Shown in pieces: positions 1 to 64,000 of a stretch of 64,000 nt of DNA. The DNA is taken from IMG/VR virus record IMGVR_UViG_3300045988_183727. One strand, given 5' to 3'. How positions within the stretch are numbered: the stretch's first letter is position 1; each line of letters opens with the position of its first letter. Origin of the DNA: a virus. The notes under the pieces were generated by a model. That model saw only the letters and a list, made by a program, of their open reading frames with translations. It ran no database searches and was not told the DNA's origin. The translations under genes and the position numbers were made by a program.

Positions 1-3000
1 GAACCTATCAAGGCAGCACACGATTATATCTGGGACATGATTAACCAGCAGGCACAGATTCCAAGTTTCGCTGTTGGCAGACCTACTCAGACATATAACG
101 ATTTCGAGTTGGTATGGGACGGCACTTCTTGGTCGTTGACAAGAACCGACACCAACAGAGTCCTGAGAAATTTTGACGACTTCGAGTTCAGCCTGCCCGG
201 TGTGAGCACCTTCCAGAGTGGAAACAATCTTACGATTACAGCCACGCCGGAAGCCGCTAAGAGTATGTTGAACGGCATTGTATCGTACCCCACCGAGGGC
301 AATGTGATTGACCCTGATAGCGTCAACGCTTACCTTCTCGTCGCGGGTGGCAGCAAGCAGGATTGCGTTGCTCTTAACGGCACCCCCGACCCTGTTACTG
401 CCTACGTCCGCGCCAAGGTCACAAAGACTACCGGCGATTTGAACATTGCCAAGACCTCCGAGGATGGCAAGGTAGGCGGCGTGAGTTTCACGGTCACGGG
501 CCCCAACGGTTACAGCAAGACTGTGACCACTGGTGCAAACGGTAAGATTGCCATTACCGATTTGCAGCCCGGTACTTATACCGTAACGGAGAATACACCC
601 GACAATTACATCCCGACGCAGCCCCAGTCCGTAAACATCGCAATCGGCGATTTTAAGACGGTGAACTTCAGCAACGTGCTGAAGAAGGGCGCCGTAAAGG
701 TGACTAAGACCTCAGAGGATGGTCAGATTGCTGGTCACACCTTCCGGCTGTCCGGCACTTCCGCAGCAGGTACGGCTGTCAATATGACGGCTGTTACGGA
801 TGCCAACGGCGTGGCTACCTTCAATAATGTTCCTGTGGGCAACAACTATAAGCTGGAGGAAATCAACACCGCAGCGAAGTATGTTGTTCCTGCGGTGCAG
901 GCTGGCGTGGTGGTTGAGTACAACACCAGCACCCCCGCTCAGTTTGAGAACAAGCTGGCTCGCGGCAATCTGAAAATCACGAAGACCTCCGAGGATGGCT
1001 TCGTGGCAGGCATGACCTTCCGGCTGACCGGTACGTCTATCTCCGGTGCAGCAGTCAATGAAACTGCTTCTACCGACGAGAACGGTGTCGTCATGTTCAG
1101 AGAAATCCTTATCGGTAATAACTATACCGTACAGGAAATCAACACCGCCGAGCGGTACGTTGTTCCCGCTGTCCAGAGCAATGTGACCGTCACGCTCAAC
1201 AACACCACCAGCTTGAACTTCCATAATAAGCTGGCTCGCGGCGCCGTTGAGGTTAAGAAGACCTCCGAGGACGGCAAGGTCGCTGGTATCACGTTCCGCC
1301 TGTCCGGTACTGCTATCAACGGCGAGACGGTGGATATGACCGCCGTGACCAATGACGCCGGAGTTGCCACCTTCAACAACGTTCTGATTGGCAATAACTA
1401 CAGCGTTGAGGAAGTGAACACGGCTGCCAAGTATATCGTTCCCGCTGTGACAAACGGCGTGAAGGTTACTCTGGATAACACCACCCCCGTGAATGTCTAC
1501 AACAAGCTCAAGCGCGGCGACCTGCGCGTTACCAAGACCTCTGAGGACGGCATGGTCGAGGGCATCACCTTCCGGCTGCATGGCACTGCCATCTCCGGCG
1601 ATGCTGTTGACCTGACTGCTACCACCAACGCTGACGGTATTGCCATCTTCAAGGATGTCCTGATTGGCGACAACTACACGCTGGAGGAAGTCGATACGGC
1701 GGTGAAGTATGTTATTCCTGCCGTGCAGACAGGTCTCGTTGTGGAGTTCCAGAAAGTTACCGACACCGCTGTGACTAACGTACTGAAGAAGTGGAAGGTC
1801 ACTGTGGAAAAGACGGACGCCGAGACTGGCAACATCCCTCGCGGCGATGGTGTCTTTGAGGGTGCTGTGTACGGTCTCTATAAGGGTGACGAACTGGTGA
1901 AGGAGTACGTTATCGGCAGTGATGGCAAGTTCACCACTGACGAGTACATCTGCGGCTATGATTACACCATCCGTGAAATCAAGGCGCCCACTGGCTATCA
2001 GATTGATGAGGGCGTGTATCGCGTTGGCGCCGAGCCGGAGAACTACCGTATCGAACACAACGTTGCTCCCCAGATTACCTCTGTCGAGGTCATCAATCGC
2101 GGCACATTCGCCATCACCAAGTTCATCTCCGACGGAACCTCCGGTCCCGCTAAGTTCGAGGGCGGTGCAGAGTTCAAGTATTGGCTGCAGTCCGCCGGCT
2201 CTTACGAGAACGCTAAGGATGACGAGCGCGGTATCCTGACGACCAACGACTTGGGTTACAGCGGCAAGTCTATCGAGCTGCCCTACGGCACCTATGTGGT
2301 GCATCAGACCAAGGCCGGCGATAAGGGTGCGGGGCTCGCGCCTGAGTTCACCGTTCTGGTTGGCGAGGTTGACCACGACCATCACGACTTGGCTGTCAAC
2401 AACGGACCTATTACCGCGTATCTGCGCGTTGTGAAGGTCGATGAGCTTGACGGCGAGGTCATTCCTTGGGGTGGTGCAAAGTTCCAGATTTACGACCCTG
2501 ACGGGAACAAGGTGTCCCAGAAGGTCACTTACCCCACGGTAACTTATATTGATACATTCGAGACAAATGATGAGGGTTATTTTGTGACCCCGCTGGTTCT
2601 GCCTTACGGCGAGAACTATCATCTGGTCGAAATCGTACCCCCGAAGGGTTATGAGCTGATGGATACCCCGATTACCTTCAGCGTTACGCCCGATACCATT
2701 TCTTTGGATGCCGAGACCGGTCTGGTGACTGTGAATATCATCGCCGAGGACGAGGCGGTGACTCCCAAGGTCAAGACTACTGCAACCGACAAGGAAGGCA
2801 ACAAGGAAATCGTTCCGGCCACCACCGTCACTATCGTCGATAAGGTGGAATGCACCGACGTTATCCCCAACAAGACCTATACGGTCGAGGGATATCTGGT
2901 GGTTAAGTCCACCGGCGAGCCTCTGCTGGACGCCGAGGGTAATCGCATTACCGCCTCTAAGACCTTCAAGGCTGAGGCCGACTTCACTGGCTTTGTGGAG

Positions 3001-4800
3001 CTGGAGTTCACCTTTGATGCGTCTCTGCTGGGTGGCGAGTCCATCGTTGTTTTCGAGGACCTGAAGCGCGGAAACCGTGTCGTTGCTACCCATGCTGACA
3101 TCAACGATGTTGACCAGACCGTTGTAATCCTGAACCCCAAGATTGGCACCACGGCCAAGAACGCTGTTGGCGGTAAGGAGTTCATGCCTCTGGCTGATGT
3201 GATTCTGGTGGATACCATCTCCTACGAGAATATGCCCGTGGGTAAGGAGTTCATCGCTATCGGTACGCTGATGGATAAGGCCACCGGCAAGCCTGTTACC
3301 GATGCCAACGGCGACCCCGTCACCTCTTACAAGGTGTTCACTCCCGAAGCTGCCACTGGTACGGTGGATGTGAAGTTCGTCTTTGACGCTTCTAAGCTGG
3401 CCGGCAAGTCTCTGGTGGTATTCGAGCGTGTGTATCTGGGTAACGAGATTGTTCCCGGCGACTCCAATAAACCCGTGTTTGTGAGTCACGAGGATATCAA
3501 CGATGAGGGGCAGACCGTCACCATCGGCGTTCCCGAAATCGGTACAAAGGCCGTGAACAACGCCACCAACGGCAAGACCCTCGACCCCGAATCCCGCGCT
3601 GAAATCAAGGATACCGTGTCCTATAAGGGCCTGATTGCTGGAGAGAAGTACACTGTCTCCGGTAAGCTGATGAACAAGGCCACCAACGAGCCCCTGAAGG
3701 ATAAGGACGGAAAGGAAATTACCTCCTCCGTTACCTTCACCGCTGAGGCGTCCGATGGCACCGTTGACGTGTTCTTCGTGCTCGATGCATCTCTGCTGCG
3801 TGGCCAGTCTATCGTTGTATTCGAGTCCCTGCAGTACAAGGACATTGAAATCGCAGTTCATGCCGACATCAACGATGTTGACCAGACTGTGACTGTCAAC
3901 AGCCCTGAAATCAAGACCACCGCTAAGAACGCTGCTGATGGCAAGAAGGAATTCTGGGCCTACAGCAAGGTCGAGCTGGTCGATACCGTGTCCTATAAGG
4001 GCCTGATTGCCGGCAATAAGTACACCGTAATCGGTAAGCTGATGGACAAGGCGACAGGTGAGCCTGTTCTGGGCCGCAACAACAAGGAAATCACCGCCAC
4101 TACCGAGTTCGAGGCCAAATCCTCTGACGGTACTGTGGATGTGAGTTTCGTGTTCGATGCATCCATTCTGGGCGGTAAGACGCTGGTCGTGTTCGAGACC
4201 CTGACCCGCAATGGCACTACGGTCGCAACTCACGCCGACATCAACGATGTTGACCAGACTGTGACCATCAAGCGCATCCCGACCTATTCCGGTCCGAGCA
4301 TTTCCACCACCGCTACCTTCGATGGCAAGGAGAAGAAGAACTCCGTTGCTGGTAAGAACGTAAAAATCGTGGACACCGTCAACTATACCGGCCTGACTGT
4401 GGGCAAGACCTACGTACTGGTTGGTACGCTGATGGATAAGGATTCCGGTGTTGCCCTCAAGGACAATAAGGGTAATCTGGTAACTGCTACTACGACCTTT
4501 ACGCCCAAGTCCTCCAACGGTGCTGTGAATGTTACGTTCAAGTTCGACGCATCCAAGCTGAAGGACCATGCGCTCGTGGTGTTCGAGACTCTGTATGAGG
4601 GTCGTGCTGAGGCGGGTAATGTCATTGCTACCCACAACGACCTGATGGACGGTGCTCAGACGGTGTATTTCCGCGACAGTGTCCAGACTGGCGATGAGGG
4701 CATCGGCCTGTGGGCCATGCTGGGTACGTTCAGTGCCATTGCTTGCTGCGGCACTGCGGTGTTCATGTTCCGCCGCAAGAAGGAGTATGGCGCCGAGTAA
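1..4800 (+). CDS. VaFE-repeat surface-anchored adhesin with SpaA/Cna-B-type isopeptide domains; 5' end lies outside the window
   Basis: The open frame runs upstream of the ORF-track start (37) to position 1, and there is no signal peptide, so the N-terminus is outside the window. It has 5 tandem KTSEDG...TFRL-type Cna-B/SpaA-like domains, then 4 repeats with TAKN...VVFE...HADINDVDQTV motifs (the VaFE signature). The C-terminus is SVQTGDEG, a hydrophobic segment, then RRKKEYGAE, which is a sortase sorting signal. Confidence 0.8.
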   Translation, partial: EPIKAAHDYIWDMINQQAQIPSFAVGRPTQTYNDFELVWDGTSWSLTRTDTNRVLRNFDDFEFSLPGVSTFQSGNNLTITATPEAAKSMLNGIVSYPTEGNVIDPDSVNAYLLVAGGSKQDCVALNGTPDPVTAYVRAKVTKTTGDLNIAKTSEDGKVGGVSFTVTGPNGYSKTVTTGANGKIAITDLQPGTYTVTENTPDNYIPTQPQSVNIAIGDFKTVNFSNVLKKGAVKVTKTSEDGQIAGHTFRLSGTSAAGTAVNMTAVTDANGVATFNNVPVGNNYKLEEINTAAKYVVPAVQAGVVVEYNTSTPAQFENKLARGNLKITKTSEDGFVAGMTFRLTGTSISGAAVNETASTDENGVVMFREILIGNNYTVQEINTAERYVVPAVQSNVTVTLNNTTSLNFHNKLARGAVEVKKTSEDGKVAGITFRLSGTAINGETVDMTAVTNDAGVATFNNVLIGNNYSVEEVNTAAKYIVPAVTNGVKVTLDNTTPVNVYNKLKRGDLRVTKTSEDGMVEGITFRLHGTAISGDAVDLTATTNADGIAIFKDVLIGDNYTLEEVDTAVKYVIPAVQTGLVVEFQKVTDTAVTNVLKKWKVTVEKTDAETGNIPRGDGVFEGAVYGLYKGDELVKEYVIGSDGKFTTDEYICGYDYTIREIKAPTGYQIDEGVYRVGAEPENYRIEHNVAPQITSVEVINRGTFAITKFISDGTSGPAKFEGGAEFKYWLQSAGSYENAKDDERGILTTNDLGYSGKSIELPYGTYVVHQTKAGDKGAGLAPEFTVLVGEVDHDHHDLAVNNGPITAYLRVVKVDELDGEVIPWGGAKFQIYDPDGNKVSQKVTYPTVTYIDTFETNDEGYFVTPLVLPYGENYHLVEIVPPKGYELMDTPITFSVTPDTISLDAETGLVTVNIIAEDEAVTPKVKTTATDKEGNKEIVPATTVTIVDKVECTDVIPNKTYTVEGYLVVKSTGEPLLDAEGNRITASKTFKAEADFTGFVELEFTFDASLLGGESIVVFEDLKRGNRVVATHADINDVDQTVVILNPKIGTTAKNAVGGKEFMPLADVILVDTISYENMPVGKEFIAIGTLMDKATGKPVTDANGDPVTSYKVFTPEAATGTVDVKFVFDASKLAGKSLVVFERVYLGNEIVPGDSNKPVFVSHEDINDEGQTVTIGVPEIGTKAVNNATNGKTLDPESRAEIKDTVSYKGLIAGEKYTVSGKLMNKATNEPLKDKDGKEITSSVTFTAEASDGTVDVFFVLDASLLRGQSIVVFESLQYKDIEIAVHADINDVDQTVTVNSPEIKTTAKNAADGKKEFWAYSKVELVDTVSYKGLIAGNKYTVIGKLMDKATGEPVLGRNNKEITATTEFEAKSSDGTVDVSFVFDASILGGKTLVVFETLTRNGTTVATHADINDVDQTVTIKRIPTYSGPSISTTATFDGKEKKNSVAGKNVKIVDTVNYTGLTVGKTYVLVGTLMDKDSGVALKDNKGNLVTATTTFTPKSSNGAVNVTFKFDASKLKDHALVVFETLYEGRAEAGNVIATHNDLMDGAQTVYFRDSVQTGDEGIGLWAMLGTFSAIACCGTAVFMFRRKKEYGAE

Positions 4801-4837
4801 GCAGCTCACCATGTGGTGAGTAAACCCCAAAGTGAAT

Positions 4838-4877
4838 GCAGAGGGCGCAGACCTTGTGCCTGCGCCCTCTGCTTTTA
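4838..4877 (+). terminator. rho-independent terminator after the adhesin gene
   Basis: Stem gcagagggcgcag / ctgcgccctctgc followed by TTTT. Confidence 0.6.
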
Positions 4878-4926
4878 CAAATATAACAGTAGGGGAGAGC
4901 ACCTCCCCGGAAAGAGAGAAAAGGAA

Positions 4927-5235
4927 ATGAAATACTGTAATAATTGTGGCAAAGAGGTCTCTGATAACGCTGTTGTCTGTCCTTTCTGCGGCTGCGCCGT
5001 GGCGAGCAAGAATGTCGAGGTGGACAAGCCTTCTACCGGTCTGAACATCCTGTCGTTCCTCATCCCGCTGGTTGGCCTGATTCTGTACCTGTCGTGGCAG
5101 AATTCGACCCCCATTAAGGCGAAGGCGGTGGGGAAGTGGGCACTGATTGGATTCTGTGTGGCAGTCGGTCTGAGCATCCTTGGCACCATCCTTTCCGGCG
5201 CACTGATTTCCAGTGCTATCGGAGCTCTCTATTAA
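4927..5235 (+). CDS. zinc-ribbon domain membrane protein (103 aa)
   Basis: ATG at 4927 is preceded by the RBS-like ggaaagagagaaaagga. N-terminal CNNCG...CPFCG zinc ribbon followed by 2 TM helices. In-frame inside ORF 4813..5235. Confidence 0.6.
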   Translation: MKYCNNCGKEVSDNAVVCPFCGCAVASKNVEVDKPSTGLNILSFLIPLVGLILYLSWQNSTPIKAKAVGKWALIGFCVAVGLSILGTILSGALISSAIGALY

Positions 5236-5293
5236 GAGTTAAAGAGGAGAAGGGGAAACCCTCTCCTCTTTCGACTTTACAGAAAGGTGAAAA

Positions 5294-6016
5294 ATGGGAA
5301 ATAAAACAAAACAAGACAAGGCGTTGTACGACAACAATGAAAACAAGGTCGAGGATGAAACGAGTGTCCTCCTGCGTTTTTTCGTGCTGGCTGTAGTTGT
5401 TCTCGCTGGAATTTTACTTATCCTTTTGGCCGACTGCTATGGATGGTTTGATTTCTTAGAAAAGCCCATGAATGCGGCAGGTCAGTTCTTGAAGGATAAT
5501 TGGATGAAGGTATGGATAGGGCTTATAATTGTAGCACTTCTGCTTTGTTATCTTTCTTTCGAAATAGGCGGTGCAGTTTTCGCCAAGAAGCGTCGTCTTG
5601 AAATTGAGGCAAATGTAGTGGGAAGTGTTCCAATTTCACGTAAAGACTTTCTGCGTGATTGGGATTCCGCGCCCAGCCGGAGGGGGATGAATGCGTGTTC
5701 CAATGGAGCTTTGTTTGGATATAAATATGTCTTCTGTTCAGGTGTGTATGTGATTGCGGAGGTGGATGAATTGAATCGTTGTCTCAATGCGGTTTTCATT
5801 GGTTCGTCCTCCGTCGGAGCGTGCTGCTCACGGGCGTATGCTCATCTTTCGTGCAAGGCTGCAGCTTCTGTCGCTGTGTGTGACGCTGTTCGGGCAGGAT
5901 GTGAGCTTTATGTTGTGTTCGTTCCGTGTCAAGCAGAGTATGTGAACGAAGTGAAAGGCGCTGTTAAAACATATCTTGAGAGCGCTTCTGAGCTCATAAG
6001 ATTTGAAAATAGGTAG
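5294..6016 (+). CDS. hypothetical membrane protein
   Basis: ORF track. RBS aaaggtgaaaa upstream. Two predicted TM helices and a Cys-rich C-terminal half. Confidence 0.5.
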   Translation: MGNKTKQDKALYDNNENKVEDETSVLLRFFVLAVVVLAGILLILLADCYGWFDFLEKPMNAAGQFLKDNWMKVWIGLIIVALLLCYLSFEIGGAVFAKKRRLEIEANVVGSVPISRKDFLRDWDSAPSRRGMNACSNGALFGYKYVFCSGVYVIAEVDELNRCLNAVFIGSSSVGACCSRAYAHLSCKAAASVAVCDAVRAGCELYVVFVPCQAEYVNEVKGAVKTYLESASELIRFENR

Positions 6017-6125
6017 ACTCTTTATCGCGGATGACTTTTGGGATAAAAAAGTTTTCGCAAAACACGCTGGTTTTCCGACTTCTCACATGGTAGAATAATT
6101 AAAAACAAAGAAGAGGAGTTTTCAA

Positions 6126-7637
6126 ATGCCGATGGATGCCGATTACGCGCTCTTGAAAAAGTGGAGCAACTGGTTCGACCGGAAAAACGGCAGCGGTTAT
6201 GGGCCAGCAAACATATTGCAGCGGAGAACAATGAACACTGCAATCGTAACTGTGAGTACACTGCAAAATATTCCTTTTACTGAGTTATCTTCTTCGCTGT
6301 ACTTCTTTTGTAGTGATATAGATAGCAAGGAGTTCTCTCGTCTGTATGAGTCTCAGGTGGAGTTGGCCGGTGCCAACCCTGACAAGTTTATCAAGGGCCT
6401 TCACAGCTTTTTCAATTCCATGGCCAAGAGAATCAAGAACGAATCCGAATACGCCCTGTTCTTTGATTTTCTCATGGCTGCATCTCGCCTTCTTTTTACC
6501 GCAAAGGAAGAAAAACAATCTAACATCAACATTGATGTGGTGTACTGTTACTTCAGTATCCTCCTTCAGCAGACGGAATACCTGCGTCCCGATAAGTTCG
6601 ACTTAACCAAAGTCGTCTGCGGTTTGAAAACGACCGGCGAACTGTTGGTCATGGAAGATACCTACCCCTTCTTGGATAAGCCTGCTTTTGAGTTGGAGCG
6701 CCGGAATCTTGATGGAAAGGTTCGTTCCCCCATGGAGCTGGATGCTCAAATCAAGGAAATTTATAGCAAGTGGGGATATGGCTACATCCAAAATAAGGAG
6801 GATTTGGAGCGCTACACGCAGGTAGACAGGATTTTTTCCAACCAAATAGCGGGTATGGCTGCGCTCATCAATGAATACACCTTCGACATACTTCCACAGC
6901 ATTGCTTTTCTGCCATCGCAAATAAGTTCTTTTCCGTTGTTGCGCTGCCTCCGATGCTGCCTGATGAGATGCATGAGCTGCTGCGGACGAAACGAAGTTC
7001 AACGCTTCCTGCCAACGGCGCAGTGTTTGAGTTTACAAGCGACAAAGACATTATCCGGAAGGTCTTGCTCAAGGAAACTCTATACGGCGATTCCATCTAT
7101 ATGCTTTACCGTCTGGACACCTGTGAGGGAGACTTGAGCGGGTACTATGATACTAAGACAGGGTTCTTCTTTTCGGTTTTCCTCGATTCAGAGGACAGAG
7201 TCATCTACGGGAACATAAGGCGGCTCGTTTTAACTCTCTACGCCTGTGCCGTAACGCGCAAAGGCCCAAAACTGCTGTCGCAACTAAGCAGCCATGTCAA
7301 GTATCTGTCCCTCGACAATAAGGGCGTCCGGAAATTTGATGAGGTATCCATAAGCTACTACGGTCGCGGAGGACGCCTCAGGAACGCCTACGACGGCGCG
7401 GAAGCGGCAGGGAAGGATGGATACACCCGTAAGGGCGACGAAGCCTATGAGGAGGCTCCCAGAGCCATTCAGGGCTTTATCCGAAAGGTGGGCGAGGGGA
7501 GAACGCCGTCCCGTGAGGCGGTGGAGTACGCGGAGGCTCTTGGGTACTCCCTCGCGCCTGACGAAACCTATGTAAAGCCATTCATCCGTAGAGTTCTTCG
7601 CCTGAAGCAAAAGGAAGCTGAGAACACAAATGGATAA
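6126..7637 (+). CDS. hypothetical protein (503 aa)
   Basis: Long ORF with RBS gaagaggag. Followed by a bidirectional terminator. Confidence 0.6.
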   Translation: MPMDADYALLKKWSNWFDRKNGSGYGPANILQRRTMNTAIVTVSTLQNIPFTELSSSLYFFCSDIDSKEFSRLYESQVELAGANPDKFIKGLHSFFNSMAKRIKNESEYALFFDFLMAASRLLFTAKEEKQSNINIDVVYCYFSILLQQTEYLRPDKFDLTKVVCGLKTTGELLVMEDTYPFLDKPAFELERRNLDGKVRSPMELDAQIKEIYSKWGYGYIQNKEDLERYTQVDRIFSNQIAGMAALINEYTFDILPQHCFSAIANKFFSVVALPPMLPDEMHELLRTKRSSTLPANGAVFEFTSDKDIIRKVLLKETLYGDSIYMLYRLDTCEGDLSGYYDTKTGFFFSVFLDSEDRVIYGNIRRLVLTLYACAVTRKGPKLLSQLSSHVKYLSLDNKGVRKFDEVSISYYGRGGRLRNAYDGAEAAGKDGYTRKGDEAYEEAPRAIQGFIRKVGEGRTPSREAVEYAEALGYSLAPDETYVKPFIRRVLRLKQKEAENTNG

Positions 7638-7641
7638 GCGA

Positions 7642-7708
7642 AAAAGACCGGTGGTGAGCCCATCGGTCTTTTTTTTCAAAAAAGGAAGCAACCCTTGGGC
7701 TGCTTCCT
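7642..7708. terminator. bidirectional terminator pair between convergent genes
   Basis: Hairpin gaccg...cggtc followed by T8, then hairpin ggaagca...tgcttcc. Confidence 0.5.
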
Positions 7709-7766
7709 GAGAAATACTGTAAGTATCGAATATTTAATTTTGAAATGTATTTGTCTTTGCAGGTTG

Positions 7767-8333
7767 CTATGCGTCCAGCTCGTACACGATAAGCCCAATA
7801 CTATCAATAAACTGATAGTGGTTCGCATATTCACGCTGGATGAATTCCTCTCCCTTTGCCCTGCCCCACTTATTCTCATCACAGATATCCGTAATCATGT
7901 CGGACATGGATTCGTAGATACTGGCGATAGGGGTAACAATGACATTTTCGCGCCTAAACAACCACATCCGCAGCACCTCGCGGGGAGAGAAAGCCCGACA
8001 GAGACTCTGCTCTTCGGGGACAAGGTCGTGCGGCGCACGGGTGCCGTAAATTTCGTGCTGCTTCACAAGAGTCTTGAGGCGAAGCTCTGCCATGTCGAGA
8101 AGCCGCTTCGCTGTTTCGGGGTCGTCCCCTCCAAACTCCATAATGGATATCATCACATCCATAAGGGAAAGAGGGTCGTTGACTGCCATTTCTACAGACT
8201 TCCGGACAGCGTCGCTTGTGCTGCCTGTGAATTGGCAAACGTCATCAATGAGGTCGTCATTATCTTTCTTGTTCTGTTTTTCTTCGTTGCTGGTTCCGTG
8301 TTCATAGATTCTACTGTTCTGTTTTCGCTGCAT
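7767..8333 (-). CDS. hypothetical protein (188 aa)
   Basis: Minus-strand ORF in the ORF track, convergent with 6126..7637. Confidence 0.5.
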   Translation of the reverse strand: MQRKQNSRIYEHGTSNEEKQNKKDNDDLIDDVCQFTGSTSDAVRKSVEMAVNDPLSLMDVMISIMEFGGDDPETAKRLLDMAELRLKTLVKQHEIYGTRAPHDLVPEEQSLCRAFSPREVLRMWLFRRENVIVTPIASIYESMSDMITDICDENKWGRAKGEEFIQREYANHYQFIDSIGLIVYELDA

Positions 8334-8839
8334 TTCCCGTGACCTCCTTCTACGCTGCTACTTTTTCCTTTCTTCCTTTGAAAACGATGACAGTGGCGTG
8401 TTTTGTTCGCCATTCGAGATATTGCTCCCGCGTATTGGGCTGGCAAGAGTACATGGAAATAGCGCTGACAAGCCGCTGCTTCTATGCCGCAAAAGTGGAG
8501 TAAGTGCTTCCTGCGGCAGTGAAAGTCGTCTGCCAGCGCTTATGTTCCATATTCAATATCACTCTACCACGATTACATAATTTTGTCAAGTTTACGACTT
8601 GTGAAAATTGGAACAATCATGTCTTTCGTGTTGACATTATTCCTAATATAAGCCGTGTTAATTTGTGGGATGTTACAGTTTCGTGTAACATCTTTTAATC
8701 ATTTGTGAAAGGATTCTGCTCGTTTTTGTGCTAAATGTAGATATTCTTACCAAATTTTACGTTTTTAGGCGTTTTGCTTTTCTCCCTTACGGCTTGAATG
8801 ATTTTGGCGTATGAGCCACCCTTTTTACGCCCTGCGTAC

Positions 8840-8868
8840 TTGACATTATTTTATGTTCGTGCTAATAT
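8840..8868 (+). promoter_or_regulatory. sigma-A-type promoter (TTGACA, 17-nt spacer, TAATAT); member of a conserved promoter family
   Basis: cttgacattattttatgttcgtgctaatat. Near-identical promoters occur at 17260, 47962 and on the minus strand at 47771-47800. Confidence 0.5.
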
Positions 8869-8890
8869 GAAATCGAAGAAATAAGCCCTT

Positions 8891-11206
8891 TTGGGAGCTT
8901 TTAATGCCTGCTGTGAAAGGTCGTGTTTCCACATTAAACTAATACTGGCTGAAAAGAAACAGCTTGGCGATTTGATTGCCCAAGCTATTCCCGGTACAGC
9001 ACATTATGACCGTGGTGCAACCGTGAAAGGTGAATATGTAATCGTCTGTTCGCAAGGACATCTTCTTTCTCTGAAGGAGCCTGAGGACTATGATGTCGCG
9101 TTTGGAAAATGGGAGTTGTCTGCCTTGCCGATTTATTTTCCGAACTGGCAAACAAAGGTGAAAGAGTATAACGGGAGAGGCGTGAATCCCAACGAGCGCG
9201 TTTCGCGCATTGGGGAGCTTTTGAAGCAGTGTTCCTGTGTAATCCACGCAGGAGACCCTGATGAAGAGGGGCAGCTTCTTATTGACGAGCTGCTTCGCTG
9301 GCACGGTTATCGTGGACCCGTTTACCGTTTGGCGACGGGCGACACCTCTATCCCTGCGCTGCAGCGTGCGCTCAATAACCTCAAGGACAACCGTCTCTTT
9401 GAGAACATGGGGTGGTCTGCTTACGCACGGAGCGTTGCCGACCTTATGGTTGGTGTGAATATGAGCCGATATTATTCGCTGGTCAACAATGCTTCGCTGA
9501 CAGTTGGACGTGTGCAGTCTCCTACTCTTGGGCTTGTGGTCGAGCGTGATATGCTTATCGAAAACCACGTAAAAACTAAATACTATGAGGTCTCAGCGAA
9601 GACTTCTATTGAGGGTAAGGTCGTTGAGACGAAGTACAGGCCGAAGAAAGATGACCCGCATCTGACTGATGGGCTTATCTTGGATAGACCTTACGCGGAG
9701 AGCAAGTCTGTGATGATTTCCGGAAAACAGTTCTCAGGGGCTGCCGTTACAAAAAAGATTTCCAAAGAACAACCGCCTTTGCCGTTTGATATGCTGGAAT
9801 TGCAGGGCTACTGTTTGAAGAGTTTCGGCTACAAGCTGGACGACACCATGGAAATCACGCAGTCTTTACGCGATAACTACAACGCCATTACATATAACCG
9901 TACTCAGGTGCGATATCTCCCCGAAAACTACTTTGCGGAAGCTCCTGCCACCTCCCGTACTGTTATCGCAAACATAAACACGGTAGGAAAGGGAAATTTC
10001 AACCCTATTCTTGGTATGGACTTCAAGACGAAGGGGCGGTGCTTCGACGATTCTAAAATTGAAGCGCATTTTGGTATCATTCCTCAAAATGTGAGTCTCG
10101 ACCTCAACAAGATGACGGAGCGGGAACGAAACGTATATCTTGCCATTTGTAAGTATTATCTTATCCAGTTCTTTCCGCCCGCTGAGAAGGAAACAACAAA
10201 GCTGGTTGTCCCGCTGCCGGACGGCGCCACTTTAGAGGCGTCCAGCACTGGTGTGCTGAAACCCGGTTATCTCGTGATGATGCGCGAAGGTGTAGATACG
10301 CCCACAGCGTTGAGTATGATACCCGCCGGCAGTTACGGTGCTTTTGTTTCCGACGCTCAGGTCTTAGAGAAGGAAACAAATCCCCCTCCTCGTTACACAC
10401 AGTACACACTGGCGAAGGATATGAGCCGTATTGCCAAGTATGTTACCGACCCATTCATCAAGAGCACTCTGCTGAAGAAAGATGCCGACGTGGAAGAGAA
10501 TAACGGGGCTATCGGCACCAGCGCAACACGGGACCAGATAATCTCCGGTCTCATTTCAAGAGGGTTCTTGCAGGAAAAGGGGAAGTCCCTTATTTCCACT
10601 CCACTTGGACGCGAGTTGTATCGCATTCTCCCCGATTCCCTTCGTGGACCGGACCTCACCGCCTTGTGGTGGGTCATTCAAGAGGAGATACATGAGGGGA
10701 AGGCGACGCCGGAGAAGCTGGAACAAAACGTTCTGGCTATGCTCAAAGATTTCCTGCAGCAACCGCATCCTAAAGTGGACCCCAACATTGTCCCGACAAG
10801 GAAGGGATTCACGCCGATAGGAGTCTGTCCTCGCTGTGGTGGGAACATCATAGAGGGGAAAATGGGCTTTGGTTGTTCCAACTGGAAGAGTGGATGTAAG
10901 TTTACCATCTGGAAAAAGCCAAAACCGACTCTGTTCCAGCACATCACATTCACAGAGAAGGATGTCAAAAACTTTCTCGCTGGAAAGCCTGTCCATAAGA
11001 CGAAGCTGACCAAGAAGGACGGCGGTACATTTGCGGCAGACCTTGTGATGGATGACAGTCAGCGCAGTGATTGGGGCCCGAACTTTACGCTTCAGTTCAA
11101 CAGCACCAAACCCGCAGGAGCCTCCTCGCGCTCTGGTGGTGGTCGTTCCGGTAGTCGCAGTACGTCGCGTGGTTCTTCGCGGAGTCGGCGCTCTGGACGT
11201 CGGTGA
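8891..11206 (+). CDS. topB: DNA topoisomerase III (type IA)
   Basis: N-terminal KLILAEK motif, TOPRIM motif DPDEEGQ, GRVQSPTL motif, C-terminal zinc ribbon CPRCGG...C..C, and an Arg/Ser-rich tail. The start is uncertain: TTG at 8891 in the ORF track, and there is no in-frame ATG before the conserved N-terminus. Confidence 0.85.
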   Translation: MGAFNACCERSCFHIKLILAEKKQLGDLIAQAIPGTAHYDRGATVKGEYVIVCSQGHLLSLKEPEDYDVAFGKWELSALPIYFPNWQTKVKEYNGRGVNPNERVSRIGELLKQCSCVIHAGDPDEEGQLLIDELLRWHGYRGPVYRLATGDTSIPALQRALNNLKDNRLFENMGWSAYARSVADLMVGVNMSRYYSLVNNASLTVGRVQSPTLGLVVERDMLIENHVKTKYYEVSAKTSIEGKVVETKYRPKKDDPHLTDGLILDRPYAESKSVMISGKQFSGAAVTKKISKEQPPLPFDMLELQGYCLKSFGYKLDDTMEITQSLRDNYNAITYNRTQVRYLPENYFAEAPATSRTVIANINTVGKGNFNPILGMDFKTKGRCFDDSKIEAHFGIIPQNVSLDLNKMTERERNVYLAICKYYLIQFFPPAEKETTKLVVPLPDGATLEASSTGVLKPGYLVMMREGVDTPTALSMIPAGSYGAFVSDAQVLEKETNPPPRYTQYTLAKDMSRIAKYVTDPFIKSTLLKKDADVEENNGAIGTSATRDQIISGLISRGFLQEKGKSLISTPLGRELYRILPDSLRGPDLTALWWVIQEEIHEGKATPEKLEQNVLAMLKDFLQQPHPKVDPNIVPTRKGFTPIGVCPRCGGNIIEGKMGFGCSNWKSGCKFTIWKKPKPTLFQHITFTEKDVKNFLAGKPVHKTKLTKKDGGTFAADLVMDDSQRSDWGPNFTLQFNSTKPAGASSRSGGGRSGSRSTSRGSSRSRRSGRR

Positions 11207-11384
11207 TGGTGCATCATAGTTGACATTTTAACATAGTCTATGGTATAGTACAAGTGTTCTATTTAACAAAGATGTACCAGAACATTTGTTCAAGATGCTT
11301 GTTATTTACCTGTGATTTCCGAGATAAATAACAAGAATCTTGTTATTGTGCTATACCCCGTTCAAAACATTAGGAGGTGAACCA

Positions 11385-11933
11385 TTGGACGGGCGAACCC
11401 ATACTTTTGCCGGATACACGGCAGGATTACTTCTTGTGCAGGCACAAATCTTCGGAGCATTTGGACTTCCGGCGCCGGACGGCATTCTTCCGTGTGTCGG
11501 AATGGTTGGACTGTCCATGGCGGGCTCCCTCGCGCCTGACATAGACCTTCCGCGTAGCAGAGCAGGACGACGCAATAGACCCGTGTCCGCTGCCGTAAAC
11601 GCTCTTTTTGGGCATAGGGGGATTACCCATGCGCCCTTCATTTGGGCGGCGCTGTACGCGGCTTTGAAGCTGCTTTTGGGTGCTGAATGGTTGACCTATA
11701 TCCTTGCGTTTGTTATTGGTGGAGCAACTCATATTTTGCTCGACCTTTTCAATAAAGCCGGCGTTCCTTTGCTTTGGCCGATATCCCATCGCTTCTGGAT
11801 ATTCGGTATAAGGACGGACAGTGCTGCTGGTCACGCATTTTCTTTTGTCTTGGCGTGTGTCGCAGTTCTTTGTACCATCAATTTTTTCTACGAAGCCGGC
11901 GACTACTTAAAGGAGGCGATTTGGTTTGTTTGA
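11385..11933 (+). CDS. YdjM-family membrane-bound metal-dependent hydrolase
   Basis: TTG start 7 nt after aggagg. The N-terminal MDGRTHTFAGY matches the YdjM N-terminus, and the protein has multiple TM helices and His motifs. Confidence 0.65.
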   Translation: MDGRTHTFAGYTAGLLLVQAQIFGAFGLPAPDGILPCVGMVGLSMAGSLAPDIDLPRSRAGRRNRPVSAAVNALFGHRGITHAPFIWAALYAALKLLLGAEWLTYILAFVIGGATHILLDLFNKAGVPLLWPISHRFWIFGIRTDSAAGHAFSFVLACVAVLCTINFFYEAGDYLKEAIWFV

Positions 11934-11976
11934 CGCTACAACAACAAAGTCTGAAAACGCACAATGGGGTGAGCGC

Positions 11977-12636
11977 ATGGCGACATATATTGCGCTGATG
12001 CGGTGGAACGGCTACTCTGTGCAGGAAATTGCTGATACCTTTGGCATTTCCCGGCAGCAGGTGTATCTGCATCTGCAGAAGATTCCTTTTCCTAATGATA
12101 AGGCCAAAAGGTATCCTCGTCCCGCACTGAATGAAGAGCAGGTGAGGGCTGTGGTCGGTTTTTTTGTCGCGAATAAGGACGCGCCCATATCCGCTGCTTC
12201 AGAGACAACGGGCATTCCTGTTGCGGATGTTGTGATGCTTTGCAACAATATCCGTGGCGCTCATTCGTGGTATTTCAGCGAGGGTTATCCTCTCATTGCG
12301 GATTATCTGAACAGGGAGGGAGTTACGCTTGATTATCTGGAACAGATGGCTGGCGTTCAGGGACTCGCACAGTATATTTTTTCCACATACCCCTACAAGG
12401 AGATGCCGAAGGCTCGTGCTGCTGCGGTAGCCGCAGTAATTGACGTTCCCGCAGACAAGCTGATGGAGGTGGCTGTTGCGTCCGGAAATATGGCCACAGG
12501 TGTGGCAACATCGGATGAAATGGCATTGGTCATCGGCTCAGTAACCGGACGCGAAGCGAACTCGCGGCTCTTTTTCCGTGGACGCCGTATCAAACCTTCT
12601 TTCTCTGCAACTGGAGGTGGTTCTTGTGGTGAATAA
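11977..12636 (+). CDS. HTH-domain protein (sigma-70 region-4-like / DNA-binding)
   Basis: ATG at 11977 after ggggtgag. MATYIALMRWNGYSVQEIADTFGISRQQVYLHLQK is a helix-turn-helix motif. Confidence 0.5.
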   Translation: MATYIALMRWNGYSVQEIADTFGISRQQVYLHLQKIPFPNDKAKRYPRPALNEEQVRAVVGFFVANKDAPISAASETTGIPVADVVMLCNNIRGAHSWYFSEGYPLIADYLNREGVTLDYLEQMAGVQGLAQYIFSTYPYKEMPKARAAAVAAVIDVPADKLMEVAVASGNMATGVATSDEMALVIGSVTGREANSRLFFRGRRIKPSFSATGGGSCGE

Positions 12637-12709
12637 ATCTGGACCTGACCTCCAGAGCGATATCGTCGTCGATACTCGCGATTATCCTGAAGCTCTGCAG
12701 CGCCTCACG

Positions 12710-13159
12710 ATGAAGGGCATCTTGATGGCCGGTGCCATTGTGGTTATCCTCATTGCAACGCTTTGCCTGCAGAAGTCCGAATTGAAGGCAATGCTTCCCT
12801 TTGCCGGCGTTATCCTCTTGCTGGCAGGATATGTTGTCTATTCTGCCCTACACTTGCGAACAGAATGGCAGAATGGGGACATCGTGTGTCATATTGCTTT
12901 GTGCCGCTCTGTGCGGTCTCGGTCATGGCCACGGGACAGCAAAGAGGTGGTTTTTGTAACAGGGGAAGACGAAGGTCAAGAGGCCCATGTGTTTAATCTT
13001 CCTGACCGCAAGAACAAAGACCTGTATCCCGGCTTTAAGTACACCATCTATGTTCGTGCAAGAGATAATACGCATCTCTTGGCCTACAAAGAAATCTATG
13101 TGCCTTCCGATGCGAAGGACACCGAAGAAGTCAAGTCGGAGCTTTCTTCAGAAAAGTGA
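12710..13159 (+). CDS. hypothetical membrane protein
   Basis: Internal ATG (MKGILMAG...) with 2 TM helices. The start is ambiguous; the ORF-track frame begins at 12578. Confidence 0.4.
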   Translation: MKGILMAGAIVVILIATLCLQKSELKAMLPFAGVILLLAGYVVYSALHLRTEWQNGDIVCHIALCRSVRSRSWPRDSKEVVFVTGEDEGQEAHVFNLPDRKNKDLYPGFKYTIYVRARDNTHLLAYKEIYVPSDAKDTEEVKSELSSEK

Positions 13160-13226
13160 AAAAAGCCGGCCTACGGGCCGGTTTTTTTGCGTTAAGAAGA
13201 GGCCTTGCCTTGTGGCAAGACCTCTT
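13160..13226. terminator. bidirectional terminator pair
   Basis: aaaaagccggcc tacg ggccggttttttt, then aagaggccttgcc ttgt ggcaagacctctt. Confidence 0.55.
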
Positions 13227-13240
13227 TCGTGTTGTGAAAG

Positions 13241-13687
13241 TTAATTGAAAAAGAAGGGCCTTCCGATTTCTGCATCCTCCTGAGGTTCAGACTCTTCCGG
13301 AGTAAAGCCGTTTTCCGGCGTATTGGCCTCGTTCACAAGGCCATCATCGCTGTCCTCGTCTTCCGTGGCTTCCGCTGCAACAGGGGATACACCCCAGTTG
13401 AGAATAGCCTCATCCTCCTCGGACAGTGCAATACGCTGCCTTTCAGCGGTATCGCGGATTTTCTTGACCATTTTTTCGCGGAAGTTTTTCATGGCGGACT
13501 GGATGCGTGTCGCGGCCTGTTCATCTACAACGATAGCAGGCTTTTTACGGCTTTTTGCCGATACCGTAAAGGCGTTATCCTTTGCAGCGATATCTAACAT
13601 CGTATTGATGTCTGCGACTGCTTTCAGTCCGTCTGAGACCTGCTGGAGTGCCTGCTGCTGCTTGGAATCACTGATAATTGCGGGCAT
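13241..13687 (-). CDS. hypothetical acidic protein
   Basis: ORF track; convergent with the upstream plus-strand gene. Confidence 0.5.
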   Translation of the reverse strand: MPAIISDSKQQQALQQVSDGLKAVADINTMLDIAAKDNAFTVSAKSRKKPAIVVDEQAATRIQSAMKNFREKMVKKIRDTAERQRIALSEEDEAILNWGVSPVAAEATEDEDSDDGLVNEANTPENGFTPEESEPQEDAEIGRPFFFN

Positions 13688-13711
13688 GATTTATCTCTCC
13701 TTTTCTTTTTT

Positions 13712-14398
13712 TTAGTTAGCGGGTGAGGTATCTGTCTCAGTATCGGCGCCTTCAATGACCGCGCTCATATCTGCGAGGTAGTAAACATCCGCTGCCTTGT
13801 CGTAGTTGATGTGTGCGATAAAGCTGCCAAGGTCTTCGCCCGTAGCCTTATCACATACGCGGATTGTCAGCGTTTCATTGCCGTTATATCCATCCACAAG
13901 AATGGAGTCCTGCCACGCAACACCGAATTTGTTTACATCGCGGTAGGTCGCGTCAATTCCCAGCACATCGTCATACCAAGTAAAGGCTGCAATACTGTTG
14001 GTATCCATTGTGTAAAAATCTTGCCGCTTGACCGTTGCGTATTCTTCCGGCATAAAGTATAGGGGATATGTCGTACGCTCACACTTGATATAGAACGCCG
14101 CACCGTTGGGGTCGTTGCAGGTGGGGTTCAAGTAGATGGCGTTGACGCCGGCATCCTTATCGCCCATACCCAGCGTGACCTCATAGCCGGATTCCAGCGT
14201 ACAGCTCAACTTGATGTCGTTGCGGTACTTGCCATCCCCGATATATCCTTGGGAGTCCTCTTCACCGTCGGGGATGGGTTCGGGATTTTCGAGGTTGTAC
14301 TGAGGTTCGCCGGTGTCCTCATCTTTATCTTTCTTTCCACATCCCACAATGGTCAGAGCCATAAGCACGGCCAGAGTCAATGCGATGAACTTCTTCAT
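13712..14398 (-). CDS. lipoprotein (signal peptide with lipobox)
   Basis: N-terminal MKKFIALTLAVLMALTIVGCGKK has a lipobox, IVGC. Confidence 0.65.
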   Translation of the reverse strand: MKKFIALTLAVLMALTIVGCGKKDKDEDTGEPQYNLENPEPIPDGEEDSQGYIGDGKYRNDIKLSCTLESGYEVTLGMGDKDAGVNAIYLNPTCNDPNGAAFYIKCERTTYPLYFMPEEYATVKRQDFYTMDTNSIAAFTWYDDVLGIDATYRDVNKFGVAWQDSILVDGYNGNETLTIRVCDKATGEDLGSFIAHINYDKAADVYYLADMSAVIEGADTETDTSPAN

Positions 14399-14421
14399 AC
14401 GGGATTCCTCCTTACTGATTT

Positions 14422-15915
14422 TTACTGTACGGGGCTTGCGTTCTGAGGTGTGGTATCGCCGCAGAGCACACGGTCTACAAATTGGCAGATGTTGAGCTGT
14501 GCGGCGCGTTCGGGAGTGTTGGCTTCCAGCTCCTCCAGCAGCTCCACGGTCGTAACCGTACCGCTTGTAAGTGTTGCATCTGCACCAGTGACCATGGTCG
14601 CGTCATACACGGTTGCAGCCTTTTCTGTCATGCGGAATCTTACGATGGAGGGAACCATTTTTGCGATGCTAACATGGTTCTTCACATACTGTGTCAACTC
14701 GCCCTGCGGGATTGCTCCCAGCTTGGCATAGACATCAAACAGCAGCGTTCCGTCGGCGTTCAGGAGGTCGCTTACCACCGCATTCAGCTTAATGGTTTCA
14801 TGCCTCCGGTTATGCTCGTCCTTATCGCTGATGGTGTACTCGATAGTGGGGTCATCCGCATAGAGTTCCTCGCGCAACGCGGGGTTGTTGTCGTCCACTG
14901 TGCGATTGATGGTAATGACAGCCTCGCGTCCAAACATGAGGAAGCTGGTATCCGTTTCCCACAGATAATCTCGCACATCTTCCTCATCAGCGGCCAGCCA
15001 AGGGTTGACGGCAACTGATGTTCCTCCTGTGCTGTTTACACTAAACTGGTCGATGCGGAGAATTTGACCGGCGCCGATATATTCAGTCGCGTATTTCCCC
15101 ACCACAGTGGATACCATGTCCACATTACACAGCTTGGAGCCAATGGCCACAGCGCAGTTGTAGACGTCGGCGGGAATGGTTGCTACGGCAAGATTATCCT
15201 TAGAGAACTGCGTTCCCGGCAGTATATCGTCTGTGACCTGAATCACCTGTACGCTATCTCCATGAACGTAGGACGTGGAAACTGTCGTTCCATCAGAACG
15301 CTGGAGCGTCGTGGGGTACTGAAACCCGATAGGTGCAGAGCGGTTGGCCAGCGTGGTGTAGACGCAGAAGACAACAGCGGCACCGGCAATGATAGCTGCA
15401 GCAGGATAAACGACCTTTTTCAGAAACCGCTTCCCTTTACTTACAGGGACCATGCTCGTTCCTGCCGCATCACTTGCGGATACGTTCTTTTCCGCCGGTT
15501 TGCGCTTCTGCTGCTTTTTCTGCTCCTTTTCCCGCAGCCTCTCGGCCTTCAGCCGTTCTTCCTCCTGCCGCTTGAGCTCGCGCCAGTCGGGGGTTTCTGC
15601 CGTGCCTGAGCTGGGCGTGTCGGTGCTGTGAGTGGGGGATTCCGTGCTCCGAGAGGCTTCCTTTTTCTCAGGTGCGGAAGGGGGCGCGTCATCGCCGCCG
15701 TTTGCAGCGGGAACAACGATAGTCGTCTGCTTCTTTGCGCTACCAACGCGGCCAGTCAGCTCTCCGTCCTCCCTGCACTCGTAGAAGCGACTATTGGCGT
15801 CATCGAAATATCCGGTACAGATATTCCCAGCACCCAGCTTAAACTGGCGCTTAGGCAGCTTTTTGATTTGTGCGACTTCCTCAGCAGTGAAAGTCCATGT
15901 GTTATCTCTCGCCAT
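14422..15915 (-). CDS. hypothetical membrane-anchored protein (497 aa)
   Basis: ORF track; charged region then a TM helix (AAIIAGAAVVFCVY). Confidence 0.55.
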   Translation of the reverse strand: MARDNTWTFTAEEVAQIKKLPKRQFKLGAGNICTGYFDDANSRFYECREDGELTGRVGSAKKQTTIVVPAANGGDDAPPSAPEKKEASRSTESPTHSTDTPSSGTAETPDWRELKRQEEERLKAERLREKEQKKQQKRKPAEKNVSASDAAGTSMVPVSKGKRFLKKVVYPAAAIIAGAAVVFCVYTTLANRSAPIGFQYPTTLQRSDGTTVSTSYVHGDSVQVIQVTDDILPGTQFSKDNLAVATIPADVYNCAVAIGSKLCNVDMVSTVVGKYATEYIGAGQILRIDQFSVNSTGGTSVAVNPWLAADEEDVRDYLWETDTSFLMFGREAVITINRTVDDNNPALREELYADDPTIEYTISDKDEHNRRHETIKLNAVVSDLLNADGTLLFDVYAKLGAIPQGELTQYVKNHVSIAKMVPSIVRFRMTEKAATVYDATMVTGADATLTSGTVTTVELLEELEANTPERAAQLNICQFVDRVLCGDTTPQNASPVQ

Positions 15916-15937
15916 AGGGCATCATCTTCCTTTCTGT

Positions 15938-16393
15938 TTAGCCCTCAAATCCCAATGCTTTCATCACCGCTATTGCAGCGATAATTGGGATAATATACAT
16001 AAGAAGTTTTGATGGGCTTGAACTTACATCAGCCTCCGAAAAAACTCTGCCGTTATCGTGGTAAAGAGTGATTTTCAAAGGTGGCATACTATTTGAGGTT
16101 ACAACCTTTTTTGTGTGCAATCCATTAAGCTCATATTCGTATGTGGCTACATAATTTCTTGCACCAGAGCTTTTTTCATAATAACGACATTTTACCTGTG
16201 TTGCAGAAAGCATATGCCCGCTTTCTTTTGCCTTCGCTATTTTTTTCTCGCCGCTCGAAAAAATGATTCCCTTTTTGTATAAAACGATTTCAATAGCAAA
16301 AACAACGATAGCAGTAAAAACTCCTATCCAGACAGCAGGGTCATACGCCAGCAACTGTTCCCACGCTTCTTTGAGTCCAATTTGATTGTTCAT
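15938..16393 (-). CDS. hypothetical small membrane protein
   Basis: ORF track; TM helix. Confidence 0.45.
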   Translation of the reverse strand: MNNQIGLKEAWEQLLAYDPAVWIGVFTAIVVFAIEIVLYKKGIIFSSGEKKIAKAKESGHMLSATQVKCRYYEKSSGARNYVATYEYELNGLHTKKVVTSNSMPPLKITLYHDNGRVFSEADVSSSPSKLLMYIIPIIAAIAVMKALGFEG

Positions 16394-16411
16394 ACAACTC
16401 TCCCAATTCTA

Positions 16412-16843
16412 TCAACCTACAGTCTCATCAGCCTTGGCTGAAACAGGTTTTTTTAAGAATGGGTTCGGTCCGGGAAATTCGCCCTTGTACTCTGTGGCGT
16501 CAAAAGCCAGAATTGCAAGGACGATGAGCTGGAAGAAAATCATCCAAATAAAAAGTTTAGGGGTGTGGTAGCTGGTGCGACCTTGATATTCGACGCCAAG
16601 CATAGGTATGAACTTCACCCATATGATAATCCACATGATGAGGTTTACACCCGGTATGAGCATCAGCCATATATAGCGAAGGTTCCCAAAAACGGAATAG
16701 AATAGGCAAATGATGTTATACACGGGGATAAGCCCCGCCCAAATGGGATACTTGGCCTTTTTAAGAATAAAGGCAAGAAGTATGCAGGTGGCAACGGTTC
16801 GGCCTACAATCCAAAGCAGGCGAAGAGTTTCATAGTGATTCAT
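16412..16843 (-). CDS. hypothetical membrane protein (4 TM)
   Basis: ORF track; strongly hydrophobic. Confidence 0.5.
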   Translation of the reverse strand: MNHYETLRLLWIVGRTVATCILLAFILKKAKYPIWAGLIPVYNIICLFYSVFGNLRYIWLMLIPGVNLIMWIIIWVKFIPMLGVEYQGRTSYHTPKLFIWMIFFQLIVLAILAFDATEYKGEFPGPNPFLKKPVSAKADETVG

Positions 16844-16898
16844 AGTTTTGTCCTTTCAGTGTGGAGGCGTAGTTGATAGCCTCAGTGGGTTTAGTAGG

Positions 16899-17132
16899 TT
16901 AAATGATGCTCGTGAGCCAACCGAGAACAGTGTAGAAGATGTTCGGTACGAGGAAATAGAGTCCGGCCAGAACAGCCAGAATGGTCAATACAACAGACAG
17001 TCCCTTTTTCACTACTTTCCGCGCCGCATACAGTGCGGCAATGAGAATCAGCAGACTCGCGATTTGTGCGGGGGTAAGGGTCAATACCCAAACTTTGATA
17101 CGTTCAAAAATATTGACAAGTTTTTCAAGCAT
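16899..17132 (-). CDS. small membrane protein (77 aa)
   Basis: Internal ATG (MLEKLVNIF...) 7 nt after ggagg on the minus strand; 2 TM helices. Confidence 0.4.
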   Translation of the reverse strand: MLEKLVNIFERIKVWVLTLTPAQIASLLILIAALYAARKVVKKGLSVVLTILAVLAGLYFLVPNIFYTVLGWLTSII

Positions 17133-17259
17133 AAAATACCTCCGTTGGCAGGTTCCCGCCACAGCCACATTCCCTAAAGACCGTGGCGGGACTTGCTTTT
17201 CTACATTTTCTATATTACCATATTCGAACATAATGTCAAGCGAAAAGCACCATGTAGAC

Positions 17260-17288
17260 TTGACATTATTTTATATTCGTGTTATAGT
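17260..17288 (+). promoter_or_regulatory. sigma-A-type promoter of the conserved family
   Basis: cttgacattattttatattcgtgttatagt: TTGACA, 17-nt spacer, TATAGT. Confidence 0.45.
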
Positions 17289-17330
17289 CGAATTACGATA
17301 GAAACATAAAAGACTCGAAAGGAAAGCGTT

Positions 17331-18122
17331 ATGGTAAAGAATAATAACAAGAAAAACAACGGCACGAATGCCTTGCGAGGGCTCCTCGCTTTCCTTGTTG
17401 CCCTTGCTGTGTTTCTCGGAGTAGAGCTCATTCCGCAGCTCACAGAGAACCTTGGCCCCGACAACCATCCGTCGTATACAGAAGCGTCTGACGTCTACGA
17501 GGAGAGTTATAAGAGCTGGTTTTCGTTAGATGACATTGTTCCGTTTGAAGGGGAGCCATATGTCGTTGTAAACGGTAATGTTCCTTTCTTTACAGAAGTT
17601 GATATGACCACAGAGCCGTTCGAATTGTTTTCCGAGTTGGATGACCTTGGACGCTGCGGGACTGCCTACGCAAATGTGTGCCAAGAGCTGATGCCTACGG
17701 AAGAACGAGGGTCTATCGGTTCCGTGAAGCCGTCAGGCTGGCACCTGAACAAATACGACTGCGTGGATGGCAAGTACCTCTACAATCGTTGTCATCTGCT
17801 GGGCTATCAGCTTACAGGCGAGAACGCCAATGTCAAGAACCTCATCACCGGAACTCGCTACCTCAATGTAACTGGTATGCTGCCGTTTGAGAACGAGATT
17901 GCTGATTATGTTCACGAGACAAACAACCACGTTCTGTATCGTGTGACTCCCGTTTTTGAAGGCGACAACCTTGTAGCGAACGGTGTCTTGATGGAAGCCC
18001 TTTCTGTGGAAGATGATACCATTGAGTTCTGTGTGTTTTGCTATAATGTGCAGCCCGGTGTCAAGATTGATTACGGCACCGGCCTCAACTGGGCGGACGC
18101 GGAATACTCCGCTGAAAACTAA
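17331..18122 (+). CDS. membrane-anchored DNA/RNA non-specific endonuclease family protein
   Basis: N-terminal TM helix, then a NRCHLLGYQLTGENANVKNLITG block that resembles the EndA/NucA DRGH region. Confidence 0.6.
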   Translation: MVKNNNKKNNGTNALRGLLAFLVALAVFLGVELIPQLTENLGPDNHPSYTEASDVYEESYKSWFSLDDIVPFEGEPYVVVNGNVPFFTEVDMTTEPFELFSELDDLGRCGTAYANVCQELMPTEERGSIGSVKPSGWHLNKYDCVDGKYLYNRCHLLGYQLTGENANVKNLITGTRYLNVTGMLPFENEIADYVHETNNHVLYRVTPVFEGDNLVANGVLMEALSVEDDTIEFCVFCYNVQPGVKIDYGTGLNWADAEYSAEN

Positions 18123-18149
18123 ATTAGAAAGAATAAAGGAGAAAGAACT

Positions 18150-19586
18150 ATGTTTGACCTGCTCTTTGGGAACAAGGCCGTTCTCGTCCCCGCAATTATC
18201 GTGATTGCGGTCCTCATCATCTGTATTTTGGGGTATATCAAGGCGCCGCCCGATATGGCGTATATCATCTCCGGTCTTCGCAAGAAGCCCAAAATCCTCA
18301 TTGGTCGTGCCGGCGTTCGCGTTCCGTTTCTGGAGCGCGTCGATAAGCTAATTGTCCGTCAGATTTCCGTGGACATCAAATCCGATGGCTACATTCCCAC
18401 ACTGGACTTCATCGGCGTTGATGTGGATGCCGTTGCCAAGGTCCGTGTCAGGACAGATGACGAGGGCATTAAGCTGGCTATGCGGAACTTCCTGAACATC
18501 ACTGATGCCCGTGGCTTTGAGCAGGCGATTTCGGACTCTCTGCAGGGAAACATGAGAGAGATTATCGGGACTATAACGCTCAAGGAAATCTGCAATGACC
18601 GTAAGAAATTCGGTGATGAAATCCAGTCAAAGGCGCAGGTTGACATGAATGCGTTGGGTATCGAGATTATCTCCTGTAATATCCAGCGCGTGACCGACGA
18701 GAAGGGCCTTATCAATGCTCTGGGTCAGGATAATATGAGTCAAATCCAGAAAAATGCTTCTATCGCCAAGGCCGAAGCGGAGCGCGATATCCAGATTGCT
18801 CAGGCGGAGGCGGCTCGTCAGGCGAACGAGGCTCAGGTCGCATCCGATACACAGATTTCTATTCGTAAGACCGAACTGGCCGTGAAGCAGGCCGAGCTGA
18901 AGGAAACCTCCGACATCAAGAAGGCTGCTGCCGATGCTGCCTATAAGATTGAGGAACAGAAGCAGCGCCGGAGCCTCGATATTGCATCTACCGATGCCGA
19001 CATTGCGAAGCGCGAGAAGGAAGCAGAACTGGCAGAGCGTGAAATCACGCTGCAGGAGCGTCGGTTGGATGCTGATATTCGCAAGAAGGCAGATGCCGAT
19101 AAGTACGCTGCCGAAAAGAAGGCCGAAGCAGAGCTGTACGCCCGCAAGCAGGAAGCCGAGGCCAAGCGCTTCGAGCAGGAGCAGATTGCCGAAGGTATCA
19201 AGGCCGTCGGTGCCGCAGAAGCCGAGGCTATCAAGGCCAAGGCTCTGGCCGAAGCGGAAGGTATCGACCGTAAGGCTGAGGCCATGAAAAAGTACGGTGA
19301 AGCCGCAGTGGTCGAGATGATTATGAACGCACTGCCCGAAATTGCCAAGAACGTGGCCGCGCCTCTCACTAATGTGGATTCCATCACCATGTACGGCGAG
19401 GGTAACAGTACGAAGCTGATTGAGGACATCGTTTCTTCTACCACTCAGGTTTCCAACGGTATGCTGAACGGTTTGGGTATCGACCTGCGGAGCCTGCTGG
19501 CCGGCTTTGTCGGAGGCAAGGTCGCAGTTCCCGCATCTGCTCCCAGTGTTGAGCCTACCGCCGTCACTGAGGGCGAAGCCGAGTAA
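18150..19586 (+). CDS. floT: flotillin / SPFH (band-7) domain protein
   Basis: N-terminal TM helix, an SPFH core, then a long Ala/Glu-rich coiled coil, as in FloT/YuaG. Confidence 0.8.
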   Translation: MFDLLFGNKAVLVPAIIVIAVLIICILGYIKAPPDMAYIISGLRKKPKILIGRAGVRVPFLERVDKLIVRQISVDIKSDGYIPTLDFIGVDVDAVAKVRVRTDDEGIKLAMRNFLNITDARGFEQAISDSLQGNMREIIGTITLKEICNDRKKFGDEIQSKAQVDMNALGIEIISCNIQRVTDEKGLINALGQDNMSQIQKNASIAKAEAERDIQIAQAEAARQANEAQVASDTQISIRKTELAVKQAELKETSDIKKAAADAAYKIEEQKQRRSLDIASTDADIAKREKEAELAEREITLQERRLDADIRKKADADKYAAEKKAEAELYARKQEAEAKRFEQEQIAEGIKAVGAAEAEAIKAKALAEAEGIDRKAEAMKKYGEAAVVEMIMNALPEIAKNVAAPLTNVDSITMYGEGNSTKLIEDIVSSTTQVSNGMLNGLGIDLRSLLAGFVGGKVAVPASAPSVEPTAVTEGEAE

Positions 19587-19629
19587 AAACAATTACCCCA
19601 CCGTAGGCACTCCCTGCGGCGGGGAATAC

Positions 19630-19717
19630 GGAGAGGTGGCCGAGTGGTTGAAGGCACCGGTCTTGAAAACCGGCGATGCGAAAGCATCCGTGGGTTTGAA
19701 TCCCACTCTCTCCGCCA
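19630..19717 (+). tRNA. tRNA-Ser(TGA), long variable arm, CCA encoded
   Basis: ggagaggtggccgagtggttgaaggc D-arm, anticodon loop cttgaaa, extra arm, T-arm gtgggtttgaatcccac, acceptor 3' strand tctctcc followed by g then cca. Confidence 0.85.
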
Positions 19718-19728
19718 AAAAAAAACAA

Positions 19729-20053
19729 GTACGGACGGTATAACCGGAATTAACGCCTGTGGAGATGCATGGTCGTCGCGGAAGCAGGAATACTCTGTTG
19801 GCTGGCAATCACGTGAGAGGTGACGACCAGCACCTTGGGGGAACTGAATACCTGTGCTGGGTATACACCACCCAGAAATAGCAGGGTACTATACCACAAG
19901 ATGCCGCACGTTGAATTTGAGTGGCGGTATACACCACCCAGAAAAAAACAGGGTACTATACCATCTCATTGCACACTGGCATATACCCGTTATCGTAAAG
20001 GATATGTCACGGTTAGGGGTATACACCACCCCGAAATAACAGGGTTGTATACC
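19729..20053 (+). repeat. R1: ~130-nt conserved structured core plus 3 degenerate 36-nt GTATAC units; abuts the tRNA-Ser 3' end
   Basis: The core gtacggacggtataaccggaattaacgcctgtggagatgcatggtcgtcg...cctgtgctgg recurs at 20125, 50345, 51812 and 53259. Confidence 0.6.
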
Positions 20054-20098
20054 TCGGTATGACGATTATATCCGAAGGAAGCTCATTATCCAAGGAAA

Positions 20099-20250
20099 GT
20101 GTGCAATGATTGCACACTTAAAGACGTACGGATGGTACAGCCGGAATTTACGCCTGTGGAGACGAACTCCGTCGTAGAAGCAGGAACTTCCCATGGCTGA
20201 ACACCGCGTGAGAGGCGGTACAGCACCGAGGTGAGAGCACCTTGGGGAAC
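20099..20250 (+). repeat. R2: 19-nt perfect palindrome gtgtgcaatgattgcacac plus a diverged core copy
   Basis: The same palindrome precedes R3 at 50304. The core diverges after ggggaac. Confidence 0.5.
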
Positions 20251-20280
20251 AGCTTGAGTATCAAAATCGGTGGAAGGGCG

Positions 20281-20691
20281 ATGATTGTTTGTATGGCTGA
20301 TTACTTCAAAGTCGTATATTCGCGGGAGCTCTCCTCAGAATATGAACCGCGTTACATTGTCATACAGCCCAAGACTGGTGCGGTATTGGATGATGCCCAA
20401 GGTTTCGGCTACACGAGCCGCGAGAAGGCGGCAAAGGCATACACCTACAAGAAGATGCCGCATCCCGAACAGCGGTCTCTGGCGGCCCGCAAACGCCGCG
20501 TTGAGAAGTGGTGTCTGGAACACCTTGATGTGGTAGATGGTTATGCTGACATCTGCTTACAGCATATGAAGGCATCGGGAGATGGACGTATCAGTATGAG
20601 TTCTGCTGTTGTCTCCCGTTATTTGAAGGACTGCGGATACGATAATCTGCCGTTCTCGGCACAGGACTTTATCCGCTACTGTAAAACTTGA
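20281..20691 (+). CDS. hypothetical protein
   Basis: ATG after ggaagggcg; in-frame inside ORF 20242..20691. Confidence 0.45.
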   Translation: MIVCMADYFKVVYSRELSSEYEPRYIVIQPKTGAVLDDAQGFGYTSREKAAKAYTYKKMPHPEQRSLAARKRRVEKWCLEHLDVVDGYADICLQHMKASGDGRISMSSAVVSRYLKDCGYDNLPFSAQDFIRYCKT

Positions 20692-20713
20692 ATTTTGGGC
20701 GAGGTGAAAGGAC

Positions 20714-22903
20714 ATGAAGAACACCATATTGGGGACGGTGCGCTTTAATGACATCGAGGCATACAAGAATGAGTGGGCGGCGAGAAGCCGTGAATGGCGC
20801 TTTGAAAAAGCCCGACAGGAGGAAACCCACATTATCAGGGAGAATGACAGAGACGATGCAACGCTCTTTTCTGGACTCACAGACCTGTCCAGTCTCTCGC
20901 GAGATAATAGTGACACCAATGAGAGATGGTGGCGGAAACGCATTGAGGACTACCTCAAGAACCTTTCTGAGTTCATCGACTACTGTAAGACCTATGAGCA
21001 GCCTGCCAACGTATATAGCATTTATGAGGGCATTGGTATGGTCGTCGGCCTCGGCAGTCGTAGGTTCTTTCTCTACCAGCCGGACTCTCTGGTGGCGGAG
21101 TATGTGCCGGTCAAGGACTATTCCGCAATGTCCGTGGGCGAGATGCGAGCCCTCGCAACGCACGGCGCTTCATCGACGCTGCCGGCATCCGTGCCTGAGT
21201 CTCTATCGGTCTCTCAGGTGCGCGAAGGTCTGTCCGACCGTGAGGCGGAGCTGAACGCCCTCAAAGCCAATATCGAAGATACCAAGAACGGAACCAGTGA
21301 TGAACTCCGCGCCCTCAAGGAAGAGGTCGAGCGTGCCATGGCCGCCTTGGAGAAGAAAAAGGACAAACTGATGGCAGAGCTGTCCGCCAAACGCGAGGCT
21401 CTGGAGGAACAGGTAGAAATGATGAACAATCAGATTTACCTGTTGGAATCTCAGATTTATGCTATCCGCTGCTACATGGGTGAGACAATCAACTTTACCC
21501 GTATCCGCACTGGCCGGAACGCACCGGAAAAGGAGCCGGTTGTCCTGTTCCAGAAGCTCCGTTTTCTCGATGAAGAGATGGGGCGTCTTGCTTCCATTTA
21601 CAACATGAAAGAAAGCAAGCTGAAGTATTTCGAGGAGTTTCTCGCAGCGTCTCCTGTTGCGCTGGATACCTTTGCTCCCAGTGAGAAGTGCGTGGCACTG
21701 GTTCGTCTCAGCAAGACCGGCAAACATTTCTTTGGGCATGAGATGTGGAGCAATATGCTGGACAGCTATAATATCTACCACGGGAACACCATTGGTATCA
21801 TTATCCGAAACGGAGAAAATGTCTATATCGGTTGGACTGACCCGGAGGAAGTCCATGTGACAGATGACTTCATTATGGAAGTAAATCCCAAGGATTTCCG
21901 CGTCAATACGGAGTATATCGGGCAGGAGGATGAATACCAGCGGAAGCAGCGTGTCAAAGAGGAGCGTTCACAGGCGCGAAGTATGGTCGTGGAAATGGTT
22001 TCCAGAATTTTCCTGTTCAATATCCTGCAGGGTGTGGTGGATAGCTCCAACATCCTTTCTCTGCCGGATGGTGTCAAAATCTCCAAGTCCTCCGAATATG
22101 TCGTGTTTTCCATGGCTGACCGCTGGTTGACCGACAACCGTTATGGCAGCTTTGTAGACATCGTGAAGCGATGCAATAAGCCTGATGCAAAGAAAGGTGA
22201 TAGTATCTTGACCGTCCTTTCTTTGACTCCGGGGAGAGAATACAGGTATAGGCCTTACTGGAATGACCGTGGCAGGGGAGACCGCAACCGTACCCATGAC
22301 TGTTCCGTTGATGACTGCGCCATCTATCCCATCAATCTGGTGGAGTATGACGCACCGGAGCAGCGCACCTATTATCTCTTTAATGGCATTCGCTACTCCA
22401 CATATGGCGATGGCAGTAATCTCGGCGATGACGCTGAAATCATCGAAACCGTTATGGAGACTAAGCCGCATTTCTTCGTATCTGTGGAGAAAGGCGAGTC
22501 CATAAACCGCCGTTGGTATGCTGACGAGGGCAAGAAATGCGCCCGTTCCAACTTCGAGGTGTTCCGCGACGAATATATCAACCTCGCTTTTATGAACTCC
22601 GAGTGGCTGACTTACGCCATCAATACCAAGAACCTCGGTGGATGGATTATCGGCGGTAAGTGCGTGGATTACGCCTACGGTATCAAGTACCTGAATGTGG
22701 CACTGCAGCACATCCGCCAGCGCGAGGCATCCGAGAAAGAGCACCTTGACCGCTCTTGCCCCGGCTTTACGGAGAAGTACCCTTCTTGGATGGTAGACCT
22801 GTCAGAATGGAAGCTCGCCGAAGATGTCCATAGCCTCCATTCCCGCAATGTATCGAGATTCTTAAAATGGTTTGCTGAGAAAGCGGAAAGAGGTGAGGTG
22901 TAA
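20714..22903 (+). CDS. hypothetical large protein with a central coiled coil (729 aa)
   Basis: ORF track. RBS ggcgaggtgaaagga. The stop overlaps the next start (TAAATG). Confidence 0.6.
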   Translation: MKNTILGTVRFNDIEAYKNEWAARSREWRFEKARQEETHIIRENDRDDATLFSGLTDLSSLSRDNSDTNERWWRKRIEDYLKNLSEFIDYCKTYEQPANVYSIYEGIGMVVGLGSRRFFLYQPDSLVAEYVPVKDYSAMSVGEMRALATHGASSTLPASVPESLSVSQVREGLSDREAELNALKANIEDTKNGTSDELRALKEEVERAMAALEKKKDKLMAELSAKREALEEQVEMMNNQIYLLESQIYAIRCYMGETINFTRIRTGRNAPEKEPVVLFQKLRFLDEEMGRLASIYNMKESKLKYFEEFLAASPVALDTFAPSEKCVALVRLSKTGKHFFGHEMWSNMLDSYNIYHGNTIGIIIRNGENVYIGWTDPEEVHVTDDFIMEVNPKDFRVNTEYIGQEDEYQRKQRVKEERSQARSMVVEMVSRIFLFNILQGVVDSSNILSLPDGVKISKSSEYVVFSMADRWLTDNRYGSFVDIVKRCNKPDAKKGDSILTVLSLTPGREYRYRPYWNDRGRGDRNRTHDCSVDDCAIYPINLVEYDAPEQRTYYLFNGIRYSTYGDGSNLGDDAEIIETVMETKPHFFVSVEKGESINRRWYADEGKKCARSNFEVFRDEYINLAFMNSEWLTYAINTKNLGGWIIGGKCVDYAYGIKYLNVALQHIRQREASEKEHLDRSCPGFTEKYPSWMVDLSEWKLAEDVHSLHSRNVSRFLKWFAEKAERGEV

Positions 22904-23113
22904 ATGTCTGCGGTAAAGAAGAACAGTTCCGGAATTCTCAAATACGTCGTGTTTTGCAGTGCCTGCGGGCAGACTGCTCCCTTAACTGACAAGGTTGATG
23001 TTGACGGCCATCTTATGTACGATTGGCACCGCCCTTGTCCGCGCTGTGGTAAGGAAGACTGGGCAACTCGCTTCATTGAACCTCTCGGAGCTGCAAAGAA
23101 AACGCAAACTTGA
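22904..23113 (+). CDS. zinc-ribbon small protein, translationally coupled
   Basis: CSACG...CPRCG motifs; the start overlaps the upstream stop. Confidence 0.5.
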   Translation: MSAVKKNSSGILKYVVFCSACGQTAPLTDKVDVDGHLMYDWHRPCPRCGKEDWATRFIEPLGAAKKTQT

Positions 23114-23210
23114 GTTTGCTTATCTCTTTGCTTATTCACCCAATCTCTTAGCTTTTTCCTTGAAATTTAGTTTGGTTTGTCGCAAGTTGGTTGCAACCTT
23201 GAAAAATAAG

Positions 23211-23246
23211 CAAAAAGCACCTCTCAAGAGAGAGGTGCTTTTGTGT
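23211..23246. terminator. bidirectional terminator
   Basis: aaaaagcacctctc aaga gagaggtgctttt. Confidence 0.6.
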
Positions 23247-24620
23247 TTAGAATTTGAGTTGCTCTTCAGTTATTTTTGCGATTTGCGGCAACTTGCGAGC
23301 TTCTTCGGTACGGAGCTGGAACATATCCAGCTCATAATTGCCGAGCCGAACGCGGTCAAGCCCATCAGCGTCTTTGAAAATATCAAAGAGTGCTTTGACG
23401 CGCAGCGCATCCTGCCTATCCCTCCAGTGTTCCGAGATGAAGTCGTAGCCTTCCTTATCGGGGCGGCAGTGATACTCCATCAGAAACAGAGTGATGGGGT
23501 CCGTATCAGGATATGCTTCCTGCAGCATCCTTGCGCTCTCGCCACCGTGGGTATTATCCTCGGAATCGCTACGCCTGCCTGTGTCGTGATACAGTGCAGC
23601 CTCAATCAGAATTTCCTTGTCTTCCAAGTCCAGACCCTTCATATATGCCAGCAGCATACACATGAATAGGACACGGCCAGCGTGAGCCTTTCCATGCAGT
23701 TTGCCTGCCATCTGGAATGGAACGGCGTCATAGTCAGCAGTCTTCTGATAGAGCCAGAAGTCGTCTATCGCACCGTCATCCGCTGCCTCGTTGAGCCAGT
23801 CGATACCATAGAAGGGGAAGTCTTCAACCTCCTTGATGTCATCGGGAGATACAATAACTTCAGCCTCCACGCCTTCGAAATACTCAATGACAGAGGCTTT
23901 TTCGACTGTAGCCCGATATACCTTTGCATGGTCAGACGGAAAGCGCGTGGCGAAGAACACGGCTACGGCAGGGTCCAGCGTCCAAGAGAACGCTTCCTCC
24001 AGACTTGCGCTTTCATCGCCGGTGCCACGGTAAACCGTCAGTGTGTCAGGATACTTCCTGAGCCCCTTCTCCGTTGCCTGAACCTGTTCCGGCGTTTTCA
24101 TGCTTTTGAGCTTCAGTATACCATCCCGTCCGAGTGCGGAGCATCCGTAATCGGAAAAGGGGTAGACATTGTAGAACAGTTTGTAAGCACCATCAAAGCC
24201 CTCATCAACGAGTTTCTTCAGATACTCTATCCGCATCCGGTCGTTGAGTGCCGTGATGATGAAGTTACAGTTGCCGGAGGCAATTTTCTCCTTCAGTTGC
24301 TCAACAGCCCCTCGGATTTCAGGCGTTTTATCTTCACCGTCGGCTGCCATTGTAAGACTGTTGCAGGGGAATATGACCTTATCCTTATCCCAGTAATAAA
24401 ACGGGGTAAAGCCGCAGCCGTAGTAGAGGTTCTCAATGATGTCGTCGGTTAGATGAAACTTCTTCCGCAGTTCATCGGCTGTATAGGGCGCCATATATCC
24501 GTTCCGACTGGCAACTGCCTTTGATTTCTCTGATGTGACAGATGTAACAGGGAGGAGGTTGTTGAACGATTCAACATTGCGGGACTTCATCACCACATCA
24601 GTGATGTTCATACTTCTCAA
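23247..24620 (-). CDS. HD-domain phosphohydrolase fusion protein
   Basis: C-terminal H...HD...D motifs (HGKAHAGRV ... LYHDTGR ... DADGLDR); N-terminal half of unknown function. Confidence 0.6.
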   Translation of the reverse strand: MRSMNITDVVMKSRNVESFNNLLPVTSVTSEKSKAVASRNGYMAPYTADELRKKFHLTDDIIENLYYGCGFTPFYYWDKDKVIFPCNSLTMAADGEDKTPEIRGAVEQLKEKIASGNCNFIITALNDRMRIEYLKKLVDEGFDGAYKLFYNVYPFSDYGCSALGRDGILKLKSMKTPEQVQATEKGLRKYPDTLTVYRGTGDESASLEEAFSWTLDPAVAVFFATRFPSDHAKVYRATVEKASVIEYFEGVEAEVIVSPDDIKEVEDFPFYGIDWLNEAADDGAIDDFWLYQKTADYDAVPFQMAGKLHGKAHAGRVLFMCMLLAYMKGLDLEDKEILIEAALYHDTGRRSDSEDNTHGGESARMLQEAYPDTDPITLFLMEYHCRPDKEGYDFISEHWRDRQDALRVKALFDIFKDADGLDRVRLGNYELDMFQLRTEEARKLPQIAKITEEQLKF

Positions 24621-24807
24621 TCTCCTTCAATAATTTTTCTATCACATCGGCAGCATCCGCTTCAATGTCGTTGATGTTACAGGCACCGTCCACATCACGG
24701 TACTTGCACCGCTTATCGCCGCAGCCAAGGTTGTCTTCAGCGTCCGTGCCGTAGCAGCGGAGCTTCTTGATAACTCTCAGCGCATCGCTTTTCAGCTTTG
24801 CAGTCAT
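24598..24807 (-). CDS. hypothetical small Cys-containing protein
   Basis: ORF track; overlaps the downstream gene start. Confidence 0.35.
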   Translation of the reverse strand: MTAKLKSDALRVIKKLRCYGTDAEDNLGCGDKRCKYRDVDGACNINDIEADAADVIEKLLKEIEKYEHH

Positions 24808-24895
24808 TATGTTTTCTCCTTTCTACGGGTTCTTTTTGCATATCATTATATATTCTTATATGCAGAAACTCAACTCCTTTCTGCAGCAAACAGAA

Positions 24896-25132
24896 TCAAA
24901 GGGTCTCATCGGCAATGACTTCCTTGGAAACCGTGTTATTCCACATCCGCACACTCTTCCTGATACTGCTGGCATAGATTTTTGTGCCGGCATAGGTCTT
25001 CAGGTTTGCGTGGAACGGAAACCCCTTTTTGCAACTCTGACATACAGCCTTACAATCGGGCTTGCCACAGTGGGAATACAGCTTGATTTTGCCACCACAC
25101 ACGGGGCAGGGAGCAATGTAACCTAAATCCAT
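24896..25132 (-). CDS. zinc-ribbon small protein
   Basis: CPVCGG...HCGKPDC...CQSC motifs; the start is either MDLGY or the upstream MKGDNAM. Confidence 0.45.
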   Translation of the reverse strand: MDLGYIAPCPVCGGKIKLYSHCGKPDCKAVCQSCKKGFPFHANLKTYAGTKIYASSIRKSVRMWNNTVSKEVIADETL

Positions 25133-25186
25133 AGCATTATCTCCTTTCAAAGAGAGCCACCCCGAAAGGTGGCTCTTTAATTGTTG

Positions 25187-27409
25187 TTAGACCTTCAACC
25201 GCTTCTTGACGATTTTGACCATTGCCTTGGGGAAGGTGGACAGGTCAGTAATGTCAAGGAACTGGTCGCCGTAAATCTTCTTGAGGTACTCTTTGTCGTC
25301 GCCAATAGCTGCTGCGACAATCTCAACACCGCGCCGGCGATTGCGGGCTACGATGTCTTTGATGTCCTTCGCCGCAGAATCTCCACCATAGGAATCATCA
25401 TTCGGCTTACCATCCGAAATGATAATGAGGAGCTTCGTGCGCTCAGGTCTCGCATTCAGCAGGTTCGCAACGACCTCCAGTGCTGCACCGTCACGGTTAC
25501 AGCCGCCAGTGGAGAGCTTGGCAAGACGGTACTTGTCACGCTTACCGGCCTTCAGGAAGTCTGTGTAGACGAACAGGTTGACCCTACCATGCATGGTCAC
25601 ATTGTGACCGTACACAGCGACAGGAACATGAACACGCTCTGCAAAGTCATGCAGGAGCATGGTAGCCTTCATAGCGGCGCCCATGCGCTGTCCGTACATC
25701 GAGCCAGACTGGTCAACCAGCACGGAAACTGCCATATCGGGCAGGTCCTGCGGCAACTTTGTGTCGCTGAAGAACCGGCAATCCGGACGCCACATTTCGC
25801 TTGCAACGATATCTCTACCGTACATTCGGTTTCTGCGGACATCGCCGTCCTGCAGGTCCTTCAACTCCTGCTGCATCAACTTTGCCAGACGCTTGGAATA
25901 CTGCGACACATCCTCCATCATTTCACCGTAGAGCTTGATGTTGGAAGGTGTTACTTCAACCTCGCGTTTGACGTCGATGCTATGGCCCTTGTGCGTAGAG
26001 CTACGGTCCATGATGTCAACATCAGCGATGATTTGAGACTTCAAATCCTGCTCCATCTGTGCTTCGGCCATGTTTCCGGCAACGGAGGAAATAATGGTCT
26101 GCAGGACATTCGCCAACATACTGTCGGCTTGCTCCTGCTTTCCGTTTTTATCCTGTCCATCGCCGCTCTTGCCGGCCACAGCAGCGGGGATGTTGCCCTT
26201 ATTGGCATCATTCCCGCCGGAACCACTACCGCTGTCGTTTTTCTTACCCTTCTTCTTGTCGGCAGACTGGGCATCCTTGGTAGCTTGCTTGGCTACGTTG
26301 GATGCCTTCTGGTTCTGAGGCATCTGAGAACCACCTCCATTCTGTGCGCCCTGAGCAATTTGCTGGAGCACCTGCTGAATGGCATTGGCGCTGGGCTGGG
26401 AGATACCTCCGCCGCCCTGCTGGTTCTGACTGCCTTGACCACCGCTGGAAGCGGGCTGTCCTTGCTGCCCGCCCTGACCGTTCTGGTCGGAGCCGGACTG
26501 CTGACCTTGCCCCTGCTGGCCTTGGCCTGCCTGAGAGCTCTGCTGCTTGTCACACTTCTCAATCGCGTCCTTAATGTAAGGCCACATAAAGAGAAGCATC
26601 ACATTGATTTGGGAATACAGCTCCTTCGGGTTATCCGTGTTGGTGGCAAGCTCAATGGTCTGCGAGATGTCTGTCAGCTTTTTGGCGTACTCATTGGTAT
26701 AGAGCGTCTGCTCATCCGCAACGAGAATTTCACCAAATCGTGCGAACTGGAGAACGAGGCTTGTCATAATAGACAGCGGCTCCTTCTTGTTGTTCGTATA
26801 GCCTTCCAGCGTGTGAAGCTGCCCCTGAAGGGAAGATGCTGCCATCTCAATACCACGAGCGACAATGCCGCCGTAGTAGTCGCTCATACGTTCCTCGTCG
26901 TGTGCGTCGATGATGCAGTTGACGAGTTCGTCTCGCAGCGACTTGAACACCTTGCGGTATTCAGGATGCTTCAGCGCCTCCTTCATCTCATCCAGCTCTG
27001 TCTCATCGTCCGGTTCAGGCATCCGTCCATAGAGTGTGCCGTTCTCTTCCAGTTCCTTGTCTGCCAGCGCATCGGCGCGAAAGTCGTGGAATCGGATGTG
27101 GGCCAACTCGTGATAGACAATACCCATGACCGTTGCGAATCGGGAGGAGGGGAGCTTATACCATGTGATGACACTGTTTGCCGTATTCTGACAAAGACTA
27201 TTCCCGTCAGTACAGGCGGTGATGTCGGATTTGGGGTTATGCATCAGAGAAACGGAGATGTGCTTGTCAAGGTCTTTCGTCATCGAATCGACCGTTGCCT
27301 GCACATGACTCCGAAACGCTTCACTGGTGTAGATGTCAGCATCTGTGAGTTTTTCGCTCATTTCCTTGGCGCCTACGCGGATTTGCCTCCAGATAGATTT
27401 CTGGTCCAT
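25187..27409 (-). CDS. vWA-domain protein with an N-terminal HExxH metallopeptidase-like domain
   Basis: HELAH motif, a Gln/Gly-rich linker, and the vWA MIDAS motif VLVDQSGSM. Confidence 0.75.
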   Translation of the reverse strand: MDQKSIWRQIRVGAKEMSEKLTDADIYTSEAFRSHVQATVDSMTKDLDKHISVSLMHNPKSDITACTDGNSLCQNTANSVITWYKLPSSRFATVMGIVYHELAHIRFHDFRADALADKELEENGTLYGRMPEPDDETELDEMKEALKHPEYRKVFKSLRDELVNCIIDAHDEERMSDYYGGIVARGIEMAASSLQGQLHTLEGYTNNKKEPLSIMTSLVLQFARFGEILVADEQTLYTNEYAKKLTDISQTIELATNTDNPKELYSQINVMLLFMWPYIKDAIEKCDKQQSSQAGQGQQGQGQQSGSDQNGQGGQQGQPASSGGQGSQNQQGGGGISQPSANAIQQVLQQIAQGAQNGGGSQMPQNQKASNVAKQATKDAQSADKKKGKKNDSGSGSGGNDANKGNIPAAVAGKSGDGQDKNGKQEQADSMLANVLQTIISSVAGNMAEAQMEQDLKSQIIADVDIMDRSSTHKGHSIDVKREVEVTPSNIKLYGEMMEDVSQYSKRLAKLMQQELKDLQDGDVRRNRMYGRDIVASEMWRPDCRFFSDTKLPQDLPDMAVSVLVDQSGSMYGQRMGAAMKATMLLHDFAERVHVPVAVYGHNVTMHGRVNLFVYTDFLKAGKRDKYRLAKLSTGGCNRDGAALEVVANLLNARPERTKLLIIISDGKPNDDSYGGDSAAKDIKDIVARNRRRGVEIVAAAIGDDKEYLKKIYGDQFLDITDLSTFPKAMVKIVKKRLKV

Positions 27410-27426
27410 GCGTCAACTCTCCTTTC

Positions 27427-27846
27427 TTACTTTTTCCGGTTCTTGAAAATTTCAACGGTAAATTCAAGGCAGAAGTCTGCCACCTGCAGGCGGTCGGTGG
27501 AATCTCCGGTAAAAATCGGACTGATTCCGTTTGCTGCCGCCATCCGGTTAATGACATTGCAGCTATTGCAAGCAACGTCATGGTAGCATTTACGGAGCCT
27601 GTCGATGGTCTGCAATGCGTCGCGGAGGTCTTCGCCCTCAAGACGGTTGTGAGCAATGATGATGCGGGTCTCACCCATATCAACTGTGTTCACATAGTCG
27701 AGGAAGGCAGAGCATCGCTCTTCAAGGCTCTCAAGCAGCTTATCTGCATTGGGAATACCCTTCTTGACGCATTCGCCGACCTTGGCGCAGAGCGCGTTGT
27801 AATTTTCACGATTGAAAAAGTTGATGTTGTTATAGTTCTGAGTCAT
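27427..27846 (-). CDS. hypothetical protein
   Basis: ATG (MTQNYNN) 8 nt after aaaggagaaaaaaa on the minus strand. Confidence 0.45.
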   Translation of the reverse strand: MTQNYNNINFFNRENYNALCAKVGECVKKGIPNADKLLESLEERCSAFLDYVNTVDMGETRIIIAHNRLEGEDLRDALQTIDRLRKCYHDVACNSCNVINRMAAANGISPIFTGDSTDRLQVADFCLEFTVEIFKNRKK

Positions 27847-27922
27847 GGTGTTTTTTTCTCCTTTCTTTCTTATCCGAAAAGAAAGAAAAGAGGCACCATG
27901 CCTCTTTTCTCCTTTCGGACCC

Positions 27923-29788
27923 TTATGCCACCTTGCTGATGACTTGTGCTGCGTTGGAACGAATTTCGTTCTGTTCAACGGGGTCGTTCGTGCATTTCGA
28001 GATGAGGCACGTGTCAATATACTTTTCAAGATTCGCCAGATAGCGGTCATCACACTGCACGCAGCACACGAGGGATTCGAGCTCACAGATGGTGCAAGAA
28101 CCCTCGGTGATTTCCTTGTCCGCACAGTAGCTGCGAATCTGCTCGTACACATCGTAGAGCGCGTACAGGGTTCTGTCATCGCGACTCCAGCCGGTGTTGT
28201 ATTTGATGCGCTCCAGCATGGCTTTCTTCTCGATTTCCGTACTGTCGAAAATCATGCGGCAGCGACGGAGAACCGACTGGTCAATGGGACGGCAGGAAGC
28301 ATATCCGACGTTATCTGTGAATACCACAACGGCGTCCTTCTGCCGATAGGTAAATCCACCATCTACCAGAGGAATCATAGCTCCCGGCAAATCGTACTGG
28401 TTCAGCGCGACCATAACACCGGAATCCTTGATTCGGCTGACCTCCTGAATCTCGCAGATGTATCCGCGAGAAACAGCCTTCACAAAAGCGGATTCAACCA
28501 CTTTCACGGGGGAAGTGCAGCCGGCACGTGCAACCAACAGCTCGGAATACTTTGCAAAGCACTCCTCGGAGGTAATGCCCGTGCCATCTTCTCCTGTCAT
28601 GTTGTTCCACGCGGATTCGGGGTCGAAGGAAATTTCCTCAAAGGAGGGGAGTTCTCCTCGTGCCGCATCCACAGGATTGCAGGGAACGAACTCGGAAATC
28701 AAGTCCTTTGCCAACATATCAGTATGACAGGTCAGCTCCAAACGGGGGGTGTGCAGGATGCACGCCAACACCTTCGTACCGGTAGACTTGCCGTAACCGG
28801 TAATGCCGCGCCACAGGAAGTTGCGGAACGGAACGCGCATATTAGACGTTGCGACGATTTTATCTGCGATTTCGATTACCTCCGGCTGGACCTTGAAGTC
28901 GTCGTCAAAGGTGGGAATCAGCAGTTCTTCGTCTTGCGTCCACGTATGTGTTTTTGTCCATGCAGCATATCTGAGTTTGGCATCCTTCACGGTCATGCTC
29001 TTTTCAGACGAGCCGGTGCTTGAGGCCATGGTTCCACCGATAATGGTCGGGGAGCCAACGATGACGGTGCCATTAAAGGCTCCACTGTTTACCTTCTGCC
29101 GGGTCAGGGTATCCAGATTGCCGTTCTGGATGTTGAGAGGGATTTTTCCGTCTTCACAACCGTAGTAGAGAATGTCGCTGAATGTGTAGAGGAAGTCTCT
29201 TGCATCAGGAATCTCATCCATATGGTTGCCCCAGTCGGCGGGGTACTTGGCACTCAGGTCAAGGATGTCCGTCTGTACCTGCTTGAGCTCCACATTGTTT
29301 GCGACAACAGCCAGTTCAGGTGCGCCGTAATACGTTGCGAGGGTGAACGGGGTCATCGCAAGGAGAGCACCGCTCAGGTCGAGAGTGTCCGACTCCGAGC
29401 CAATAGACGGGGTTCCCGCCCACTGTCCGGAAGGTGCCGCTGACGCAGCCGCCAGCTTACCTACTGCCGGCGCATTCGTTTGAATGACCGTCTTGTAGGT
29501 GAAAAGATACGTCCTCGATTCCGTGGCGTCTCGATATTCCGCGCTCCACAGGTTATCAGAAACCTGCAAAAGAGCGTAGTCATCGACAAAATTGGGAATT
29601 CCCAGATACGCCAAAAGAGCTCTGGTCGCATAGTTGTGAAGGGTAGAATACCCCTTTGCAGAGGGGCGCTTGGGAGCACTCCATTTGGACACCGTACTTG
29701 TGTTTCTATTGGGAAGCGAGTTCAGCCCGTACGGAAGGGTGCTGATATCGAACCCTTTCTTCCCTCGGAAGAGTACACAGTTTGCCAT
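27923..29788 (-). CDS. AAA+ ATPase (MoxR/CbbQ-like AAA_5 family), partner of the vWA protein
   Basis: Walker A motif GITGYGKSTG. First gene of its operon, downstream of cassette A. Confidence 0.7.
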   Translation of the reverse strand: MANCVLFRGKKGFDISTLPYGLNSLPNRNTSTVSKWSAPKRPSAKGYSTLHNYATRALLAYLGIPNFVDDYALLQVSDNLWSAEYRDATESRTYLFTYKTVIQTNAPAVGKLAAASAAPSGQWAGTPSIGSESDTLDLSGALLAMTPFTLATYYGAPELAVVANNVELKQVQTDILDLSAKYPADWGNHMDEIPDARDFLYTFSDILYYGCEDGKIPLNIQNGNLDTLTRQKVNSGAFNGTVIVGSPTIIGGTMASSTGSSEKSMTVKDAKLRYAAWTKTHTWTQDEELLIPTFDDDFKVQPEVIEIADKIVATSNMRVPFRNFLWRGITGYGKSTGTKVLACILHTPRLELTCHTDMLAKDLISEFVPCNPVDAARGELPSFEEISFDPESAWNNMTGEDGTGITSEECFAKYSELLVARAGCTSPVKVVESAFVKAVSRGYICEIQEVSRIKDSGVMVALNQYDLPGAMIPLVDGGFTYRQKDAVVVFTDNVGYASCRPIDQSVLRRCRMIFDSTEIEKKAMLERIKYNTGWSRDDRTLYALYDVYEQIRSYCADKEITEGSCTICELESLVCCVQCDDRYLANLEKYIDTCLISKCTNDPVEQNEIRSNAAQVISKVA

Positions 29789-29844
29789 GATGTTTTCTCC
29801 TTTCTCCCAGCCTGTGATAAGGACTTACGGGAAACCAAAATAAA

Positions 29845-30036
29845 ATGTATATATAGAAAAAGACAATCACTGCCCGAAAAGGGAAGTGATTGTCTGAATT
29901 TATGATGTGACTTGAAAAACGGAGATAAAACTCCTTATAAAAATATCTTCGTAATTATACTATTATACTACCACGTTTCGCTATTTTGTCAACAGCAGCA
30001 ACGTAAAAAAAGAAGCTCCCGAAGGAGCTTCTTTTG
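29845..30036 (-). promoter_or_regulatory. cassette A: upstream-operon terminator + promoter + GGAGAYAARNCTCC palindrome + leader hairpin with U-run
   Basis: Terminator 30005-30035; -35 tgtcaa 29987-29992; palindrome 29921-29934; leader hairpin gacaatcact...agtgattgtc 29857-29898. Confidence 0.55.
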
Positions 30037-30061
30037 AAATTTAGTTTTTTTTATCTTGCTT

Positions 30062-30693
30062 TTAGCATTCCCTTTTAACCATGCGCTCCTGATACTCCTT
30101 CAGAACCCTTTGGCCGCACCCATCAGCGTCGTTGCGATAATCCAAGGAAAACGCTGCGAAGGCGTCTCGCAGTACGGCGGCGCTTCTGGAAATGGTCTGG
30201 AGCAGTTCATCTTCCTGATGGCTCATTGCGGAGAGCGTGTTGTCGAAATCATCATGGTACTGAGCCGTCCAAGCGGTCGTAAATGTACCATCATCATCCC
30301 AAATCCACAAAGGGTCATTATGCTGCCCTTTTGCCTTGTAGAGTATATCCGTGCAATGTGACACATGGACGATATACTCGCACAGCGCAAAGTACAACTC
30401 GTGGTACGCTTTGATGGATTTCTGCTTACTCTCACAGTCGCTGTGGAACAGAATACCGGAAATCAGGAGATGGGCGTAGTTCTGTTCAACGAAGCCGTAT
30501 AACTCAGCCAGTTCGCGCTTCCGCAGAACCAGTTCCGCCGCGTCTTGCGGCAGGTCAGACAGCTTCGGACGAACCTGTAAGGACGCACCCATCCCGACGA
30601 TTGCGGCAATGGCTTCAGCCGCTTTCTCATAGCGGTTGATATACAGAATGGTCTCTCTTATCTTCGGTATAACAAAATGGCGAATGTCGGAAG
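30062..30693 (-). CDS. hypothetical protein
   Basis: Internal ATG (MLDTSDIRHF) 8 nt after aaggaggg. The longer ORF-track frame would overlap the upstream gene. Confidence 0.5.
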
Positions 30694-30728
30694 TATCCAG
30701 CATTTTCGTTTGTCCCTCCTTTCGTGGC

Positions 30729-31775
30729 TTAAATGGCGCAAGTAAATGTGTCATTGCAGCCAGACTTTTCCGTCTCTTTTTCCCATGCCTCAGTAATCTT
30801 GTTGCTGGGAGCGCCGGATGCCTTCTTCCATACAATAGCATCACCGCTGACTTCCAGCGCATCATCGCAAAAGACAAGCGAATTAAAGGTATGCTCGTCT
30901 TCATAGAGTGCCAAATGCATCGGGTTCAGCATGACTGCGCCTTCCGTCAGCAGCATACGGGCCCAGAGCTGGTATTCAAGCGACCAGCGGGACGTTTCTG
31001 TCGGCAGGTCGCCATACAGCTCGTCCAGCTTTCGCAGGATGGAGGCGCAAATCACGCAGCCTGCGGGAGTTCCGTGATGCGTACCGAGATACGGCAGCTT
31101 GGCGAAGAATAGGGGACTCTCAGCATACTCGTCTTCCGCATAGGCGTAAAACGTTAGCTCCATGTCCGCTGCTGCGAAGAACCGGTCGGGAAGGATATCC
31201 TTCACTTTACAGTTGCTCCAGACAACATCATCCGAAAGGAATCTGAAGCCAAGAGGCTCCGTCCTATCAGGTGTGAGGTACTTCCGTGCCATATGTCGGA
31301 CGAGGGCAACGAAACCCAGCTCATGCCGCAGCGTCGGCACATCGTCAAAGATTCTGTGAATGTTTGCCCACAGCTTCTCTTCGCTTCGTTCCACGCACTC
31401 GAAAAAGAGTTTGCAGGACGACCCGTGTGTGAAAGCGACACTCAGGGTCACGAGCCAAGGTGCGAAATCATCAGGCTTCAGAACATACTCTTTCTGCCCA
31501 GTACAGGCGACCGGCACAAACCAACCACCCGCACGAGCTTCGCTATACGAAGCGTCCTCCGCAGCATAGGCGGTTGTTCTGAAGGCATCGTCGGTGTCCT
31601 TATCAGGAATATCAATGGCATCGCCCTTGCAGATATACTTGAAGGGGACATACATTTCCACCTCTCTAATGCCGTCGCCATCTGCATCATCCGTATCACG
31701 GCAGTAACGCACGATATGGACCAATACGTTCTCGTCGCAATGCAGCTTTCGCTTGTTCGAAATCAGATTATCCAT
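30729..31775 (-). CDS. hypothetical protein, paralog of 31793..32830
   Basis: Start MDNLISNK after aaaggagaaaac. Shared motifs ELTF.AY...SPLFFAKLP.LG...YGDLP...LEYQLWARMLL.EGAVMLNP. Confidence 0.55.
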   Translation of the reverse strand: MDNLISNKRKLHCDENVLVHIVRYCRDTDDADGDGIREVEMYVPFKYICKGDAIDIPDKDTDDAFRTTAYAAEDASYSEARAGGWFVPVACTGQKEYVLKPDDFAPWLVTLSVAFTHGSSCKLFFECVERSEEKLWANIHRIFDDVPTLRHELGFVALVRHMARKYLTPDRTEPLGFRFLSDDVVWSNCKVKDILPDRFFAAADMELTFYAYAEDEYAESPLFFAKLPYLGTHHGTPAGCVICASILRKLDELYGDLPTETSRWSLEYQLWARMLLTEGAVMLNPMHLALYEDEHTFNSLVFCDDALEVSGDAIVWKKASGAPSNKITEAWEKETEKSGCNDTFTCAI

Positions 31776-31792
31776 GTTTTCTCCTTTCAACG

Positions 31793-32830
31793 TCAGCCAG
31801 TTACGATGCAGGTAAAAGCCTCATCGCCGGACTCACTCATGTCATTCTCCCACGCCTCGGCGATTACGCTGATAGGTGTTTTGACAGCCTTTGCCCACGC
31901 AATACCGTCACCGCTGTCTTTCAGCATTTTATTACCGAAAGCCAGCGTTTTGAATTCGTAGGCGCAGTCGGGGAGGTCGAGGTGCTTCGGATTCAGCATG
32001 ACCGCACCTTCTGCCAGCAGCATACGAGCCCAAAGCTGATACTCCAGAGCCCATTTTGTTGTGTCTTCAGGCAGGTCGCCGTACATCTCATCCAGCTTCT
32101 GCAGCAGTTCTGCGATTGCAGCACGTCCCTCAGGCTTGTTGTACCGTTCGCCCAAATCGGGCAGTTTGGCAAAGAACAGGGGGGACGCTGAATACTCGCC
32201 GTCGGAATAGGCGAAGAACGTCAGCTCCATGGCAGGGGAATTGAAGAACTTCTCAGAGAGAATGTCCTTCACACCGCACTGGGTGAAGTTTACGCTGTCC
32301 GAAATGAGGCGGAAGCCGAACTGCTCCGTCCACTCGCGGGTAAGGTCTCTCTTCGCCATGGCCGCAACCGTGTCAGAATGCCGCCCGCAGGTGTTTTCCG
32401 GAGCCACACGCGGCTCGAATCTCGCCCGCATATTGTTGACGATAGCTTCAGTATCGTTGAGGACACTCTCAAAAAGCAGCCGGCAGCCGCGCCAATCTCC
32501 TTCGTCGGTGACGGAAAGGCTGATGATATAGGGCGCAAAATCTGCAGGATGGAGAATCAATACCGTCTTGCCAGCATCCTCAGTGACCTTAACAGACCAG
32601 CCGCACTCATTCCCGTATCGCTCGTCCTTCTCGAAAGAAGCATTTGTGAGAACGGAAAAGTGCAGTTCGTGACCGTCGCTGAAGACGCTCACAGAATCGC
32701 TCTTGCGGATGTCCTTGAAAGGAACGAATGTGGTCTCGAATCTGTCGTGCTTAGGGTTGTTGCGGGAGACCTTAACCAGCGTGTTCTCGTCGCAGAAAGC
32801 TGCGGCGGCTTTGATAGATACATTGTTCAT
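31793..32830 (-). CDS. hypothetical protein, tandem paralog
   Basis: Start MNNVSIK after aaaggagaaaaat. Confidence 0.55.
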   Translation of the reverse strand: MNNVSIKAAAAFCDENTLVKVSRNNPKHDRFETTFVPFKDIRKSDSVSVFSDGHELHFSVLTNASFEKDERYGNECGWSVKVTEDAGKTVLILHPADFAPYIISLSVTDEGDWRGCRLLFESVLNDTEAIVNNMRARFEPRVAPENTCGRHSDTVAAMAKRDLTREWTEQFGFRLISDSVNFTQCGVKDILSEKFFNSPAMELTFFAYSDGEYSASPLFFAKLPDLGERYNKPEGRAAIAELLQKLDEMYGDLPEDTTKWALEYQLWARMLLAEGAVMLNPKHLDLPDCAYEFKTLAFGNKMLKDSGDGIAWAKAVKTPISVIAEAWENDMSESGDEAFTCIVTG

Positions 32831-32895
32831 ATTTTTCTCCTTTCTTTTTTGGGAAAGCAGGGGAGAGGCAGAGTGCCTCTCCCGCTGGCTTTGAT

Positions 32896-33063
32896 TTAAC
32901 CGGTTATGACCGCCACAATAACCAAAACAATGGTGAGCGCAATAGTACCAAAGGCAGCCGGAAGCATTTCTGGCTGGTCTGATTTTTTTGCGGCTATGAC
33001 TGAGACGACCATTGCGGCGATGATGAGAACGACATAGGCTATAAACAAGGGGTTCGTCAGCAT
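32896..33063 (-). CDS. small membrane protein (55 aa)
   Basis: ATG after ggagaagg; 2 TM helices. Confidence 0.35.
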   Translation of the reverse strand: MLTNPLFIAYVVLIIAAMVVSVIAAKKSDQPEMLPAAFGTIALTIVLVIVAVITG

Positions 33064-33083
33064 TTTGAACACGTCCTTCTCCG

Positions 33084-33245
33084 TTAATACCACCGAACAA
33101 GTGCGAACAGTTCCACCATAATAACGCCCACAGAAACGCTGCAGACGATTGGCGGCAAGAGGTCCTGTGTGTCCAGTCTCCTTATGCCAAGGAATATGCC
33201 GCACATCACGAGAATGGTCAGAGCGAAGTAAAGAATAATCGACAT
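33084..33245 (-). CDS. small membrane protein (53 aa)
   Basis: ATG after ggtggag; hydrophobic. Confidence 0.35.
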   Translation of the reverse strand: MSIILYFALTILVMCGIFLGIRRLDTQDLLPPIVCSVSVGVIMVELFALVRWY

Positions 33246-33250
33246 TAGAG

Positions 33251-33893
33251 TTACTCCACCTCGCTCTTTTCCAGCTCGGAAAGGTTGTCGCATTCAAATC
33301 CGCAGGTCATGCAGTGATATGGACCGTAGGGGTCAGACGACTCGTAGATGTTAGATTCGATTTCGTCGTTGATATTTCCGAGGAAATCTCCCGTTTCGAT
33401 GTCAACCAACACATCAATGTGGAGGACCTGATGACCAGAGAAAGATACGCCACCACAGTTGGGGCAGCAGCGGGTATACACCTTCTGCTCCCGCTCTGAT
33501 GCACCAGATTCGATGTCTTCAAACGCTTCGGCGAGTGTGAGAAGCATCTCATTGATTTCCTTGGCGTCCTCGACAAGCACTGACAGTTTCGGAACGCCTG
33601 ACGTGCCCTTTACGGAAGCCTCCGCAAACAGAGCGACGTGCTCGTCAACGTCGAAGTCCTCGTAGACGCGGCGCACAGCAGCGGCTACTCCATCGCCGAA
33701 ATCATCGTCGGCGTACAGGTCGAAGGAGTAGTCCTCGCCGGCAGGCGACCCCTGTCTGAACGTGAACACACCACAGACCTTGTCCTCGTCGATGACCCAG
33801 CCCAACGCTTCTGCCTTTTCGCGGTAGTTGGCCGGAAGCAGGTCAGGAACACTGGTCTGGACCTCCGCAGCGTTTTTTTGGTTATTCTCCATG
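33251..33893 (-). CDS. hypothetical protein with a C-terminal zinc ribbon
   Basis: Start MENNQKN after aaaggagaaaatc; CCPNCGG...C..C motifs. Confidence 0.5.
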
Positions 33894-33914
33894 ATTTTCT
33901 CCTTTCTTTTTTCG

Positions 33915-34694
33915 TTAGGCTTCGGCGCCGAACACCTTTTTGCAGATAGAGTGAATAGCCACGAACTGTTCCTGAAGCTGTGCCGGCACAAGGGAGATGG
34001 AGAGACCGGCATCACGCCATACACTATGGCCTGCGAATGCTTTGTCCCACAGTTCTCCACGTTCGTGCTGGGCCTCCAAGAGCCTCTCATAGCGTTCTTC
34101 TTCCGTCTTTGCAGCGCCAATGTACTGCCGTGTGTACTCGTTGAAGTCTGAAATATTCATCTCCGTCTGGTCGGTGTACTCAAAGCGGGGATATTGGGAG
34201 TCGATGAAAGGGGCCGCTTCTCTGGTGAGATTGAACCCTTTCATGTAGGTACTGCCATTATCGCCCCTGAGGAACAGCAGTGACGCCTGCCAATCACGGG
34301 AGACGATTTCGTAGATTTCAGTGATAACGTCGAGCAGATTTCTCTTCTGCTCTACTGTCAATGAAATCTTCCGTTTCTGCGCCTCCTTCTGCAGAATCTG
34401 TTCCGCAGAGCTTTTGGCGCTATCCGTCATCGTAAAAGACGGCGTCCAGTCGTACATCAGAACACACTTATGGACGACGTTTGCGGCGATTGAAGCAAAA
34501 ACAGGTCTGAGCTCCTCAATATCCTCTACAGACTTCTTGGCGAAGATGATGGCGAGCTGGCAGAAATCGAGCGAGTTGTAGACAGCGTCCACAAAGGACT
34601 TCTGCTGCACTTCCCGAATCTCACTGCCGAGCTTGACCAACTCCCCGATGTCGGTAGAGTTGATGCGCCAAGCATCAAAGATTTTTGTGCTCAT
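33915..34694 (-). CDS. hypothetical protein
   Basis: Start MSTKIF overlaps the upstream stop (ATGA). Confidence 0.5.
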   Translation of the reverse strand: MSTKIFDAWRINSTDIGELVKLGSEIREVQQKSFVDAVYNSLDFCQLAIIFAKKSVEDIEELRPVFASIAANVVHKCVLMYDWTPSFTMTDSAKSSAEQILQKEAQKRKISLTVEQKRNLLDVITEIYEIVSRDWQASLLFLRGDNGSTYMKGFNLTREAAPFIDSQYPRFEYTDQTEMNISDFNEYTRQYIGAAKTEEERYERLLEAQHERGELWDKAFAGHSVWRDAGLSISLVPAQLQEQFVAIHSICKKVFGAEA

Positions 34695-35059
34695 TTCAGG
34701 CACCCGCCTTCCTTGAGAATGTCCATGACCTTCTCCAACACGGTCAACGGGGCGTTGAAGCCGAAGTCGCCAACGGCTCTGCGAAGAGCCATGAGCAATT
34801 CCGCCTGCCGGTGATAGTCCTTGGCAGCCTGTTCCGTCTGATACAGCCGGTAATCTGTACTCCAGTACATGGAGTTTTGCTGGAAGTAGGGATTTCTGTT
34901 CGCATCTTCGGAAGGAGCCTTGTAGTATCGACAGTCTCTATTGTCTGTCAGCCACTTGGTTCCAACCTTGACCGTGACCTCATCCACCACCTTTCCGTGC
35001 CGCCGTTCGGCATTACTACCGATAATAGGTACGCGGTAGAGTCTCATCTCAGTGGCCAT
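34691..35059 (-). CDS. hypothetical protein, paralog of 35049..35501
   Basis: ORF track; about 80 percent identical N-terminal region. Confidence 0.5.
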   Translation of the reverse strand: MATEMRLYRVPIIGSNAERRHGKVVDEVTVKVGTKWLTDNRDCRYYKAPSEDANRNPYFQQNSMYWSTDYRLYQTEQAAKDYHRQAELLMALRRAVGDFGFNAPLTVLEKVMDILKEGGCLK

Positions 35060-35501
35060 TGTTCTTACTCCTTTCTTCGTCTGTCAGCCCACCATCCACA
35101 GCCATGTCCATCAGCGTATTGAAGACGCTGGTGAGACGCTGTGCGAACGGGGTGTATTTCAGCGTATCCATGACCTTCTCCAGCACAGGCAGGGGAGCGT
35201 TGAAGCCGAAATTGCTCACCGCCCTGCAAAGCGCCACACGCAGTTCCGCTTGCCGAAGGTAATCCTTGGCGGTCTGCTCTGTCTGATACAGTCGGTAGTC
35301 CATGCAGTACATGGTGTTGAGCTGGAAGTAAAGGTTTCGGTTTGCGTCCTCAAGCGGCACCTTGTAGTAGCGACGACCGTTATCGTCCGTCAGCCACTTG
35401 GTTCCGACCTTGACTGTGACCTCATCCACCACTTTTCCACGCTGCCTCTCGGCATTGCTGCCGACAACCGTTACGCGGTAAAGTCTCATCTCAACAGCCA
35501 T
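35049..35501 (-). CDS. hypothetical protein, tandem paralog
   Basis: ORF track; its C-terminal 40 aa are duplicated in 35491..35700. Confidence 0.5.
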   Translation of the reverse strand: MAVEMRLYRVTVVGSNAERQRGKVVDEVTVKVGTKWLTDDNGRRYYKVPLEDANRNLYFQLNTMYCMDYRLYQTEQTAKDYLRQAELRVALCRAVSNFGFNAPLPVLEKVMDTLKYTPFAQRLTSVFNTLMDMAVDGGLTDEERSKNNGH

Positions 35502-35700
35502 TGTTCTTGCTCCTTTCTTCGTCCGTCAGCCCGCCATCCACAGCCATGTCCATCAGTGTATTGATGACGCTGGTTAGACGCTGTGCGAACGGGGTGTAGG
35601 GGTTCGACAACTCACTGCGGCGCTCCATCAGAATCGCCATAGCAAACTTAGCGTCATTGACGCTCTTCAGCTCTTCGATTGTCCAGCGATGCTTACTCAT
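35491..35700 (-). CDS. hypothetical small protein
   Basis: ORF track; carries a copy of the YTPFAQRLTSV.NTLMDMAVDGGLTDEERSKNNG segment. Confidence 0.4.
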   Translation of the reverse strand: MSKHRWTIEELKSVNDAKFAMAILMERRSELSNPYTPFAQRLTSVINTLMDMAVDGGLTDEERSKNNGC

Positions 35701-36005
35701 GCTCTTTCACCCCCTTCCATAACAGGCCGGTCGGCATAAGCCGACTGCAACGCGAACTCCATAGCGGAGATGACCTGTGCGATTGAGGGCGTAGGCTTAC
35801 TCAAATCGCGGGCATATCCGCACCTGTCGTTCAGGTGGGTAGTCAGGGTGTCCCTGACCTTTCCCTGTATTCCCGTTATTTCCAGCAGCCGCCTCAGAGC
35901 GTCGTTGACGTCTTTTGCGGGCAACTTCTTGCGGGGGTGGAACAACAACTCGTTCCGATACTGAGACAATGTGCTGTCAATAAAGTGCAGCGAAGATGTA
36001 TCCAT
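35697..36005 (-). CDS. hypothetical protein
   Basis: ORF track. Confidence 0.45.
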   Translation of the reverse strand: MDTSSLHFIDSTLSQYRNELLFHPRKKLPAKDVNDALRRLLEITGIQGKVRDTLTTHLNDRCGYARDLSKPTPSIAQVISAMEFALQSAYADRPVMEGGERA

Positions 36006-36020
36006 TTTATTCTCCTTTCT

Positions 36021-36197
36021 CTAAATCTGCTTGTAAGGCCCAAGTGTGATAGACAGGTTGTAGATATAATTACCACAACGCACACATTCGTCGTTCTTTC
36101 CCCACAAGCCGCTTGCTTTCATACCGCGCACGCTGCCTGTATAATGGATAGACGGGTGTGTATCGCACTCGTGCTGGGTAAGCTCCTTTTGTTTCAT
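36021..36197 (-). CDS. 58-aa Cys/His small protein, first gene downstream of cassette B
   Basis: ATG after gaaaggagtaaacgc on the minus strand; C.THPS.H...C..C motifs. Not in the ORF track because it is under 60 aa. Confidence 0.35.
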   Translation of the reverse strand: MKQKELTQHECDTHPSIHYTGSVRGMKASGLWGKNDECVRCGNYIYNLSITLGPYKQI

Positions 36198-36227
36198 GCG
36201 TTTACTCCTTTCGTTTTTACTTGTTCT

Positions 36228-36414
36228 GAATATATAAAAAGACAGTCGTTCCCAAATGAGAACAACTGTCTTGAATATGATGATGTGACTGAAAACGGAG
36301 ATAAATCTCCTTATAAAAATATCTTCGTAATTATACTACTATACTACCACAATTCTTTATAATGTCAACGGAAACGGTACAAAAAAAGAAGCCCCCGAAA
36401 GAGCTTCTTTTTAA
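36228..36414 (-). promoter_or_regulatory. cassette B: terminator + promoter + palindrome + leader hairpin with U-run
   Basis: Terminator 36381-36412; -35 tgtcaa 36363-36368; ggagataaatctcc 36297-36310; hairpin 36236-36274. Confidence 0.55.
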
Positions 36415-36421
36415 GTTAAGG

Positions 36422-36925
36422 TTATTCGTTCTTTGCAGTCTTATCGGCGATACCATCGAAGATGTTGCCAACAACACGGATTTCGGTGCCGAGCAGCTTA
36501 CAAAACGGAACAAAATGTCCGTTGTCGTAAGCCTCGTCCATCAGCTCTGCTGCCGTTTTTGTTTTCAAAGACTCACTAACCAGCAGGCCAAAAGAACCAT
36601 TTCGGAACACAACCGTGTTCTCGTTGAAGAGAGGAGTGGGGCGGAATCCTTCAAAGGTCTCCACGATGTCTCCTTCGAACACCTTTGCGCCGTCCTTGTC
36701 GATGATGCCGGTGTACTGCGTTACGGTATCCGCGTAGACACCGCAAACGTCGCGGCTTTCAGCCGTGTCGGACAAGTACGTGTAGATGATGGCGAAGTCC
36801 TTCGGGCTATTATGGGGACGTGCGGCGCCCCCGTAGACCCAAATTCCCGGCAGGGGTGCTCCGGTTGCCATGCGAACTTTCTCGCCATGCCGCCGAACCT
36901 GACCACGAAACAGGATTTCTTTCAT
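36422..36925 (-). CDS. YopX-family phage protein
   Basis: N-terminal MKEILFRGQ matches the characteristic YopX start. Confidence 0.7.
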   Translation of the reverse strand: MKEILFRGQVRRHGEKVRMATGAPLPGIWVYGGAARPHNSPKDFAIIYTYLSDTAESRDVCGVYADTVTQYTGIIDKDGAKVFEGDIVETFEGFRPTPLFNENTVVFRNGSFGLLVSESLKTKTAAELMDEAYDNGHFVPFCKLLGTEIRVVGNIFDGIADKTAKNE

Positions 36926-36946
36926 TGTTTTTTTCTCCTTTCATTT

Positions 36947-37246
36947 TCAATGCAGTCCGTGGAGCTTTTTCCACTGGGCCTTGTCCATCCAAGGTCCGTC
37001 AAAGCTGTCGTCCACACACTCTGTTCTGAGACAGTTAGGGCAGACGAGACAGTCCACAGCCCGCCGGACACGACCGGTCTTGAACCGCACACCATGTTGG
37101 ATGATTTCTTCCTCCTCCACGAAGTAGCTCGGTTCAAGCTCGCAGCCACAGGTGCCGCAGATGCCAAACGGGTTTGCATTGGACTCGTAGGTGCCGTTCT
37201 GTTTTTGGATATTCTCCTGAATCACTGCATGGTAATCCGTCGCCAT
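36947..37246 (-). CDS. zinc-finger small protein
   Basis: CGTCGC...CLVCPNC motifs. Confidence 0.5.
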   Translation of the reverse strand: MATDYHAVIQENIQKQNGTYESNANPFGICGTCGCELEPSYFVEEEEIIQHGVRFKTGRVRRAVDCLVCPNCLRTECVDDSFDGPWMDKAQWKKLHGLH

Positions 37247-37983
37247 CAGAACTTCACCTCCTCAAATTCAATGACCCATACCCACGGGTTTCCGGCCCAC
37301 TTTGACAGGGCCTTGTGTTCGGGAATCGTGCTGTCCCACAGCTCGATAAACTTCTCCTGAAGGGACATGGTGTTCTCGCCGGAGGTACTGTCACAGGTGA
37401 TGCCCTCCTTAGTGAAGTCCTCGTCCTTCATGTCATTCAAATGTTCCAACCGCACATCCGTCACACGCAGGAAAATGCGTGCCGCCTCTTTGGGCATATG
37501 AATGGACGGTGTCCAGTGAATGAGGGAACTCACCTCAGGGGAGTTTTTCAAATCCTCATCCGAATAATCGGCCTTATAGAGCCAGCGGTTCTCGGCGCAG
37601 GCACAGGTCGTTTCGCGAACATACAGGACGTCTCCCTTGTCAAACGGAGCACAGAAGCTGCGAATGACGGTGTTCTCATCAGCGAAAGCGGCCACGAGAC
37701 GTCCGTCTCCGTCGCGATACAGTCCATCCACTTTCTTTCCCGCGAAGTGAAACGCACCACGGCGTGTTACCATCTTGCGCCCCTCGCGGATGGCACGTAC
37801 CATCTCGCCGTTGAACAGGATAGGCTTCGGCTTCTTGTCCTTGAAGATGTCGGGGTCAAAATGGATGCCGGCTTTCTCGCGCAGTTCCTTGCAACGAGAG
37901 CCACGATAGATGTCTGTGTCGCACTCTTTGACAGGACAATGTGAGAGGCAGATTCGCCGCTCATAAGGTTCCTTTCTGGGCAT
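37246..37983 (-). CDS. ASCH-domain protein
   Basis: KPILFNGEMVRAIREGRKMVTRR resembles the ASCH/PUA-like N-terminal motif. Confidence 0.55.
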   Translation of the reverse strand: MPRKEPYERRICLSHCPVKECDTDIYRGSRCKELREKAGIHFDPDIFKDKKPKPILFNGEMVRAIREGRKMVTRRGAFHFAGKKVDGLYRDGDGRLVAAFADENTVIRSFCAPFDKGDVLYVRETTCACAENRWLYKADYSDEDLKNSPEVSSLIHWTPSIHMPKEAARIFLRVTDVRLEHLNDMKDEDFTKEGITCDSTSGENTMSLQEKFIELWDSTIPEHKALSKWAGNPWVWVIEFEEVKF

Positions 37984-38011
37984 ATGTTTTTTCTCCTTTC
38001 TTTTCCGGGGG

Positions 38012-38464
38012 TCACTCGTATTCCTGACAACAAAGGTCGTAGACCTTATGCAGCGCAGCTAACGCCGCCTCAGGAATATCCTGAGTGTCCATATCAAACC
38101 ATTCGCCGAGCAATCCGGTAACATCTCCAAGAAACAGGAACTCGTCGAACACTTCCGACGGCGTACCGGAACCTTTTTTGCTTACCTTGCGCCGCTTATG
38201 TGGTGCAGTTCCGCGACAGGCATCCAGTGCGTCCTGCAGGAGCGATATCGCACCCTTGGGAATTTCACCGGTATCCATTTTCAGCCAATTCGCCAGAGTC
38301 TCGATAACATCATCGAGGAACACATAATTGCACTCGCAGATAATTCTCGCCATCTGCAAGTGTCGAATTGCGTCCGTTGGGATGTCGTTAATGTCACACT
38401 CGGTGAGTTGTCTCTTCAGGTTCTTTACAACCTCATCGCGGGACAAAACCTTGTTTCTTCCCAT
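38012..38464 (-). CDS. hypothetical protein with an internal duplication
   Basis: ORF track; two similar segments, LANWLKMDTGEIP... and LLGEWFDMDTQDIP.... Confidence 0.5.
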   Translation of the reverse strand: MGRNKVLSRDEVVKNLKRQLTECDINDIPTDAIRHLQMARIICECNYVFLDDVIETLANWLKMDTGEIPKGAISLLQDALDACRGTAPHKRRKVSKKGSGTPSEVFDEFLFLGDVTGLLGEWFDMDTQDIPEAALAALHKVYDLCCQEYE

Positions 38465-38491
38465 GTTGTCTCCTTTCTTTTTTTGCGGATT

Positions 38492-39043
38492 TCAACTGCT
38501 CTGCCTCAGCGTATCAGGCACGGCACCGAAGCTCTGCGCGGCTGGGTAGGCGGGAGGGAAGGGGATAGCCCCTCCTCTCGCTACCTGAGCCACCACGAGG
38601 GTGCTAATGCCGCCAGAGGGCGTTTTGTATTGCTGAACGCTTGGCGTGTAGAGAAACCCATCTACCGCTTGTCTCACGGTCATTGTGGGGTATTTTGGCG
38701 CCCGCCAACGATGCTCCTTAGAATAGTAGATTTCCCTGACCCGACACGTTGCAACTGTGACGGGAATGAGGGGATTGTCTACCGTATGTTCACACACGAT
38801 GGCGATAGATGTCTTTCCAATTCTGGAAGCATCCTCCACCATGCGCTGGAGCGCGAGTCTCTGACCATAAGGCATTGCGGCATTACGATGCTTCACCTCA
38901 AAGAAAACATACCCCTTGTCGTGATACTCAATGAGTCCGTCGATGTCGGTAGGATAACAGTTACCCTTGTTTTCAATAGTCATGCCCGTGAAGCTGACGA
39001 GCTGTTTCATCCTTGCGGGAAATCTAATGTAGTCCTTCCTCAC
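38492..39043 (-). CDS. hypothetical protein
   Basis: GTG start 6 nt after aaaggagg; avoids overlap with the upstream gene. Confidence 0.45.
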   Translation of the reverse strand: MRKDYIRFPARMKQLVSFTGMTIENKGNCYPTDIDGLIEYHDKGYVFFEVKHRNAAMPYGQRLALQRMVEDASRIGKTSIAIVCEHTVDNPLIPVTVATCRVREIYYSKEHRWRAPKYPTMTVRQAVDGFLYTPSVQQYKTPSGGISTLVVAQVARGGAIPFPPAYPAAQSFGAVPDTLRQSS

Positions 39044-39071
39044 GGGAGCCTCCTTTCTGCAGGCATCCCCC

Positions 39072-39404
39072 TCAGCGGGGGATGCCTTTGCCGTTTTTGA
39101 GCATGGAAATGACTTTTGCGGCCAAGAAATCGTCGGCCACAAACTGGTTATAGCCGTTTTTCAGACCGTTGCTGGAGAAATCCTCTGTGTCCTTGGCATA
39201 GCGGCACATGGATTTGTCGGAAATAGGTCCATAGCAAGAGTGCTCGGTGGTTACATAGACGCAACTCTCTCTGCAAGTCACGAAGCCAGAGCAGCCGCGC
39301 TTCTGTCCGTTGACTGTGATGTTCTTCAGGTGCGTGGTAATGTCCATGCCCATCTGTTCTGCCAAAGAGGTAAGTCCGTTTTTCAGCTTTACAGAAAGCA
39401 ACAT
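39072..39404 (-). CDS. hypothetical protein
   Basis: ATG (MLLSVK) after aaaggcgg; a hairpin overlaps its stop. Confidence 0.45.
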   Translation of the reverse strand: MLLSVKLKNGLTSLAEQMGMDITTHLKNITVNGQKRGCSGFVTCRESCVYVTTEHSCYGPISDKSMCRYAKDTEDFSSNGLKNGYNQFVADDFLAAKVISMLKNGKGIPR

Positions 39405-39406
39405 TC

Positions 39407-40159
39407 TTACACCGCCTTTCTTTCTACCCAGACATCGCCCAACTTGGCGCACTCGCCGTGGTAAGGGCAGTCGTGATAGGTTTCGCAACCCTCATCAACG
39501 AAGGTCTGGCAGGTGCCACAGTCCAAATTGTGATGCAGAAGACGCTGGATAACATCCCGCGCATTTTCGGTCTCTACCGCGAGGTAGGAAAAAGCTCTCG
39601 CCTTGACGCTTGCATCGTACTCATCCGTGTAGTAGAGGGAAGACGCACAGAGAACCTTTGCGCCGAACACACGGCGGCACTCCTCATCGGAGAGCATTTC
39701 ACCGGCAAACGGGAAAAGACCGCGTCTGCCTCTGAGCTGGTTGCTGACGTGTGTGTGCGCGTTCTTTGCCAACTTAACGCCCTCACGAGCCTCATCCAGT
39801 GTGTCGAAGGACAACGCACACACATCCACAAGAGAACCTTCGCCGATAGGGGAGTGGTTCACAAAAAGCATCGCGTATCTTCTGCTGGGAAGGGTTGCAG
39901 TTCTCGCTGCATCCTCGCCTTCGAGACACACGTAACGCGCCACTTTGTCGTCCCACACATACTTCTCACAGGAGGTGCAGGTGTTCTCTGCCTTATCACA
40001 TCCGGATTTCGACGCAACGACCTTCAGCTCGGCTGCTTTTTTTTCTGCCTCGCACTTATCCACAGCGGCAAAGCACACTTTTCGTCCCTTTTCCTCATCG
40101 AAACGATAGTGCTCACATAACGCACAGGAACCAGCAGGCTTTTCACAGATATATGCCAT
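39407..40159 (-). CDS. Cys-rich hypothetical protein
   Basis: ATG (MAYICEKP) after ggagaaaaat; many CxxC pairs. First gene downstream of cassette C. Confidence 0.5.
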   Translation of the reverse strand: MAYICEKPAGSCALCEHYRFDEEKGRKVCFAAVDKCEAEKKAAELKVVASKSGCDKAENTCTSCEKYVWDDKVARYVCLEGEDAARTATLPSRRYAMLFVNHSPIGEGSLVDVCALSFDTLDEAREGVKLAKNAHTHVSNQLRGRRGLFPFAGEMLSDEECRRVFGAKVLCASSLYYTDEYDASVKARAFSYLAVETENARDVIQRLLHHNLDCGTCQTFVDEGCETYHDCPYHGECAKLGDVWVERKAV

Positions 40160-40214
40160 ATTTTTCTCCTTTCTCCCAGCCTGTGTTAAGGTCTTATGGG
40201 AACAAAAATGTAGT

Positions 40215-40402
40215 GAATATATAAAAAGACAGTCGTTCTCAAAAGAGAACAACTGTCTTGAATGTGATGATGTGACTGAAAACGGAGACAAAGCTCCTTA
40301 TAAAAATATCTTCGTAATTATACTACTATACTACCACATTTCCTTATAATGTCAACGGTTTCGACGCAAAAGAAAAGAGCCGCACAGCGGCTCTTTTCTT
40401 TA
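40215..40402 (-). promoter_or_regulatory. cassette C: terminator + promoter + palindrome + leader hairpin
   Basis: Terminator 40367-40402; -35 40350-40355; ggagacaaagctcc 40284-40297; hairpin 40224-40262. Confidence 0.55.
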
Positions 40403-40412
40403 GGCTTGTTGT

Positions 40413-41372
40413 TCACGCTTCTACGTAAACTGGTTTAAGATACTGTGCGCTGAGAAATTTGCCTCGCAAGGAAGAAATCTTTGCCTCAGCGTCTTTCTCA
40501 CTGATAAACCTCTGAGCATCATCCACGGAGGACGTGTACTGGAGGTTGTTCTTCACGGATTTCTTCACATACTTCCCTGCGTATGCCTTTTCCGTACACA
40601 TAACGACATAGGGCCGAGGCGCCGTCATCTTGCGCGTTACGGTCTTGAACTCAAGTCCCATTACGCTGATAACCTCTCCCATTGCTGCCGTAGCTGCTTC
40701 CGCAGACGGGTAGTGAATGGCATCTCTGACATCCTTTGTGAAATGCACAGTTATTCTTCCAATCACATTATCAAATGCACGCACATAGCCCGCGTTGCGC
40801 TTTTGAACTACAAGCGGACCCTTTACATCCCGCGCTCTGGCAGGTCGCAGGCGCTCGCCGCGCTGTGTTCCGCTGAACGACATGAAGATGTAGTGGTCCT
40901 TGTGTTCTTTTACCAGTTCCCGTGCCTCATCCAGCCAGACTTCCAGCTCATCCGTTGTTCTGACATACCTCCACAGCAGATGGTCGCCGGACGTATAGGG
41001 CATCAGCCCTACATTCAGGTCGTTGACGCCGGGATTGGCGGCGAGGATGTCCTCCAGCGTGGCGGCATCCTTTGCGGCGCGAGCAAACCATTTCCGTGCC
41101 TGAGAGCAAGTGACCCACTTGCTGTTCATCTTCCAGCACTCATCATCGGTGTCGGGGAAGGTGGTATTCACCTTCGCCACAAATTCGTCCTCAGGAAGTT
41201 CCAGAAGATTGATTCCTCCCAGCAAGAACCAGTGGCGCTCGCGAACCTCTCGCGGCTTGAAATTCCTGTCGTAGATGAACTCGGAGCAGTTGTTGCTGCC
41301 ACCCAAGGCAAGGGGAATGATACCACGAGTTGTCTTGATGAAAGAGCGGGCATCAATGATAGTGTATCCCAT
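40413..41372 (-). CDS. hypothetical protein (320 aa)
   Basis: ATG (MGYTIIDARS) after gaaaggagatgtaaaa. Confidence 0.5.
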   Translation of the reverse strand: MGYTIIDARSFIKTTRGIIPLALGGSNNCSEFIYDRNFKPREVRERHWFLLGGINLLELPEDEFVAKVNTTFPDTDDECWKMNSKWVTCSQARKWFARAAKDAATLEDILAANPGVNDLNVGLMPYTSGDHLLWRYVRTTDELEVWLDEARELVKEHKDHYIFMSFSGTQRGERLRPARARDVKGPLVVQKRNAGYVRAFDNVIGRITVHFTKDVRDAIHYPSAEAATAAMGEVISVMGLEFKTVTRKMTAPRPYVVMCTEKAYAGKYVKKSVKNNLQYTSSVDDAQRFISEKDAEAKISSLRGKFLSAQYLKPVYVEA

Positions 41373-41388
41373 TTTTACATCTCCTTTC

Positions 41389-41658
41389 TTACATCTCGCC
41401 ATCCTCGGCAGCGGTTATAATACCGAATCTGAGGTTGTTGTTGATGTCGTAGATACTTAATCCGCTATCAAAGTCCTTGCGGAGCTGCGTCGCAGCGGCC
41501 TCTACGGAGTCTTCGCCGTACTCAAACGTCTCGGACTCGACGCAGGTTGCCACAAGCTCCTTCAGCTTTGCGCGGGAAGTCGTCGCAGAAACCAGACGCA
41601 TAGAGTCTGTTGCTTTCCAAGCGTCACAGGCAAACACGATGAAGATAGGATTACTCAT
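41389..41658 (-). CDS. hypothetical protein (89 aa)
   Basis: ATG (MSNPIFIV) after gaaaggagcaagccgaaa. Confidence 0.4.
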   Translation of the reverse strand: MSNPIFIVFACDAWKATDSMRLVSATTSRAKLKELVATCVESETFEYGEDSVEAAATQLRKDFDSGLSIYDINNNLRFGIITAAEDGEM

Positions 41659-42229
41659 TTTCGGCTTGCTCCTTTCTTCTTCCAACGGTGGCTGCGGGGT
41701 ACGGTGTGGCCCGCTTGTTGTTGCTGTCCATGATTCGCATAACATGGACAAGCATCTCGGAATATGCCCTGTGCATGGTTTCATACCGCGCACGCCATGT
41801 ATTATCATCATTGTCGTTCACGCGAGCACTCAGCCCCATGCTGTAGTACAGCGCGGCGTCGATGTCTACCAGCTCCGCTTCAGTCAGGTGGCAGATATAG
41901 GCTCCCAGCTCATTGACAGAAACTGCCATCGGCTGCTCGCACAGTGCTGTGCTGGGGCGGCTCGTGCTCGTGATGAGTACATGGGAGGGCTGCTGCATCT
42001 TTGGAGATGATGTCGTAAATACGACCTCCACTACACTGCTGTAGCGGTTCAGGTCATCCGAAGATACAACGATTGCGGGACGATGCCCTCTGATAACAGA
42101 GCTATTGGAAGGATGTCCGTCTTTATCGCGGAACTGGCTTCCTTCCGGGGCCCAAGGGGAAAAGATTTCGATTTCTTTCGCATTGACCCAAAAAACATCG
42201 CCCCTGCGGATGTTTCCATTTCTACCCAT
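41651..42229 (-). CDS. PemK/MazF-family toxin-like endoribonuclease with a C-terminal extension
   Basis: RGDVFWVN...RGHRPAIVVSSDDLNRYSSVVEVVFTTS matches the MazF/PemK core. Confidence 0.6.
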   Translation of the reverse strand: MGRNGNIRRGDVFWVNAKEIEIFSPWAPEGSQFRDKDGHPSNSSVIRGHRPAIVVSSDDLNRYSSVVEVVFTTSSPKMQQPSHVLITSTSRPSTALCEQPMAVSVNELGAYICHLTEAELVDIDAALYYSMGLSARVNDNDDNTWRARYETMHRAYSEMLVHVMRIMDSNNKRATPYPAATVGRRKEQAENE

Positions 42230-42437
42230 AGATTCTTGTCTCCTTTCCTTCAGAATTGGTTACACACGACGGAATGCCGAAAAAAGACAGAACCGCTTTA
42301 AGCGGCTCTGTCTCCATGCAGTCGATATGACACTGTTTGTTTTCGTAGGGTGCCTCGACAAATTCTTCGCCAACCTCAATGGGTTCGTGGCAAATGCAGC
42401 ATTCGCCGGCGTAACGAATTTCCTTTTTTGCTTTCAC
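42222..42437 (-). CDS. zinc-finger small protein (possible antitoxin partner)
   Basis: Overlaps the mazF-like start by 8 nt; CCICHE...CHIDC motifs. Confidence 0.4.
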   Translation of the reverse strand: MKAKKEIRYAGECCICHEPIEVGEEFVEAPYENKQCHIDCMETEPLKAVLSFFGIPSCVTNSEGKETRIYG

Positions 42438-42458
42438 AATGAATTTACTCCTTTCTTT

Positions 42459-42662
42459 TCAAAGTTGCCGAGACAGTGTTACGGCTGCCTGCTGGCGTCG
42501 TCTTTCGCAGTTTCTTCGCTGCACTTCGATAGCTTCGCGAGCCTCCGCAATACACTGCTTCGCACGCCTATCCTGTTCAGAAGAGAAAGATGCGTAGCGC
42601 TCAGAGTAGACGGAATCCATACGCTCGGCTCTCTCAATTAACTCATACAGCGGTGTAGACAT
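42459..42662 (-). CDS. hypothetical small protein
   Basis: ORF track. Confidence 0.35.
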   Translation of the reverse strand: MSTPLYELIERAERMDSVYSERYASFSSEQDRRAKQCIAEAREAIEVQRRNCERRRQQAAVTLSRQL

Positions 42663-42678
42663 AGCTTCTCCTCCTCGT

Positions 42679-42951
42679 TTATTGAATGTTCATGCCTACG
42701 GCGCGAGGACCTTCTTTGGACCAAGTTTCCTTGAGCCAGTGATAGGTGATTGTGCTATCTTCGGGACTCTTGTCTGGGTAGCAGGGAAGGTATGCTGCGG
42801 AGTACAAGTCTCTGCACTGACTGAAGTACACATGATTCCAGTCAGCCCACACATCACCAAGAGAACGGATAGCTCGCTTGAACGACCGAAAGCTCTGTGG
42901 CGTGTGAACTACGATGGCATTTGCTCCGTTCCACTTTCCATTCCACATCAT
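42679..42951 (-). CDS. hypothetical protein
   Basis: ORF track. Confidence 0.4.
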   Translation of the reverse strand: MMWNGKWNGANAIVVHTPQSFRSFKRAIRSLGDVWADWNHVYFSQCRDLYSAAYLPCYPDKSPEDSTITYHWLKETWSKEGPRAVGMNIQ

Positions 42952-43217
42952 TGCACTTCACCTCCCTGATACGTCGGGCGGCTGCGTCTGTTACGGAACG
43001 GAGGCATCACCGGTGCGGTGTAGCTGGTCAGCTCACCCGTCATTTTGACAGGCACACACTGGAGCAATCCGCGCTGTTTTCGATACTGGTGAGCCAAGTT
43101 GTTGCGAGCCTGTTTCTCAGAAACCGCCATAGTCGTCCCGCCCCACTTATTTGTGGTAATGTCGTCATAGACACGAACGGGTCCGAGATAGCTGAAAACC
43201 ATTTTTGCCTGTGCCAT
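42948..43217 (-). CDS. hypothetical protein, first gene downstream of cassette D
   Basis: ORF track; RBS ggagaaaacac. Confidence 0.4.
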   Translation of the reverse strand: MAQAKMVFSYLGPVRVYDDITTNKWGGTTMAVSEKQARNNLAHQYRKQRGLLQCVPVKMTGELTSYTAPVMPPFRNRRSRPTYQGGEVQ

Positions 43218-43249
43218 TGTGTTTTCTCCTTTCTTATTGTGTTGTAATG

Positions 43250-43440
43250 TAAAAAAATATATAAAAAGACAGCTATCCCTGTCTTGGGATAACTGTCTTG
43301 AATACTTGGTGTGACTGGAAGCGGAGATAAGTCTCCTTATAAAAATATCTTCGTAATTATACTATTATACTACCACAATTATTTATAATGTCAACAATGG
43401 CAGAGAAAAAAGAGGCGGCTTTCGCCTGCCTCTTTTTTTA
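43250..43440 (-). promoter_or_regulatory. cassette D: terminator + promoter + palindrome + leader hairpin
   Basis: Terminator 43405-43439; -35 43389-43394; ggagataagtctcc 43323-43336; hairpin 43264-43300. Confidence 0.55.
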
Positions 43441-44610
43441 CCTTATTTCCTCGGAGTATTGTGCCATCCAGCAGTCGCAAAGGGCTTCCGCTACGACCTC
43501 ACTTCTATCGTTATCGTCAGAAATCATCAGGATTGAAGAAAGGGCTGACCGCATACCTTCATCGAGCGTAAACTCCCTCTCGTTTCCACTTTTATCTGGG
43601 ACATTTGTTCGAGCAAGCAGCGTCGAATATTTCGTATAATCGGGGGAAATGAAATAGTCCACAGCCGTGTCGAGTCCAATACTCAGCATCATAAGATTGC
43701 CGGTCGTTCCCATTGGTTCTTTCTTTCCGGACTTCTTCTCCGGTCTCATAAGAGTTCCGTTCTTGTCAAAGAATATTGCCCTATCTGACTTTTCAAATGT
43801 GTCTACAGGAACGCTAAAGCATCTGATTGCCATGTTCTTAAAAGGAGCACTGGCGTCTTCGCCGAACAGTGAGGAAGCATTACAGCAGTCATTTTCCATC
43901 TTCTCGTTAAGCCGCTTTATATAAAGCTCCTGAAAATCAATGGGAGCACCTGCGCTGTCCGCGTATACGTAGTTTTCTGGCTTTTTGCCGTCTGCCGTTT
44001 CCCTTACCATGTACTGCTCGTACTGCTTGCACATTTCTTTAATCTTAACTTGTATCCGCAAGGAATCGGAAAACGGAACTGCTGAGATTTGGGAGAAAAG
44101 GGAGGAGTAGTTGTGAGGGAGGTGGATGGGCGCACACTCATCTCCGAATAAGACTTTTTCGCAGGACTTGTCAAGGAAAAAGTATGAGGTTTTGTAAAGA
44201 CCTTCAACAGACGCATAAAACCCTTCAGGCAGCCGTCGCGTCTGCTTGCCGTCTGCTGGAGGCGAAATGCGTAACTCAAACGGGCCCACAGAGGTAAGCG
44301 CACCGTCCTCAGGCTCCTTGAGGCGCGACATTTTAGTTGCGTCCATGCCGATTTCTGCGCCAATTTGCTTCACATTCCATTCTCCATAGACACGTGGCAT
44401 TTTGGTAATGGCAAACAGCTCTTCGTACACTCTCGCGGAAACAAGCCTGCGTACCAAAGTGAGCTCATCGCTGAATTCGGCATATATTCCGAGCATTTCC
44501 TTGTAATTCAATTTTTCCGACTTCTCGGCGGAAGAGAACCGCGTATTGAGTTTTGTCGCCCATTTATTGCAGTCGATATATGCGTTGACTGCACTATCCT
44601 TTTTTCTCAT
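43438..44610 (-). CDS. hypothetical protein (390 aa)
   Basis: ORF track. Confidence 0.55.
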   Translation of the reverse strand: MRKKDSAVNAYIDCNKWATKLNTRFSSAEKSEKLNYKEMLGIYAEFSDELTLVRRLVSARVYEELFAITKMPRVYGEWNVKQIGAEIGMDATKMSRLKEPEDGALTSVGPFELRISPPADGKQTRRLPEGFYASVEGLYKTSYFFLDKSCEKVLFGDECAPIHLPHNYSSLFSQISAVPFSDSLRIQVKIKEMCKQYEQYMVRETADGKKPENYVYADSAGAPIDFQELYIKRLNEKMENDCCNASSLFGEDASAPFKNMAIRCFSVPVDTFEKSDRAIFFDKNGTLMRPEKKSGKKEPMGTTGNLMMLSIGLDTAVDYFISPDYTKYSTLLARTNVPDKSGNEREFTLDEGMRSALSSILMISDDNDRSEVVAEALCDCWMAQYSEEIR

Positions 44611-45575
44611 TTGTTTTCCTCCTTAAAGTGTTCAAGTCTTTCGGAAAACTTTTGCAGCGCTTTTCTAAACTCAATTTTGCAGGTGGTTGACATGAAATAA
44701 TAGGCGGAAACAATATCTTCTGTCGTAGAGTTTTTCGCATAAAGTCGCATTGTGCTTGGCATCCCCATGAGCCAGTGTAAAGAGACGCCAAAGGCAGCCG
44801 CTATATGCGGCAGAATTCTTTCGTTGCTTGTGGAGCAGGAGGGTCTCACCAACATGATATTCGCCAACTCGTGAATGACATCCTTTTGTTTATCATCTAA
44901 TTCAAAATTGCCTTTTCCGGACTGAATCAATTCATCCAAATCGAGAATATCCTGTCGCTTAAATGAACATCTGTGGGAAAAAACGTACTGTACTCGCGCA
45001 GAAGGGCGCAGCAATAAGCTGCGTTTTTTATCATCCCAGAATTGATGTATCCACATCGTATCAATCATGCCGAGAGCGGACTCTCTTATGCATCCGTCTC
45101 TTATCGTTTCTGGAAAGCTATCTACAAGATTATAGACTTCTTGAACATCTGGCGGTAGGCTGCTGAAAGCTGGAAAGTTTTTATCTCCGAATCGAATCAT
45201 TTCCTCGTAAGATATGTCCAACTCGGCAAGAATCCGAAAAACGATTTGCCAGTTAAATCCCTGCCAGCCTATAAATCGCTGTGTTTCTCCGTTTGTAACG
45301 GGAGTTTTATCAAATAAAAGGGCTGGCAGCTTTTCTTCTGGACAATTAAGCTGTTCGGCTAACCGCAGCTTTTTCATTTCTGCCCTGTATGGCGTGGTGT
45401 CTGTGATAATGTTGTTTACTCTTGCCATGTTGCCTGCATCCTCCGCAATTCTTAATTTGCGGAGGAGCAGGACTATAGAGGTATAGACAGTTGTTGAGAC
45501 GTTTTCTCCGTACCTTATATCGTCTCCAGCTCGTGCCGGCTTTGTAGGATTTGTTCTTTTATAAATAGCACTCAT
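44607..45575 (-). CDS. hypothetical protein (322 aa)
   Basis: ORF track; overlaps its neighbours by 4 nt. Confidence 0.55.
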   Translation of the reverse strand: MSAIYKRTNPTKPARAGDDIRYGENVSTTVYTSIVLLLRKLRIAEDAGNMARVNNIITDTTPYRAEMKKLRLAEQLNCPEEKLPALLFDKTPVTNGETQRFIGWQGFNWQIVFRILAELDISYEEMIRFGDKNFPAFSSLPPDVQEVYNLVDSFPETIRDGCIRESALGMIDTMWIHQFWDDKKRSLLLRPSARVQYVFSHRCSFKRQDILDLDELIQSGKGNFELDDKQKDVIHELANIMLVRPSCSTSNERILPHIAAAFGVSLHWLMGMPSTMRLYAKNSTTEDIVSAYYFMSTTCKIEFRKALQKFSERLEHFKEENK

Positions 45576-47647
45576 TTTCTTGATGCCTCCTTTGCGGTAT
45601 TGTCGGTCTCCTGACCTCCCGCGATTATGGAATCGACCATTTTGCAGGAACCTTTTCCTCTGTTCAAAAGTGTCTTTGCGTCCTCCTTTGCCTGTTCGTA
45701 CTCAGCGGGGTATGCCATCATAAGGGTCATATATCGGTTCCATCCGGATTGTTCTGTGCCGAGGAAATCTCCGGCACCTCTAATGCGGAGGTCCGCCTCT
45801 GCAATTTCAAACCCGTTATTGGTCTGTACCATGGCGTTCAGTCTCTCCATCGCAGCCGGCGTGGGCGACGCGCCTGCTTCCAGCACACAATAGGACTGTA
45901 CGCTGCTCCGCCCTACACGCCCTCTCAACTGGTGCAGACTGGAAAGCCCGAAACGGTCCGCGTTTACAATGACCATCATTGTCGCGGTAGGGACATTTAC
46001 GCCAACCTCCACAACGGTTGTACTGACAAGCACATCTACTTGACCATCCTTGAATCGCGAGAGAATGTCCTCCGTTTCTGTCTTTCCCATCTTGCCTGTT
46101 ACTGTTTCGATGCGGACGCCATACGGCTCCAGAACAGAACGGTATTCTGCGCTGACCTCCTCGACAGACTGTACGCCTTCCAGTTTTTCGCTTCTATCAA
46201 TAAGCGGACAGACAACATAGGTTTGATACCCCTTTTGTTTCTGCAGCAGAATGAAGCGAAAGATTTTTTCTTTACTTGTGGCAATACCGGTAATAACTGG
46301 AAGACGTCCGTCCGGCATCGTTTTAATGGTGTGGAGCTGCACGGTATCCCCATAAATTACCTGAGCCAGACTGCGGGGGATGGGGGTGGCAGACATAGTA
46401 ATAGAATGAACACCGCCTGAAGCCTTTTCGATGAGCGCTGTACGCTGGTCAACGCCAAACTTGTGTTCCTCATCCGTTACGGTTAAGGCGAGATTTTTAT
46501 ACTCCACATCTTCTCCAATGATGGACTGTGTTCCAACAATGAGCTGTGCCTTGCCTTCCTTGATGGCGGCCAAGGCTTTTTTCTTTTCGCTCGTCTTCAA
46601 ATCGCTGCCAAGCCAAACAACACTTACGTCAAACGGTTCCGCCAGAGCAGAGAGGTCCTCGTAGTGCTGACGCGCCAACACCAGCGTTGGAGCCATCACC
46701 GCTGCCTGATACCCATTCTCAGCCATGGTCATCATAAGGCAAAAGGCAACGATGCTCTTTCCACAACCGACATCACCCTGCACAAGCGCGTTGATGCGAT
46801 GCCCGTCTGCTGCAAATTGAGTCATGCTCTCAATCGCGTCCATCTGGTCTTTTGTGAGAGAATAGGGCAGGGACTTCTTAATCTTTTCAATCCAGCCGTT
46901 TGTTTTGACGGAGAATTGGCTACCTTTAGAAATCTTTCGTGCGGCCCATTCGTTAGCCATAGCAAAATATACGAGGTCTTCCTGAAGGAGTCGGGATTGA
47001 CCATCCTTAATATCCTGCTCGGAAACGGGGAAGTGCAGCTTCTTGAGTGAAGTCCAAAGGCTTGAAAGACCTTTTTTGTCGAGGAAATCATTGGGAAGCG
47101 TTTCAATAAGTCCGATAGTTCTGTCGGAAGCCTCCTGAATCTTTTCTCTCAGGTAGGCATCGCTCACGCCTCCGATTTGAGCGTACACAGGACGAATGCC
47201 CGGTGCCTGCCCATAGGCAGGCTCGAAAATCTCCGGTGCCGTCATGGTGTAGTTGTTGTATTTCTCGCTGTATCCGACCTTTCCAGCCACATAAACCTCC
47301 TGCCCTGTGCAAGTGGAAATCTTGCGGAAGAGGTAGTTTTGCCGGAACCATGTAATAACGAGTTTTTCTCCGCTTGGAAGCACCGTGCAGTGTGCGATAA
47401 TCATAGGGACATGAGAGGAAGTCTGCACATAAGAACCCTTATAGCGCAGTTCTTGGCCGAAGGACTTCACTTCGTCTACACGTACAAGACAAGCCTGCTC
47501 CGCACCATCTATGAGATGCGTTGCAAGCTGCCGGTAGTCCTTATAGCTTTTTGGGATATAACGCAGAAGGTCTTCTGCTGAGTGGATACCTTTTTTCTCG
47601 AAACGCTTTTCCTTTTGTGCGTTTACTCCAATGACGGATAGCTTCAT
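45572..47647 (-). CDS. recG: ATP-dependent DNA helicase RecG
   Basis: Walker A GDVGCGKS, DEEHKFGVDQR, RGRVGRS. Start MKLSVIG after ggaggtgag. Confidence 0.85.
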   Translation of the reverse strand: MKLSVIGVNAQKEKRFEKKGIHSAEDLLRYIPKSYKDYRQLATHLIDGAEQACLVRVDEVKSFGQELRYKGSYVQTSSHVPMIIAHCTVLPSGEKLVITWFRQNYLFRKISTCTGQEVYVAGKVGYSEKYNNYTMTAPEIFEPAYGQAPGIRPVYAQIGGVSDAYLREKIQEASDRTIGLIETLPNDFLDKKGLSSLWTSLKKLHFPVSEQDIKDGQSRLLQEDLVYFAMANEWAARKISKGSQFSVKTNGWIEKIKKSLPYSLTKDQMDAIESMTQFAADGHRINALVQGDVGCGKSIVAFCLMMTMAENGYQAAVMAPTLVLARQHYEDLSALAEPFDVSVVWLGSDLKTSEKKKALAAIKEGKAQLIVGTQSIIGEDVEYKNLALTVTDEEHKFGVDQRTALIEKASGGVHSITMSATPIPRSLAQVIYGDTVQLHTIKTMPDGRLPVITGIATSKEKIFRFILLQKQKGYQTYVVCPLIDRSEKLEGVQSVEEVSAEYRSVLEPYGVRIETVTGKMGKTETEDILSRFKDGQVDVLVSTTVVEVGVNVPTATMMVIVNADRFGLSSLHQLRGRVGRSSVQSYCVLEAGASPTPAAMERLNAMVQTNNGFEIAEADLRIRGAGDFLGTEQSGWNRYMTLMMAYPAEYEQAKEDAKTLLNRGKGSCKMVDSIIAGGQETDNTAKEASRK

Positions 47648-47770
47648 ATATGTTCTCACCTCCGTGTGGTGGGAAAATGTTAGGGTGTCGGGGTGCTTTT
47701 CGTGAACTACTCGGCAATAAATCACCGAGGATTCTTGCTTACTTCTTATAAAGAGGGCTTACACACCCTT

Positions 47771-47800
47771 ATTATAAACACGAACATAAAATTTTGTCAA
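47771..47800 (-). promoter_or_regulatory. minus-strand promoter of the conserved family, upstream of recG
   Basis: On the minus strand: cttgacaaaattttatgttcgtgtttataat. Confidence 0.4.
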
Positions 47801-47961
47801 GTGTGTTAGAGAGAAAATTTACTGGATGTCAACCTTTTTTCTTTTGCATATTCGTTATTATTGCCAACTATTTTTCCGTAAAATACAGCTTGCTTTAGTT
47901 TGCGCGGCACGCTTTGCGGCGTATAAACTCGCGGTATAGCTTTTTTTTCTGATAATTAGAC

Positions 47962-47990
47962 TTGACATTTTTATATGTTCGTGTTAGTAT
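47962..47990 (+). promoter_or_regulatory. promoter of the conserved family
   Basis: cttgacatttttatatgttcgtgttagtat. Confidence 0.45.
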
Positions 47991-47996
47991 AACAGC

Positions 47997-48107
47997 GTGG
48001 ACAGGGCAAGAAAGGCTCGTTCGAAGGGCTCGTGCCTAAAATGACAATATTCTTGCGATTGTAAGAATAAGCGCCTAAATTGCCCGTCCCGTTTTCTTCT
48101 TTCTTTA
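47997..48107 (+). ncRNA. candidate ~110-nt structured small RNA (promoter to U-tract)
   Basis: The closing stem ggacagggcaa / ttgcccgtcc encloses internal hairpins and is followed by cgttttcttctttcttt. No credible ORF. Confidence 0.35.
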
Positions 48108-48484
48108 ATTACACTCATAAGCACAATAAAGTCAGCTCCCTGAGGGAAGTGTGCGGGAGTTGCTTCGACTTTCGCGTTGTTCTCCATGCGGGGAGGTTCT
48201 GGCGGTTCGAGTCCGCACGACGCGCCTTCTGTTTTCGCTGCTTCTATCTTCACCTCCGTCTTTTTAACGAGCAGCGGACACAGAAACATCTCTCAATATG
48301 ATAGCGTAGCATAACTGGTAATGCCGTACCTCTCTCACAGGTAACGATATGTTGGTTCAACTCCAGCCGCTATTGCCAGCCGGCGTTCTACCCACCCCGC
48401 CGACATCAACTCTCTTCGGCGCTGGCGGCCTCCGTGCAGACGGGATTACACGTGATAAGCGGAGGCTGCCAGCACCACCAAAAT

Positions 48485-48560
48485 GCTGGTGTAGCTCAGT
48501 AGGCAGAGCGGCGCACTCGTAACGCGCAGGTCGTGGGTTCGACCCCCACCGTCAGCTCCA
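48485..48560 (+). tRNA. tRNA-Thr(CGT), CCA encoded
   Basis: Cloverleaf with anticodon loop ctCGTaa and T-loop ttcgacc. Confidence 0.85.
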
Positions 48561-48652
48561 TTCCATACTCATTCTCCTTCAAGTGAAGCCCCCGTGTAAC
48601 AGGTCTTTTGAAAAGTGCTTTCAGCCTCGTTGTGCGGGGGCTTCACGACTAT

Positions 48653-48728
48653 GCTGATGTAGCTCAGTTGGCAGAGCGGCGGATTTGTAAACCGCAGGTC
48701 GGGGGTTCAAGGCCCTCCATCAGCTCCA
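48653..48728 (+). tRNA. tRNA-Thr(TGT), CCA encoded
   Basis: Cloverleaf with anticodon loop ttTGTaa and T-loop ttcaagg. Confidence 0.85.
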
Positions 48729-48763
48729 TTAAAACCATGTGCTTTTGTGGTGTTTTTATATGC

Positions 48764-48840
48764 GCGGATGTCGTCTAATTTGGTGAGACACCAGCCTTCC
48801 AAGCTGGTCATTGCGGGTTCGAGTCCCGTCGTCCGCTCCA
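48764..48840 (+). tRNA. tRNA-Gly(TCC), CCA encoded
   Basis: Perfect anticodon stem ccagc/gctgg, loop ctTCCaa, T-loop ttcgagt. Confidence 0.85.
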
Positions 48841-48841
48841 A

Positions 48842-48867
48842 GGACACCGTAAAGTGTGTCCTTTTTT
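48842..48867 (+). terminator. terminator after the tRNA cluster
   Basis: ggacac cgtaaagt gtgtcc tttttt. Confidence 0.55.
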
Positions 48868-49229
48868 CTTTATCTGCTTATTTGTCCTGTGTTTTTCGGA
48901 CAACATCGGTGAGCGCAAAAGTCGCCTGAAGCGTGAGAAGCGAGCTGCCTGCATCTGTTTTGCGGGCGGTGGCGTGATAAGGGTGAAACTCTGCGCTTTC
49001 AGTAGCCGTAAGCAGGTGAGCAAAAGTCTCTGCGAACGCCTGCATGGTTCGCGGGACAAGGGAAGCCGGAAAAATAAGTAAACGCGGGCCGAGCGCAGAG
49101 GTTGTTGGCGTATTCCAGACGTGGGTGCTGCCTTTTATGCTGTGCTTGTTTGCGTGGGGTCCGGTGTTCTCGCAGTCTGGATGGTTGCTGCGAGAGGTGC
49201 CAAAACTTATTGCGAAAGGACGGAGTTCT

Positions 49230-50288
49230 ATGCCAACTACATTTCAAGCGTTTAAGTATCGCATTTACCCGACTGATGAGCAGGTCGAAATCATTGAAAA
49301 GACTTTCAAGTGCTGCCGGTTTGTGTGGAACCATTTCCTTGAGCGAACCTCCAAAATCTATGACCGTCGGCAGGAAAAGATGACGACCTTCGACTGTATG
49401 AAGGTTCTCACGGAGATGCGGGAGCGCTGGCCTTGGCTTGCGGACTGCGGCTGTACGGCAGAGAGATATGCCATCATTGATTTGTTTGAGGCGCGAAAGG
49501 CGTTCTTCCGCCGCATTAAAGCGGGGGAGAAGCCCGGTTATCCCAAATTTAAGGGCGCGTCCCATCCGACACAGAGTTTTACGACCGCTGGTACTATCTA
49601 TGTGACGGACGATTACATTCAGGTTCCGTTTGGAGGACAGTATCAGAAAATCAACAAGCTCAGGCGAGGGACGGGGCGCCCCATCGAAGGGTCTCCCCGC
49701 GAGGTCACTATTTCTCGGTCTGCTACCGGAAAATACTGGGCATCTGTCTGCTGTAAAGTAGAGCGAGACACGCTGCCTATTGTGGACGGCGAGGTGGGAA
49801 TCAGTCTCGGCCTGAAGGAGTTGGCTATTGACAGCAACGGCGTTCACTATGAGAACCCGAAGCATCTGAGCAAGTCTGCAAAGCGGTTGGCACGTGAGCA
49901 GCGGCGTCTATCCCGCAAGAAGAAGGGCTCTGTCAACTACGAGAAGCAGCGGCGCAAGGTAGCCGGCGTCCATGAGCATATTGCCAATCAGCGCAATGAC
50001 TACCGGCATAAAATCAGCCGTGAACTTGTCAACGCAAACCAGCTTATTGCCGTTGAGAAGGTGGCCGTTAAGCCCTTAGTTGAGGGCAATGAGCAGGCTA
50101 AAAGCATCCTCGATGCCGGCTGGTCTGAACTTACCGGTATGATAAAGTATAAGGCGGACTGGGCTGGACGCACTCTGGTGGACGTAGATACCGCCACCGT
50201 AGCACCGGAAGCCAAGCATGATGAGGCACTGGCACAGGTCGTGCTGTCCGAAGGTCAGCGCATGGCTTCCGAGCAGAAGCCTGCCTAA
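49230..50288 (+). CDS. TnpB-like (IS605 OrfB family) protein, probably nuclease-dead and C-terminally truncated
   Basis: N-terminal FKYRIYPTDEQ. RuvC-I reads GISLGLKELAIDSNG, so Ser replaces the catalytic Asp. RuvC-II IAVEKV. ILDAGWSELTGMIKYKADWAGRTLVDVD. There is no zinc finger or RuvC-III; an unrelated 30-aa tail follows. Confidence 0.75.
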   Translation: MPTTFQAFKYRIYPTDEQVEIIEKTFKCCRFVWNHFLERTSKIYDRRQEKMTTFDCMKVLTEMRERWPWLADCGCTAERYAIIDLFEARKAFFRRIKAGEKPGYPKFKGASHPTQSFTTAGTIYVTDDYIQVPFGGQYQKINKLRRGTGRPIEGSPREVTISRSATGKYWASVCCKVERDTLPIVDGEVGISLGLKELAIDSNGVHYENPKHLSKSAKRLAREQRRLSRKKKGSVNYEKQRRKVAGVHEHIANQRNDYRHKISRELVNANQLIAVEKVAVKPLVEGNEQAKSILDAGWSELTGMIKYKADWAGRTLVDVDTATVAPEAKHDEALAQVVLSEGQRMASEQKPA

Positions 50289-50303
50289 AGCCGAGCGAGG
50301 AAA

Positions 50304-50563
50304 GTGTGCAATGATTGCACACATTGCCAAGGAAATAAAAACGAGTACGGACGGTATAGCCGGAATTAACGCCTGTGGAGATGCATGGTCGTCGTGGAAG
50401 CAGGAATACTCTGTTGGCTGGTAGTCACGTGAGAGGTGGCACCAGCGCTTTGGGGAACTGAATACCTGTGCTGGGTATACACCACCCGGAAATAACAGGG
50501 TTGTATACCAATTCATGGCGTCTCCTTTTGGTATACACCACCCGGAAATAACAGGGTTTTACC
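50304..50563 (+). repeat. R3: palindrome gtgtgcaatgattgcacac + ~130-nt core + 2 GTATAC units, directly downstream of the TnpB-like gene
   Basis: Palindrome 50304-50322; core 50345-50474. Confidence 0.6.
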
Positions 50564-50663
50564 ATTCGTAATTATAGTTCTTCCCTCCGCTGTGTGGAGC
50601 GTTTTGTCGAAATGACAAAACATTCCTCTTAAATTCTTAAAAACAAGAAAGGAAATAAAGAAT

Positions 50664-51242
50664 ATGGAACCTTCTATCAACAGAACTCTCACCGTCAGCG
50701 TCGTCAGCTATGGCGTCGTATCTGTCGTCAATGGAGTCATCAACGTTGACAACCAGAACCCCATCGAGTTTCCCGCCGTGCTGGACGAGGCATCCGCTGC
50801 CAAGCTGCTGAAGAGCAGATACGGCGGCAAGCTGTTCCCCGTGGATGCAAATATCGTCGTGTCTTCCATCCGGCATGAGAAGTGGAAGTTCTCTATGGAC
50901 CTGAGCCAGTTCGTCGCTACCGCTGCCCGCAGCCGTGTGGACGGCACCGCATCCGAGGCCGACGATGCCCCCGCAGAGGACATCCCCGCCACTGAACCTG
51001 CTGTTCCCGCGCCTGAGACGACTCCCGCTGCTTCTCCTACTATCCCCATGCCTCTGGTCTCTGAGCCTGAGGAGGATTTTGCGCCTGCTACTCCCGAAGC
51101 GCCTGCTCCCACCGGTGGTTTCGCTCCTGAGACTCCCACTCCTGCACCTGATGCTCCCGCCAAGGAAGTTCCCTATGGTGGTAACTTCAATTTCCCCTCT
51201 GACTTCGGTGGCGACTTCGGTTCCGGCTTTTTCGGCGGTTAA
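50664..51242 (+). CDS. hypothetical Pro/Ala-rich protein
   Basis: ORF track; RBS aaggaaataaagaat. Confidence 0.5.
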   Translation: MEPSINRTLTVSVVSYGVVSVVNGVINVDNQNPIEFPAVLDEASAAKLLKSRYGGKLFPVDANIVVSSIRHEKWKFSMDLSQFVATAARSRVDGTASEADDAPAEDIPATEPAVPAPETTPAASPTIPMPLVSEPEEDFAPATPEAPAPTGGFAPETPTPAPDAPAKEVPYGGNFNFPSDFGGDFGSGFFGG

Positions 51243-51248
51243 TAACCG

Positions 51249-51416
51249 ATGGATGTCGTGAACGTTGGACGTGGATGCCTTGATTGCATCAATAAGGAAA
51301 CTCCGACGAATAAAGAACCCTGTAAGAGCTGTTCCCGCTGGAATAGGTGGGAACCTGACGAAAAGTGTAAGGAAAAGATGGCGGTCAAAGCCGCACGTGA
51401 AAGGACGAAGAAATGA
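51249..51416 (+). CDS. 55-aa zinc-finger mini-protein
   Basis: C..C...C..C motifs. The stop overlaps the next ATG (ATGA). Not in the ORF track. Confidence 0.35.
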   Translation: MDVVNVGRGCLDCINKETPTNKEPCKSCSRWNRWEPDEKCKEKMAVKAARERTKK

Positions 51417-51730
51417 GCAACACCAATACACCTGAAAAGCCCGTCGTCGTATTCATCAGTAATGACCACGATACCGTCATTGGTGTGATGGTCATTAAGA
51501 ACGACGATGAAAACCTGCAGAACAATCTCGAAATCATTGAGAAAAACTGGGTTGCTGCTCGTAACGAGTTGCTCCAGCGGGCTCGTGAGGACGATAGCAT
51601 TGAAGCAGACGAGGACGAGCTTCACATCGCATTCATCGCACACGAGTTGGGGATGTTCGACGAGCCCTATGAGACTATCGACATCTCCGGCGTTTACTCC
51701 GTCTCCAATGGGAATGTGGACCGCATCTAA
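51413..51730 (+). CDS. hypothetical acidic protein
   Basis: ORF track. Confidence 0.45.
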   Translation: MSNTNTPEKPVVVFISNDHDTVIGVMVIKNDDENLQNNLEIIEKNWVAARNELLQRAREDDSIEADEDELHIAFIAHELGMFDEPYETIDISGVYSVSNGNVDRI

Positions 51731-51753
51731 GTTGGTCTTGGCAGCAGACACAC

Positions 51754-51792
51754 AGCGGCGCAGGCCCTACTCCGGCGGCTGCGCCGCTTTTC
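51754..51792 (+). terminator. rho-independent terminator
   Basis: agcggcgcag ... ctgcgccgct tttt. Confidence 0.5.
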
Positions 51793-51811
51793 GCTAAATA
51801 CCTAAAAGCAA

Positions 51812-52155
51812 GTACGGACGGTATAACCGGAATTAACGCCTGTGGAGATGCATGGTCATCGTGGAAGCAGGAATGCTCTGTTAGCTGGTTTTCATGTGAG
51901 AGATGATGCCAGCAGCTAAGGGAACTGAATATGCCTGTGTTGGGTGTATGAGGCCCTGAAATGACAGGGGTGTATACCATATAATCTGTCGCTTGAGGAG
52001 ACAGGCGTATAGAGCCCAGAAATAACAGGGTTGTATACCCCTTAACCGCGCTCCAACTTTCAATCCTAAGGTGTATAAGGGCCTGAAATAACGGGGTGAT
52101 ACCTCAGTTATTCCTTTTAGGTACATAACGGGCTAAAACAACAGGGTAGTGTACC
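51812..52155 (+). repeat. R4: core + 4 GTATAC units
   Basis: The core carries compensatory substitutions in its terminal stem (ccagca/tgttgg). Confidence 0.6.
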
Positions 52156-52221
52156 AGATTATATATGATATGGGTGTAGGTATTCGTTTAGGACAACTTG
52201 AAGTTGAAAGGAGGTCTCTGG

Positions 52222-52743
52222 ATGGCCTCAAAAAAGATATATAGTTCCCCTGAACTCTATGAGGACAAGTTGGTGCGCGTAATGGCGCGGCTTGGTATCG
52301 AAGAAGGCGACTACAACTACGACTGGAGTCGTCAGGAGTGTTGGGTTGAGTTCAGGTACAAGGGTGAGCTTTACCGCTTCTCCCATAGCGTGAAGAACGC
52401 CCAAGAGCACGGCATCTCCCTGCAGTACGGCTCCGATGCCTTCGCACAGGTCGTGCTTTCTTTGGAAGACCTCGCCCGTATGGTCGAACGTGGCATCTAC
52501 GACCTGTCCACATGGGTGGCCGGAATGAGAGCTCTGCCGGAGCGCTCAAAGTCCTTGGATGCCTGTTTCATTGCTCTCGGCTTTGTAGAGCCGCCCACAT
52601 CCAAAGAAGAAATCACACTCCACTACCGCCGGTTGGCGAAGGTGTATCACCCTGATGCCGGTGGCGATAGCTCCTCATTTGATGCGCTGTCTAACAACTA
52701 TGCGAAATGTATGGAGATTTTCGAGGAGGTTGCCAACAAATAA
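52222..52743 (+). CDS. J-domain (DnaJ-like) protein
   Basis: HPD motif in LAKVYHPDAGGD; RBS gaaaggagg. Confidence 0.65.
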   Translation: MASKKIYSSPELYEDKLVRVMARLGIEEGDYNYDWSRQECWVEFRYKGELYRFSHSVKNAQEHGISLQYGSDAFAQVVLSLEDLARMVERGIYDLSTWVAGMRALPERSKSLDACFIALGFVEPPTSKEEITLHYRRLAKVYHPDAGGDSSSFDALSNNYAKCMEIFEEVANK

Positions 52744-53252
52744 TGTATATGTCTCAGAAAGAGTTCAACGCTATGATGAAGAAAAACCCCCGCCTCCGTG
52801 TTCACGGTGCAAATAACAATACCCGCGAACATCGCTCCAAAGCGAATAAGGCGGCAAAATATAGAAATGTAAAGGTCTACGAGTATGCCGATGGGCTGGC
52901 TTTTTTCGGTAAGCCCCGCAATAATGGTGAAATCCCTATCGCTGTCTTTGACAGCAAGAAGGAGTACCACCGCTGGAAAGAGCTTCAGATTTTGGAGCGC
53001 GGCGGACATATCCACGACCTTCGCCGGCAGGTGCCTTTGACCATCATTACCGAGTTCGAGTATCGTGGTCAGAAGGTCTCCGGTATTACTTACAAAGCCG
53101 ACGCCGTCTATGTGCGCGACGGCAAGTGTGTGGTAGAGGACGTGAAGCCCTTCGATACCACAACGCAGAAGTATCGAACTACAAAGGATTTCAACCTCAA
53201 GTGGAAGCTGCTCAAGGCTGAATATCCTACTTGGTCTTTTGAAATCTATTAA
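52743..53252 (+). CDS. DUF1064-like phage protein
   Basis: FDSKKEYHRWKELQILERGG block; the start overlaps the upstream stop (TAATG). Confidence 0.55.
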   Translation: MYMSQKEFNAMMKKNPRLRVHGANNNTREHRSKANKAAKYRNVKVYEYADGLAFFGKPRNNGEIPIAVFDSKKEYHRWKELQILERGGHIHDLRRQVPLTIITEFEYRGQKVSGITYKADAVYVRDGKCVVEDVKPFDTTTQKYRTTKDFNLKWKLLKAEYPTWSFEIY

Positions 53253-53258
53253 AAACGA

Positions 53259-53533
53259 GTACGGATGGTATAACCGGAATTAACGCCTGTGGAGATGCAT
53301 GGTCGTCGTGGAAGCAGGAATACTCTGTTGGCTGGTAATCATGTGAGAGATGATACCGGCACCTTTGGGGAACTGAATATGCCTGTGTCGGGTATATAGA
53401 ACCCTGAAACGACAGGGTTGTGTATCACAGAATAACTGCGGCAGCGGCATATATGGCTCTGAAACAACAGGGTTGTATACCGCATAAAAAAGGCTATGGT
53501 GTGTAATACCCTGAAATAACAAGGTTGTGTACC
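53259..53533 (+). repeat. R5: core + 3 GTATAC units
   Basis: Terminal stem ccggca/tgtcgg, compensatory relative to R1. Confidence 0.6.
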
Positions 53534-53714
53534 CCATAACATATTGTTTCTGAAAGTGGTGGACGGCAAGTGGAAAATCTGAGCAACATCCGGTGGCGAG
53601 TTCATCTGTAAGACCTGCTACGGTGGAGGGAGCGGTATTTTCCTTGCCTACTTCGACCTCGTGCAGTGAGTGATTGCAGGGCTTTCGACGGTTCCGCAAA
53701 TTTGTTCGTTCCAA

Positions 53715-53797
53715 GAACTTGACAAAATATCGAATTATAGTAGTATAGAATTATAAGGAAGGACAGTCTAACACAGACTGTCCTTCCGCTTTTTTAT
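53715..53797 (+). promoter_or_regulatory. cassette E (plus strand): promoter + leader hairpin with U-run
   Basis: ttgaca 53719-53724; tagtagtatagaattataagga is shared with cassettes A-D; hairpin aggacagtct aacac agactgtcct followed by gctttttt. Confidence 0.45.
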
Positions 53798-53820
53798 GCT
53801 CAGAAAGGGGATGACAATTT

Positions 53821-54615
53821 TTGGGAAACACAAGCAAAAAGCACGTAAAATGGGGGATTTTCAAGACTGCACTTTTTACGTTCCTGTTCGTCGCAGTATC
53901 CGTTTTCTACTTTCTCTCCACCAACGTGACACTCGCACAGGCCGAAGAACGCTCGAACCACGAATCACCTCCTGCAGCAGAGGTTGCCGCCCAGATGGAC
54001 GACACCAAGCTGTCAGAAGAAGCGCAGCAAGATGTTTTGGTGCTGAAGGAAGGAATCCTCGACCCGCTTTCCGACATCACGGAAGCAGAGAACTCTGAAG
54101 ATGACCCCGACGCCGTGGAGGAAGTACAGGAAGTCGTTCCGACAGTCTGTTCCTACTGCGGCTCTGAGAACCATAGTTCCTCAATCTGTGCAAAGAGGTC
54201 TATCGCCAATGGTGCCTATGGGCGCTGGGTGATTCCGTCTGTTGGCTGTAATGTAGCGGCCTACTCGTGTAACTGGGATGCAGACCAATCCTATGTTCAG
54301 GAAATTACTGACAGTTCCGACAGTGCAGCTTTCTTGACTTGCGGCGGCGTTGGTGTTCTTGCGGACCACAATAACCAAGGTTTCTGTGGACTTTCCAATA
54401 TTTCTGTTGGCGCAAAAGCCTACATGGATTTTGGTGATGGTGCAACTTACTACGAGTGCTATCAGGTTGAATATGGACACAATACCGGCGAAAAGATGCT
54501 CGATGGAAATGGAAACATAATGAGCTACAGCAACTATTCTTCCGGCACCGTGATTTGCTACACCTGCCTTGACCACTGGACCAACATTTACATCACTTAC
54601 TGGACGCCGGTATAA
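53821..54615 (+). CDS. secreted/membrane-anchored sortase-fold-like protein, paralog 1
   Basis: TTG start after aaagggga. Signal/TM helix, an acidic linker, and a C-terminal domain with CSYCGS..H, IPSVG, ADHNNQGF and TVICYTC (a TLxTC-like motif). Confidence 0.5.
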   Translation: MGNTSKKHVKWGIFKTALFTFLFVAVSVFYFLSTNVTLAQAEERSNHESPPAAEVAAQMDDTKLSEEAQQDVLVLKEGILDPLSDITEAENSEDDPDAVEEVQEVVPTVCSYCGSENHSSSICAKRSIANGAYGRWVIPSVGCNVAAYSCNWDADQSYVQEITDSSDSAAFLTCGGVGVLADHNNQGFCGLSNISVGAKAYMDFGDGATYYECYQVEYGHNTGEKMLDGNGNIMSYSNYSSGTVICYTCLDHWTNIYITYWTPV

Positions 54616-54654
54616 GCGCCAGACACCCACTCTACTCTAAGAAAGGACAAAACC

Positions 54655-55455
54655 GTGAAAACGAAATTCAAAATCCCTCGGTGGGCACTCTTCACCGTTA
54701 TCATTCTGTCCTTTATCGGTGGTCTCTTTGCCATCTCCATGCTGCCTGCTTTCGCATCACGTGAAAGCTCTCCGCCTTTGGCAGTAGCAGAAGCCGCGCA
54801 GAACGAGGAAAAGGACGCAAATTCTGATGCTCAGACTCCCGAAGCAAACGAGACATCCGATGAGCATGGAAGCACTGAAACTCCCGTAGAGGACGAGCCT
54901 CAGGCAGACGATGCTGTCGTCGTTGAAGTGACTCCCTCCGAAGAGCCTGTTCAGGAAACTCCAACCACCTGTTCCTACTGCGGCAGCGTAGAACACACCA
55001 AAGACTACTGTGCCGTCCGTGCCGTGGACAATGGCGCCATTGGACGGCTCCGGATTCCCTCTGTCGGTGTTGACGTGGCTGTTTACGACGTCACTTGGTA
55101 CTCTCTGCAGCACACCACCGAAGGCGATAACTACGCGCAGGCCGTTACAGATGCATGGGACAGCGCCGCACAAATCGTCTATCTCGGCCAGACCGTTATT
55201 GGCGACCATAATAATCAGGGCTTCTCCGCCATCAACAACTGTGCCGAGGGCACTTACTCCTACATCGACATAGGCGACTCTGTCCTGACCTATGTTTGTA
55301 CCGGCATCCAGCATGGTCGCAACCCCGGTGGCTATCTTACCGGAGCCGATGGCGATAGCATCTATACCTCTTACTTCAATCCCAATGGTCTGACGCTGTA
55401 TACCTGTCTCGACCACAACTTCAATGTTGCCCTTGTGACATTCCAGCCTGCTTAG
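54655..55455 (+). CDS. sortase-fold-like protein, paralog 2
   Basis: Same architecture; GDHNNQGF and TLYTC motifs. Confidence 0.55.
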   Translation: MKTKFKIPRWALFTVIILSFIGGLFAISMLPAFASRESSPPLAVAEAAQNEEKDANSDAQTPEANETSDEHGSTETPVEDEPQADDAVVVEVTPSEEPVQETPTTCSYCGSVEHTKDYCAVRAVDNGAIGRLRIPSVGVDVAVYDVTWYSLQHTTEGDNYAQAVTDAWDSAAQIVYLGQTVIGDHNNQGFSAINNCAEGTYSYIDIGDSVLTYVCTGIQHGRNPGGYLTGADGDSIYTSYFNPNGLTLYTCLDHNFNVALVTFQPA

Positions 55456-55489
55456 GCTATTTAAGATTTGATGTGGGAAACCCACAAAA

Positions 55490-55659
55490 AGTCTTATAGC
55501 CACAGCCACACCGACGTGTGTAAGTCTTCTCTCAGGTAGAGGCGACGGATGCACCTGCGGGTTTTCCCAGCTCGCAGCTCTGCCAAGCATACGCCGAGGT
55601 AAGGGAGACATTACCGCCTCCTCCGGAGGCGAGACACTACTGAAAGGAGATGAGCGCAC
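55490..55659 (+). ncRNA. putative IscB omegaRNA / HEARO RNA region
   Basis: 170-nt non-coding, GC-rich, hairpin-dense sequence between the left inverted repeat and the iscB start. Confidence 0.45.
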
Positions 55660-57144
55660 ATGACGATGGTCTATGTGCAAAATAAAGACGGTAAACCTTT
55701 GATGCCGACAACTCGCTATTGTTATGTGCGCCTTCTCCTGAAGGAGAAGAAAGCACGAGTTGTTTGCACTACCCCGTTTACCATCCAGTTGAACTATGAT
55801 ACCCCAGACATCACCCAAGACTTGATTCTTGGCATCGACCCCGGCAGAACGAACATTGGTGTCGCTGTCGTCAAGGAGGACGGCCAATGCGTGTTCTCCG
55901 CACATCTGGAGACGCGCAATAAGGACGTACCTCTTCTGATGCAGAAGCGTGCCGGTTTCCGTAAGCAGCATCGCACGTTGGACCGGCGCCGCAAGCGCCA
56001 GCGTCGTGCGAAGGCTGCTGGGACCACCGTTGCCGGGGGTTCTGTCGAGAGATTGCTCCCCGGCTATGAGAAGCCCATTGTGTGCCACCATATCCGCAAT
56101 AAGGAGGCGCGGTTCAATAACCGTAGCCGCCCTGTGGGATGGTTGACACCTACAGCAAATCACCTGCTGCAAACCCACATCAACCTGATTGCAAAGGTTG
56201 CGAAGTTCTTACCTATCACGAAAGTGGTGGTGGAGCTGAACCGCTTTGCATTCATGGCGATGGATAATCCCAATATCCGTCGGTGGGAGTACCAGCAGGG
56301 GCCGTTGTACGGACTGGGTTCCGTGGAGGATGCGGTGTACGCACAGCAGGATGGACATTGCCTGTTCTGCAAGAAGCCCATTGACCATTACCATCATGTT
56401 GTTCCACGCCACAAGGGTGGAAGTGAGACGCTGGCTAACCGGTGTGGGCTTTGTGCGAAGCATCACGACCTCGTCCATAAGGACAAGGCGTGGGCGGATA
56501 AGCTGGTCACACGCAAGGAAGGTATGAATAAAAAGTACCACGCCTTGAGTGTTCTGAACCAGATTATCCCGCATCTCATGGAGTATCTCGGAGGCGAGAC
56601 TCTCTACGATGTCTATGCCACGGATGGTAAGTCCACCAAGGGCTTCCGCGTTGCCAAGAACGTGCCGAAAGAACATTACACGGATGCCTACTGTATCGCC
56701 TGTTCCATTTTGGATGCGAATACGAAGGTCTCCACACCTGCCGAACCCTTTAAGCTGAAGCAGTTCCGTCGGCACGACCGGCAATCCTGCATCCGCCAAA
56801 TGGTTGACCGGAAGTACCTTCTGGATGGCAAGGTCGTTGCAGCAAACCGGCATAAGGCCATTGAGCAAAAGTCCGATAGCCTGCAGGAGTTCCGTGAGGC
56901 TTACGGCGATGCTGCGGTATCGCAGCTCACCGTGAAACCTCACTCGCCCCAGTACAAGGACATGACTCGTATCATGCCGGGGGCGGTGATGGATTTCGGT
57001 GGCGCTGTCGGGATTCTTCAGGGGTCGGAAGGCTTCCATAACGGCAAGCCGGACTACTATAAATCTACGAAAGGAGAACGGGTTTTAACGAGGAGATGTG
57101 CGCTTCTCGCACAGAACGCAGGCATGGTTTTCATTCCCGCCTGA
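55660..57144 (+). CDS. iscB: IscB RNA-guided endonuclease (HNH + split RuvC), apparently intact
   Basis: PLMP motif (KPLMPTTRY), Ruv[11 protein letters not shown], Arg-rich bridge, HNH motifs (C..C...HH..N..C..C..H), RuvC-II VVVELN, RuvC-III HYTDAY. Confidence 0.85.
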
Positions 57145-57199
57145 AAACAAAGTTTTGTGGGTTTCCCACATCAAATCTTAAATATCCGGTGCAGCTTTA

Positions 57200-57973
57200 A
57201 TGAAAACAAAGAAAATTTCCCGCCGCGCCGTTACGCTGGCTGCCTTTTTGCTGGTAAGTGCATCATCTTTACATATGGCTTGTGCAGAGGCTTCGGTGCC
57301 TTTCGATTACTTTACTGATGACCTCTCTGTGTCCACTGACGCCGTTGCGAAGGAAGATAAATACCGGCCTCCTGAGTGGTTCACAAAAGAAAATGTTGTA
57401 AGTGAAGTGGACTCAGACACGCCTCCGGGGGAGACTCCTACCCCTGCGGGCGAACCTTCTGTGGCGACCCCCGTGCCTGAGCCCGCACCGGAAACCGCAG
57501 CAGCCTGCAGCTATTGCGGCAGCGCAGGGCACTCGCAGAATAGGTGTGCCGTTTACGCTGTCGAACAGCGAGGTGCCGTTGGGCGTTGGTCTATCCCTTC
57601 TATTGGAATAGATGTCGCTTGCTTCACCTATGTGCTTGGAAGCGATTCCTTCGAGTACGGACAGGCAATTTGTGACGCTGCCGATAGTGCCGGCTACAGT
57701 GCGTATGGGAGCCAGTATCTCATTGCAGACCACAACTATCAGGGCTTTTCTGCCATAGCCAACTGCGCGGTCGGTGCGGTGGGATATATGGATTACGGAA
57801 ACAGTCGAACAGAATATGTTTGTACTGGGGTGGAGTATGGGCACAATGAAGGCACGGAACTGACTGATAATGACGGAAACGATGTTGCGTACAACAACAG
57901 TGGAGGAATTACCCTTTACACCTGTTACAACGGCTGGCAAAACGTCGTCATAGCGTATTTTACTCCGGTTTAA
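57200..57973 (+). CDS. sortase-fold-like protein, paralog 3
   Basis: ADHNYQGF and TLYTC motifs. Confidence 0.55.
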   Translation: MKTKKISRRAVTLAAFLLVSASSLHMACAEASVPFDYFTDDLSVSTDAVAKEDKYRPPEWFTKENVVSEVDSDTPPGETPTPAGEPSVATPVPEPAPETAAACSYCGSAGHSQNRCAVYAVEQRGAVGRWSIPSIGIDVACFTYVLGSDSFEYGQAICDAADSAGYSAYGSQYLIADHNYQGFSAIANCAVGAVGYMDYGNSRTEYVCTGVEYGHNEGTELTDNDGNDVAYNNSGGITLYTCYNGWQNVVIAYFTPV

Positions 57974-58057
57974 CCGCTGGCCGCTGATGCTGAAGGATAT
58001 TTGAGGTTGGTTGTGCGGCGGCGCATCCAATCTTACATATCCCAGTTCTGAAAGGAA

Positions 58058-58255
58058 ATGATAAAAATGGCACGTCCCGTTGAAACCATAGACCCCAAGT
58101 TAGAAACGAGCAGATATATAACTGTTGATGGGGAGTATGAAGAACGAGAATCCTTTGCCGGAATGGTTTACAGCGACTCTTTACTGCAATCATTCTTCAG
58201 GAGGACTTGGAAGCGGCTTGAAGACGCCGCAAATGCCCATCAGGATACTCCCTGA
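58058..58255 (+). CDS. hypothetical small protein
   Basis: ORF track; RBS gaaaggaa. Confidence 0.35.
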   Translation: MIKMARPVETIDPKLETSRYITVDGEYEERESFAGMVYSDSLLQSFFRRTWKRLEDAANAHQDTP

Positions 58256-58359
58256 TGGGCATTTTTCCCAAGAACTTACGACTTGTCATTTTTTTATGTG
58301 GGTTGTATAATATAGGTGAACGTCTTTGCAGAGGGCGTAACTTATAGGAAAGGGGACTT

Positions 58360-59937
58360 ATGCCTACAGAAAGAAAGAAGAAAACAACAAAAGAAGAAAA
58401 CGCAAAAAATAACTCAACAAAAAACACAATAAAAAAACCAAGAAACTCAACAAGTAACACGAAAAGCAAGAAAGAAAGCAAGTCTCTTTTGGGGTTAAAG
58501 GACCTGATGGAAGATACGTCTCCAGAAAAAGTCGTCGGCTGTTATGTTCGTGTATCTACCGATGCACAGGCGGAGCAGGGATATTCTATACCTGACCAAA
58601 CAGCCAAATTGCAGGCCTTTTGTACCGTAAAAGGCTGGGAGAACGCGAAATTCTACACGGACCCCGGATTCAGCGGCAGCAACTTAAATCGACCGGCAAT
58701 GCAGGAAATGATATCCGATGCGATGGAAGGGAAGCTGAAGGCGGTTGTCGTCTTCAAGCTGGACCGTCTCTCCAGAAGTCAGAAGGATACTCTTTATTTA
58801 ATTGAGGATGTGTTTCTTCCGAACGAAGTGGATTTTGTAAGCATTTCCGAGGCCCTTGACACTACCACTCCATATGGACGAGCGATGATAGGTATTTTGA
58901 GCGTCTTCGCCCAGTTGGAACGCGAGAATATCTATATGCGAACCCGTATTGGAATGATGGGTCGTGTAAGCGCGGGGTATTGGCGTGGCGGCGGAAACGT
59001 TCCGTTTGGCTATGATTATGACAAGACAAGCAAATCCCTTATCCCAAATGCTGACGCGCCAAAAGTGCCACAGGCTTACGACCTCTACATCAAGGGCTAT
59101 AGTTGCCAGAAAATTGCGGATATGCTCGGACTAAGTAGCGAACAGCTCGTGAGGAATATTCTCACCAAGCGCACATATTGCGGCTACATCAACTACAAAG
59201 GCAAAGACTACAAGGGTTTCCACGAGCCTTTGATTGATGAAGAGCGGTTCATGCTCGTGGCTGCAGAAATGGAACGCCGTGGGAAGGAAAACCTCGCAGT
59301 CTGCGGCAACAATAAATATTATCTTCTTACCGGGCTTGTTTTCTGCGGAGATTGTGGCGCCAGAATGCGGTACATGAAGTGGGGGAAGTATATCCGTATC
59401 GTCTGCTACTCGCACACGTGTAAAAAGAACATGGTTAAGGACCCCGATTGTCCAAACAAGGGCGTTCGCGCAGATGAACTTGAGAAGGTTGTTATCTCAA
59501 AACTTTTTGACATTGGTACTGACATTTCTCTCGACGATTTTGACGACACCCACGTGCCTGCAAGTGCAGCAGAAATCCTGACGAACCGGATAGATGAGCT
59601 GAAGGAGTCTCTCAGGCGCCTATATGGGCTCTATGCCGACATCGGAGACCCCATGGTGTACGAGCGCATTGAGGATGTGCGAGGACAGCTCCACGTATTG
59701 CAGAGACAGCTTGCAAGCGAGGAAACGCAGAAACTCAAGGAAGAGCACATCAACTACGTCCGTGAGAAAATTCAGACTATTGGAGACCTCTGGCCCCATC
59801 TTACTCCTATGGAGCGCCAAACTCTTGTTCGTGATTGTGTTGAGAAGGTTATTTTGCATCACAACGGACGTGTTGAGGTTTACTACACTTTCCATACTGA
59901 GAAAGATAGTAAAATTCTCAAAAGGAAAGGCGCATAA
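58360..59937 (+). CDS. large serine recombinase (phage integrase type)
   Basis: YVRVSTDAQ with the catalytic Ser, KLDRLSRS, a recombinase domain and a C-terminal zinc ribbon. The Lys-rich 49-aa N-terminal extension may not be translated; an alternative ATG lies at 58507. Confidence 0.8.
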   Translation: MPTERKKKTTKEENAKNNSTKNTIKKPRNSTSNTKSKKESKSLLGLKDLMEDTSPEKVVGCYVRVSTDAQAEQGYSIPDQTAKLQAFCTVKGWENAKFYTDPGFSGSNLNRPAMQEMISDAMEGKLKAVVVFKLDRLSRSQKDTLYLIEDVFLPNEVDFVSISEALDTTTPYGRAMIGILSVFAQLERENIYMRTRIGMMGRVSAGYWRGGGNVPFGYDYDKTSKSLIPNADAPKVPQAYDLYIKGYSCQKIADMLGLSSEQLVRNILTKRTYCGYINYKGKDYKGFHEPLIDEERFMLVAAEMERRGKENLAVCGNNKYYLLTGLVFCGDCGARMRYMKWGKYIRIVCYSHTCKKNMVKDPDCPNKGVRADELEKVVISKLFDIGTDISLDDFDDTHVPASAAEILTNRIDELKESLRRLYGLYADIGDPMVYERIEDVRGQLHVLQRQLASEETQKLKEEHINYVREKIQTIGDLWPHLTPMERQTLVRDCVEKVILHHNGRVEVYYTFHTEKDSKILKRKGA

Positions 59938-59944
59938 AAATTAG

Positions 59945-59976
59945 AAACGCGCCTCTTCTGAGGCGCGTTTGCTTTT
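59945..59976 (+). terminator. rho-independent terminator
   Basis: aaacgcgcctc ttctg aggcgcgttt gctttt. Confidence 0.5.
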
Positions 59977-60094
59977 CTAAAAACTAAAATCCAATTCCAG
60001 CAAAAGGGTCGTTTTTTCTCCTTTCCAACACTATGCCGATGGTGTTGTGAAGATGAAAAAACTCTGAGGCTGGTATTCCGAGGAGCGTGTTTTC

Positions 60095-61186
60095 GTGAAA
60101 ACCAAACTCTACCTCCTACAAAACGAAGCATTTGACGTAATTCTTGATTATTTCAAGAACAATTCTAACTCATGTTCTATGAGCGACGACCTCTGCCTTG
60201 CTTTGAAAAAATTGGAGGAAATCAAGCAAAATAACCAGTCCCTTACGTGGAAGCAGCTCGGTATAATTGCTTCTGTTGAGAGCTACCTCGCAAACAGTGG
60301 AGGTAAACCTCTAACGAGGCAAAGTTTCCTTGAAAACCATTCACTTCCGTCTGCGGACGTTTTTAAGAACTCGTTCGATAAGACATCTTTCAAATGGCTA
60401 TTGGAAAGATATCCTTATCATACGAAAAAATCTTCCACAGATTTAATTTATGGTGGAAAGGCGTATGACGATGTGGATGAAGTAAAGGATGCTTTTATAA
60501 AAGAGTATTACAGAATAAGGCCTGCAACGCAGCACGAGTTCAACTCAAAGAAAAGTAAAACTATCCCATACTGGGAGTCCTTAGCCGCACGATTTGGCGT
60601 TGTGTCATGGATAGCCCTTATCGACCTCTTGGAGCTGCCGAGGTACAACAAGCGTGGTGACAATCCACTGAGAGTTATAGAAACTAATTTGTGCATAACG
60701 GACGATAGGGTGTCCTTCGCAGGGAGGAAAAGACCTCATGTGTTTAGACGAACATTTTGGACAAAAGAGCTTATTCGTCAGCGTGTCGAAGGGTTCATTA
60801 TTCAAAATGGACGTATCCCAAGCAGGGAAGACCTCCTTGGCACCCCTGAGTTGCCTTCGCCGGAGACATTCAATAATGTTGTGAAGATGAATTGGCGGCT
60901 TTGGATTAAAGAAACATTTCCTGACTGTGTTCCCGATAACTGGCGATATGACCTGTTATCCAGCAAGAAAATAGACAAAAAGAAGTGGCTGGAACTATTC
61001 AAAAAGGAATACAAGAGAATTAAGCCGTCAACGGGCAATCAATACAATCAGCAACGCACTCAAGGAACGCCAACATGGAACACAATCGCAAAACTCATAG
61101 GAGAAAGCGAACACAAATGGAGCAACATGAAAAAGGTTGCAGGGGTAGAGGATGTTCCCATTTCCAGCAAAAAGCCGTCCACGTAA
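60095..61186 (+). CDS. hypothetical protein (GTG start)
   Basis: ORF track; followed by the hairpin aaaaagaccaccgtaaggtggtctttttttt. Confidence 0.5.
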   Translation: MKTKLYLLQNEAFDVILDYFKNNSNSCSMSDDLCLALKKLEEIKQNNQSLTWKQLGIIASVESYLANSGGKPLTRQSFLENHSLPSADVFKNSFDKTSFKWLLERYPYHTKKSSTDLIYGGKAYDDVDEVKDAFIKEYYRIRPATQHEFNSKKSKTIPYWESLAARFGVVSWIALIDLLELPRYNKRGDNPLRVIETNLCITDDRVSFAGRKRPHVFRRTFWTKELIRQRVEGFIIQNGRIPSREDLLGTPELPSPETFNNVVKMNWRLWIKETFPDCVPDNWRYDLLSSKKIDKKKWLELFKKEYKRIKPSTGNQYNQQRTQGTPTWNTIAKLIGESEHKWSNMKKVAGVEDVPISSKKPST

Positions 61187-61230
61187 AAAAAGACCACCGT
61201 AAGGTGGTCTTTTTTTTGTATTTTGTGGTT

Positions 61231-61782
61231 CTAAATTGACTCGTCCTCCGTCTCATCCAAACGTTTGATGCGTTGAAAGCCATTTGCAGAGACCTTCTTT
61301 CGACTGCCATCTGCTCTATGGAAAAAATCGCCGATAATAATGCCTTCTTCAACGTATCGTTTTGAACTGGGATGGTTTCGAGTTCCGCCCCACACCAAGA
61401 AAGAACAAAGCCATCTTTCAGGAACGGTTCGGTTGTTCTTCACCTGAGACTGTTCCTTCCTGCATTTTTCAACGTCCTCATTGATTCTCTTGTCTGTAAG
61501 AGAAGCAAGATAATCAATATCTAAAGAGTAGAAGTCGGTTCCGTTGAAATACTTGCTCGTATGGTGCCATGACGCATACTGCAGAACCTTTGTCCGCAAG
61601 AAAGAAAGCGGGGCCTGCTTGAGCTTTTCAATGTTGCATTGAAGAGACAGCGTTCCGTTCAAAATCTCGGCCTCGATTGCGTTCAGTATGGCTGCTTTCG
61701 TCCACTTTGAACGCGGTTTTTCGCCGGATTCATAAGCATCCACAGCGTTGTTGCTCATCGAGTAGCCGGAATACCCGGCCAT
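61231..61782 (-). CDS. hypothetical protein
   Basis: ORF track. Confidence 0.5.
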   Translation of the reverse strand: MAGYSGYSMSNNAVDAYESGEKPRSKWTKAAILNAIEAEILNGTLSLQCNIEKLKQAPLSFLRTKVLQYASWHHTSKYFNGTDFYSLDIDYLASLTDKRINEDVEKCRKEQSQVKNNRTVPERWLCSFLVWGGTRNHPSSKRYVEEGIIIGDFFHRADGSRKKVSANGFQRIKRLDETEDESI

Positions 61783-62717
61783 TACACATTCCCTCCGTCA
61801 TCGGAGATACCCTGCAGAAGCAGGTTCTCGTCGATATATGTAGCTGTTTCATCTGCGCGATGCAGAAGAAAAGCCAGAGGATAGCGCGTAAAGGCCGCTG
61901 AGGTATTCTTATCTGTGGAATACTCTCCCATGTGGAAACGGATTGCAAAAGCCTCCGGCATCGTCAGGCGAATATAGCGTTCTGCAAGAAACACAGATTT
62001 ATCGCCGTGGCTGCCGAACGGGAGCTTCTCGTCATAGGAAATCCAAGGCACCTTCTTCCACTGTCCGGTTTTGGGGTCCTTCACATTTCTGCTGTCCCAT
62101 TTATAGAAATCGGCCTTGCAGATATCGTGAAGAAGTGCGGAGATGGCAATGCTATCATTGACCATCTTCCTCTCCCCCTCGGAAAGCGTCTTTCCATTCC
62201 GCTCAATTTCCGTGAAGTATGTGTCGTTCAGACGCATAAATACGTTGACTGAGTGGTCCAGAAGCCCGCCGCAGTAGCTTGAGTGATACTTAGCACTTGC
62301 GGGCGCCGTGAAGAAATCCGTCTTCTCCAGCAGCCACAGCACAAGGTCTCTGATGCCTTTGCGTCCCGTACTGACAAGTGCGCCAATGAACGCGATGGCT
62401 TTAGATTCATACTCCTTATCGGGAGTTGTGCCGGCAGGGTCCTCTACCGTAGGGCGGTAGTCCCCGCCGTGCGCCGTGTACTTTGCGAGCGCCTGAGCTG
62501 CTGCCCATTTAATGAAGTCTTCCAATCTGTCGGGGTCGCCATTGTTAGACTGCTCGACAGTGCGGGAGAAGGCGTCATAGTCATCGAGGGCAGCTTGGCA
62601 GACGTCATCGTGACAAGCTCCCTTTTCAAACTGTCCGGAAATAGCTATCAACGCAGCTTCAGCACGCTCGTGCAGCTTTTGAATCCTCTCGAATTCAGGG
62701 GGGTAGTTGTAACCCAT
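61782..62717 (-). CDS. HD-domain hydrolase-like protein
   Basis: KYHSSYCGGLLDHS and ALLHDICK motifs. Confidence 0.5.
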   Translation of the reverse strand: MGYNYPPEFERIQKLHERAEAALIAISGQFEKGACHDDVCQAALDDYDAFSRTVEQSNNGDPDRLEDFIKWAAAQALAKYTAHGGDYRPTVEDPAGTTPDKEYESKAIAFIGALVSTGRKGIRDLVLWLLEKTDFFTAPASAKYHSSYCGGLLDHSVNVFMRLNDTYFTEIERNGKTLSEGERKMVNDSIAISALLHDICKADFYKWDSRNVKDPKTGQWKKVPWISYDEKLPFGSHGDKSVFLAERYIRLTMPEAFAIRFHMGEYSTDKNTSAAFTRYPLAFLLHRADETATYIDENLLLQGISDDGGNV

Positions 62718-62719
62718 AG

Positions 62720-63259
62720 TTATTCTCCTTTCTTGATGAAGTCCTCAGCCCTGATAGTACCGGAAGTCCATGCGCTTGTAGGGAAGCTGATTTCGGGGAC
62801 TCTCTCCAGCATAGCATCCCTCAAAGCGTCTCTATAACGCTCGAAATGCCGTTTCTGGAAGCCGAGAATTCTTTCGTCATACTTTACTTCCTTCTGAAGA
62901 AGTTCAACGGCAAGAGAGTTCTCGTTGTCCTCGACCGCGATGGCGAAAAGCTCGTTTTCCATAATCACCCGCTGTGTTCTGGAAACCCACTTTTCGCCCA
63001 ACACAGGCGTCATGCTGCGGAAGCGGTGTCCCAGTGTATCAACGATACACTCCAACACATCGGCCTCCTCATTCATAGAGCCCTCCTCATCGAATAGCCA
63101 CCGGCAGGTGTCCAGTTCAAAGTAGGGGATGTCGTTCAGCAGACGAACTTCCGGTTCCTCTTTATAGGGCTCATCTTCTCGATAGACATGAAGGAAGCTG
63201 TTGGAAATGTAGTAGACGGCCTCGTAAGGTCCATGAACAGAAACATTACCTTTGCCCAT
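62720..63259 (-). CDS. hypothetical protein
   Basis: ORF track; RBS aaaggagaaacga. Confidence 0.5.
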   Translation of the reverse strand: MGKGNVSVHGPYEAVYYISNSFLHVYREDEPYKEEPEVRLLNDIPYFELDTCRWLFDEEGSMNEEADVLECIVDTLGHRFRSMTPVLGEKWVSRTQRVIMENELFAIAVEDNENSLAVELLQKEVKYDERILGFQKRHFERYRDALRDAMLERVPEISFPTSAWTSGTIRAEDFIKKGE

Positions 63260-63291
63260 GATTCGTTTCTCCTTTCTTTTTTTGCGACCTT

Positions 63292-63483
63292 TCAGGTGCG
63301 GCTGACGGTGTGGAGCTTCTGCTCCAGCAGCTCTGCCTTCTCACGGGTCGCTCCACAGGTACACATCTGCGGACAAACAAGAGGGTCGTAGTAGTCCTCG
63401 TTCTTCTCAGGGAAGAATGGCTTTCCGCCCTCATTTACACGCACCACATTAGGGCGCGGGCAGTTGTGACAGGGGTTATACAT
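63292..63483 (-). CDS. zinc-finger small protein
   Basis: CHNC...CPQMCTC motifs. Confidence 0.4.
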   Translation of the reverse strand: MYNPCHNCPRPNVVRVNEGGKPFFPEKNEDYYDPLVCPQMCTCGATREKAELLEQKLHTVSRT

Positions 63484-63498
63484 CTGTAGGTTCTCCTT

Positions 63499-63789
63499 TC
63501 AAATGAGTGTTTTGTGGCGTCCTGTTTCTTTGCGAAAGCGCAAAATACTGAAGTATGCATCAGCAGGGTGCTGTGGCAAATCAGCAACTGCCTTAAACAC
63601 CTCATCAATGCAATGTACGGCGAGTTCACGCTCACGAAGCAGGAAAGAAAGCATCTCCGCTGCGGCCAGCAGTTCAGTGCTGCCGGAGGCAGCACCGGAC
63701 CGCTGAAGGCGGACGACCATTGATTTTACGTCTTCGCTTGGAATGTAGGTCTTTTCCATGTCGTCCTCCACCGCAATTACGGTCTCCAC
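63499..63789 (-). CDS. hypothetical protein
   Basis: ORF track. Confidence 0.4.
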   Translation of the reverse strand: METVIAVEDDMEKTYIPSEDVKSMVVRLQRSGAASGSTELLAAAEMLSFLLRERELAVHCIDEVFKAVADLPQHPADAYFSILRFRKETGRHKTLI

Positions 63790-63992
63790 GGTGAATTGTG
63801 GAGTTCTTCATTGATTTGCTTTATTGTTTTTTCCTGCCACCGGTTGACGTGCTTCGTCCTTGTGAGATTAAGCTCACCAACCTTGTGAAGAGTGATACCA
63901 ACTGAGCCAAAGTGCAGCCACGTACCCTCGGAAACGGATACTGTGCAGCCTTTTTTCGCACCCTTCAGCCGCTTCTTCACCGACGCGACCAT
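63777..63992 (-). CDS. hypothetical small protein near the window edge
   Basis: ORF track. Confidence 0.3.
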   Translation of the reverse strand: MVASVKKRLKGAKKGCTVSVSEGTWLHFGSVGITLHKVGELNLTRTKHVNRWQEKTIKQINEELHNSPWRP

Positions 63993-64000
63993 TGCTTGCG

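Follow-up and report, generated by a model that had tools for sequence, protein, structure and literature searches.

The evolution from TnpB to Cas12 is thought to have run through the duplication of omegaRNA segments into arrays and the splitting of the guide RNA. For the TranC and type V-U systems, three sources (PMC13565253; bioRxiv 10.64898/2026.03.27.714800; Altae-Tran et al. PNAS 2023, PMC10691335) trace the arrays to presumed duplications of omegaRNA segments, and the characterised TranCs are active nucleases whose guide RNA is divided between a tracrRNA and a crRNA (Jin et al. Cell 2025, as given in PMC13565253; bioRxiv 10.64898/2026.03.27.714800). TldRs use one gRNA with a fixed guide directed against a host promoter (fliC, oppA); the accessible text of Wiegand et al. 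(bioRxiv 10.1101/2023.11.30.569447) makes no mention of multiple guides, and the word "array" occurs there only in an unrelated sentence. For the RpoE-linked (sigmaE-associated) dCas12f/TnpB systems, multi-guide omegaRNA arrays combined with an inactivated TnpB-family protein have been described. The type IV-A3 CRISPR-Cas systems of plasmids repress transcription without a nuclease, carry spacers against competing elements and, having no adaptation genes of their own, acquire spacers in trans (bioRxiv 10.1101/2023.06.23.546257).

The locus described here lies in the window, by which we mean the whole 64-kb stretch of viral DNA that was analysed, and it unites a dead TnpB homologue under selection, as on the TldR side, with scaffold-headed arrays that change their spacers at the guide position, as on the TranC side. 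We consider it probable, from the sequence, that the locus encodes a CRISPR-interference system of a TnpB/TranC-like (type V-U-like) kind, carried by a mobile element and nuclease-dead, through which a rival element is silenced. The features are listed in Table 1.

Table 1. Features of the locus (positions in the window)
Feature	Position	Strand	Description
Nuclease-dead TnpB homologue, 352 aa	49230-50288	+	TldR-like / dead TranC-like effector candidate
Module R1	19729-19859	+	starts 12 nt after tRNA-Ser(tga) 19630-19717
Array A1	19860-20083	+	3 repeats (19860, 19926, 20018), 30-nt spacer, 55-nt irregular interval, terminal spacer
Module R2	20126-20250	+	divergent solo scaffold, without array
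Perfect palindrome GTGTGCAATGATTGCACAC	50304-50322		between dead tnpB stop codon and R3
Module R3	50345-50473	+	omegaRNA-type scaffold, 57 nt 3' of dead tnpB stop codon
Array A3	50474-50593	+	2 repeats (50474-50509; 50530-50563, degenerate), 20-nt spacer, terminal spacer
Module R4	51812-51942	+	core pattern and five-way alignment
Array A4	51943-52185	+	4 repeats (51943, 52004, 52070, 52120), spacers of 25, 30 and 16 nt, terminal spacer
Module R5	53259-53390	+	core pattern and five-way alignment
Array A5	53391-53563	+	3 repeats (53391, 53446, 53498), spacers of 19 and 16 nt, terminal spacer

The ~130-nt module is present in five copies, all on the plus strand. A 29-nt core pattern, with up to three mismatches allowed, matches at the starts of R1, R3, R4 and R5, always on the plus strand, and gives no match in dinucleotide-shuffled sequence, the chance expectation being none; the more divergent fifth copy (R2, at 20120/20126) was recovered by a repeat finder (family D8). 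The five-way alignment has a mean column identity of 78%, and R1, R3, R4 and R5 are 129–132 nt long. R2 agrees with the other copies over its 5' two thirds, differs in its 3' part, has no repeats after it and runs directly into the 5' UTR of a gene starting near 20282-20294; modules of this type are also present in two related loci (L041 and L084). All five copies are intergenic, and the copy number, strand and placement reported in an initial annotation of this DNA, including the position of R1 close behind tRNA-Ser, were recovered. The tRNA-Ser/module junction is kept in several relatives, as is, in many, the upstream context containing the palindrome, of which a second copy precedes R2 (20099-20117). 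The placement of R3 recurs in 20 of 25 related loci, where a module follows the dead tnpB by ~64 nt; a module lies 3' of the gene in 23 of the 25 and in locus L263, the pattern used giving none in the remaining 2, and the P0003 locus (79% identical) likewise carries a module in this place. In the window, the remaining four copies lie apart from the tnpB-like gene. Across dozens of elements the modules hold conserved syntenic positions, without a single copy on the minus strand, and an element carries 3–5 units co-oriented with its genes. No sigma-70-like promoter was found between the upstream genes and the modules, which are therefore probably co-transcribed with those genes.

By sequence homology, the module forms a subfamily within the omegaRNA/reRNA scaffolds, the guide RNAs encoded at the right end of IS605-type TnpB elements, and the suggestion in the initial annotation of a multi-copy, omegaRNA-like guide was thus essentially correct. 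A core consisting of P1, GAAUUAACG, CCUGU-GGAGA, P3 and GAAGCAGGAA links the module to hundreds of IS605-type tnpB elements, which have it at their right ends, and was recovered from more than 112 stretches in IMG/VR and 120 in genomes; in one of these elements (L122) a 367-aa tnpB stops ~6 nt before P1. In an all-versus-all BLAST comparison of 26 IS copies, the most frequent end point of homology is exactly after ...GTTCAC, beyond which the flanks of the canonical copies are unrelated, and the left end reads TTGAA before the boundary and ATAAGGCTACC after it, with a hairpin. The module tail GGGAACUGAAUA matches the sequence ..AAAGGUUGAAUAU that forms the 3' end both of the omegaRNA in P0011, an active and abundant relative, and of a module variant in L026. 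The window modules have no transposon ends and no conserved ..TCAC/..TCAA cleavage end, and the guide position after the module is occupied by a conserved linker and a repeat array instead of flanking DNA.

The module is folded and strand-specific, as had been claimed. Among 27 diverse scaffolds, five of the six P1 pairs show 7–14 double changes per pair, and P2 covaries in five Watson-Crick versions (CCTG/CAGG, CCCG/CGGG, TTTG/CAAA, CTTG/CAAG and CTCA/TGAG). Within the module class, P1, P3, P4a, P4b and P4c are 91–100% paired, with true compensatory changes in P4c. In 56 distinct copies, the apical hairpin UCAC-GUGAGAG-GUGA has true double changes (C-G 17 and U-A 22; A-U 48 and G-C 5). The covariation that had been proposed for the module is therefore real in the apical hairpin; at the terminal stem CCAGCA/UGCUGG, for which it had been claimed, the informative pair is formed in only 38 of the 56 copies (A-U 25, G-C 9, G-U 4; A-C in 15), and this stem competes with a helix, GCUGG/CCAGC, that is 96–100% paired. 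The 5' 70 nt of the scaffold are almost invariant over the same 56 copies and the helices still pair.

Covariance-model searches, which had been proposed as a check, gave no Rfam match to the modules: at the gathering threshold only tRNAs were found in the whole window, and at E<=10 the region 49000-56000 gave three chance-level matches, all elsewhere. Several other structures were considered and rejected. An H-type pseudoknot (ACGgACGG/UCGUCGU) is replaced in diverse homologues by a local P3 hairpin (GAUG/CGUC, GACG/CGUC, GAUUGCC/GGCGGUC and other versions). A single-strand DNA promoter or leading-region signal (Frpo-like) was dismissed because the many G-U pairs of the gene-sense strand would be A-C on the opposite strand. 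An HDV-like/theta ribozyme after the tRNA would have a nested double pseudoknot, which is absent; type III toxin-antitoxin repeats and the solitary repeats of RNA anti-CRISPRs do not fit spacers that are unique and regular. Neither these three nor STAXI has an Rfam match here.

The initial annotation had overlooked 12 copies of a 36-nt hairpin repeat, GGTATACAccaCCCgGAAATAACAGGGttGTATACC (family D3), into which four of the five modules (R1, R3, R4 and R5) lead directly, with unique spacers between the repeats. The module is thus not a stand-alone RNA but the head of a CRISPR-like array, which changes its most likely role. All arrays are on the plus strand and 3' of a module, from which they are separated by a short linker, CCUGUGnnG, and they terminate in a spacer, not in a repeat. 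The internal spacers in the window measure 16, 16, 19, 20, 25, 30, 30 and 55 nt, and its arrays are partly decayed; one 30-nt spacer of A4, CCTTAACCGCGCTCC..., is common to 20 related loci. In ~340 related loci the repeat period has its mode at 66 nt, that is 36 + 30 (192 of 393 intervals, with 257 at 65–67 nt), and 43 of 72 internal spacers are exactly 30 nt long. Constant repeats with unique, near-constant spacers, as in CRISPR arrays in general, are thus found in the family, the window arrays being irregular. Arrays of relatives, including orthologues of A3, have 0–7 units, and hairpin repeats follow the first module in 19 of the 25 related loci and in L263. The array in L241 has four near-identical repeats, the first three identical, and four different spacers, three of exactly 30 nt.

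Polarised spacer turnover, a further general property of CRISPR arrays, was found together with a foreign origin of spacers. Near-identical elements have their module-distal spacers in common and differ in the module-proximal ones, as in growing CRISPR arrays: the series 23-24-25-26 is preceded by spacers 21,22, by 15,27,28, by 29,15 or by nothing, and the series 3-4 by 5, by 10,5,11, by 12,13,14, by 14 or by 31. The repeat is >90% conserved in its 3' half and variable in its 5' half, a pattern that would fit retention of the 3' part as a crRNA handle. The repeat hairpin is 94.5% paired, with no statistical covariation found in it, and repeats within one array diverge strongly. Searches for the exact repeat gave 61 human-gut metagenome stretches, all with small arrays of at most four exact repeats in a row and none with a long array. 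Its GUAUAC arms also occur in hairpins of the omegaRNAs of active relatives. The 3' half of the repeat resembles the ..GGGGUGUAUACA end of the P0005/P0010 omegaRNAs, a likeness taken as no more than suggestive because both loci stay conserved for >35 nt past that point, which is there only a putative boundary of scaffold and guide. No anti-repeat was found in the module, the module-repeat duplex having an energy of -21.9 kcal/mol as compared with -21.3 +/- 3.2 for shuffled sequences. Neither PADLOC nor Pfam matched Cas1, Cas2 or Cas4 among the 57 ORFs of the window. PADLOC gave a Csx1 match, for which the corresponding ORF was not located among ten large ORFs.

The protein encoded at 49230-50288 matches the Pfam families OrfB_IS605 (4.5e-25) and HTH_OrfB_IS605 and is 37% identical to active IS605 TnpB over residues 5–321. 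In the PDB it matches ISDra2 TnpB with E=1.9e-49, as against 1e-11 for LaTranC. The RuvC-I Asp is replaced by Ser (GISLGLKE versus GLDVGLKD), and a 28-aa deletion removes the CxxC..CxxC zinc finger, so that the TNB/zinc-finger domain is matched over only the first 24 of its 60 positions; the RuvC-II Glu and the last Asp are retained. Both alterations are conserved across members of the clade that are 79–100% identical. According to the literature, any mutation of the DED residues abolishes cleavage, and from this rule together with the zinc-finger deletion the protein would have lost its nuclease activity; that the substitution affects a single catalytic residue out of three counts against our reading. 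The TnpB-like neighbour that had been noted as dead is under strong purifying selection, with a dN/dS of 0.076 at a dS of ~1.05 relative to 88%-identical orthologues. Full-length copies that are 87–100% identical were found on 25 IMG/VR contigs, and 20 of the 21 IMG/VR contigs with this module class encode the protein. A second dead clade (P0026) resembles classical TldR in having its own promoter, one gRNA and a terminator.

Ten distinct spacers match xis-int integrative elements with 0–3 mismatches, some of them perfectly over 30–31 nt, and terminal spacers have protospacers as well. The protospacers are located in MT835962.1 and in loci L268-L275; all targets belong to one element family, sampled in nine loci, which was reached through a protein database and contig look-ups. 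Nine of the ten lie on the strand that carries xis-int and one on the opposite strand; seven are in or at xis-int and three further downstream in L270. The sites include the 5' region and start of xis, and xis and int themselves. Position -1 of the protospacer is G in nine of the ten and A in one, whereas the array itself has C there. The rival elements have a single scaffold copy of their own, with no guide, immediately 5' of the xis gene that is targeted. Among the INPHARED phages, MT835962.1 is the single record with protospacers, and the module-array DNA itself has no match in INPHARED; the Xis and Int proteins of the target gave no matches in IMG/VR. No protospacers were found inside the sequence initially collected, no spacer matched elsewhere in the 2.6 Mb collected, which is mostly the element's own family, and neither the spacers of the window (in the sequences searched, including the 2.6 Mb) nor the sequence directly after the scaffold yielded a target. 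A 12-nt match between the sequence after the repeat at 50530 and four D1 promoter repeats (29946, 36322, 40309 and 43348) was dropped because it is within chance for a query of ~370 nt and does not extend.

These features suggest the following course of events. The scaffold and the dead TnpB homologue would have been domesticated together on a large mobile element of human-gut Clostridia. Where active relatives have their guide, the window has the linker and array, so that each module would represent the leader and scaffold end of a mini CRISPR array. From the sequence we infer transcription and processing of RNA from the modules and arrays: the modules are apparently read through from upstream genes, and the transcripts would yield guides made of a repeat-derived handle and a spacer, the first unit using the scaffold in cis and the remaining ones in trans. 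Spacers would be acquired without adaptation genes in cis. The dead TnpB is the presumed effector of the arrays; loaded with these guides, it would bind matching DNA beside a 5' G and block transcription instead of cleaving, at the xis promoter/start region, xis and int of the rival tyrosine-integrase element in the known cases. Silencing, the predicted outcome, would allow a rival integrated in the shared host chromosome to be hit without death of the host. Since the module has no anti-repeat, this reading leaves unaccounted for how a hairpin-plus-spacer RNA docks on TnpB's large scaffold. Further points against it are the strict 30-nt spacers with no cas1/cas2/cas4 among the window ORFs, the partial decay of the window arrays and the failure of their spacers to find a target, the repeat hairpin without statistical covariation, the two deviating protospacers (one on the opposite strand, one with A at -1) and the restriction of all targets to one element family.

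If the proposal is true, the locus gives a direct view of the grafting of an array onto an omegaRNA, an instance of spacer acquisition without adaptation genes in cis and a natural system for multiplexed DNA binding that is very small (352 aa); it would be a Class 2 counterpart of the type IV plasmid systems, with a competitor's xis/int silenced and the shared chromosome uncut. A more specific version, which we put forward tentatively, is that the locus is a natural intermediate: a dead TnpB with actively growing arrays, each born at the guide position of an unsplit omegaRNA scaffold that now doubles as the leader, with spacers captured in the absence of cas1/cas2 in cis, repeat-spacer RNAs joined to the scaffold without an anti-repeat, and a non-lethal "CRISPRi" against the excision/integration module of rival elements, the solo scaffold of which could be a decoy for the dead TnpB.

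The strict ~30-nt spacers in a window without cas1/2/4 would imply adaptation machinery in trans, and the arrays might be orphan mini-arrays that serve a host CRISPR-Cas system, with the module only a leader or promoter-proximal segment and the dead TnpB a bystander or in a separate single-guide role. The lack of an anti-repeat would agree with this, and element-borne arrays that borrow host machinery are known, for example in type IV-A3 (bioRxiv 10.1101/2023.06.23.546257). It is nevertheless unlikely: each array begins at the omegaRNA guide position, fused to an omegaRNA-type scaffold, the dead TnpB is present on 20 of 21 contigs with this module class, and the small arrays to which the exact repeat is confined seem to be laid out alike, none of them being long. 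Arrays that end in a spacer, with protospacers for the terminal spacers, are omegaRNA-like, and GUAUAC-armed hairpins are also found inside the omegaRNAs of active relatives. The shortened, irregular spacers and degenerate repeats of the window, the strong divergence of repeats inside arrays and the damaged nuclease motifs could instead belong to a decaying relic, that is a former TnpB/TranC locus whose scaffolds and arrays are neutral or incidental RNA structure with no present RNA-guided function. This is quite unlikely in view of a protein dN/dS of 0.076 across a dS of ~1, a scaffold whose 5' 70 nt are near-invariant in 56 distinct copies with helices that keep pairing, recent polarised spacer differences between near-identical elements and some perfect 30–31-nt protospacer matches.

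In position the module resembles a cis-acting 5' leader of the downstream genes (a riboswitch, a processive antiterminator or a signal for RNA stability or processing), and on that reading the likeness to omegaRNA would be only ancestral. The module is always upstream of genes and co-oriented with them, co-transcription is probable in the absence of an intervening sigma-70-like promoter, the competing helices GCUGG/CCAGC and CCAGCA/UGCUGG could form a switch, and R2 continues into the 5' UTR of a gene. This function, already named in the initial annotation, thus fits the position of the module but not its anatomy: unique 30-nt spacers at a 66-nt periodicity, turnover of the leader-proximal spacers and the matches to foreign elements, with their preference for G at -1, are all left unexplained, and there is no match to an Rfam family. 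We regard it as very unlikely as the whole explanation; a cis effect on downstream genes could coexist with a guide role. The same annotation had also proposed a MITE- or PATE-like element. The scaffold does have its origin in the right end of an IS605 element, and the repeats share their palindromic form with the subterminal hairpins of IS200/605, so that the modules could be non-autonomous IS200/IS605 derivatives spread by transposition, with the hairpins as TnpA-binding end palindromes. Against this, dozens of elements have the modules in the same syntenic slots and never on the minus strand, Pfam matched no tnpA/Y1 transposase family in the 57 ORFs of the window, and the window copies have neither a left end nor the ..TCAC/..TCAA cleavage end. 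Variation in copy number had been suggested as a sign of mobility, whereas relatives differ in their array spacers and not in the presence or absence of modules with target duplications. Transposition of this kind is therefore highly improbable.

Compared with the omegaRNA/reRNA of TnpB, the module has the same P1 hairpin, GAAUUAACG junction, P2 (CCUGU/GCAGG) around P3, variable distal hairpin domain and short conserved 3' tail, and R3 lies directly 3' of a tnpB-like gene on the same strand. It differs in that the window modules have no cleavage site, left end or tnpA, that there are 3–5 copies per element, most of them away from the protein gene, and that a linker and repeat-spacer array take the place of flanking DNA in the guide position. 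The canonical IS605 scaffold matches Rfam RAGATH-18 (RF03064) below threshold (27 bits versus a gathering score of 44.9, E=0.0035) over its CCUGUGGAGA..GAAGCAGG core, whereas the window modules have no Rfam match. TldR is resembled in the small TnpB homologue with a damaged RuvC and no zinc finger, conserved and borne by a mobile element, in the scaffold RNA that follows the gene immediately, and in the predicted binding of DNA without cleavage. Unlike TldR, the window has several scaffolds with variable arrays, and the targets known so far lie in a different mobile element; a single DED residue is altered here, whereas the first screen of Wiegand et al. required two.

A TnpB-like effector stably linked to a downstream array, as in TranC and type V-U systems, was found here. 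According to the sources, these systems also have a TnpB-sized protein, a short downstream array with few repeats of 32–38 nt and no adaptation genes nearby, and they occur in gut Clostridia and phages. Unlike the characterised TranCs, the present clade has a damaged nuclease, an unsplit scaffold fused to the head of the array with no detectable anti-repeat, several arrays interleaved with cargo genes and a sequence far closer to ISDra2 TnpB (1.9e-49) than to LaTranC (1e-11). RNA-guided binding that silences, as in the naturally DNase-free type V effectors Cas12m and Cas12c, would be a further parallel. The protein lineages and hosts of these effectors and of the RpoE-linked dCas12f/TnpB systems differ from those of the window, and what recurs in the RpoE-linked arrays is the long omegaRNA as a whole (>60 bp), in place of a 36-nt hairpin with spacers of 30 nt. 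Type IV-A3 has a Class 1 multi-subunit effector and a DinG helicase, which are evolutionarily unrelated to TnpB; the likeness to it would be one of concept, in that both are borne on mobile elements and direct spacers at rivals without adaptation genes.

The main finding lies beyond the coordinates of the initial annotation: the modules head CRISPR-like arrays of what appears to be a nuclease-dead TnpB system directed against a rival mobile element. The five plus-strand modules themselves were confirmed. A 29-nt core occurs four times in the window with at most one mismatch (at 19729, 50345, 51812 and 53259), each time on the plus strand, and has zero matches in shuffled sequence. The repeat finder placed one further copy, more divergent than these four, near 20120 (family D8), and the alignment of the five copies, R1–R5, has a mean column identity of 78%. 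R1 starts 12 nt after the end of tRNA-Ser, and R2 is a solo scaffold that reads on into the 5' UTR of a gene. The specific covarying terminal stem proposed from these copies was borne out in part only, and the proposed covariance-model check against Rfam 15 gave no module match in the whole window at gathering scores or in 49000–56000 at E<=10. An identical 19-nt perfect palindrome, GTGTGCAATGATTGCACAC, lies at 20099–20117 and 50304–50322, 8–22 nt 5' of R2 and R3, and many relatives keep it at the equivalent site. It may act as an operator or a processing site, or form a terminator stem that lacks a U tract.

Coordinates of the modules and associated features (in the window unless a related locus is named)
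Feature	Coordinates	Strand	Remarks
Modules R1, R3, R4, R5	19729–19859, 50345–50473, 51812–51942, 53259–53390	+	129–132 nt each
Module R2	20126–20250	+	common to other copies in 5' two thirds only
Dead TnpB ORF	49230–50288	+	352 aa from MPTTFQAFKYRIYP; OrfB_IS605 and its HTH domain
IscB-like protein, full length	55660–57144	+	2 kb 3' of last array; PLMP motif; Pfam RRXRR, 2.4e-49; HNH-like motif CLFCKK..., by eye
D1 repeats (~166 nt, four copies)	29846–30011, 36222–36387, 40209–40374, 43248–43413
D1-related promoter and strong terminator hairpin	53719–53797	+	immediately 5' of sortase-like genes
Two sortase-like secreted proteins	53821–55455	+	one with weak Pfam Sortase match
1587-aa protein	37–4800	+	internal repeat like SpaA/Cna-B motif (KTSEDGK, by eye)
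Topoisomerase	8891–11206	+	Pfam Topoisom_bac and Toprim
Large serine recombinase	58360–59937	+
Solo scaffold of target L262 (MT835962.1)	~12540–12640	–
Solo scaffolds of targets L268, L269, L270	~7567, ~7255, ~1595
Solo scaffolds of targets L271–L275

The module is homologous to omegaRNA scaffolds, and we hold with high confidence that it derives from one. A search pattern made of its two most conserved blocks, ACGCCTGTGGAGA ... GAAGCAGGAA, is present in more than 112 IMG/VR stretches, and a looser pattern that leaves the P2 helix free is present in 120 stretches of GTDB genomes, chiefly from Lachnospiraceae and also from Aquifex and several archaea. The shared plan comprises, in order, UA, the P1 hairpin, GAAUUAACG, CCUGU, GGA and the P3 hairpin in the 5' part and nnnGAA, GCAGG, AA, the P4 hairpin and (U)AGUUCAC or GGUUCAA in the 3' part, after which the sequences are unrelated. 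Five of the six P1 pairs have 7–14 double changes each (27 sequences), and P2 occurs as CCTG/CAGG, CCCG/CGGG, TTTG/CAAA, CTTG/CAAG and CTCA/TGAG. The motif lies 25–150 nt from a contig end in many MAGs, the signature of a multi-copy element, and in one related locus (L122) a 367-aa tnpB stops ~6 nt 5' of P1. In an all-against-all BLAST of 26 copies, the commonest homology end point falls exactly after ...GTTCAC, and the left ends fall between TTGAA and ATAAGGCTACC, which is followed by a P4-like hairpin. Plan, covariation, tnpB adjacency and homology ends together identify the broad family as the right end of IS605-type TnpB elements, that is, their omegaRNA/reRNA scaffold. The only Rfam match of the canonical form is a sub-threshold one to RAGATH-18. 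The same core (GAAUUnACGCCUGUGGAGA..GAAGCAGGAA.. hairpin ..GUCAC or GUUCAC) is found in deep-branching bacteria (an Aquifex aeolicus MAG, L114) and in archaea (Methanoperedens, Methanobacteriota and ANME-2; L130, L171, L173, L175 and L212), so the omegaRNA architecture is very widespread.

Within this family the window module represents a distinct subfamily: its core spans 38 nt, its P4 is expanded and carries a GUGAGAG loop, and its tail is GGGAACUGAAUA. The tail matches a module variant in the related locus L026 and also the omegaRNA 3' end (..AAAGGUUGAAUAU) of P0011, an abundant active relative; it is therefore the true 3' end of the scaffold, and the sequence after the module sits in the guide position. 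The earlier suggestion of an omegaRNA-like RNA is upheld by the shared plan and the right-end homology; structure and position make the module a family member, although it has ceased to be a transposon end. The alternative readings fared less well: a stand-alone folded RNA is not supported because the modules head arrays, nor did a MITE-like element gain support. Some relatives have a third module slot with a P0011-type (active IS) 3' domain (L026 ~3354, equal to L256 ~8016); this scaffold ends ..AAAAGGTTGAATAT with no repeats behind it and is useful for placing the scaffold/guide boundary.

Arrays absent from the initial annotation are fused to the modules at the guide position, and their spacers turn over. 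The window contains 11–12 copies of a ~36-nt hairpin, GGTATACAccaCCCgGAAATAACAGGGttGTATACC, 50–66 nt apart (family D3), directly 3' of R1, R3, R4 and R5. A conserved linker, CCUGUGnnG, lies at the module end. The window arrays show partial decay: their internal spacers measure 16, 16, 19, 20, 25, 30, 30 and 55 nt. In one related locus (L241), the 36-nt repeat occurs four times in near-identical form, with no differences among the first three copies, together with four different spacers, three of them exactly 30 nt; another (L249) has seven units. Across 340 loci (2.6 Mb), runs contain 1–7 repeats, and the commonest spacing from one repeat to the next is 66 nt (192 of 393 intervals; 257 at 65–67 nt). 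Of 72 distinct internal spacers, 43 measure exactly 30 nt. Without exception, arrays in related loci are on the plus strand and 3' of a module, and the exact repeat recurs in 61 human-gut metagenome stretches, each time in a small array of the same type. Conservation of the repeat exceeds 90% in its 3' half, and variation in the 5' half consists mainly of transitions that preserve G-U pairing; 94.5% of cells in the hairpin are paired, with no statistical covariation there. Among near-identical elements, the array after the dead tnpB is polar, with common module-distal spacers. Spacers 23-24-25-26 are preceded on the module-proximal side by 21,22, by 15,27,28, by 29,15 or by none, and spacers 3-4 by 5, by 10,5,11, by 12,13,14, by 14 or by 31. 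The hairpins quite probably form genuine spacer-acquiring arrays. None of the 57 window ORFs encodes Cas1, Cas2 or Cas4. One of them matches a Csx1 model (PADLOC, E=1.9e-26; model marked as 'found elsewhere'); the ten large unannotated window ORFs tested do not include it.

The TnpB homologue encoded upstream of R3 is damaged but selected. Identity is 37% to the active TnpB of L122 (residues 5–321) and 48–53% to the nearest full-length relatives; in the PDB the protein matches ISDra2 TnpB at 1.9e-49 versus 1e-11 for LaTranC. In alignments the RuvC-I Asp is replaced by Ser (GISLGLKE versus GLDVGLKD) and a 28-residue deletion takes out both CxxC pairs, while the RuvC-II Glu and the last Asp are retained; the TNB/zinc-finger domain is matched over only the first 24 of 60 positions. 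Cleavage has probably been lost, because any DED mutation abolishes TnpB activity according to a passage of Wiegand et al. (bioRxiv 10.1101/2023.11.30.569447). Relatives of 88 and 79% identity have the same damaged state, and comparison with the 88% group (dN/dS 0.076, dS ~1.05) indicates a selected protein, not a dead gene. IMG/VR holds 25 contigs with 87–100% identical copies. A module lies downstream of the gene in 23 of the 25 related loci and in L263, ~64 nt after it in 20, and the protein is encoded in 20 of 21 IMG/VR contigs carrying the module class of the window.

Several related proteins differ in state. The 79%-identical dead TnpB P0003 (L263, 6001–7047) looks chimeric: by eye, residues ~40–170 are near-identical to P0011 and the rest resembles the dead clade, which would imply recombination of a domesticated gene with an active IS copy. 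P0026 (L276) belongs to another dead clade, independent of the first, with 320 aa, a RuvC-I D->R change and a truncated C terminus. After it, at 2349–2700, a TTGACA-17-TATAAT promoter directly precedes a single scaffold whose P2 covaries (CCCGU/GCGGG); a short guide-like stretch and then a terminator follow, and there is no array, as in the classical TldR layout. P0005 (L264/L265) and P0010 (L277/L278) are active-looking TnpBs of 370 and 384 aa with intact zinc fingers, 51–52% identical to the dead TnpB, in fixed phage contexts by ERF or an endolysin. Past ..GTGTATACA, their omegaRNAs have almost the same sequence, AT[C/G]TACCCACTGTAAATTAC, which points to a domesticated, conserved guide sequence and not to transposon flanks.

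Spacer targets were found in a foreign element, and their flanking base is biased. In the rest of the collected 2.6 Mb, mostly the element's own family, the spacers had no match to non-array sequence. In INPHARED, two internal spacers and one terminal spacer, taken from different elements, match a single 225-bp region of MT835962.1, a 'phage' contig from human faeces, and local search raised the number to four or five. The region contains an HTH_17 excisionase gene followed by a 402–405-aa tyrosine integrase. Relatives of the integrase, retrieved via the protein database, yielded more protospacers, some perfect over 30–31 nt, for a total of ten distinct spacers with 0–3 mismatches. Seven sites map to xis, its 5' region/start or int, and the other three to L270, farther downstream; the xis-int strand carries nine of the ten. 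Nine protospacers have G as the flanking 5' base and one has A, and the array itself has C there; a binomial estimate from these counts puts the chance of nine Gs among ten at a single fixed position at ~3e-5. MT835962.1, the one target checked, has no dead-TnpB gene. Each targeted element has a solo, truncated scaffold (P1-P2-P3, then GCUACUCUACAGCAGG and a strong hairpin) ~190 nt 5' of xis, preceded in MT835962.1 by a sigma-70-like promoter. Such a copy might act as a decoy for the protein of the rival or as a guide used in trans, or it might reflect shared ancestry.

The surroundings form a mixed phage/ICE-like gene set that also includes YopX, DUF1064 and DnaJ-domain genes, and the IMG/VR relatives are entered as viral contigs of 40–190 kb. 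The IscB-like protein near the arrays is a second OMEGA-type protein in the same operon-like block; the 200 nt 5' of its gene had no HEARO or other Rfam match at E<=10. On the minus strand, the D1 repeats have promoter-like boxes (TTGACA...TAGTATAGT/TATAAT) before minus-strand operons.

Judged from sequence, a complete mechanism with the dead TnpB as effector and silencing as outcome is moderately favored. No sigma-70-like promoter lies directly 5' of the modules, and read-through transcripts of upstream genes would yield the scaffold and repeat-spacer RNAs. The dead TnpB would load these RNAs, recognize G-flanked targets and block transcription of the rival's xis-int. By silencing instead of cutting, the system could act against a rival that has integrated into the chromosome they share.

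The proposed mode of silencing would resemble that of TldR, Cas12m and type IV-A3, and the dead TnpB falls within the definition of TldR. In the portion of the TldR description available, the guide is single and fixed and the only mention of an 'array' is unrelated, whereas the window has several arrays. The locus resembles TranC/V-U systems in its TnpB-sized effector, short downstream array and lack of adaptation genes, but differs in its damaged nuclease, its unsplit scaffold, the absence of any anti-repeat found between module and repeat, and its several arrays per element. Some 50 independent TnpB-array associations have already been documented, as have omegaRNA arrays for inactivated TnpBs.

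Follow-up and report, generated by a model that had tools for sequence, protein, structure and literature searches.

Cas9 is considered a descendant of IscB, and among IscBs OgeuIscB has found the widest use in genome editing. In reviews and surveys up to 2026, IscB is assigned to IS200/IS605-type elements, with neither inverted repeats nor duplications (PMC4810608, PMC10691335, PMC13565253). The ISC transposons of this type (Kapitonov et al. 2016) are short, non-autonomous units of 1.3-1.7 kb that encode IscB alone, carry the guide RNA region 5' and have small hairpins at their termini; they have no terminal inverted repeats and no duplication, and occupy GT|GG-type 4-bp target sites (PMC4810608). 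TnpB, another OMEGA nuclease, has been found within the ends of DDE transposons (IS630-linked and others), and these cases and the eukaryotic Fanzors combine symmetrical inverted ends and a DDE mechanism with a guide RNA at the 3' end and, usually, a transposase gene alongside (PMC10691335, PMC13565253). The ISL3 family has known non-autonomous derivatives, both miniature and passenger-carrying (PMC6305408, PMC11448079). Our searches of the literature for the end sequences described below, or for IscB with terminal inverted repeats, target duplications, DDE transposases or ISL3, found no prior description, and in the literature searched we found no account of the natural element boundaries of OgeuIscB.

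The window, a 64-kb stretch of viral DNA (IMG/VR record IMGVR_UViG_3300045988_183727), contains at 55455-57187 what is probably an intact, non-autonomous element composed of IscB and its omegaRNA, with inverted-repeat ends, mobilized in trans and able to home. A first-pass annotation of the sequence had described it as an OMEGA/HEARO element bounded by 32-bp inverted repeats. The features of the locus are as follows.

54655-55455, + strand: upstream paralog gene; stop codon TAG at 55453-55455, its last base being the first G of the element
55439-55454, + strand: predicted 16-nt omegaRNA guide CATTCCAGCCTGCTTA, in flanking DNA 5' of the element and outside the mobile unit
55455-57187, + strand: whole mobile element, 1733 bp, GGC to TCC
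55455-55489, + strand: left terminal inverted repeat, GGC plus the 32 nt annotated earlier
55455-55501, + strand: guide adaptor hairpin (omegaRNA helices 1-2), in which AGUCUUAUAGCC pairs with the left inverted repeat
55455-55659, + strand: omegaRNA scaffold of about 205 nt that runs up to the ribosome-binding site and start codon of iscB
55660-57144, + strand: intact iscB gene, 494 aa
57153-57187, - strand: right terminal inverted repeat, the 32 nt annotated earlier plus TCC (GGA on the minus strand)
57200-57973, + strand: downstream paralog gene, its ribosome-binding site lacking the first 5 nt at the insertion

The 494-aa protein matches the Pfam RRXRR family, which represents the IscB N-terminal (PLMP/RRXRR) region, over residues 4-214 (E 2.4e-49), and the solved chains of OgeuIscB, a protein from a human gut metagenome (PDB 7XHT, 7UTN, 8CSZ), align with it end to end (E 1e-196, residues 1-489) with the same domain order and 60% full-length identity. 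All five catalytic residues checked (D60, E192, H246, H339 and D342), which cover RuvC-I/II/III and the HNH catalytic histidine, are conserved, and the Cys/His zinc motif CxxC...HH...N...CxxHH is intact. The alignment and the retained residues bear out the first-pass description of an intact and catalytically complete IscB: judged by its sequence, the protein is an RNA-guided nuclease closely related to OgeuIscB. It belongs to a different subfamily, with the element end GGCTATTT.. as opposed to GGCTCTTCC...

An omegaRNA had also been proposed upstream of iscB, and here covariance provides the evidence. A model built from 26 family copies matches the window at 55455-55662, beginning at the first base of the element, and matches five other IscB lineages over its full length (E 5e-10 to 6e-20); the IscBs of these lineages are 63-91% identical to OgeuIscB, and the matches begin no more than 2 nt from the first base of the left repeat. 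Among the matched loci are some with an IscB at 72-91% identity to that of Ogeu. The 5' region has a mean column identity of 93% across the 26 copies and a stable consensus fold in RNAalifold. In the covariation analysis 96% of cells are paired and 23 of 47 pairs show compensatory changes, as opposed to 11.6 +/- 1.9 in shuffled and at most 7 in slid controls. Compensatory changes across lineages also occur in 7 of the 12 pairs of the guide adaptor hairpin. These matches and changes uphold the proposed omegaRNA. They do not uphold its treatment as a structured feature apart from the repeat, since the RNA model starts at the first base of the element; as modeled, the left inverted repeat doubles as the guide adaptor hairpin at the 5' end of the omegaRNA. 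The OgeuIscB omegaRNA is built alike, with such a hairpin at its own 5' end together with a long-range stem and an inner hairpin; its scaffold is 206 nt, and nucleotides 1-43 correspond to our 55455-55501 hairpin (PMC9640706). Read by eye, the UCCC loop of the window's inner hairpin could pair with a downstream GGGA, a putative counterpart of the Ogeu pseudoknot.

The HEARO model of Rfam (RF02033), by comparison, gives only a local match at 55551-55583, which at 17.7 bits falls short of the gathering threshold of 83 bits. Failure to match any omegaRNA model, together with inactivating changes, had been put forward as grounds for regarding the element as a decayed copy. The search is uninformative here: HEARO likewise has no match in the DNA preceding other iscB genes whose products share 63-87% identity with OgeuIscB, and thus does not cover the OgeuIscB clade. 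A scan of the whole window with Rfam returned tRNAs only, and we found no promoter for the omegaRNA.

We placed the ends of the element where similarity to independent copies with other flanks begins and ends. GGC opens the left end at 36 of 36 distinct left flanks, and YCC closes the right end at 30 of 36 right flanks. The annotated 32-nt arms (55458-55489 and 57153-57184) are indeed perfectly complementary, and the hairpin reported in each, GTGGG-AAA/TTT-CCCAC, is present in both, but the conserved ends lie 3 nt farther out than the annotated limits (GGC at 55455-55457, TCC at 57185-57187). Nor is a perfect 32-bp repeat a trait of the family. It occurs in 1 of 28 distinct complete copies, that in the window, which has 32 (+3) inverted nucleotides, whereas most copies are perfectly inverted over the terminal 18-21 nt, the commonest perfect run being 18 nt; the first 21 nt of the left repeat (GGCTATTTAAGATTTGATGTG) are conserved family-wide. 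The window repeat is perfect because its inner right end reads GTGGGTTTCCCAC in place of the GTGGGAAAACAC found in most copies; the right-end hairpin has probably changed into an exact complement of its left counterpart. The exact 32-mer has no other occurrence in the window (chance expectation, 0 matches) and none in 185,579 representative genomes. A search with the 21-mer end recovered only a solo copy in Dysosmobacter segnis, whose interior is unrelated and which the RNA model does not match, and BLAST of the element against GenBank phages gave no match. Two other readings of the ends were discarded: multiple copies suggested by 1723-bp Logan contigs (the inverted repeat breaks the k=31 assembly graph) and an insertion that landed in a palindrome already present (none occurs at the empty sites).

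Related gut mobile-element contigs carry the element between 36 distinct left and 36 distinct right flanks, the additional insertions that the first-pass annotation had suggested looking for, and near-identical contigs differ in its presence or absence at the same sites. Target duplications of 8-9 bp accompany about ten insertions. Abutting direct repeats of this length flank 8 of 28 distinct complete copies, as opposed to 0.04 expected from shuffled flank pairs, and for six sites (L057, L068, L179, L180, L183 and L009) we found empty alleles in which the repeat occurs once. The window itself represents the empty allele at 50265-50273, 51442-51449 and 52743-52751. A clean duplication is absent from more than half of the complete copies, that in the window included; recombination between copies, visible as chimeric flanks in L193 and L123, accounts for some of these cases, but not for the insertion in the window (site W). 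The 36 left flanks share no target sequence beyond a purine before the left end (33 of 36). A TA duplication as in IS630 was rejected, the TA lying within the repeat and the flanks disagreeing, as were a palindromic GG|CC target, which the empty sites lack, and IS607-type or large-serine-recombinase movement, which the duplications exclude.

These observations bear on whether this is a canonical ISC or IS200/IS605 element, its single strand moved by a Y1 TnpA supplied in trans and its repeats no more than similar subterminal hairpins. This is the type to which the IscB elements reported to date belong (PMC4810608, PMC10691335), and the window element resembles ISC elements in its size, IscB-only coding content, 5' guide RNA region and terminal hairpins. 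The small hairpins at its two ends have loops of the same top-strand polarity in most copies (GTGGGAAACCCAC, GTGGGAAAACAC), as strand-specific hairpin recognition would predict, and the same window holds a TnpB element (49044-50288). Against this, the repeats reach the very ends, with 18-21 nt perfect outside the hairpin; the 8-9-bp duplications are confirmed by empty sites; the lone purine is no 4-5-nt target; and no Y1 transposase turned up in the element or in the 64-kb window, among the 25 strongest of its 38 Pfam families. We regard a Y1 origin as highly unlikely. The first-pass annotation had itself remarked that perfect terminal inverted repeats are atypical of IS200/IS605, and we agree, such elements having none (PMC4810608). 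Its filing under that type does not stand: inverted repeats of 18-35 nt, 8-9-bp duplications and the lack of a fixed target set this family apart from ISC elements, and since inverted-repeat ends and duplications are absent from both ISC and IS200/IS605 elements, the family is not IS200/IS605-like.

Transposition might instead have been lost, leaving IscB homing and ordinary phage or plasmid recombination to spread the element, with the inverted repeat serving at the RNA level, for example if the 3' end of the mRNA paired with the 5' hairpin of the omegaRNA. Site W is filled in several contigs beside 24 empty ones, and its 5-bp deletion without duplication is compatible with repair over transposition; the chimeric flanks of L193 and L123 would also fit, and the RNA model gives a weak match (18 bits) to the minus strand of the right end. 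Homing, however, cannot generate new sites or duplications, whereas we see 36 different left flanks from unrelated contexts, clean duplications at about ten sites, and in one related lineage, L211, an insertion in a bacterial chromosome between gmk and rpoZ. We consider the loss of transposition quite unlikely.

Other members of the OgeuIscB clade point to the kind of enzyme involved. All four additional lineages sampled have 8-bp duplications, and in three of them the ends begin GGCTCTTCC.. or GGGTAT..; the fourth is window-like. L194 ends in GGCTCTTCCAACTT.. and is flanked by ATATTAGG; L201 has a repeat matching at 22 of 22 positions and the duplication TTTTTGAG; L205 ends in GGGTATTTGCG.., also with 22 of 22, and duplicates GTTTAATA; and L211, whose ends were read by eye, the automatic ends being shifted 3 nt outward, pairs GGCTAATTCAAATATGTGGTTG with GGTTATTTAAGATTTGTGGTTG (17 of 22) and duplicates CTAATTTT. 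The termini of L194, L201 and L205 are of the ISL3 type (15-39 bp, starting GGCTCTT or GGGTAT), a comparison that uses the published ends of three ISL3 members (PMC6305408, PMC11448079): ISArsp7 (GGCTCTTCGCGG..) and ISPst2 (GGGTATCCGG..), each with 8-bp direct repeats (PMC6305408), and a Microcystis element (GGCTCTTCG) with 8-nt repeats that mobilizes miniature elements (PMC11448079). The window family can be likened to ISL3 and its miniature derivatives, whose repeats start GGCTCTTC or GGGTAT and which have 8-bp direct repeats. It differs in its end, GGCTATTTAAG.., a variant of the ISL3-type start, and in duplicating either 8 or 9 bp; the window element has no ISL3 transposase gene, and it carries an RNA-guided nuclease, the guide RNA of which starts within the left repeat. 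It differs from the TnpB and Fanzor cases in encoding IscB, in having its RNA at the 5' end and in lacking a transposase in cis.

The element contains no transposase gene. Sixty-one window ORFs matched 38 Pfam families, and neither DDE nor Y1 families are among the 25 strongest; nor did 31 neighboring ORF families match a transposase beside other copies. The ISL3 DDE transposase (Pfam DDE_Tnp_ISL3) in particular was found neither in cis, nor in the 64-kb window, nor adjoining other copies. A search of the viral collection for an autonomous partner with the GGCTCTTCCAACTT..TGGTT pattern matched only the L194 element, the left ends of the window and L194 copies had no meaningful match among plasmids, and the remaining 18-mer matches are chance or solo ends, with no autonomous partner among them. 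Having found no transposase gene within the element, elsewhere in the window or next to other copies, we infer mobilization in trans: new insertions would be made by an ISL3-family or similar cut-and-paste DDE transposase encoded elsewhere, and not by a Y1 transposase of the IS200/IS605 kind.

A GG start and 8-bp duplications are also features of IS6/IS26-type and IS1595-type elements. The mobilizer could accordingly belong to another family that has a GG start and duplicates 8-9 bp (IS6/IS26, IS1595, IS256 or IS1 type), or be some other enzyme, which we think unlikely. The window-family duplications are often 9 bp, its end GGCTATTT departs from the classic GGCTCTT, and the missing ISL3 transposase gene would agree. 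The relatives, however, have GGCTCTTCC or GGGTAT termini and strictly 8-bp duplications, and their termini agree with published ISL3 ends in the outermost 6-8 bases and, farther in, have a TT..TGGT pattern in common with them (PMC6305408, PMC11448079). A further version dispenses with a separate transposase: the IscB-omegaRNA complex, or a host or phage enzyme recognizing the guide adaptor hairpin DNA, would itself join the inverted-repeat ends of an autonomous element, a staggered cut producing the 8-9-bp duplication. We find this most improbable. The RuvC domain does share its fold with DDE transposases.

Every OgeuIscB-clade lineage sampled lies in an element that is bounded by inverted repeats and duplicates 8-9 bp, the termini being ISL3-like in most. 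Whether this is the first IscB clade to have exchanged IS200/IS605 machinery for ISL3-type DDE ends, with one segment acting both as transposase site and as RNA hairpin, seems to us evenly balanced. If a DDE transposase does move these elements, bacterial RNA-guided nucleases would have joined DDE transposons for IscB as they did for TnpB. The accepted rationale, repair of scarless single-strand excision, would then not apply, and homing among co-resident phage and plasmid genomes would be the likelier benefit, one made directly testable by the many pairs of filled and empty alleles. The outer part of the guide adaptor hairpin is disordered in the OgeuIscB structure (U15-U29); under DDE movement it may be kept for the transposase and not for the nuclease, which bears on RNA minimization.

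The guide of OgeuIscB directly precedes scaffold nucleotide G1, and its TAM is NNRR (PMC9640706). By this adjacency the guide of the window copy would occupy 55439-55454. In empty alleles (L018-L026) the same 16-mer, CATTCCAGCCTGCTTA, is followed by AAGG, an NNRR motif, and in the window by GGCT. NNRR follows the guide match at 11 of 14 definable target sites, against a background of 25-27% (p about 1e-4), and also in L201, L205 and L211; this enrichment could merely reflect insertion just upstream of purine-rich ribosome-binding sites. After insertion, 16 nt of left flank, including the duplicated target, would become the guide, and IscB-omegaRNA would cut element-free host mobile genomes that carry the guide match and NNRR. 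Repair by recombination from a filled copy would then spread the element, while the filled allele would be spared because GGCT follows its guide match. At the level of sequence, the 16-mer and NNRR of the empty alleles are compatible with such homing.

In the window, the element follows the second of three paralogous genes and precedes the third, and comparison with 24 related contigs, in which these genes are adjacent and free of the element, confirms the insertion into a paralog array that the first-pass annotation had described. The empty site in these relatives joins ..GCTTA-AAGGG-GGTGCAG... There the upstream paralog ends in GCTTAAAGG (stop TAA) or GCTTGAAGG (stop TGA), and the ribosome-binding site of the downstream paralog reads AAGGGGG or AAGGAGG. 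Filled and empty alleles differ by the loss of 5 bp, which removes the ribosome-binding site of the downstream gene. With this deletion and no target duplication, the window copy is atypical of its family. The label "sortase-like" given to the paralogs stands on matches of two of the three to Pfam Sortase (E 0.0035-0.005), which fall below the curated cut-off and are its sole basis. A recombinase gene at 58360-59937 shows no linkage to other element copies. Elsewhere in the family, L009 and L017 carry 6-7 nt of filler beside the right end.

Between the two repeat arms there is one long open reading frame (ORF; 55660-57144), and its 494-aa product matches the Pfam family RRXRR (IscB N-terminal region; E 2.4e-49). 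Residues 1-489 align with the solved structures of the human gut protein OgeuIscB (7XHT and 7UTN; E 1e-196), with 60% identity to the OgeuIscB-type PDB sequence, and D60, E192, H246, H339 and D342 align with catalytic residues of RuvC-I, RuvC-II, HNH and RuvC-III. These matches bear out the first-pass annotation of an IscB with its catalytic residues, and the gene is intact as judged from its sequence. The window protein and RNA are members of a well-known family, the OgeuIscB clade; an OgeuIscB-type query matches no fewer than 1054 protein clusters (90% identity) at E <= 1e-100.

The non-coding region 5' of iscB is a predicted omegaRNA that starts where the element itself starts. Across 26 copies, the 205-nt stretch running from the initial GGC up to the start codon has a mean column identity of 93% and a consensus fold of eight helices. 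A covariance model built from this 26-copy region matches at full length upstream of IscB genes at five clade loci (L194, L200, L201, L205 and L211; E 5e-10 to 6e-20), whose proteins share 63-91% identity with the OgeuIscB-type PDB sequence; each match begins no more than 2 nt from where the left repeat starts. In a 14-sequence RNA alignment, which had been fitted to the covariance model and so somewhat favors structure, 96.2% of cells are paired and 23 of 47 pairs show compensatory changes, versus 11.6 +/- 1.9 after shuffling and no more than 7 with slid partners. Model matches and covariation thus support the structured upstream omegaRNA proposed earlier, but not as a region separate from the repeat, since the model begins at the left repeat. 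The Rfam HEARO model, whose failure had been proposed to count against an omegaRNA, scored only 17.7 bits on the window region (threshold 83); because HEARO also found nothing at OgeuIscB-like loci, this failure is uninformative.

The OgeuIscB scaffold comprises 206 nt and opens with a guide adaptor hairpin (nucleotides 1-43); the outer part of this hairpin (U15-U29) is not ordered in the solved structure (PMC9640706). The window equivalent of the hairpin is 55455-55501, with the left inverted repeat forming its 5' strand and loop. Our literature search found no description of OgeuIscB-clade elements with inverted-repeat ends doubling as guide adaptor hairpin, or of their insertion with 8-9-bp duplications. 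No promoter of the omegaRNA's own was found, and the RNA is probably made by read-through from upstream genes on the same strand.

Features of the element and its insertion site
55455-57187: element, with ends GGCTATTTAAGATTTGATGTG.. and GGRTATTTAAGATTTGATGTG..
55458-55489 and 57153-57184: repeat arms, 32 nt each
53821-54615, 54655-55455 and 57200-57973: three paralogous genes

The two arms are exact reverse complements, as first annotated, and their 32-mer has no further occurrence in the window (0 expected by chance). Proteins identical to the window IscB are encoded on further contigs with differing flanks, and many copies of 85-95% identity are present in IMG/VR and metagenome collections; the suggested search for differently flanked copies thus yielded 36 distinct left flanks. 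GGC directly before TATTTAAG closes all 36, and YCC opens 30 of the 36 right flanks. Because of this conservation we set the element limits at 55455-57187, leaving the repeat as annotated but replacing the earlier bounds of 55458-57184. Of the 28 distinct complete copies, the window copy alone has a perfect run of 32 nt, the commonest run being 18 nt (10/28), and the inner right end of family copies is mostly GTGGGAAAACAC, as against GTGGGTTTCCCAC. The perfect repeat is therefore a peculiarity of the window copy, most likely produced when the left hairpin converted the right-end one.

At the window copy's insertion site, the paralogs are adjacent in 24 related contigs (..CCTGCTTA-AAGGG-GGTGCAGCTTTAATG) and interrupted in the window and at least three others (L012, L042 and L096; ..CCTGCTTA[GGC..TCC]GGTGCAG..). 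Therefore, the insertion into a paralog array, as originally described, is real. It removed 5 bp of the downstream paralog's ribosome-binding site, without target duplication, and turned the TAA or TGA stop of the upstream paralog into TAG, the last base of which is the element's first G. Of the label "sortase-like" given to the paralogs, what stands is a sub-threshold match of two of the three to Pfam Sortase; none matched a PHROG family. By eye, the N-terminus of each of the three looks like a signal peptide, and a CSYCGS..H motif is conserved in all of them.

Inverted repeats and target duplications are both absent from canonical IscB (ISC) elements, which go into fixed 4-bp sites (PMC4810608), a picture repeated in reviews up to 2026 (PMC13565253, PMC10691335). 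The window family differs in both its inverted repeats and its duplications. Direct repeats of 8-9 bp abut GGC..YCC on the outside in 8 of 28 distinct complete copies, versus 0.04 expected from shuffled flank pairs, and about ten independent sites carry a duplication when one-mismatch cases are included. For six sites there are empty alleles in which the repeated sequence occurs just once, the window itself being the empty allele at three (52743-52751, 51442-51449 and 50265-50273).

Duplicated targets with an empty allele, by locus of the filled copy
L057: AACAAAAG
L068: ATGTATATG
L179: CGTCGTCG
L180: GCTTCCGAG
L183: TGCTCAGAA
L009: GATTTCAGG

Positions near 14410 (minus strand), 51442-51449 and 52743-52751 are vacant in the window and hold family IscB elements in L016, L179 and L068. 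The window also has a TnpB (OrfB_IS605) gene 5 kb upstream of the element (49044-50288); in L180, L181, L186 and L192, a family element is inserted within the final codons of this gene with duplication GCTTCCGAG, where the window is empty (50265-50273). Several copies are present in single host genomes, and contig IMGVR_UViG_3300045988_183936 alone accounts for at least four of the loci.

Other lineages of the clade share this architecture, including one (L211) on a bacterial chromosome with gmk and rpoZ on either side.

Other clade lineages (identity to the OgeuIscB-type PDB sequence; ends; duplication)
L194: 72%; GGCTCTTCCAACTT.., 23-nt repeat; ATATTAGG
L201: 87%; GGCTCTTCCAACTT.., 22/22; TTTTTGAG
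L205: 70%; GGGTATTTGCG.., 22/22; GTTTAATA
L211: 63%; GGCTAATTCAAAT.. / GGTTATTTAAGAT.., 17/22 by eye; CTAATTTT

Published ISL3-family ends resemble those of these relatives: ISArsp7 (GGCTCTTCGCGG..), ISPst2 (GGGTATCCGG..) and a Microcystis ISL3 (GGCTCTTCG) all have 8-bp direct repeats, and ISL3-family elements mobilize miniature derivatives (PMC6305408, PMC11448079). Because clade ends and duplications resemble ISL3, we infer that the element would be moved in trans by an ISL3-type DDE transposase, an assignment drawn solely from the resemblance of the ends and the length of the duplications. Transposases of DDE or Y1 type were absent from the best 25 of 38 Pfam families matched by 61 window ORFs, from 31 ORF families adjoining other copies, and from the viral and plasmid searches. 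TnpB has been linked to DDE transposons with symmetrical ends (PMC10691335); our literature search found no such link for IscB.

In OgeuIscB, the guide consists of the 16-17 nt that immediately precede scaffold nucleotide 1, and the reported TAM is NNRR (PMC9640706). By analogy, the predicted window guide is CATTCCAGCCTGCTTA (55439-55454). Empty alleles L018-L026 carry the exact 16-mer followed by AAGG, consistent with NNRR, whereas the filled allele carries GGCT, which is not. NNRR follows the guide match at 11 of 14 definable target sites (background 25-27%, p about 1e-4) and likewise in L201, L205 and L211, although insertion just upstream of purine-rich ribosome-binding sites could produce this enrichment. 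The second duplication copy would match the guide over 8-9 bases only, too few for cleavage because mismatches at TAM-proximal positions 1-14 abolish it in OgeuIscB (PMC9640706). By comparison with that enzyme, this pattern supports a putative nuclease role in homing between copies of the host mobile genome that reside together. Some further empty alleles (among L027-L033 and L038-L040) differ in TAM-proximal guide bases (GCTTG versus GCTTA; CTTGCATA versus CCTGCTTA), which would block cleavage; these could be escape variants.

In two loci (L193 and L123), the left and right flanks belong to different insertion sites, as comparison with L065, L173 and the window shows; this indicates that element copies recombine with one another and thereby rearrange the host genome. 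Together with 6-7-nt filler adjoining the right end (L009 and L017) and a deletion adjoining the element (L065), these chimeras suggest that the copies underwent recombination and repair once inserted. Decay products of the element include a 47-bp remnant of left hairpin and last right-end bases (L035:1690-1736, at the position of window 53254/53693), a palindromic mini-copy (L158:2712-2750, flanks ACGACTGG), a 325-bp copy with an internal deletion (L060:6753-7077; a full copy is known at the same site) and a right-end stub fused to the left flank via CACA microhomology (L144:9183). Remnants of the 47-bp type also occur at L012:457, L063, L083 and L096:4524. Elsewhere (L048:338-355, L061, L144:1895 and L179), the right-end hairpin is replaced by ..ATGAAAGGAGAAATACAATGAAAAACACATCAAATC..., which supplies an outward-reading ribosome-binding site and ATG and may allow the host gene downstream to be translated again.

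The window makes up the first 64 kb of an ENA metagenome contig of 118 kb. Despite its IMG/VR relatives, the host element may not be a typical phage but a plasmid- or ICE-like element. Its relatives carry a Rep3 initiator.

Other features of the host element
37-4800: adhesin, 1587 aa, T-Q ester and SpaA domains
8891-11206: topoisomerase
45572-47725: RecG-like helicase
58360-59937: large serine recombinase
19630-19714 and 48485-48837: four tRNAs
19717-19896, 50336-50510, 51803-52039 and 53250-53481: intergenic repeat, 170-240 bp, copies 83-92% identical, one directly after the TnpB gene
about 53719-53750: intergenic sequence near this repeat, by eye resembling a sigma-70 promoter (TTGACA..TATAGAAT)

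Solo copies of GGCTATTTAAGATTTGATGTG, to which the RNA model gave no match, occur with three different left flanks at L166:7043-7063 (Dysosmobacter segnis NZ_JACOQI010000012), L052:2497-2517 and about 30 metagenome loci, downstream of a gene for a 3090-aa surface protein whose C-terminus resembles S-layer-homology repeats by eye. They hint that the host belongs to the Oscillospiraceae.
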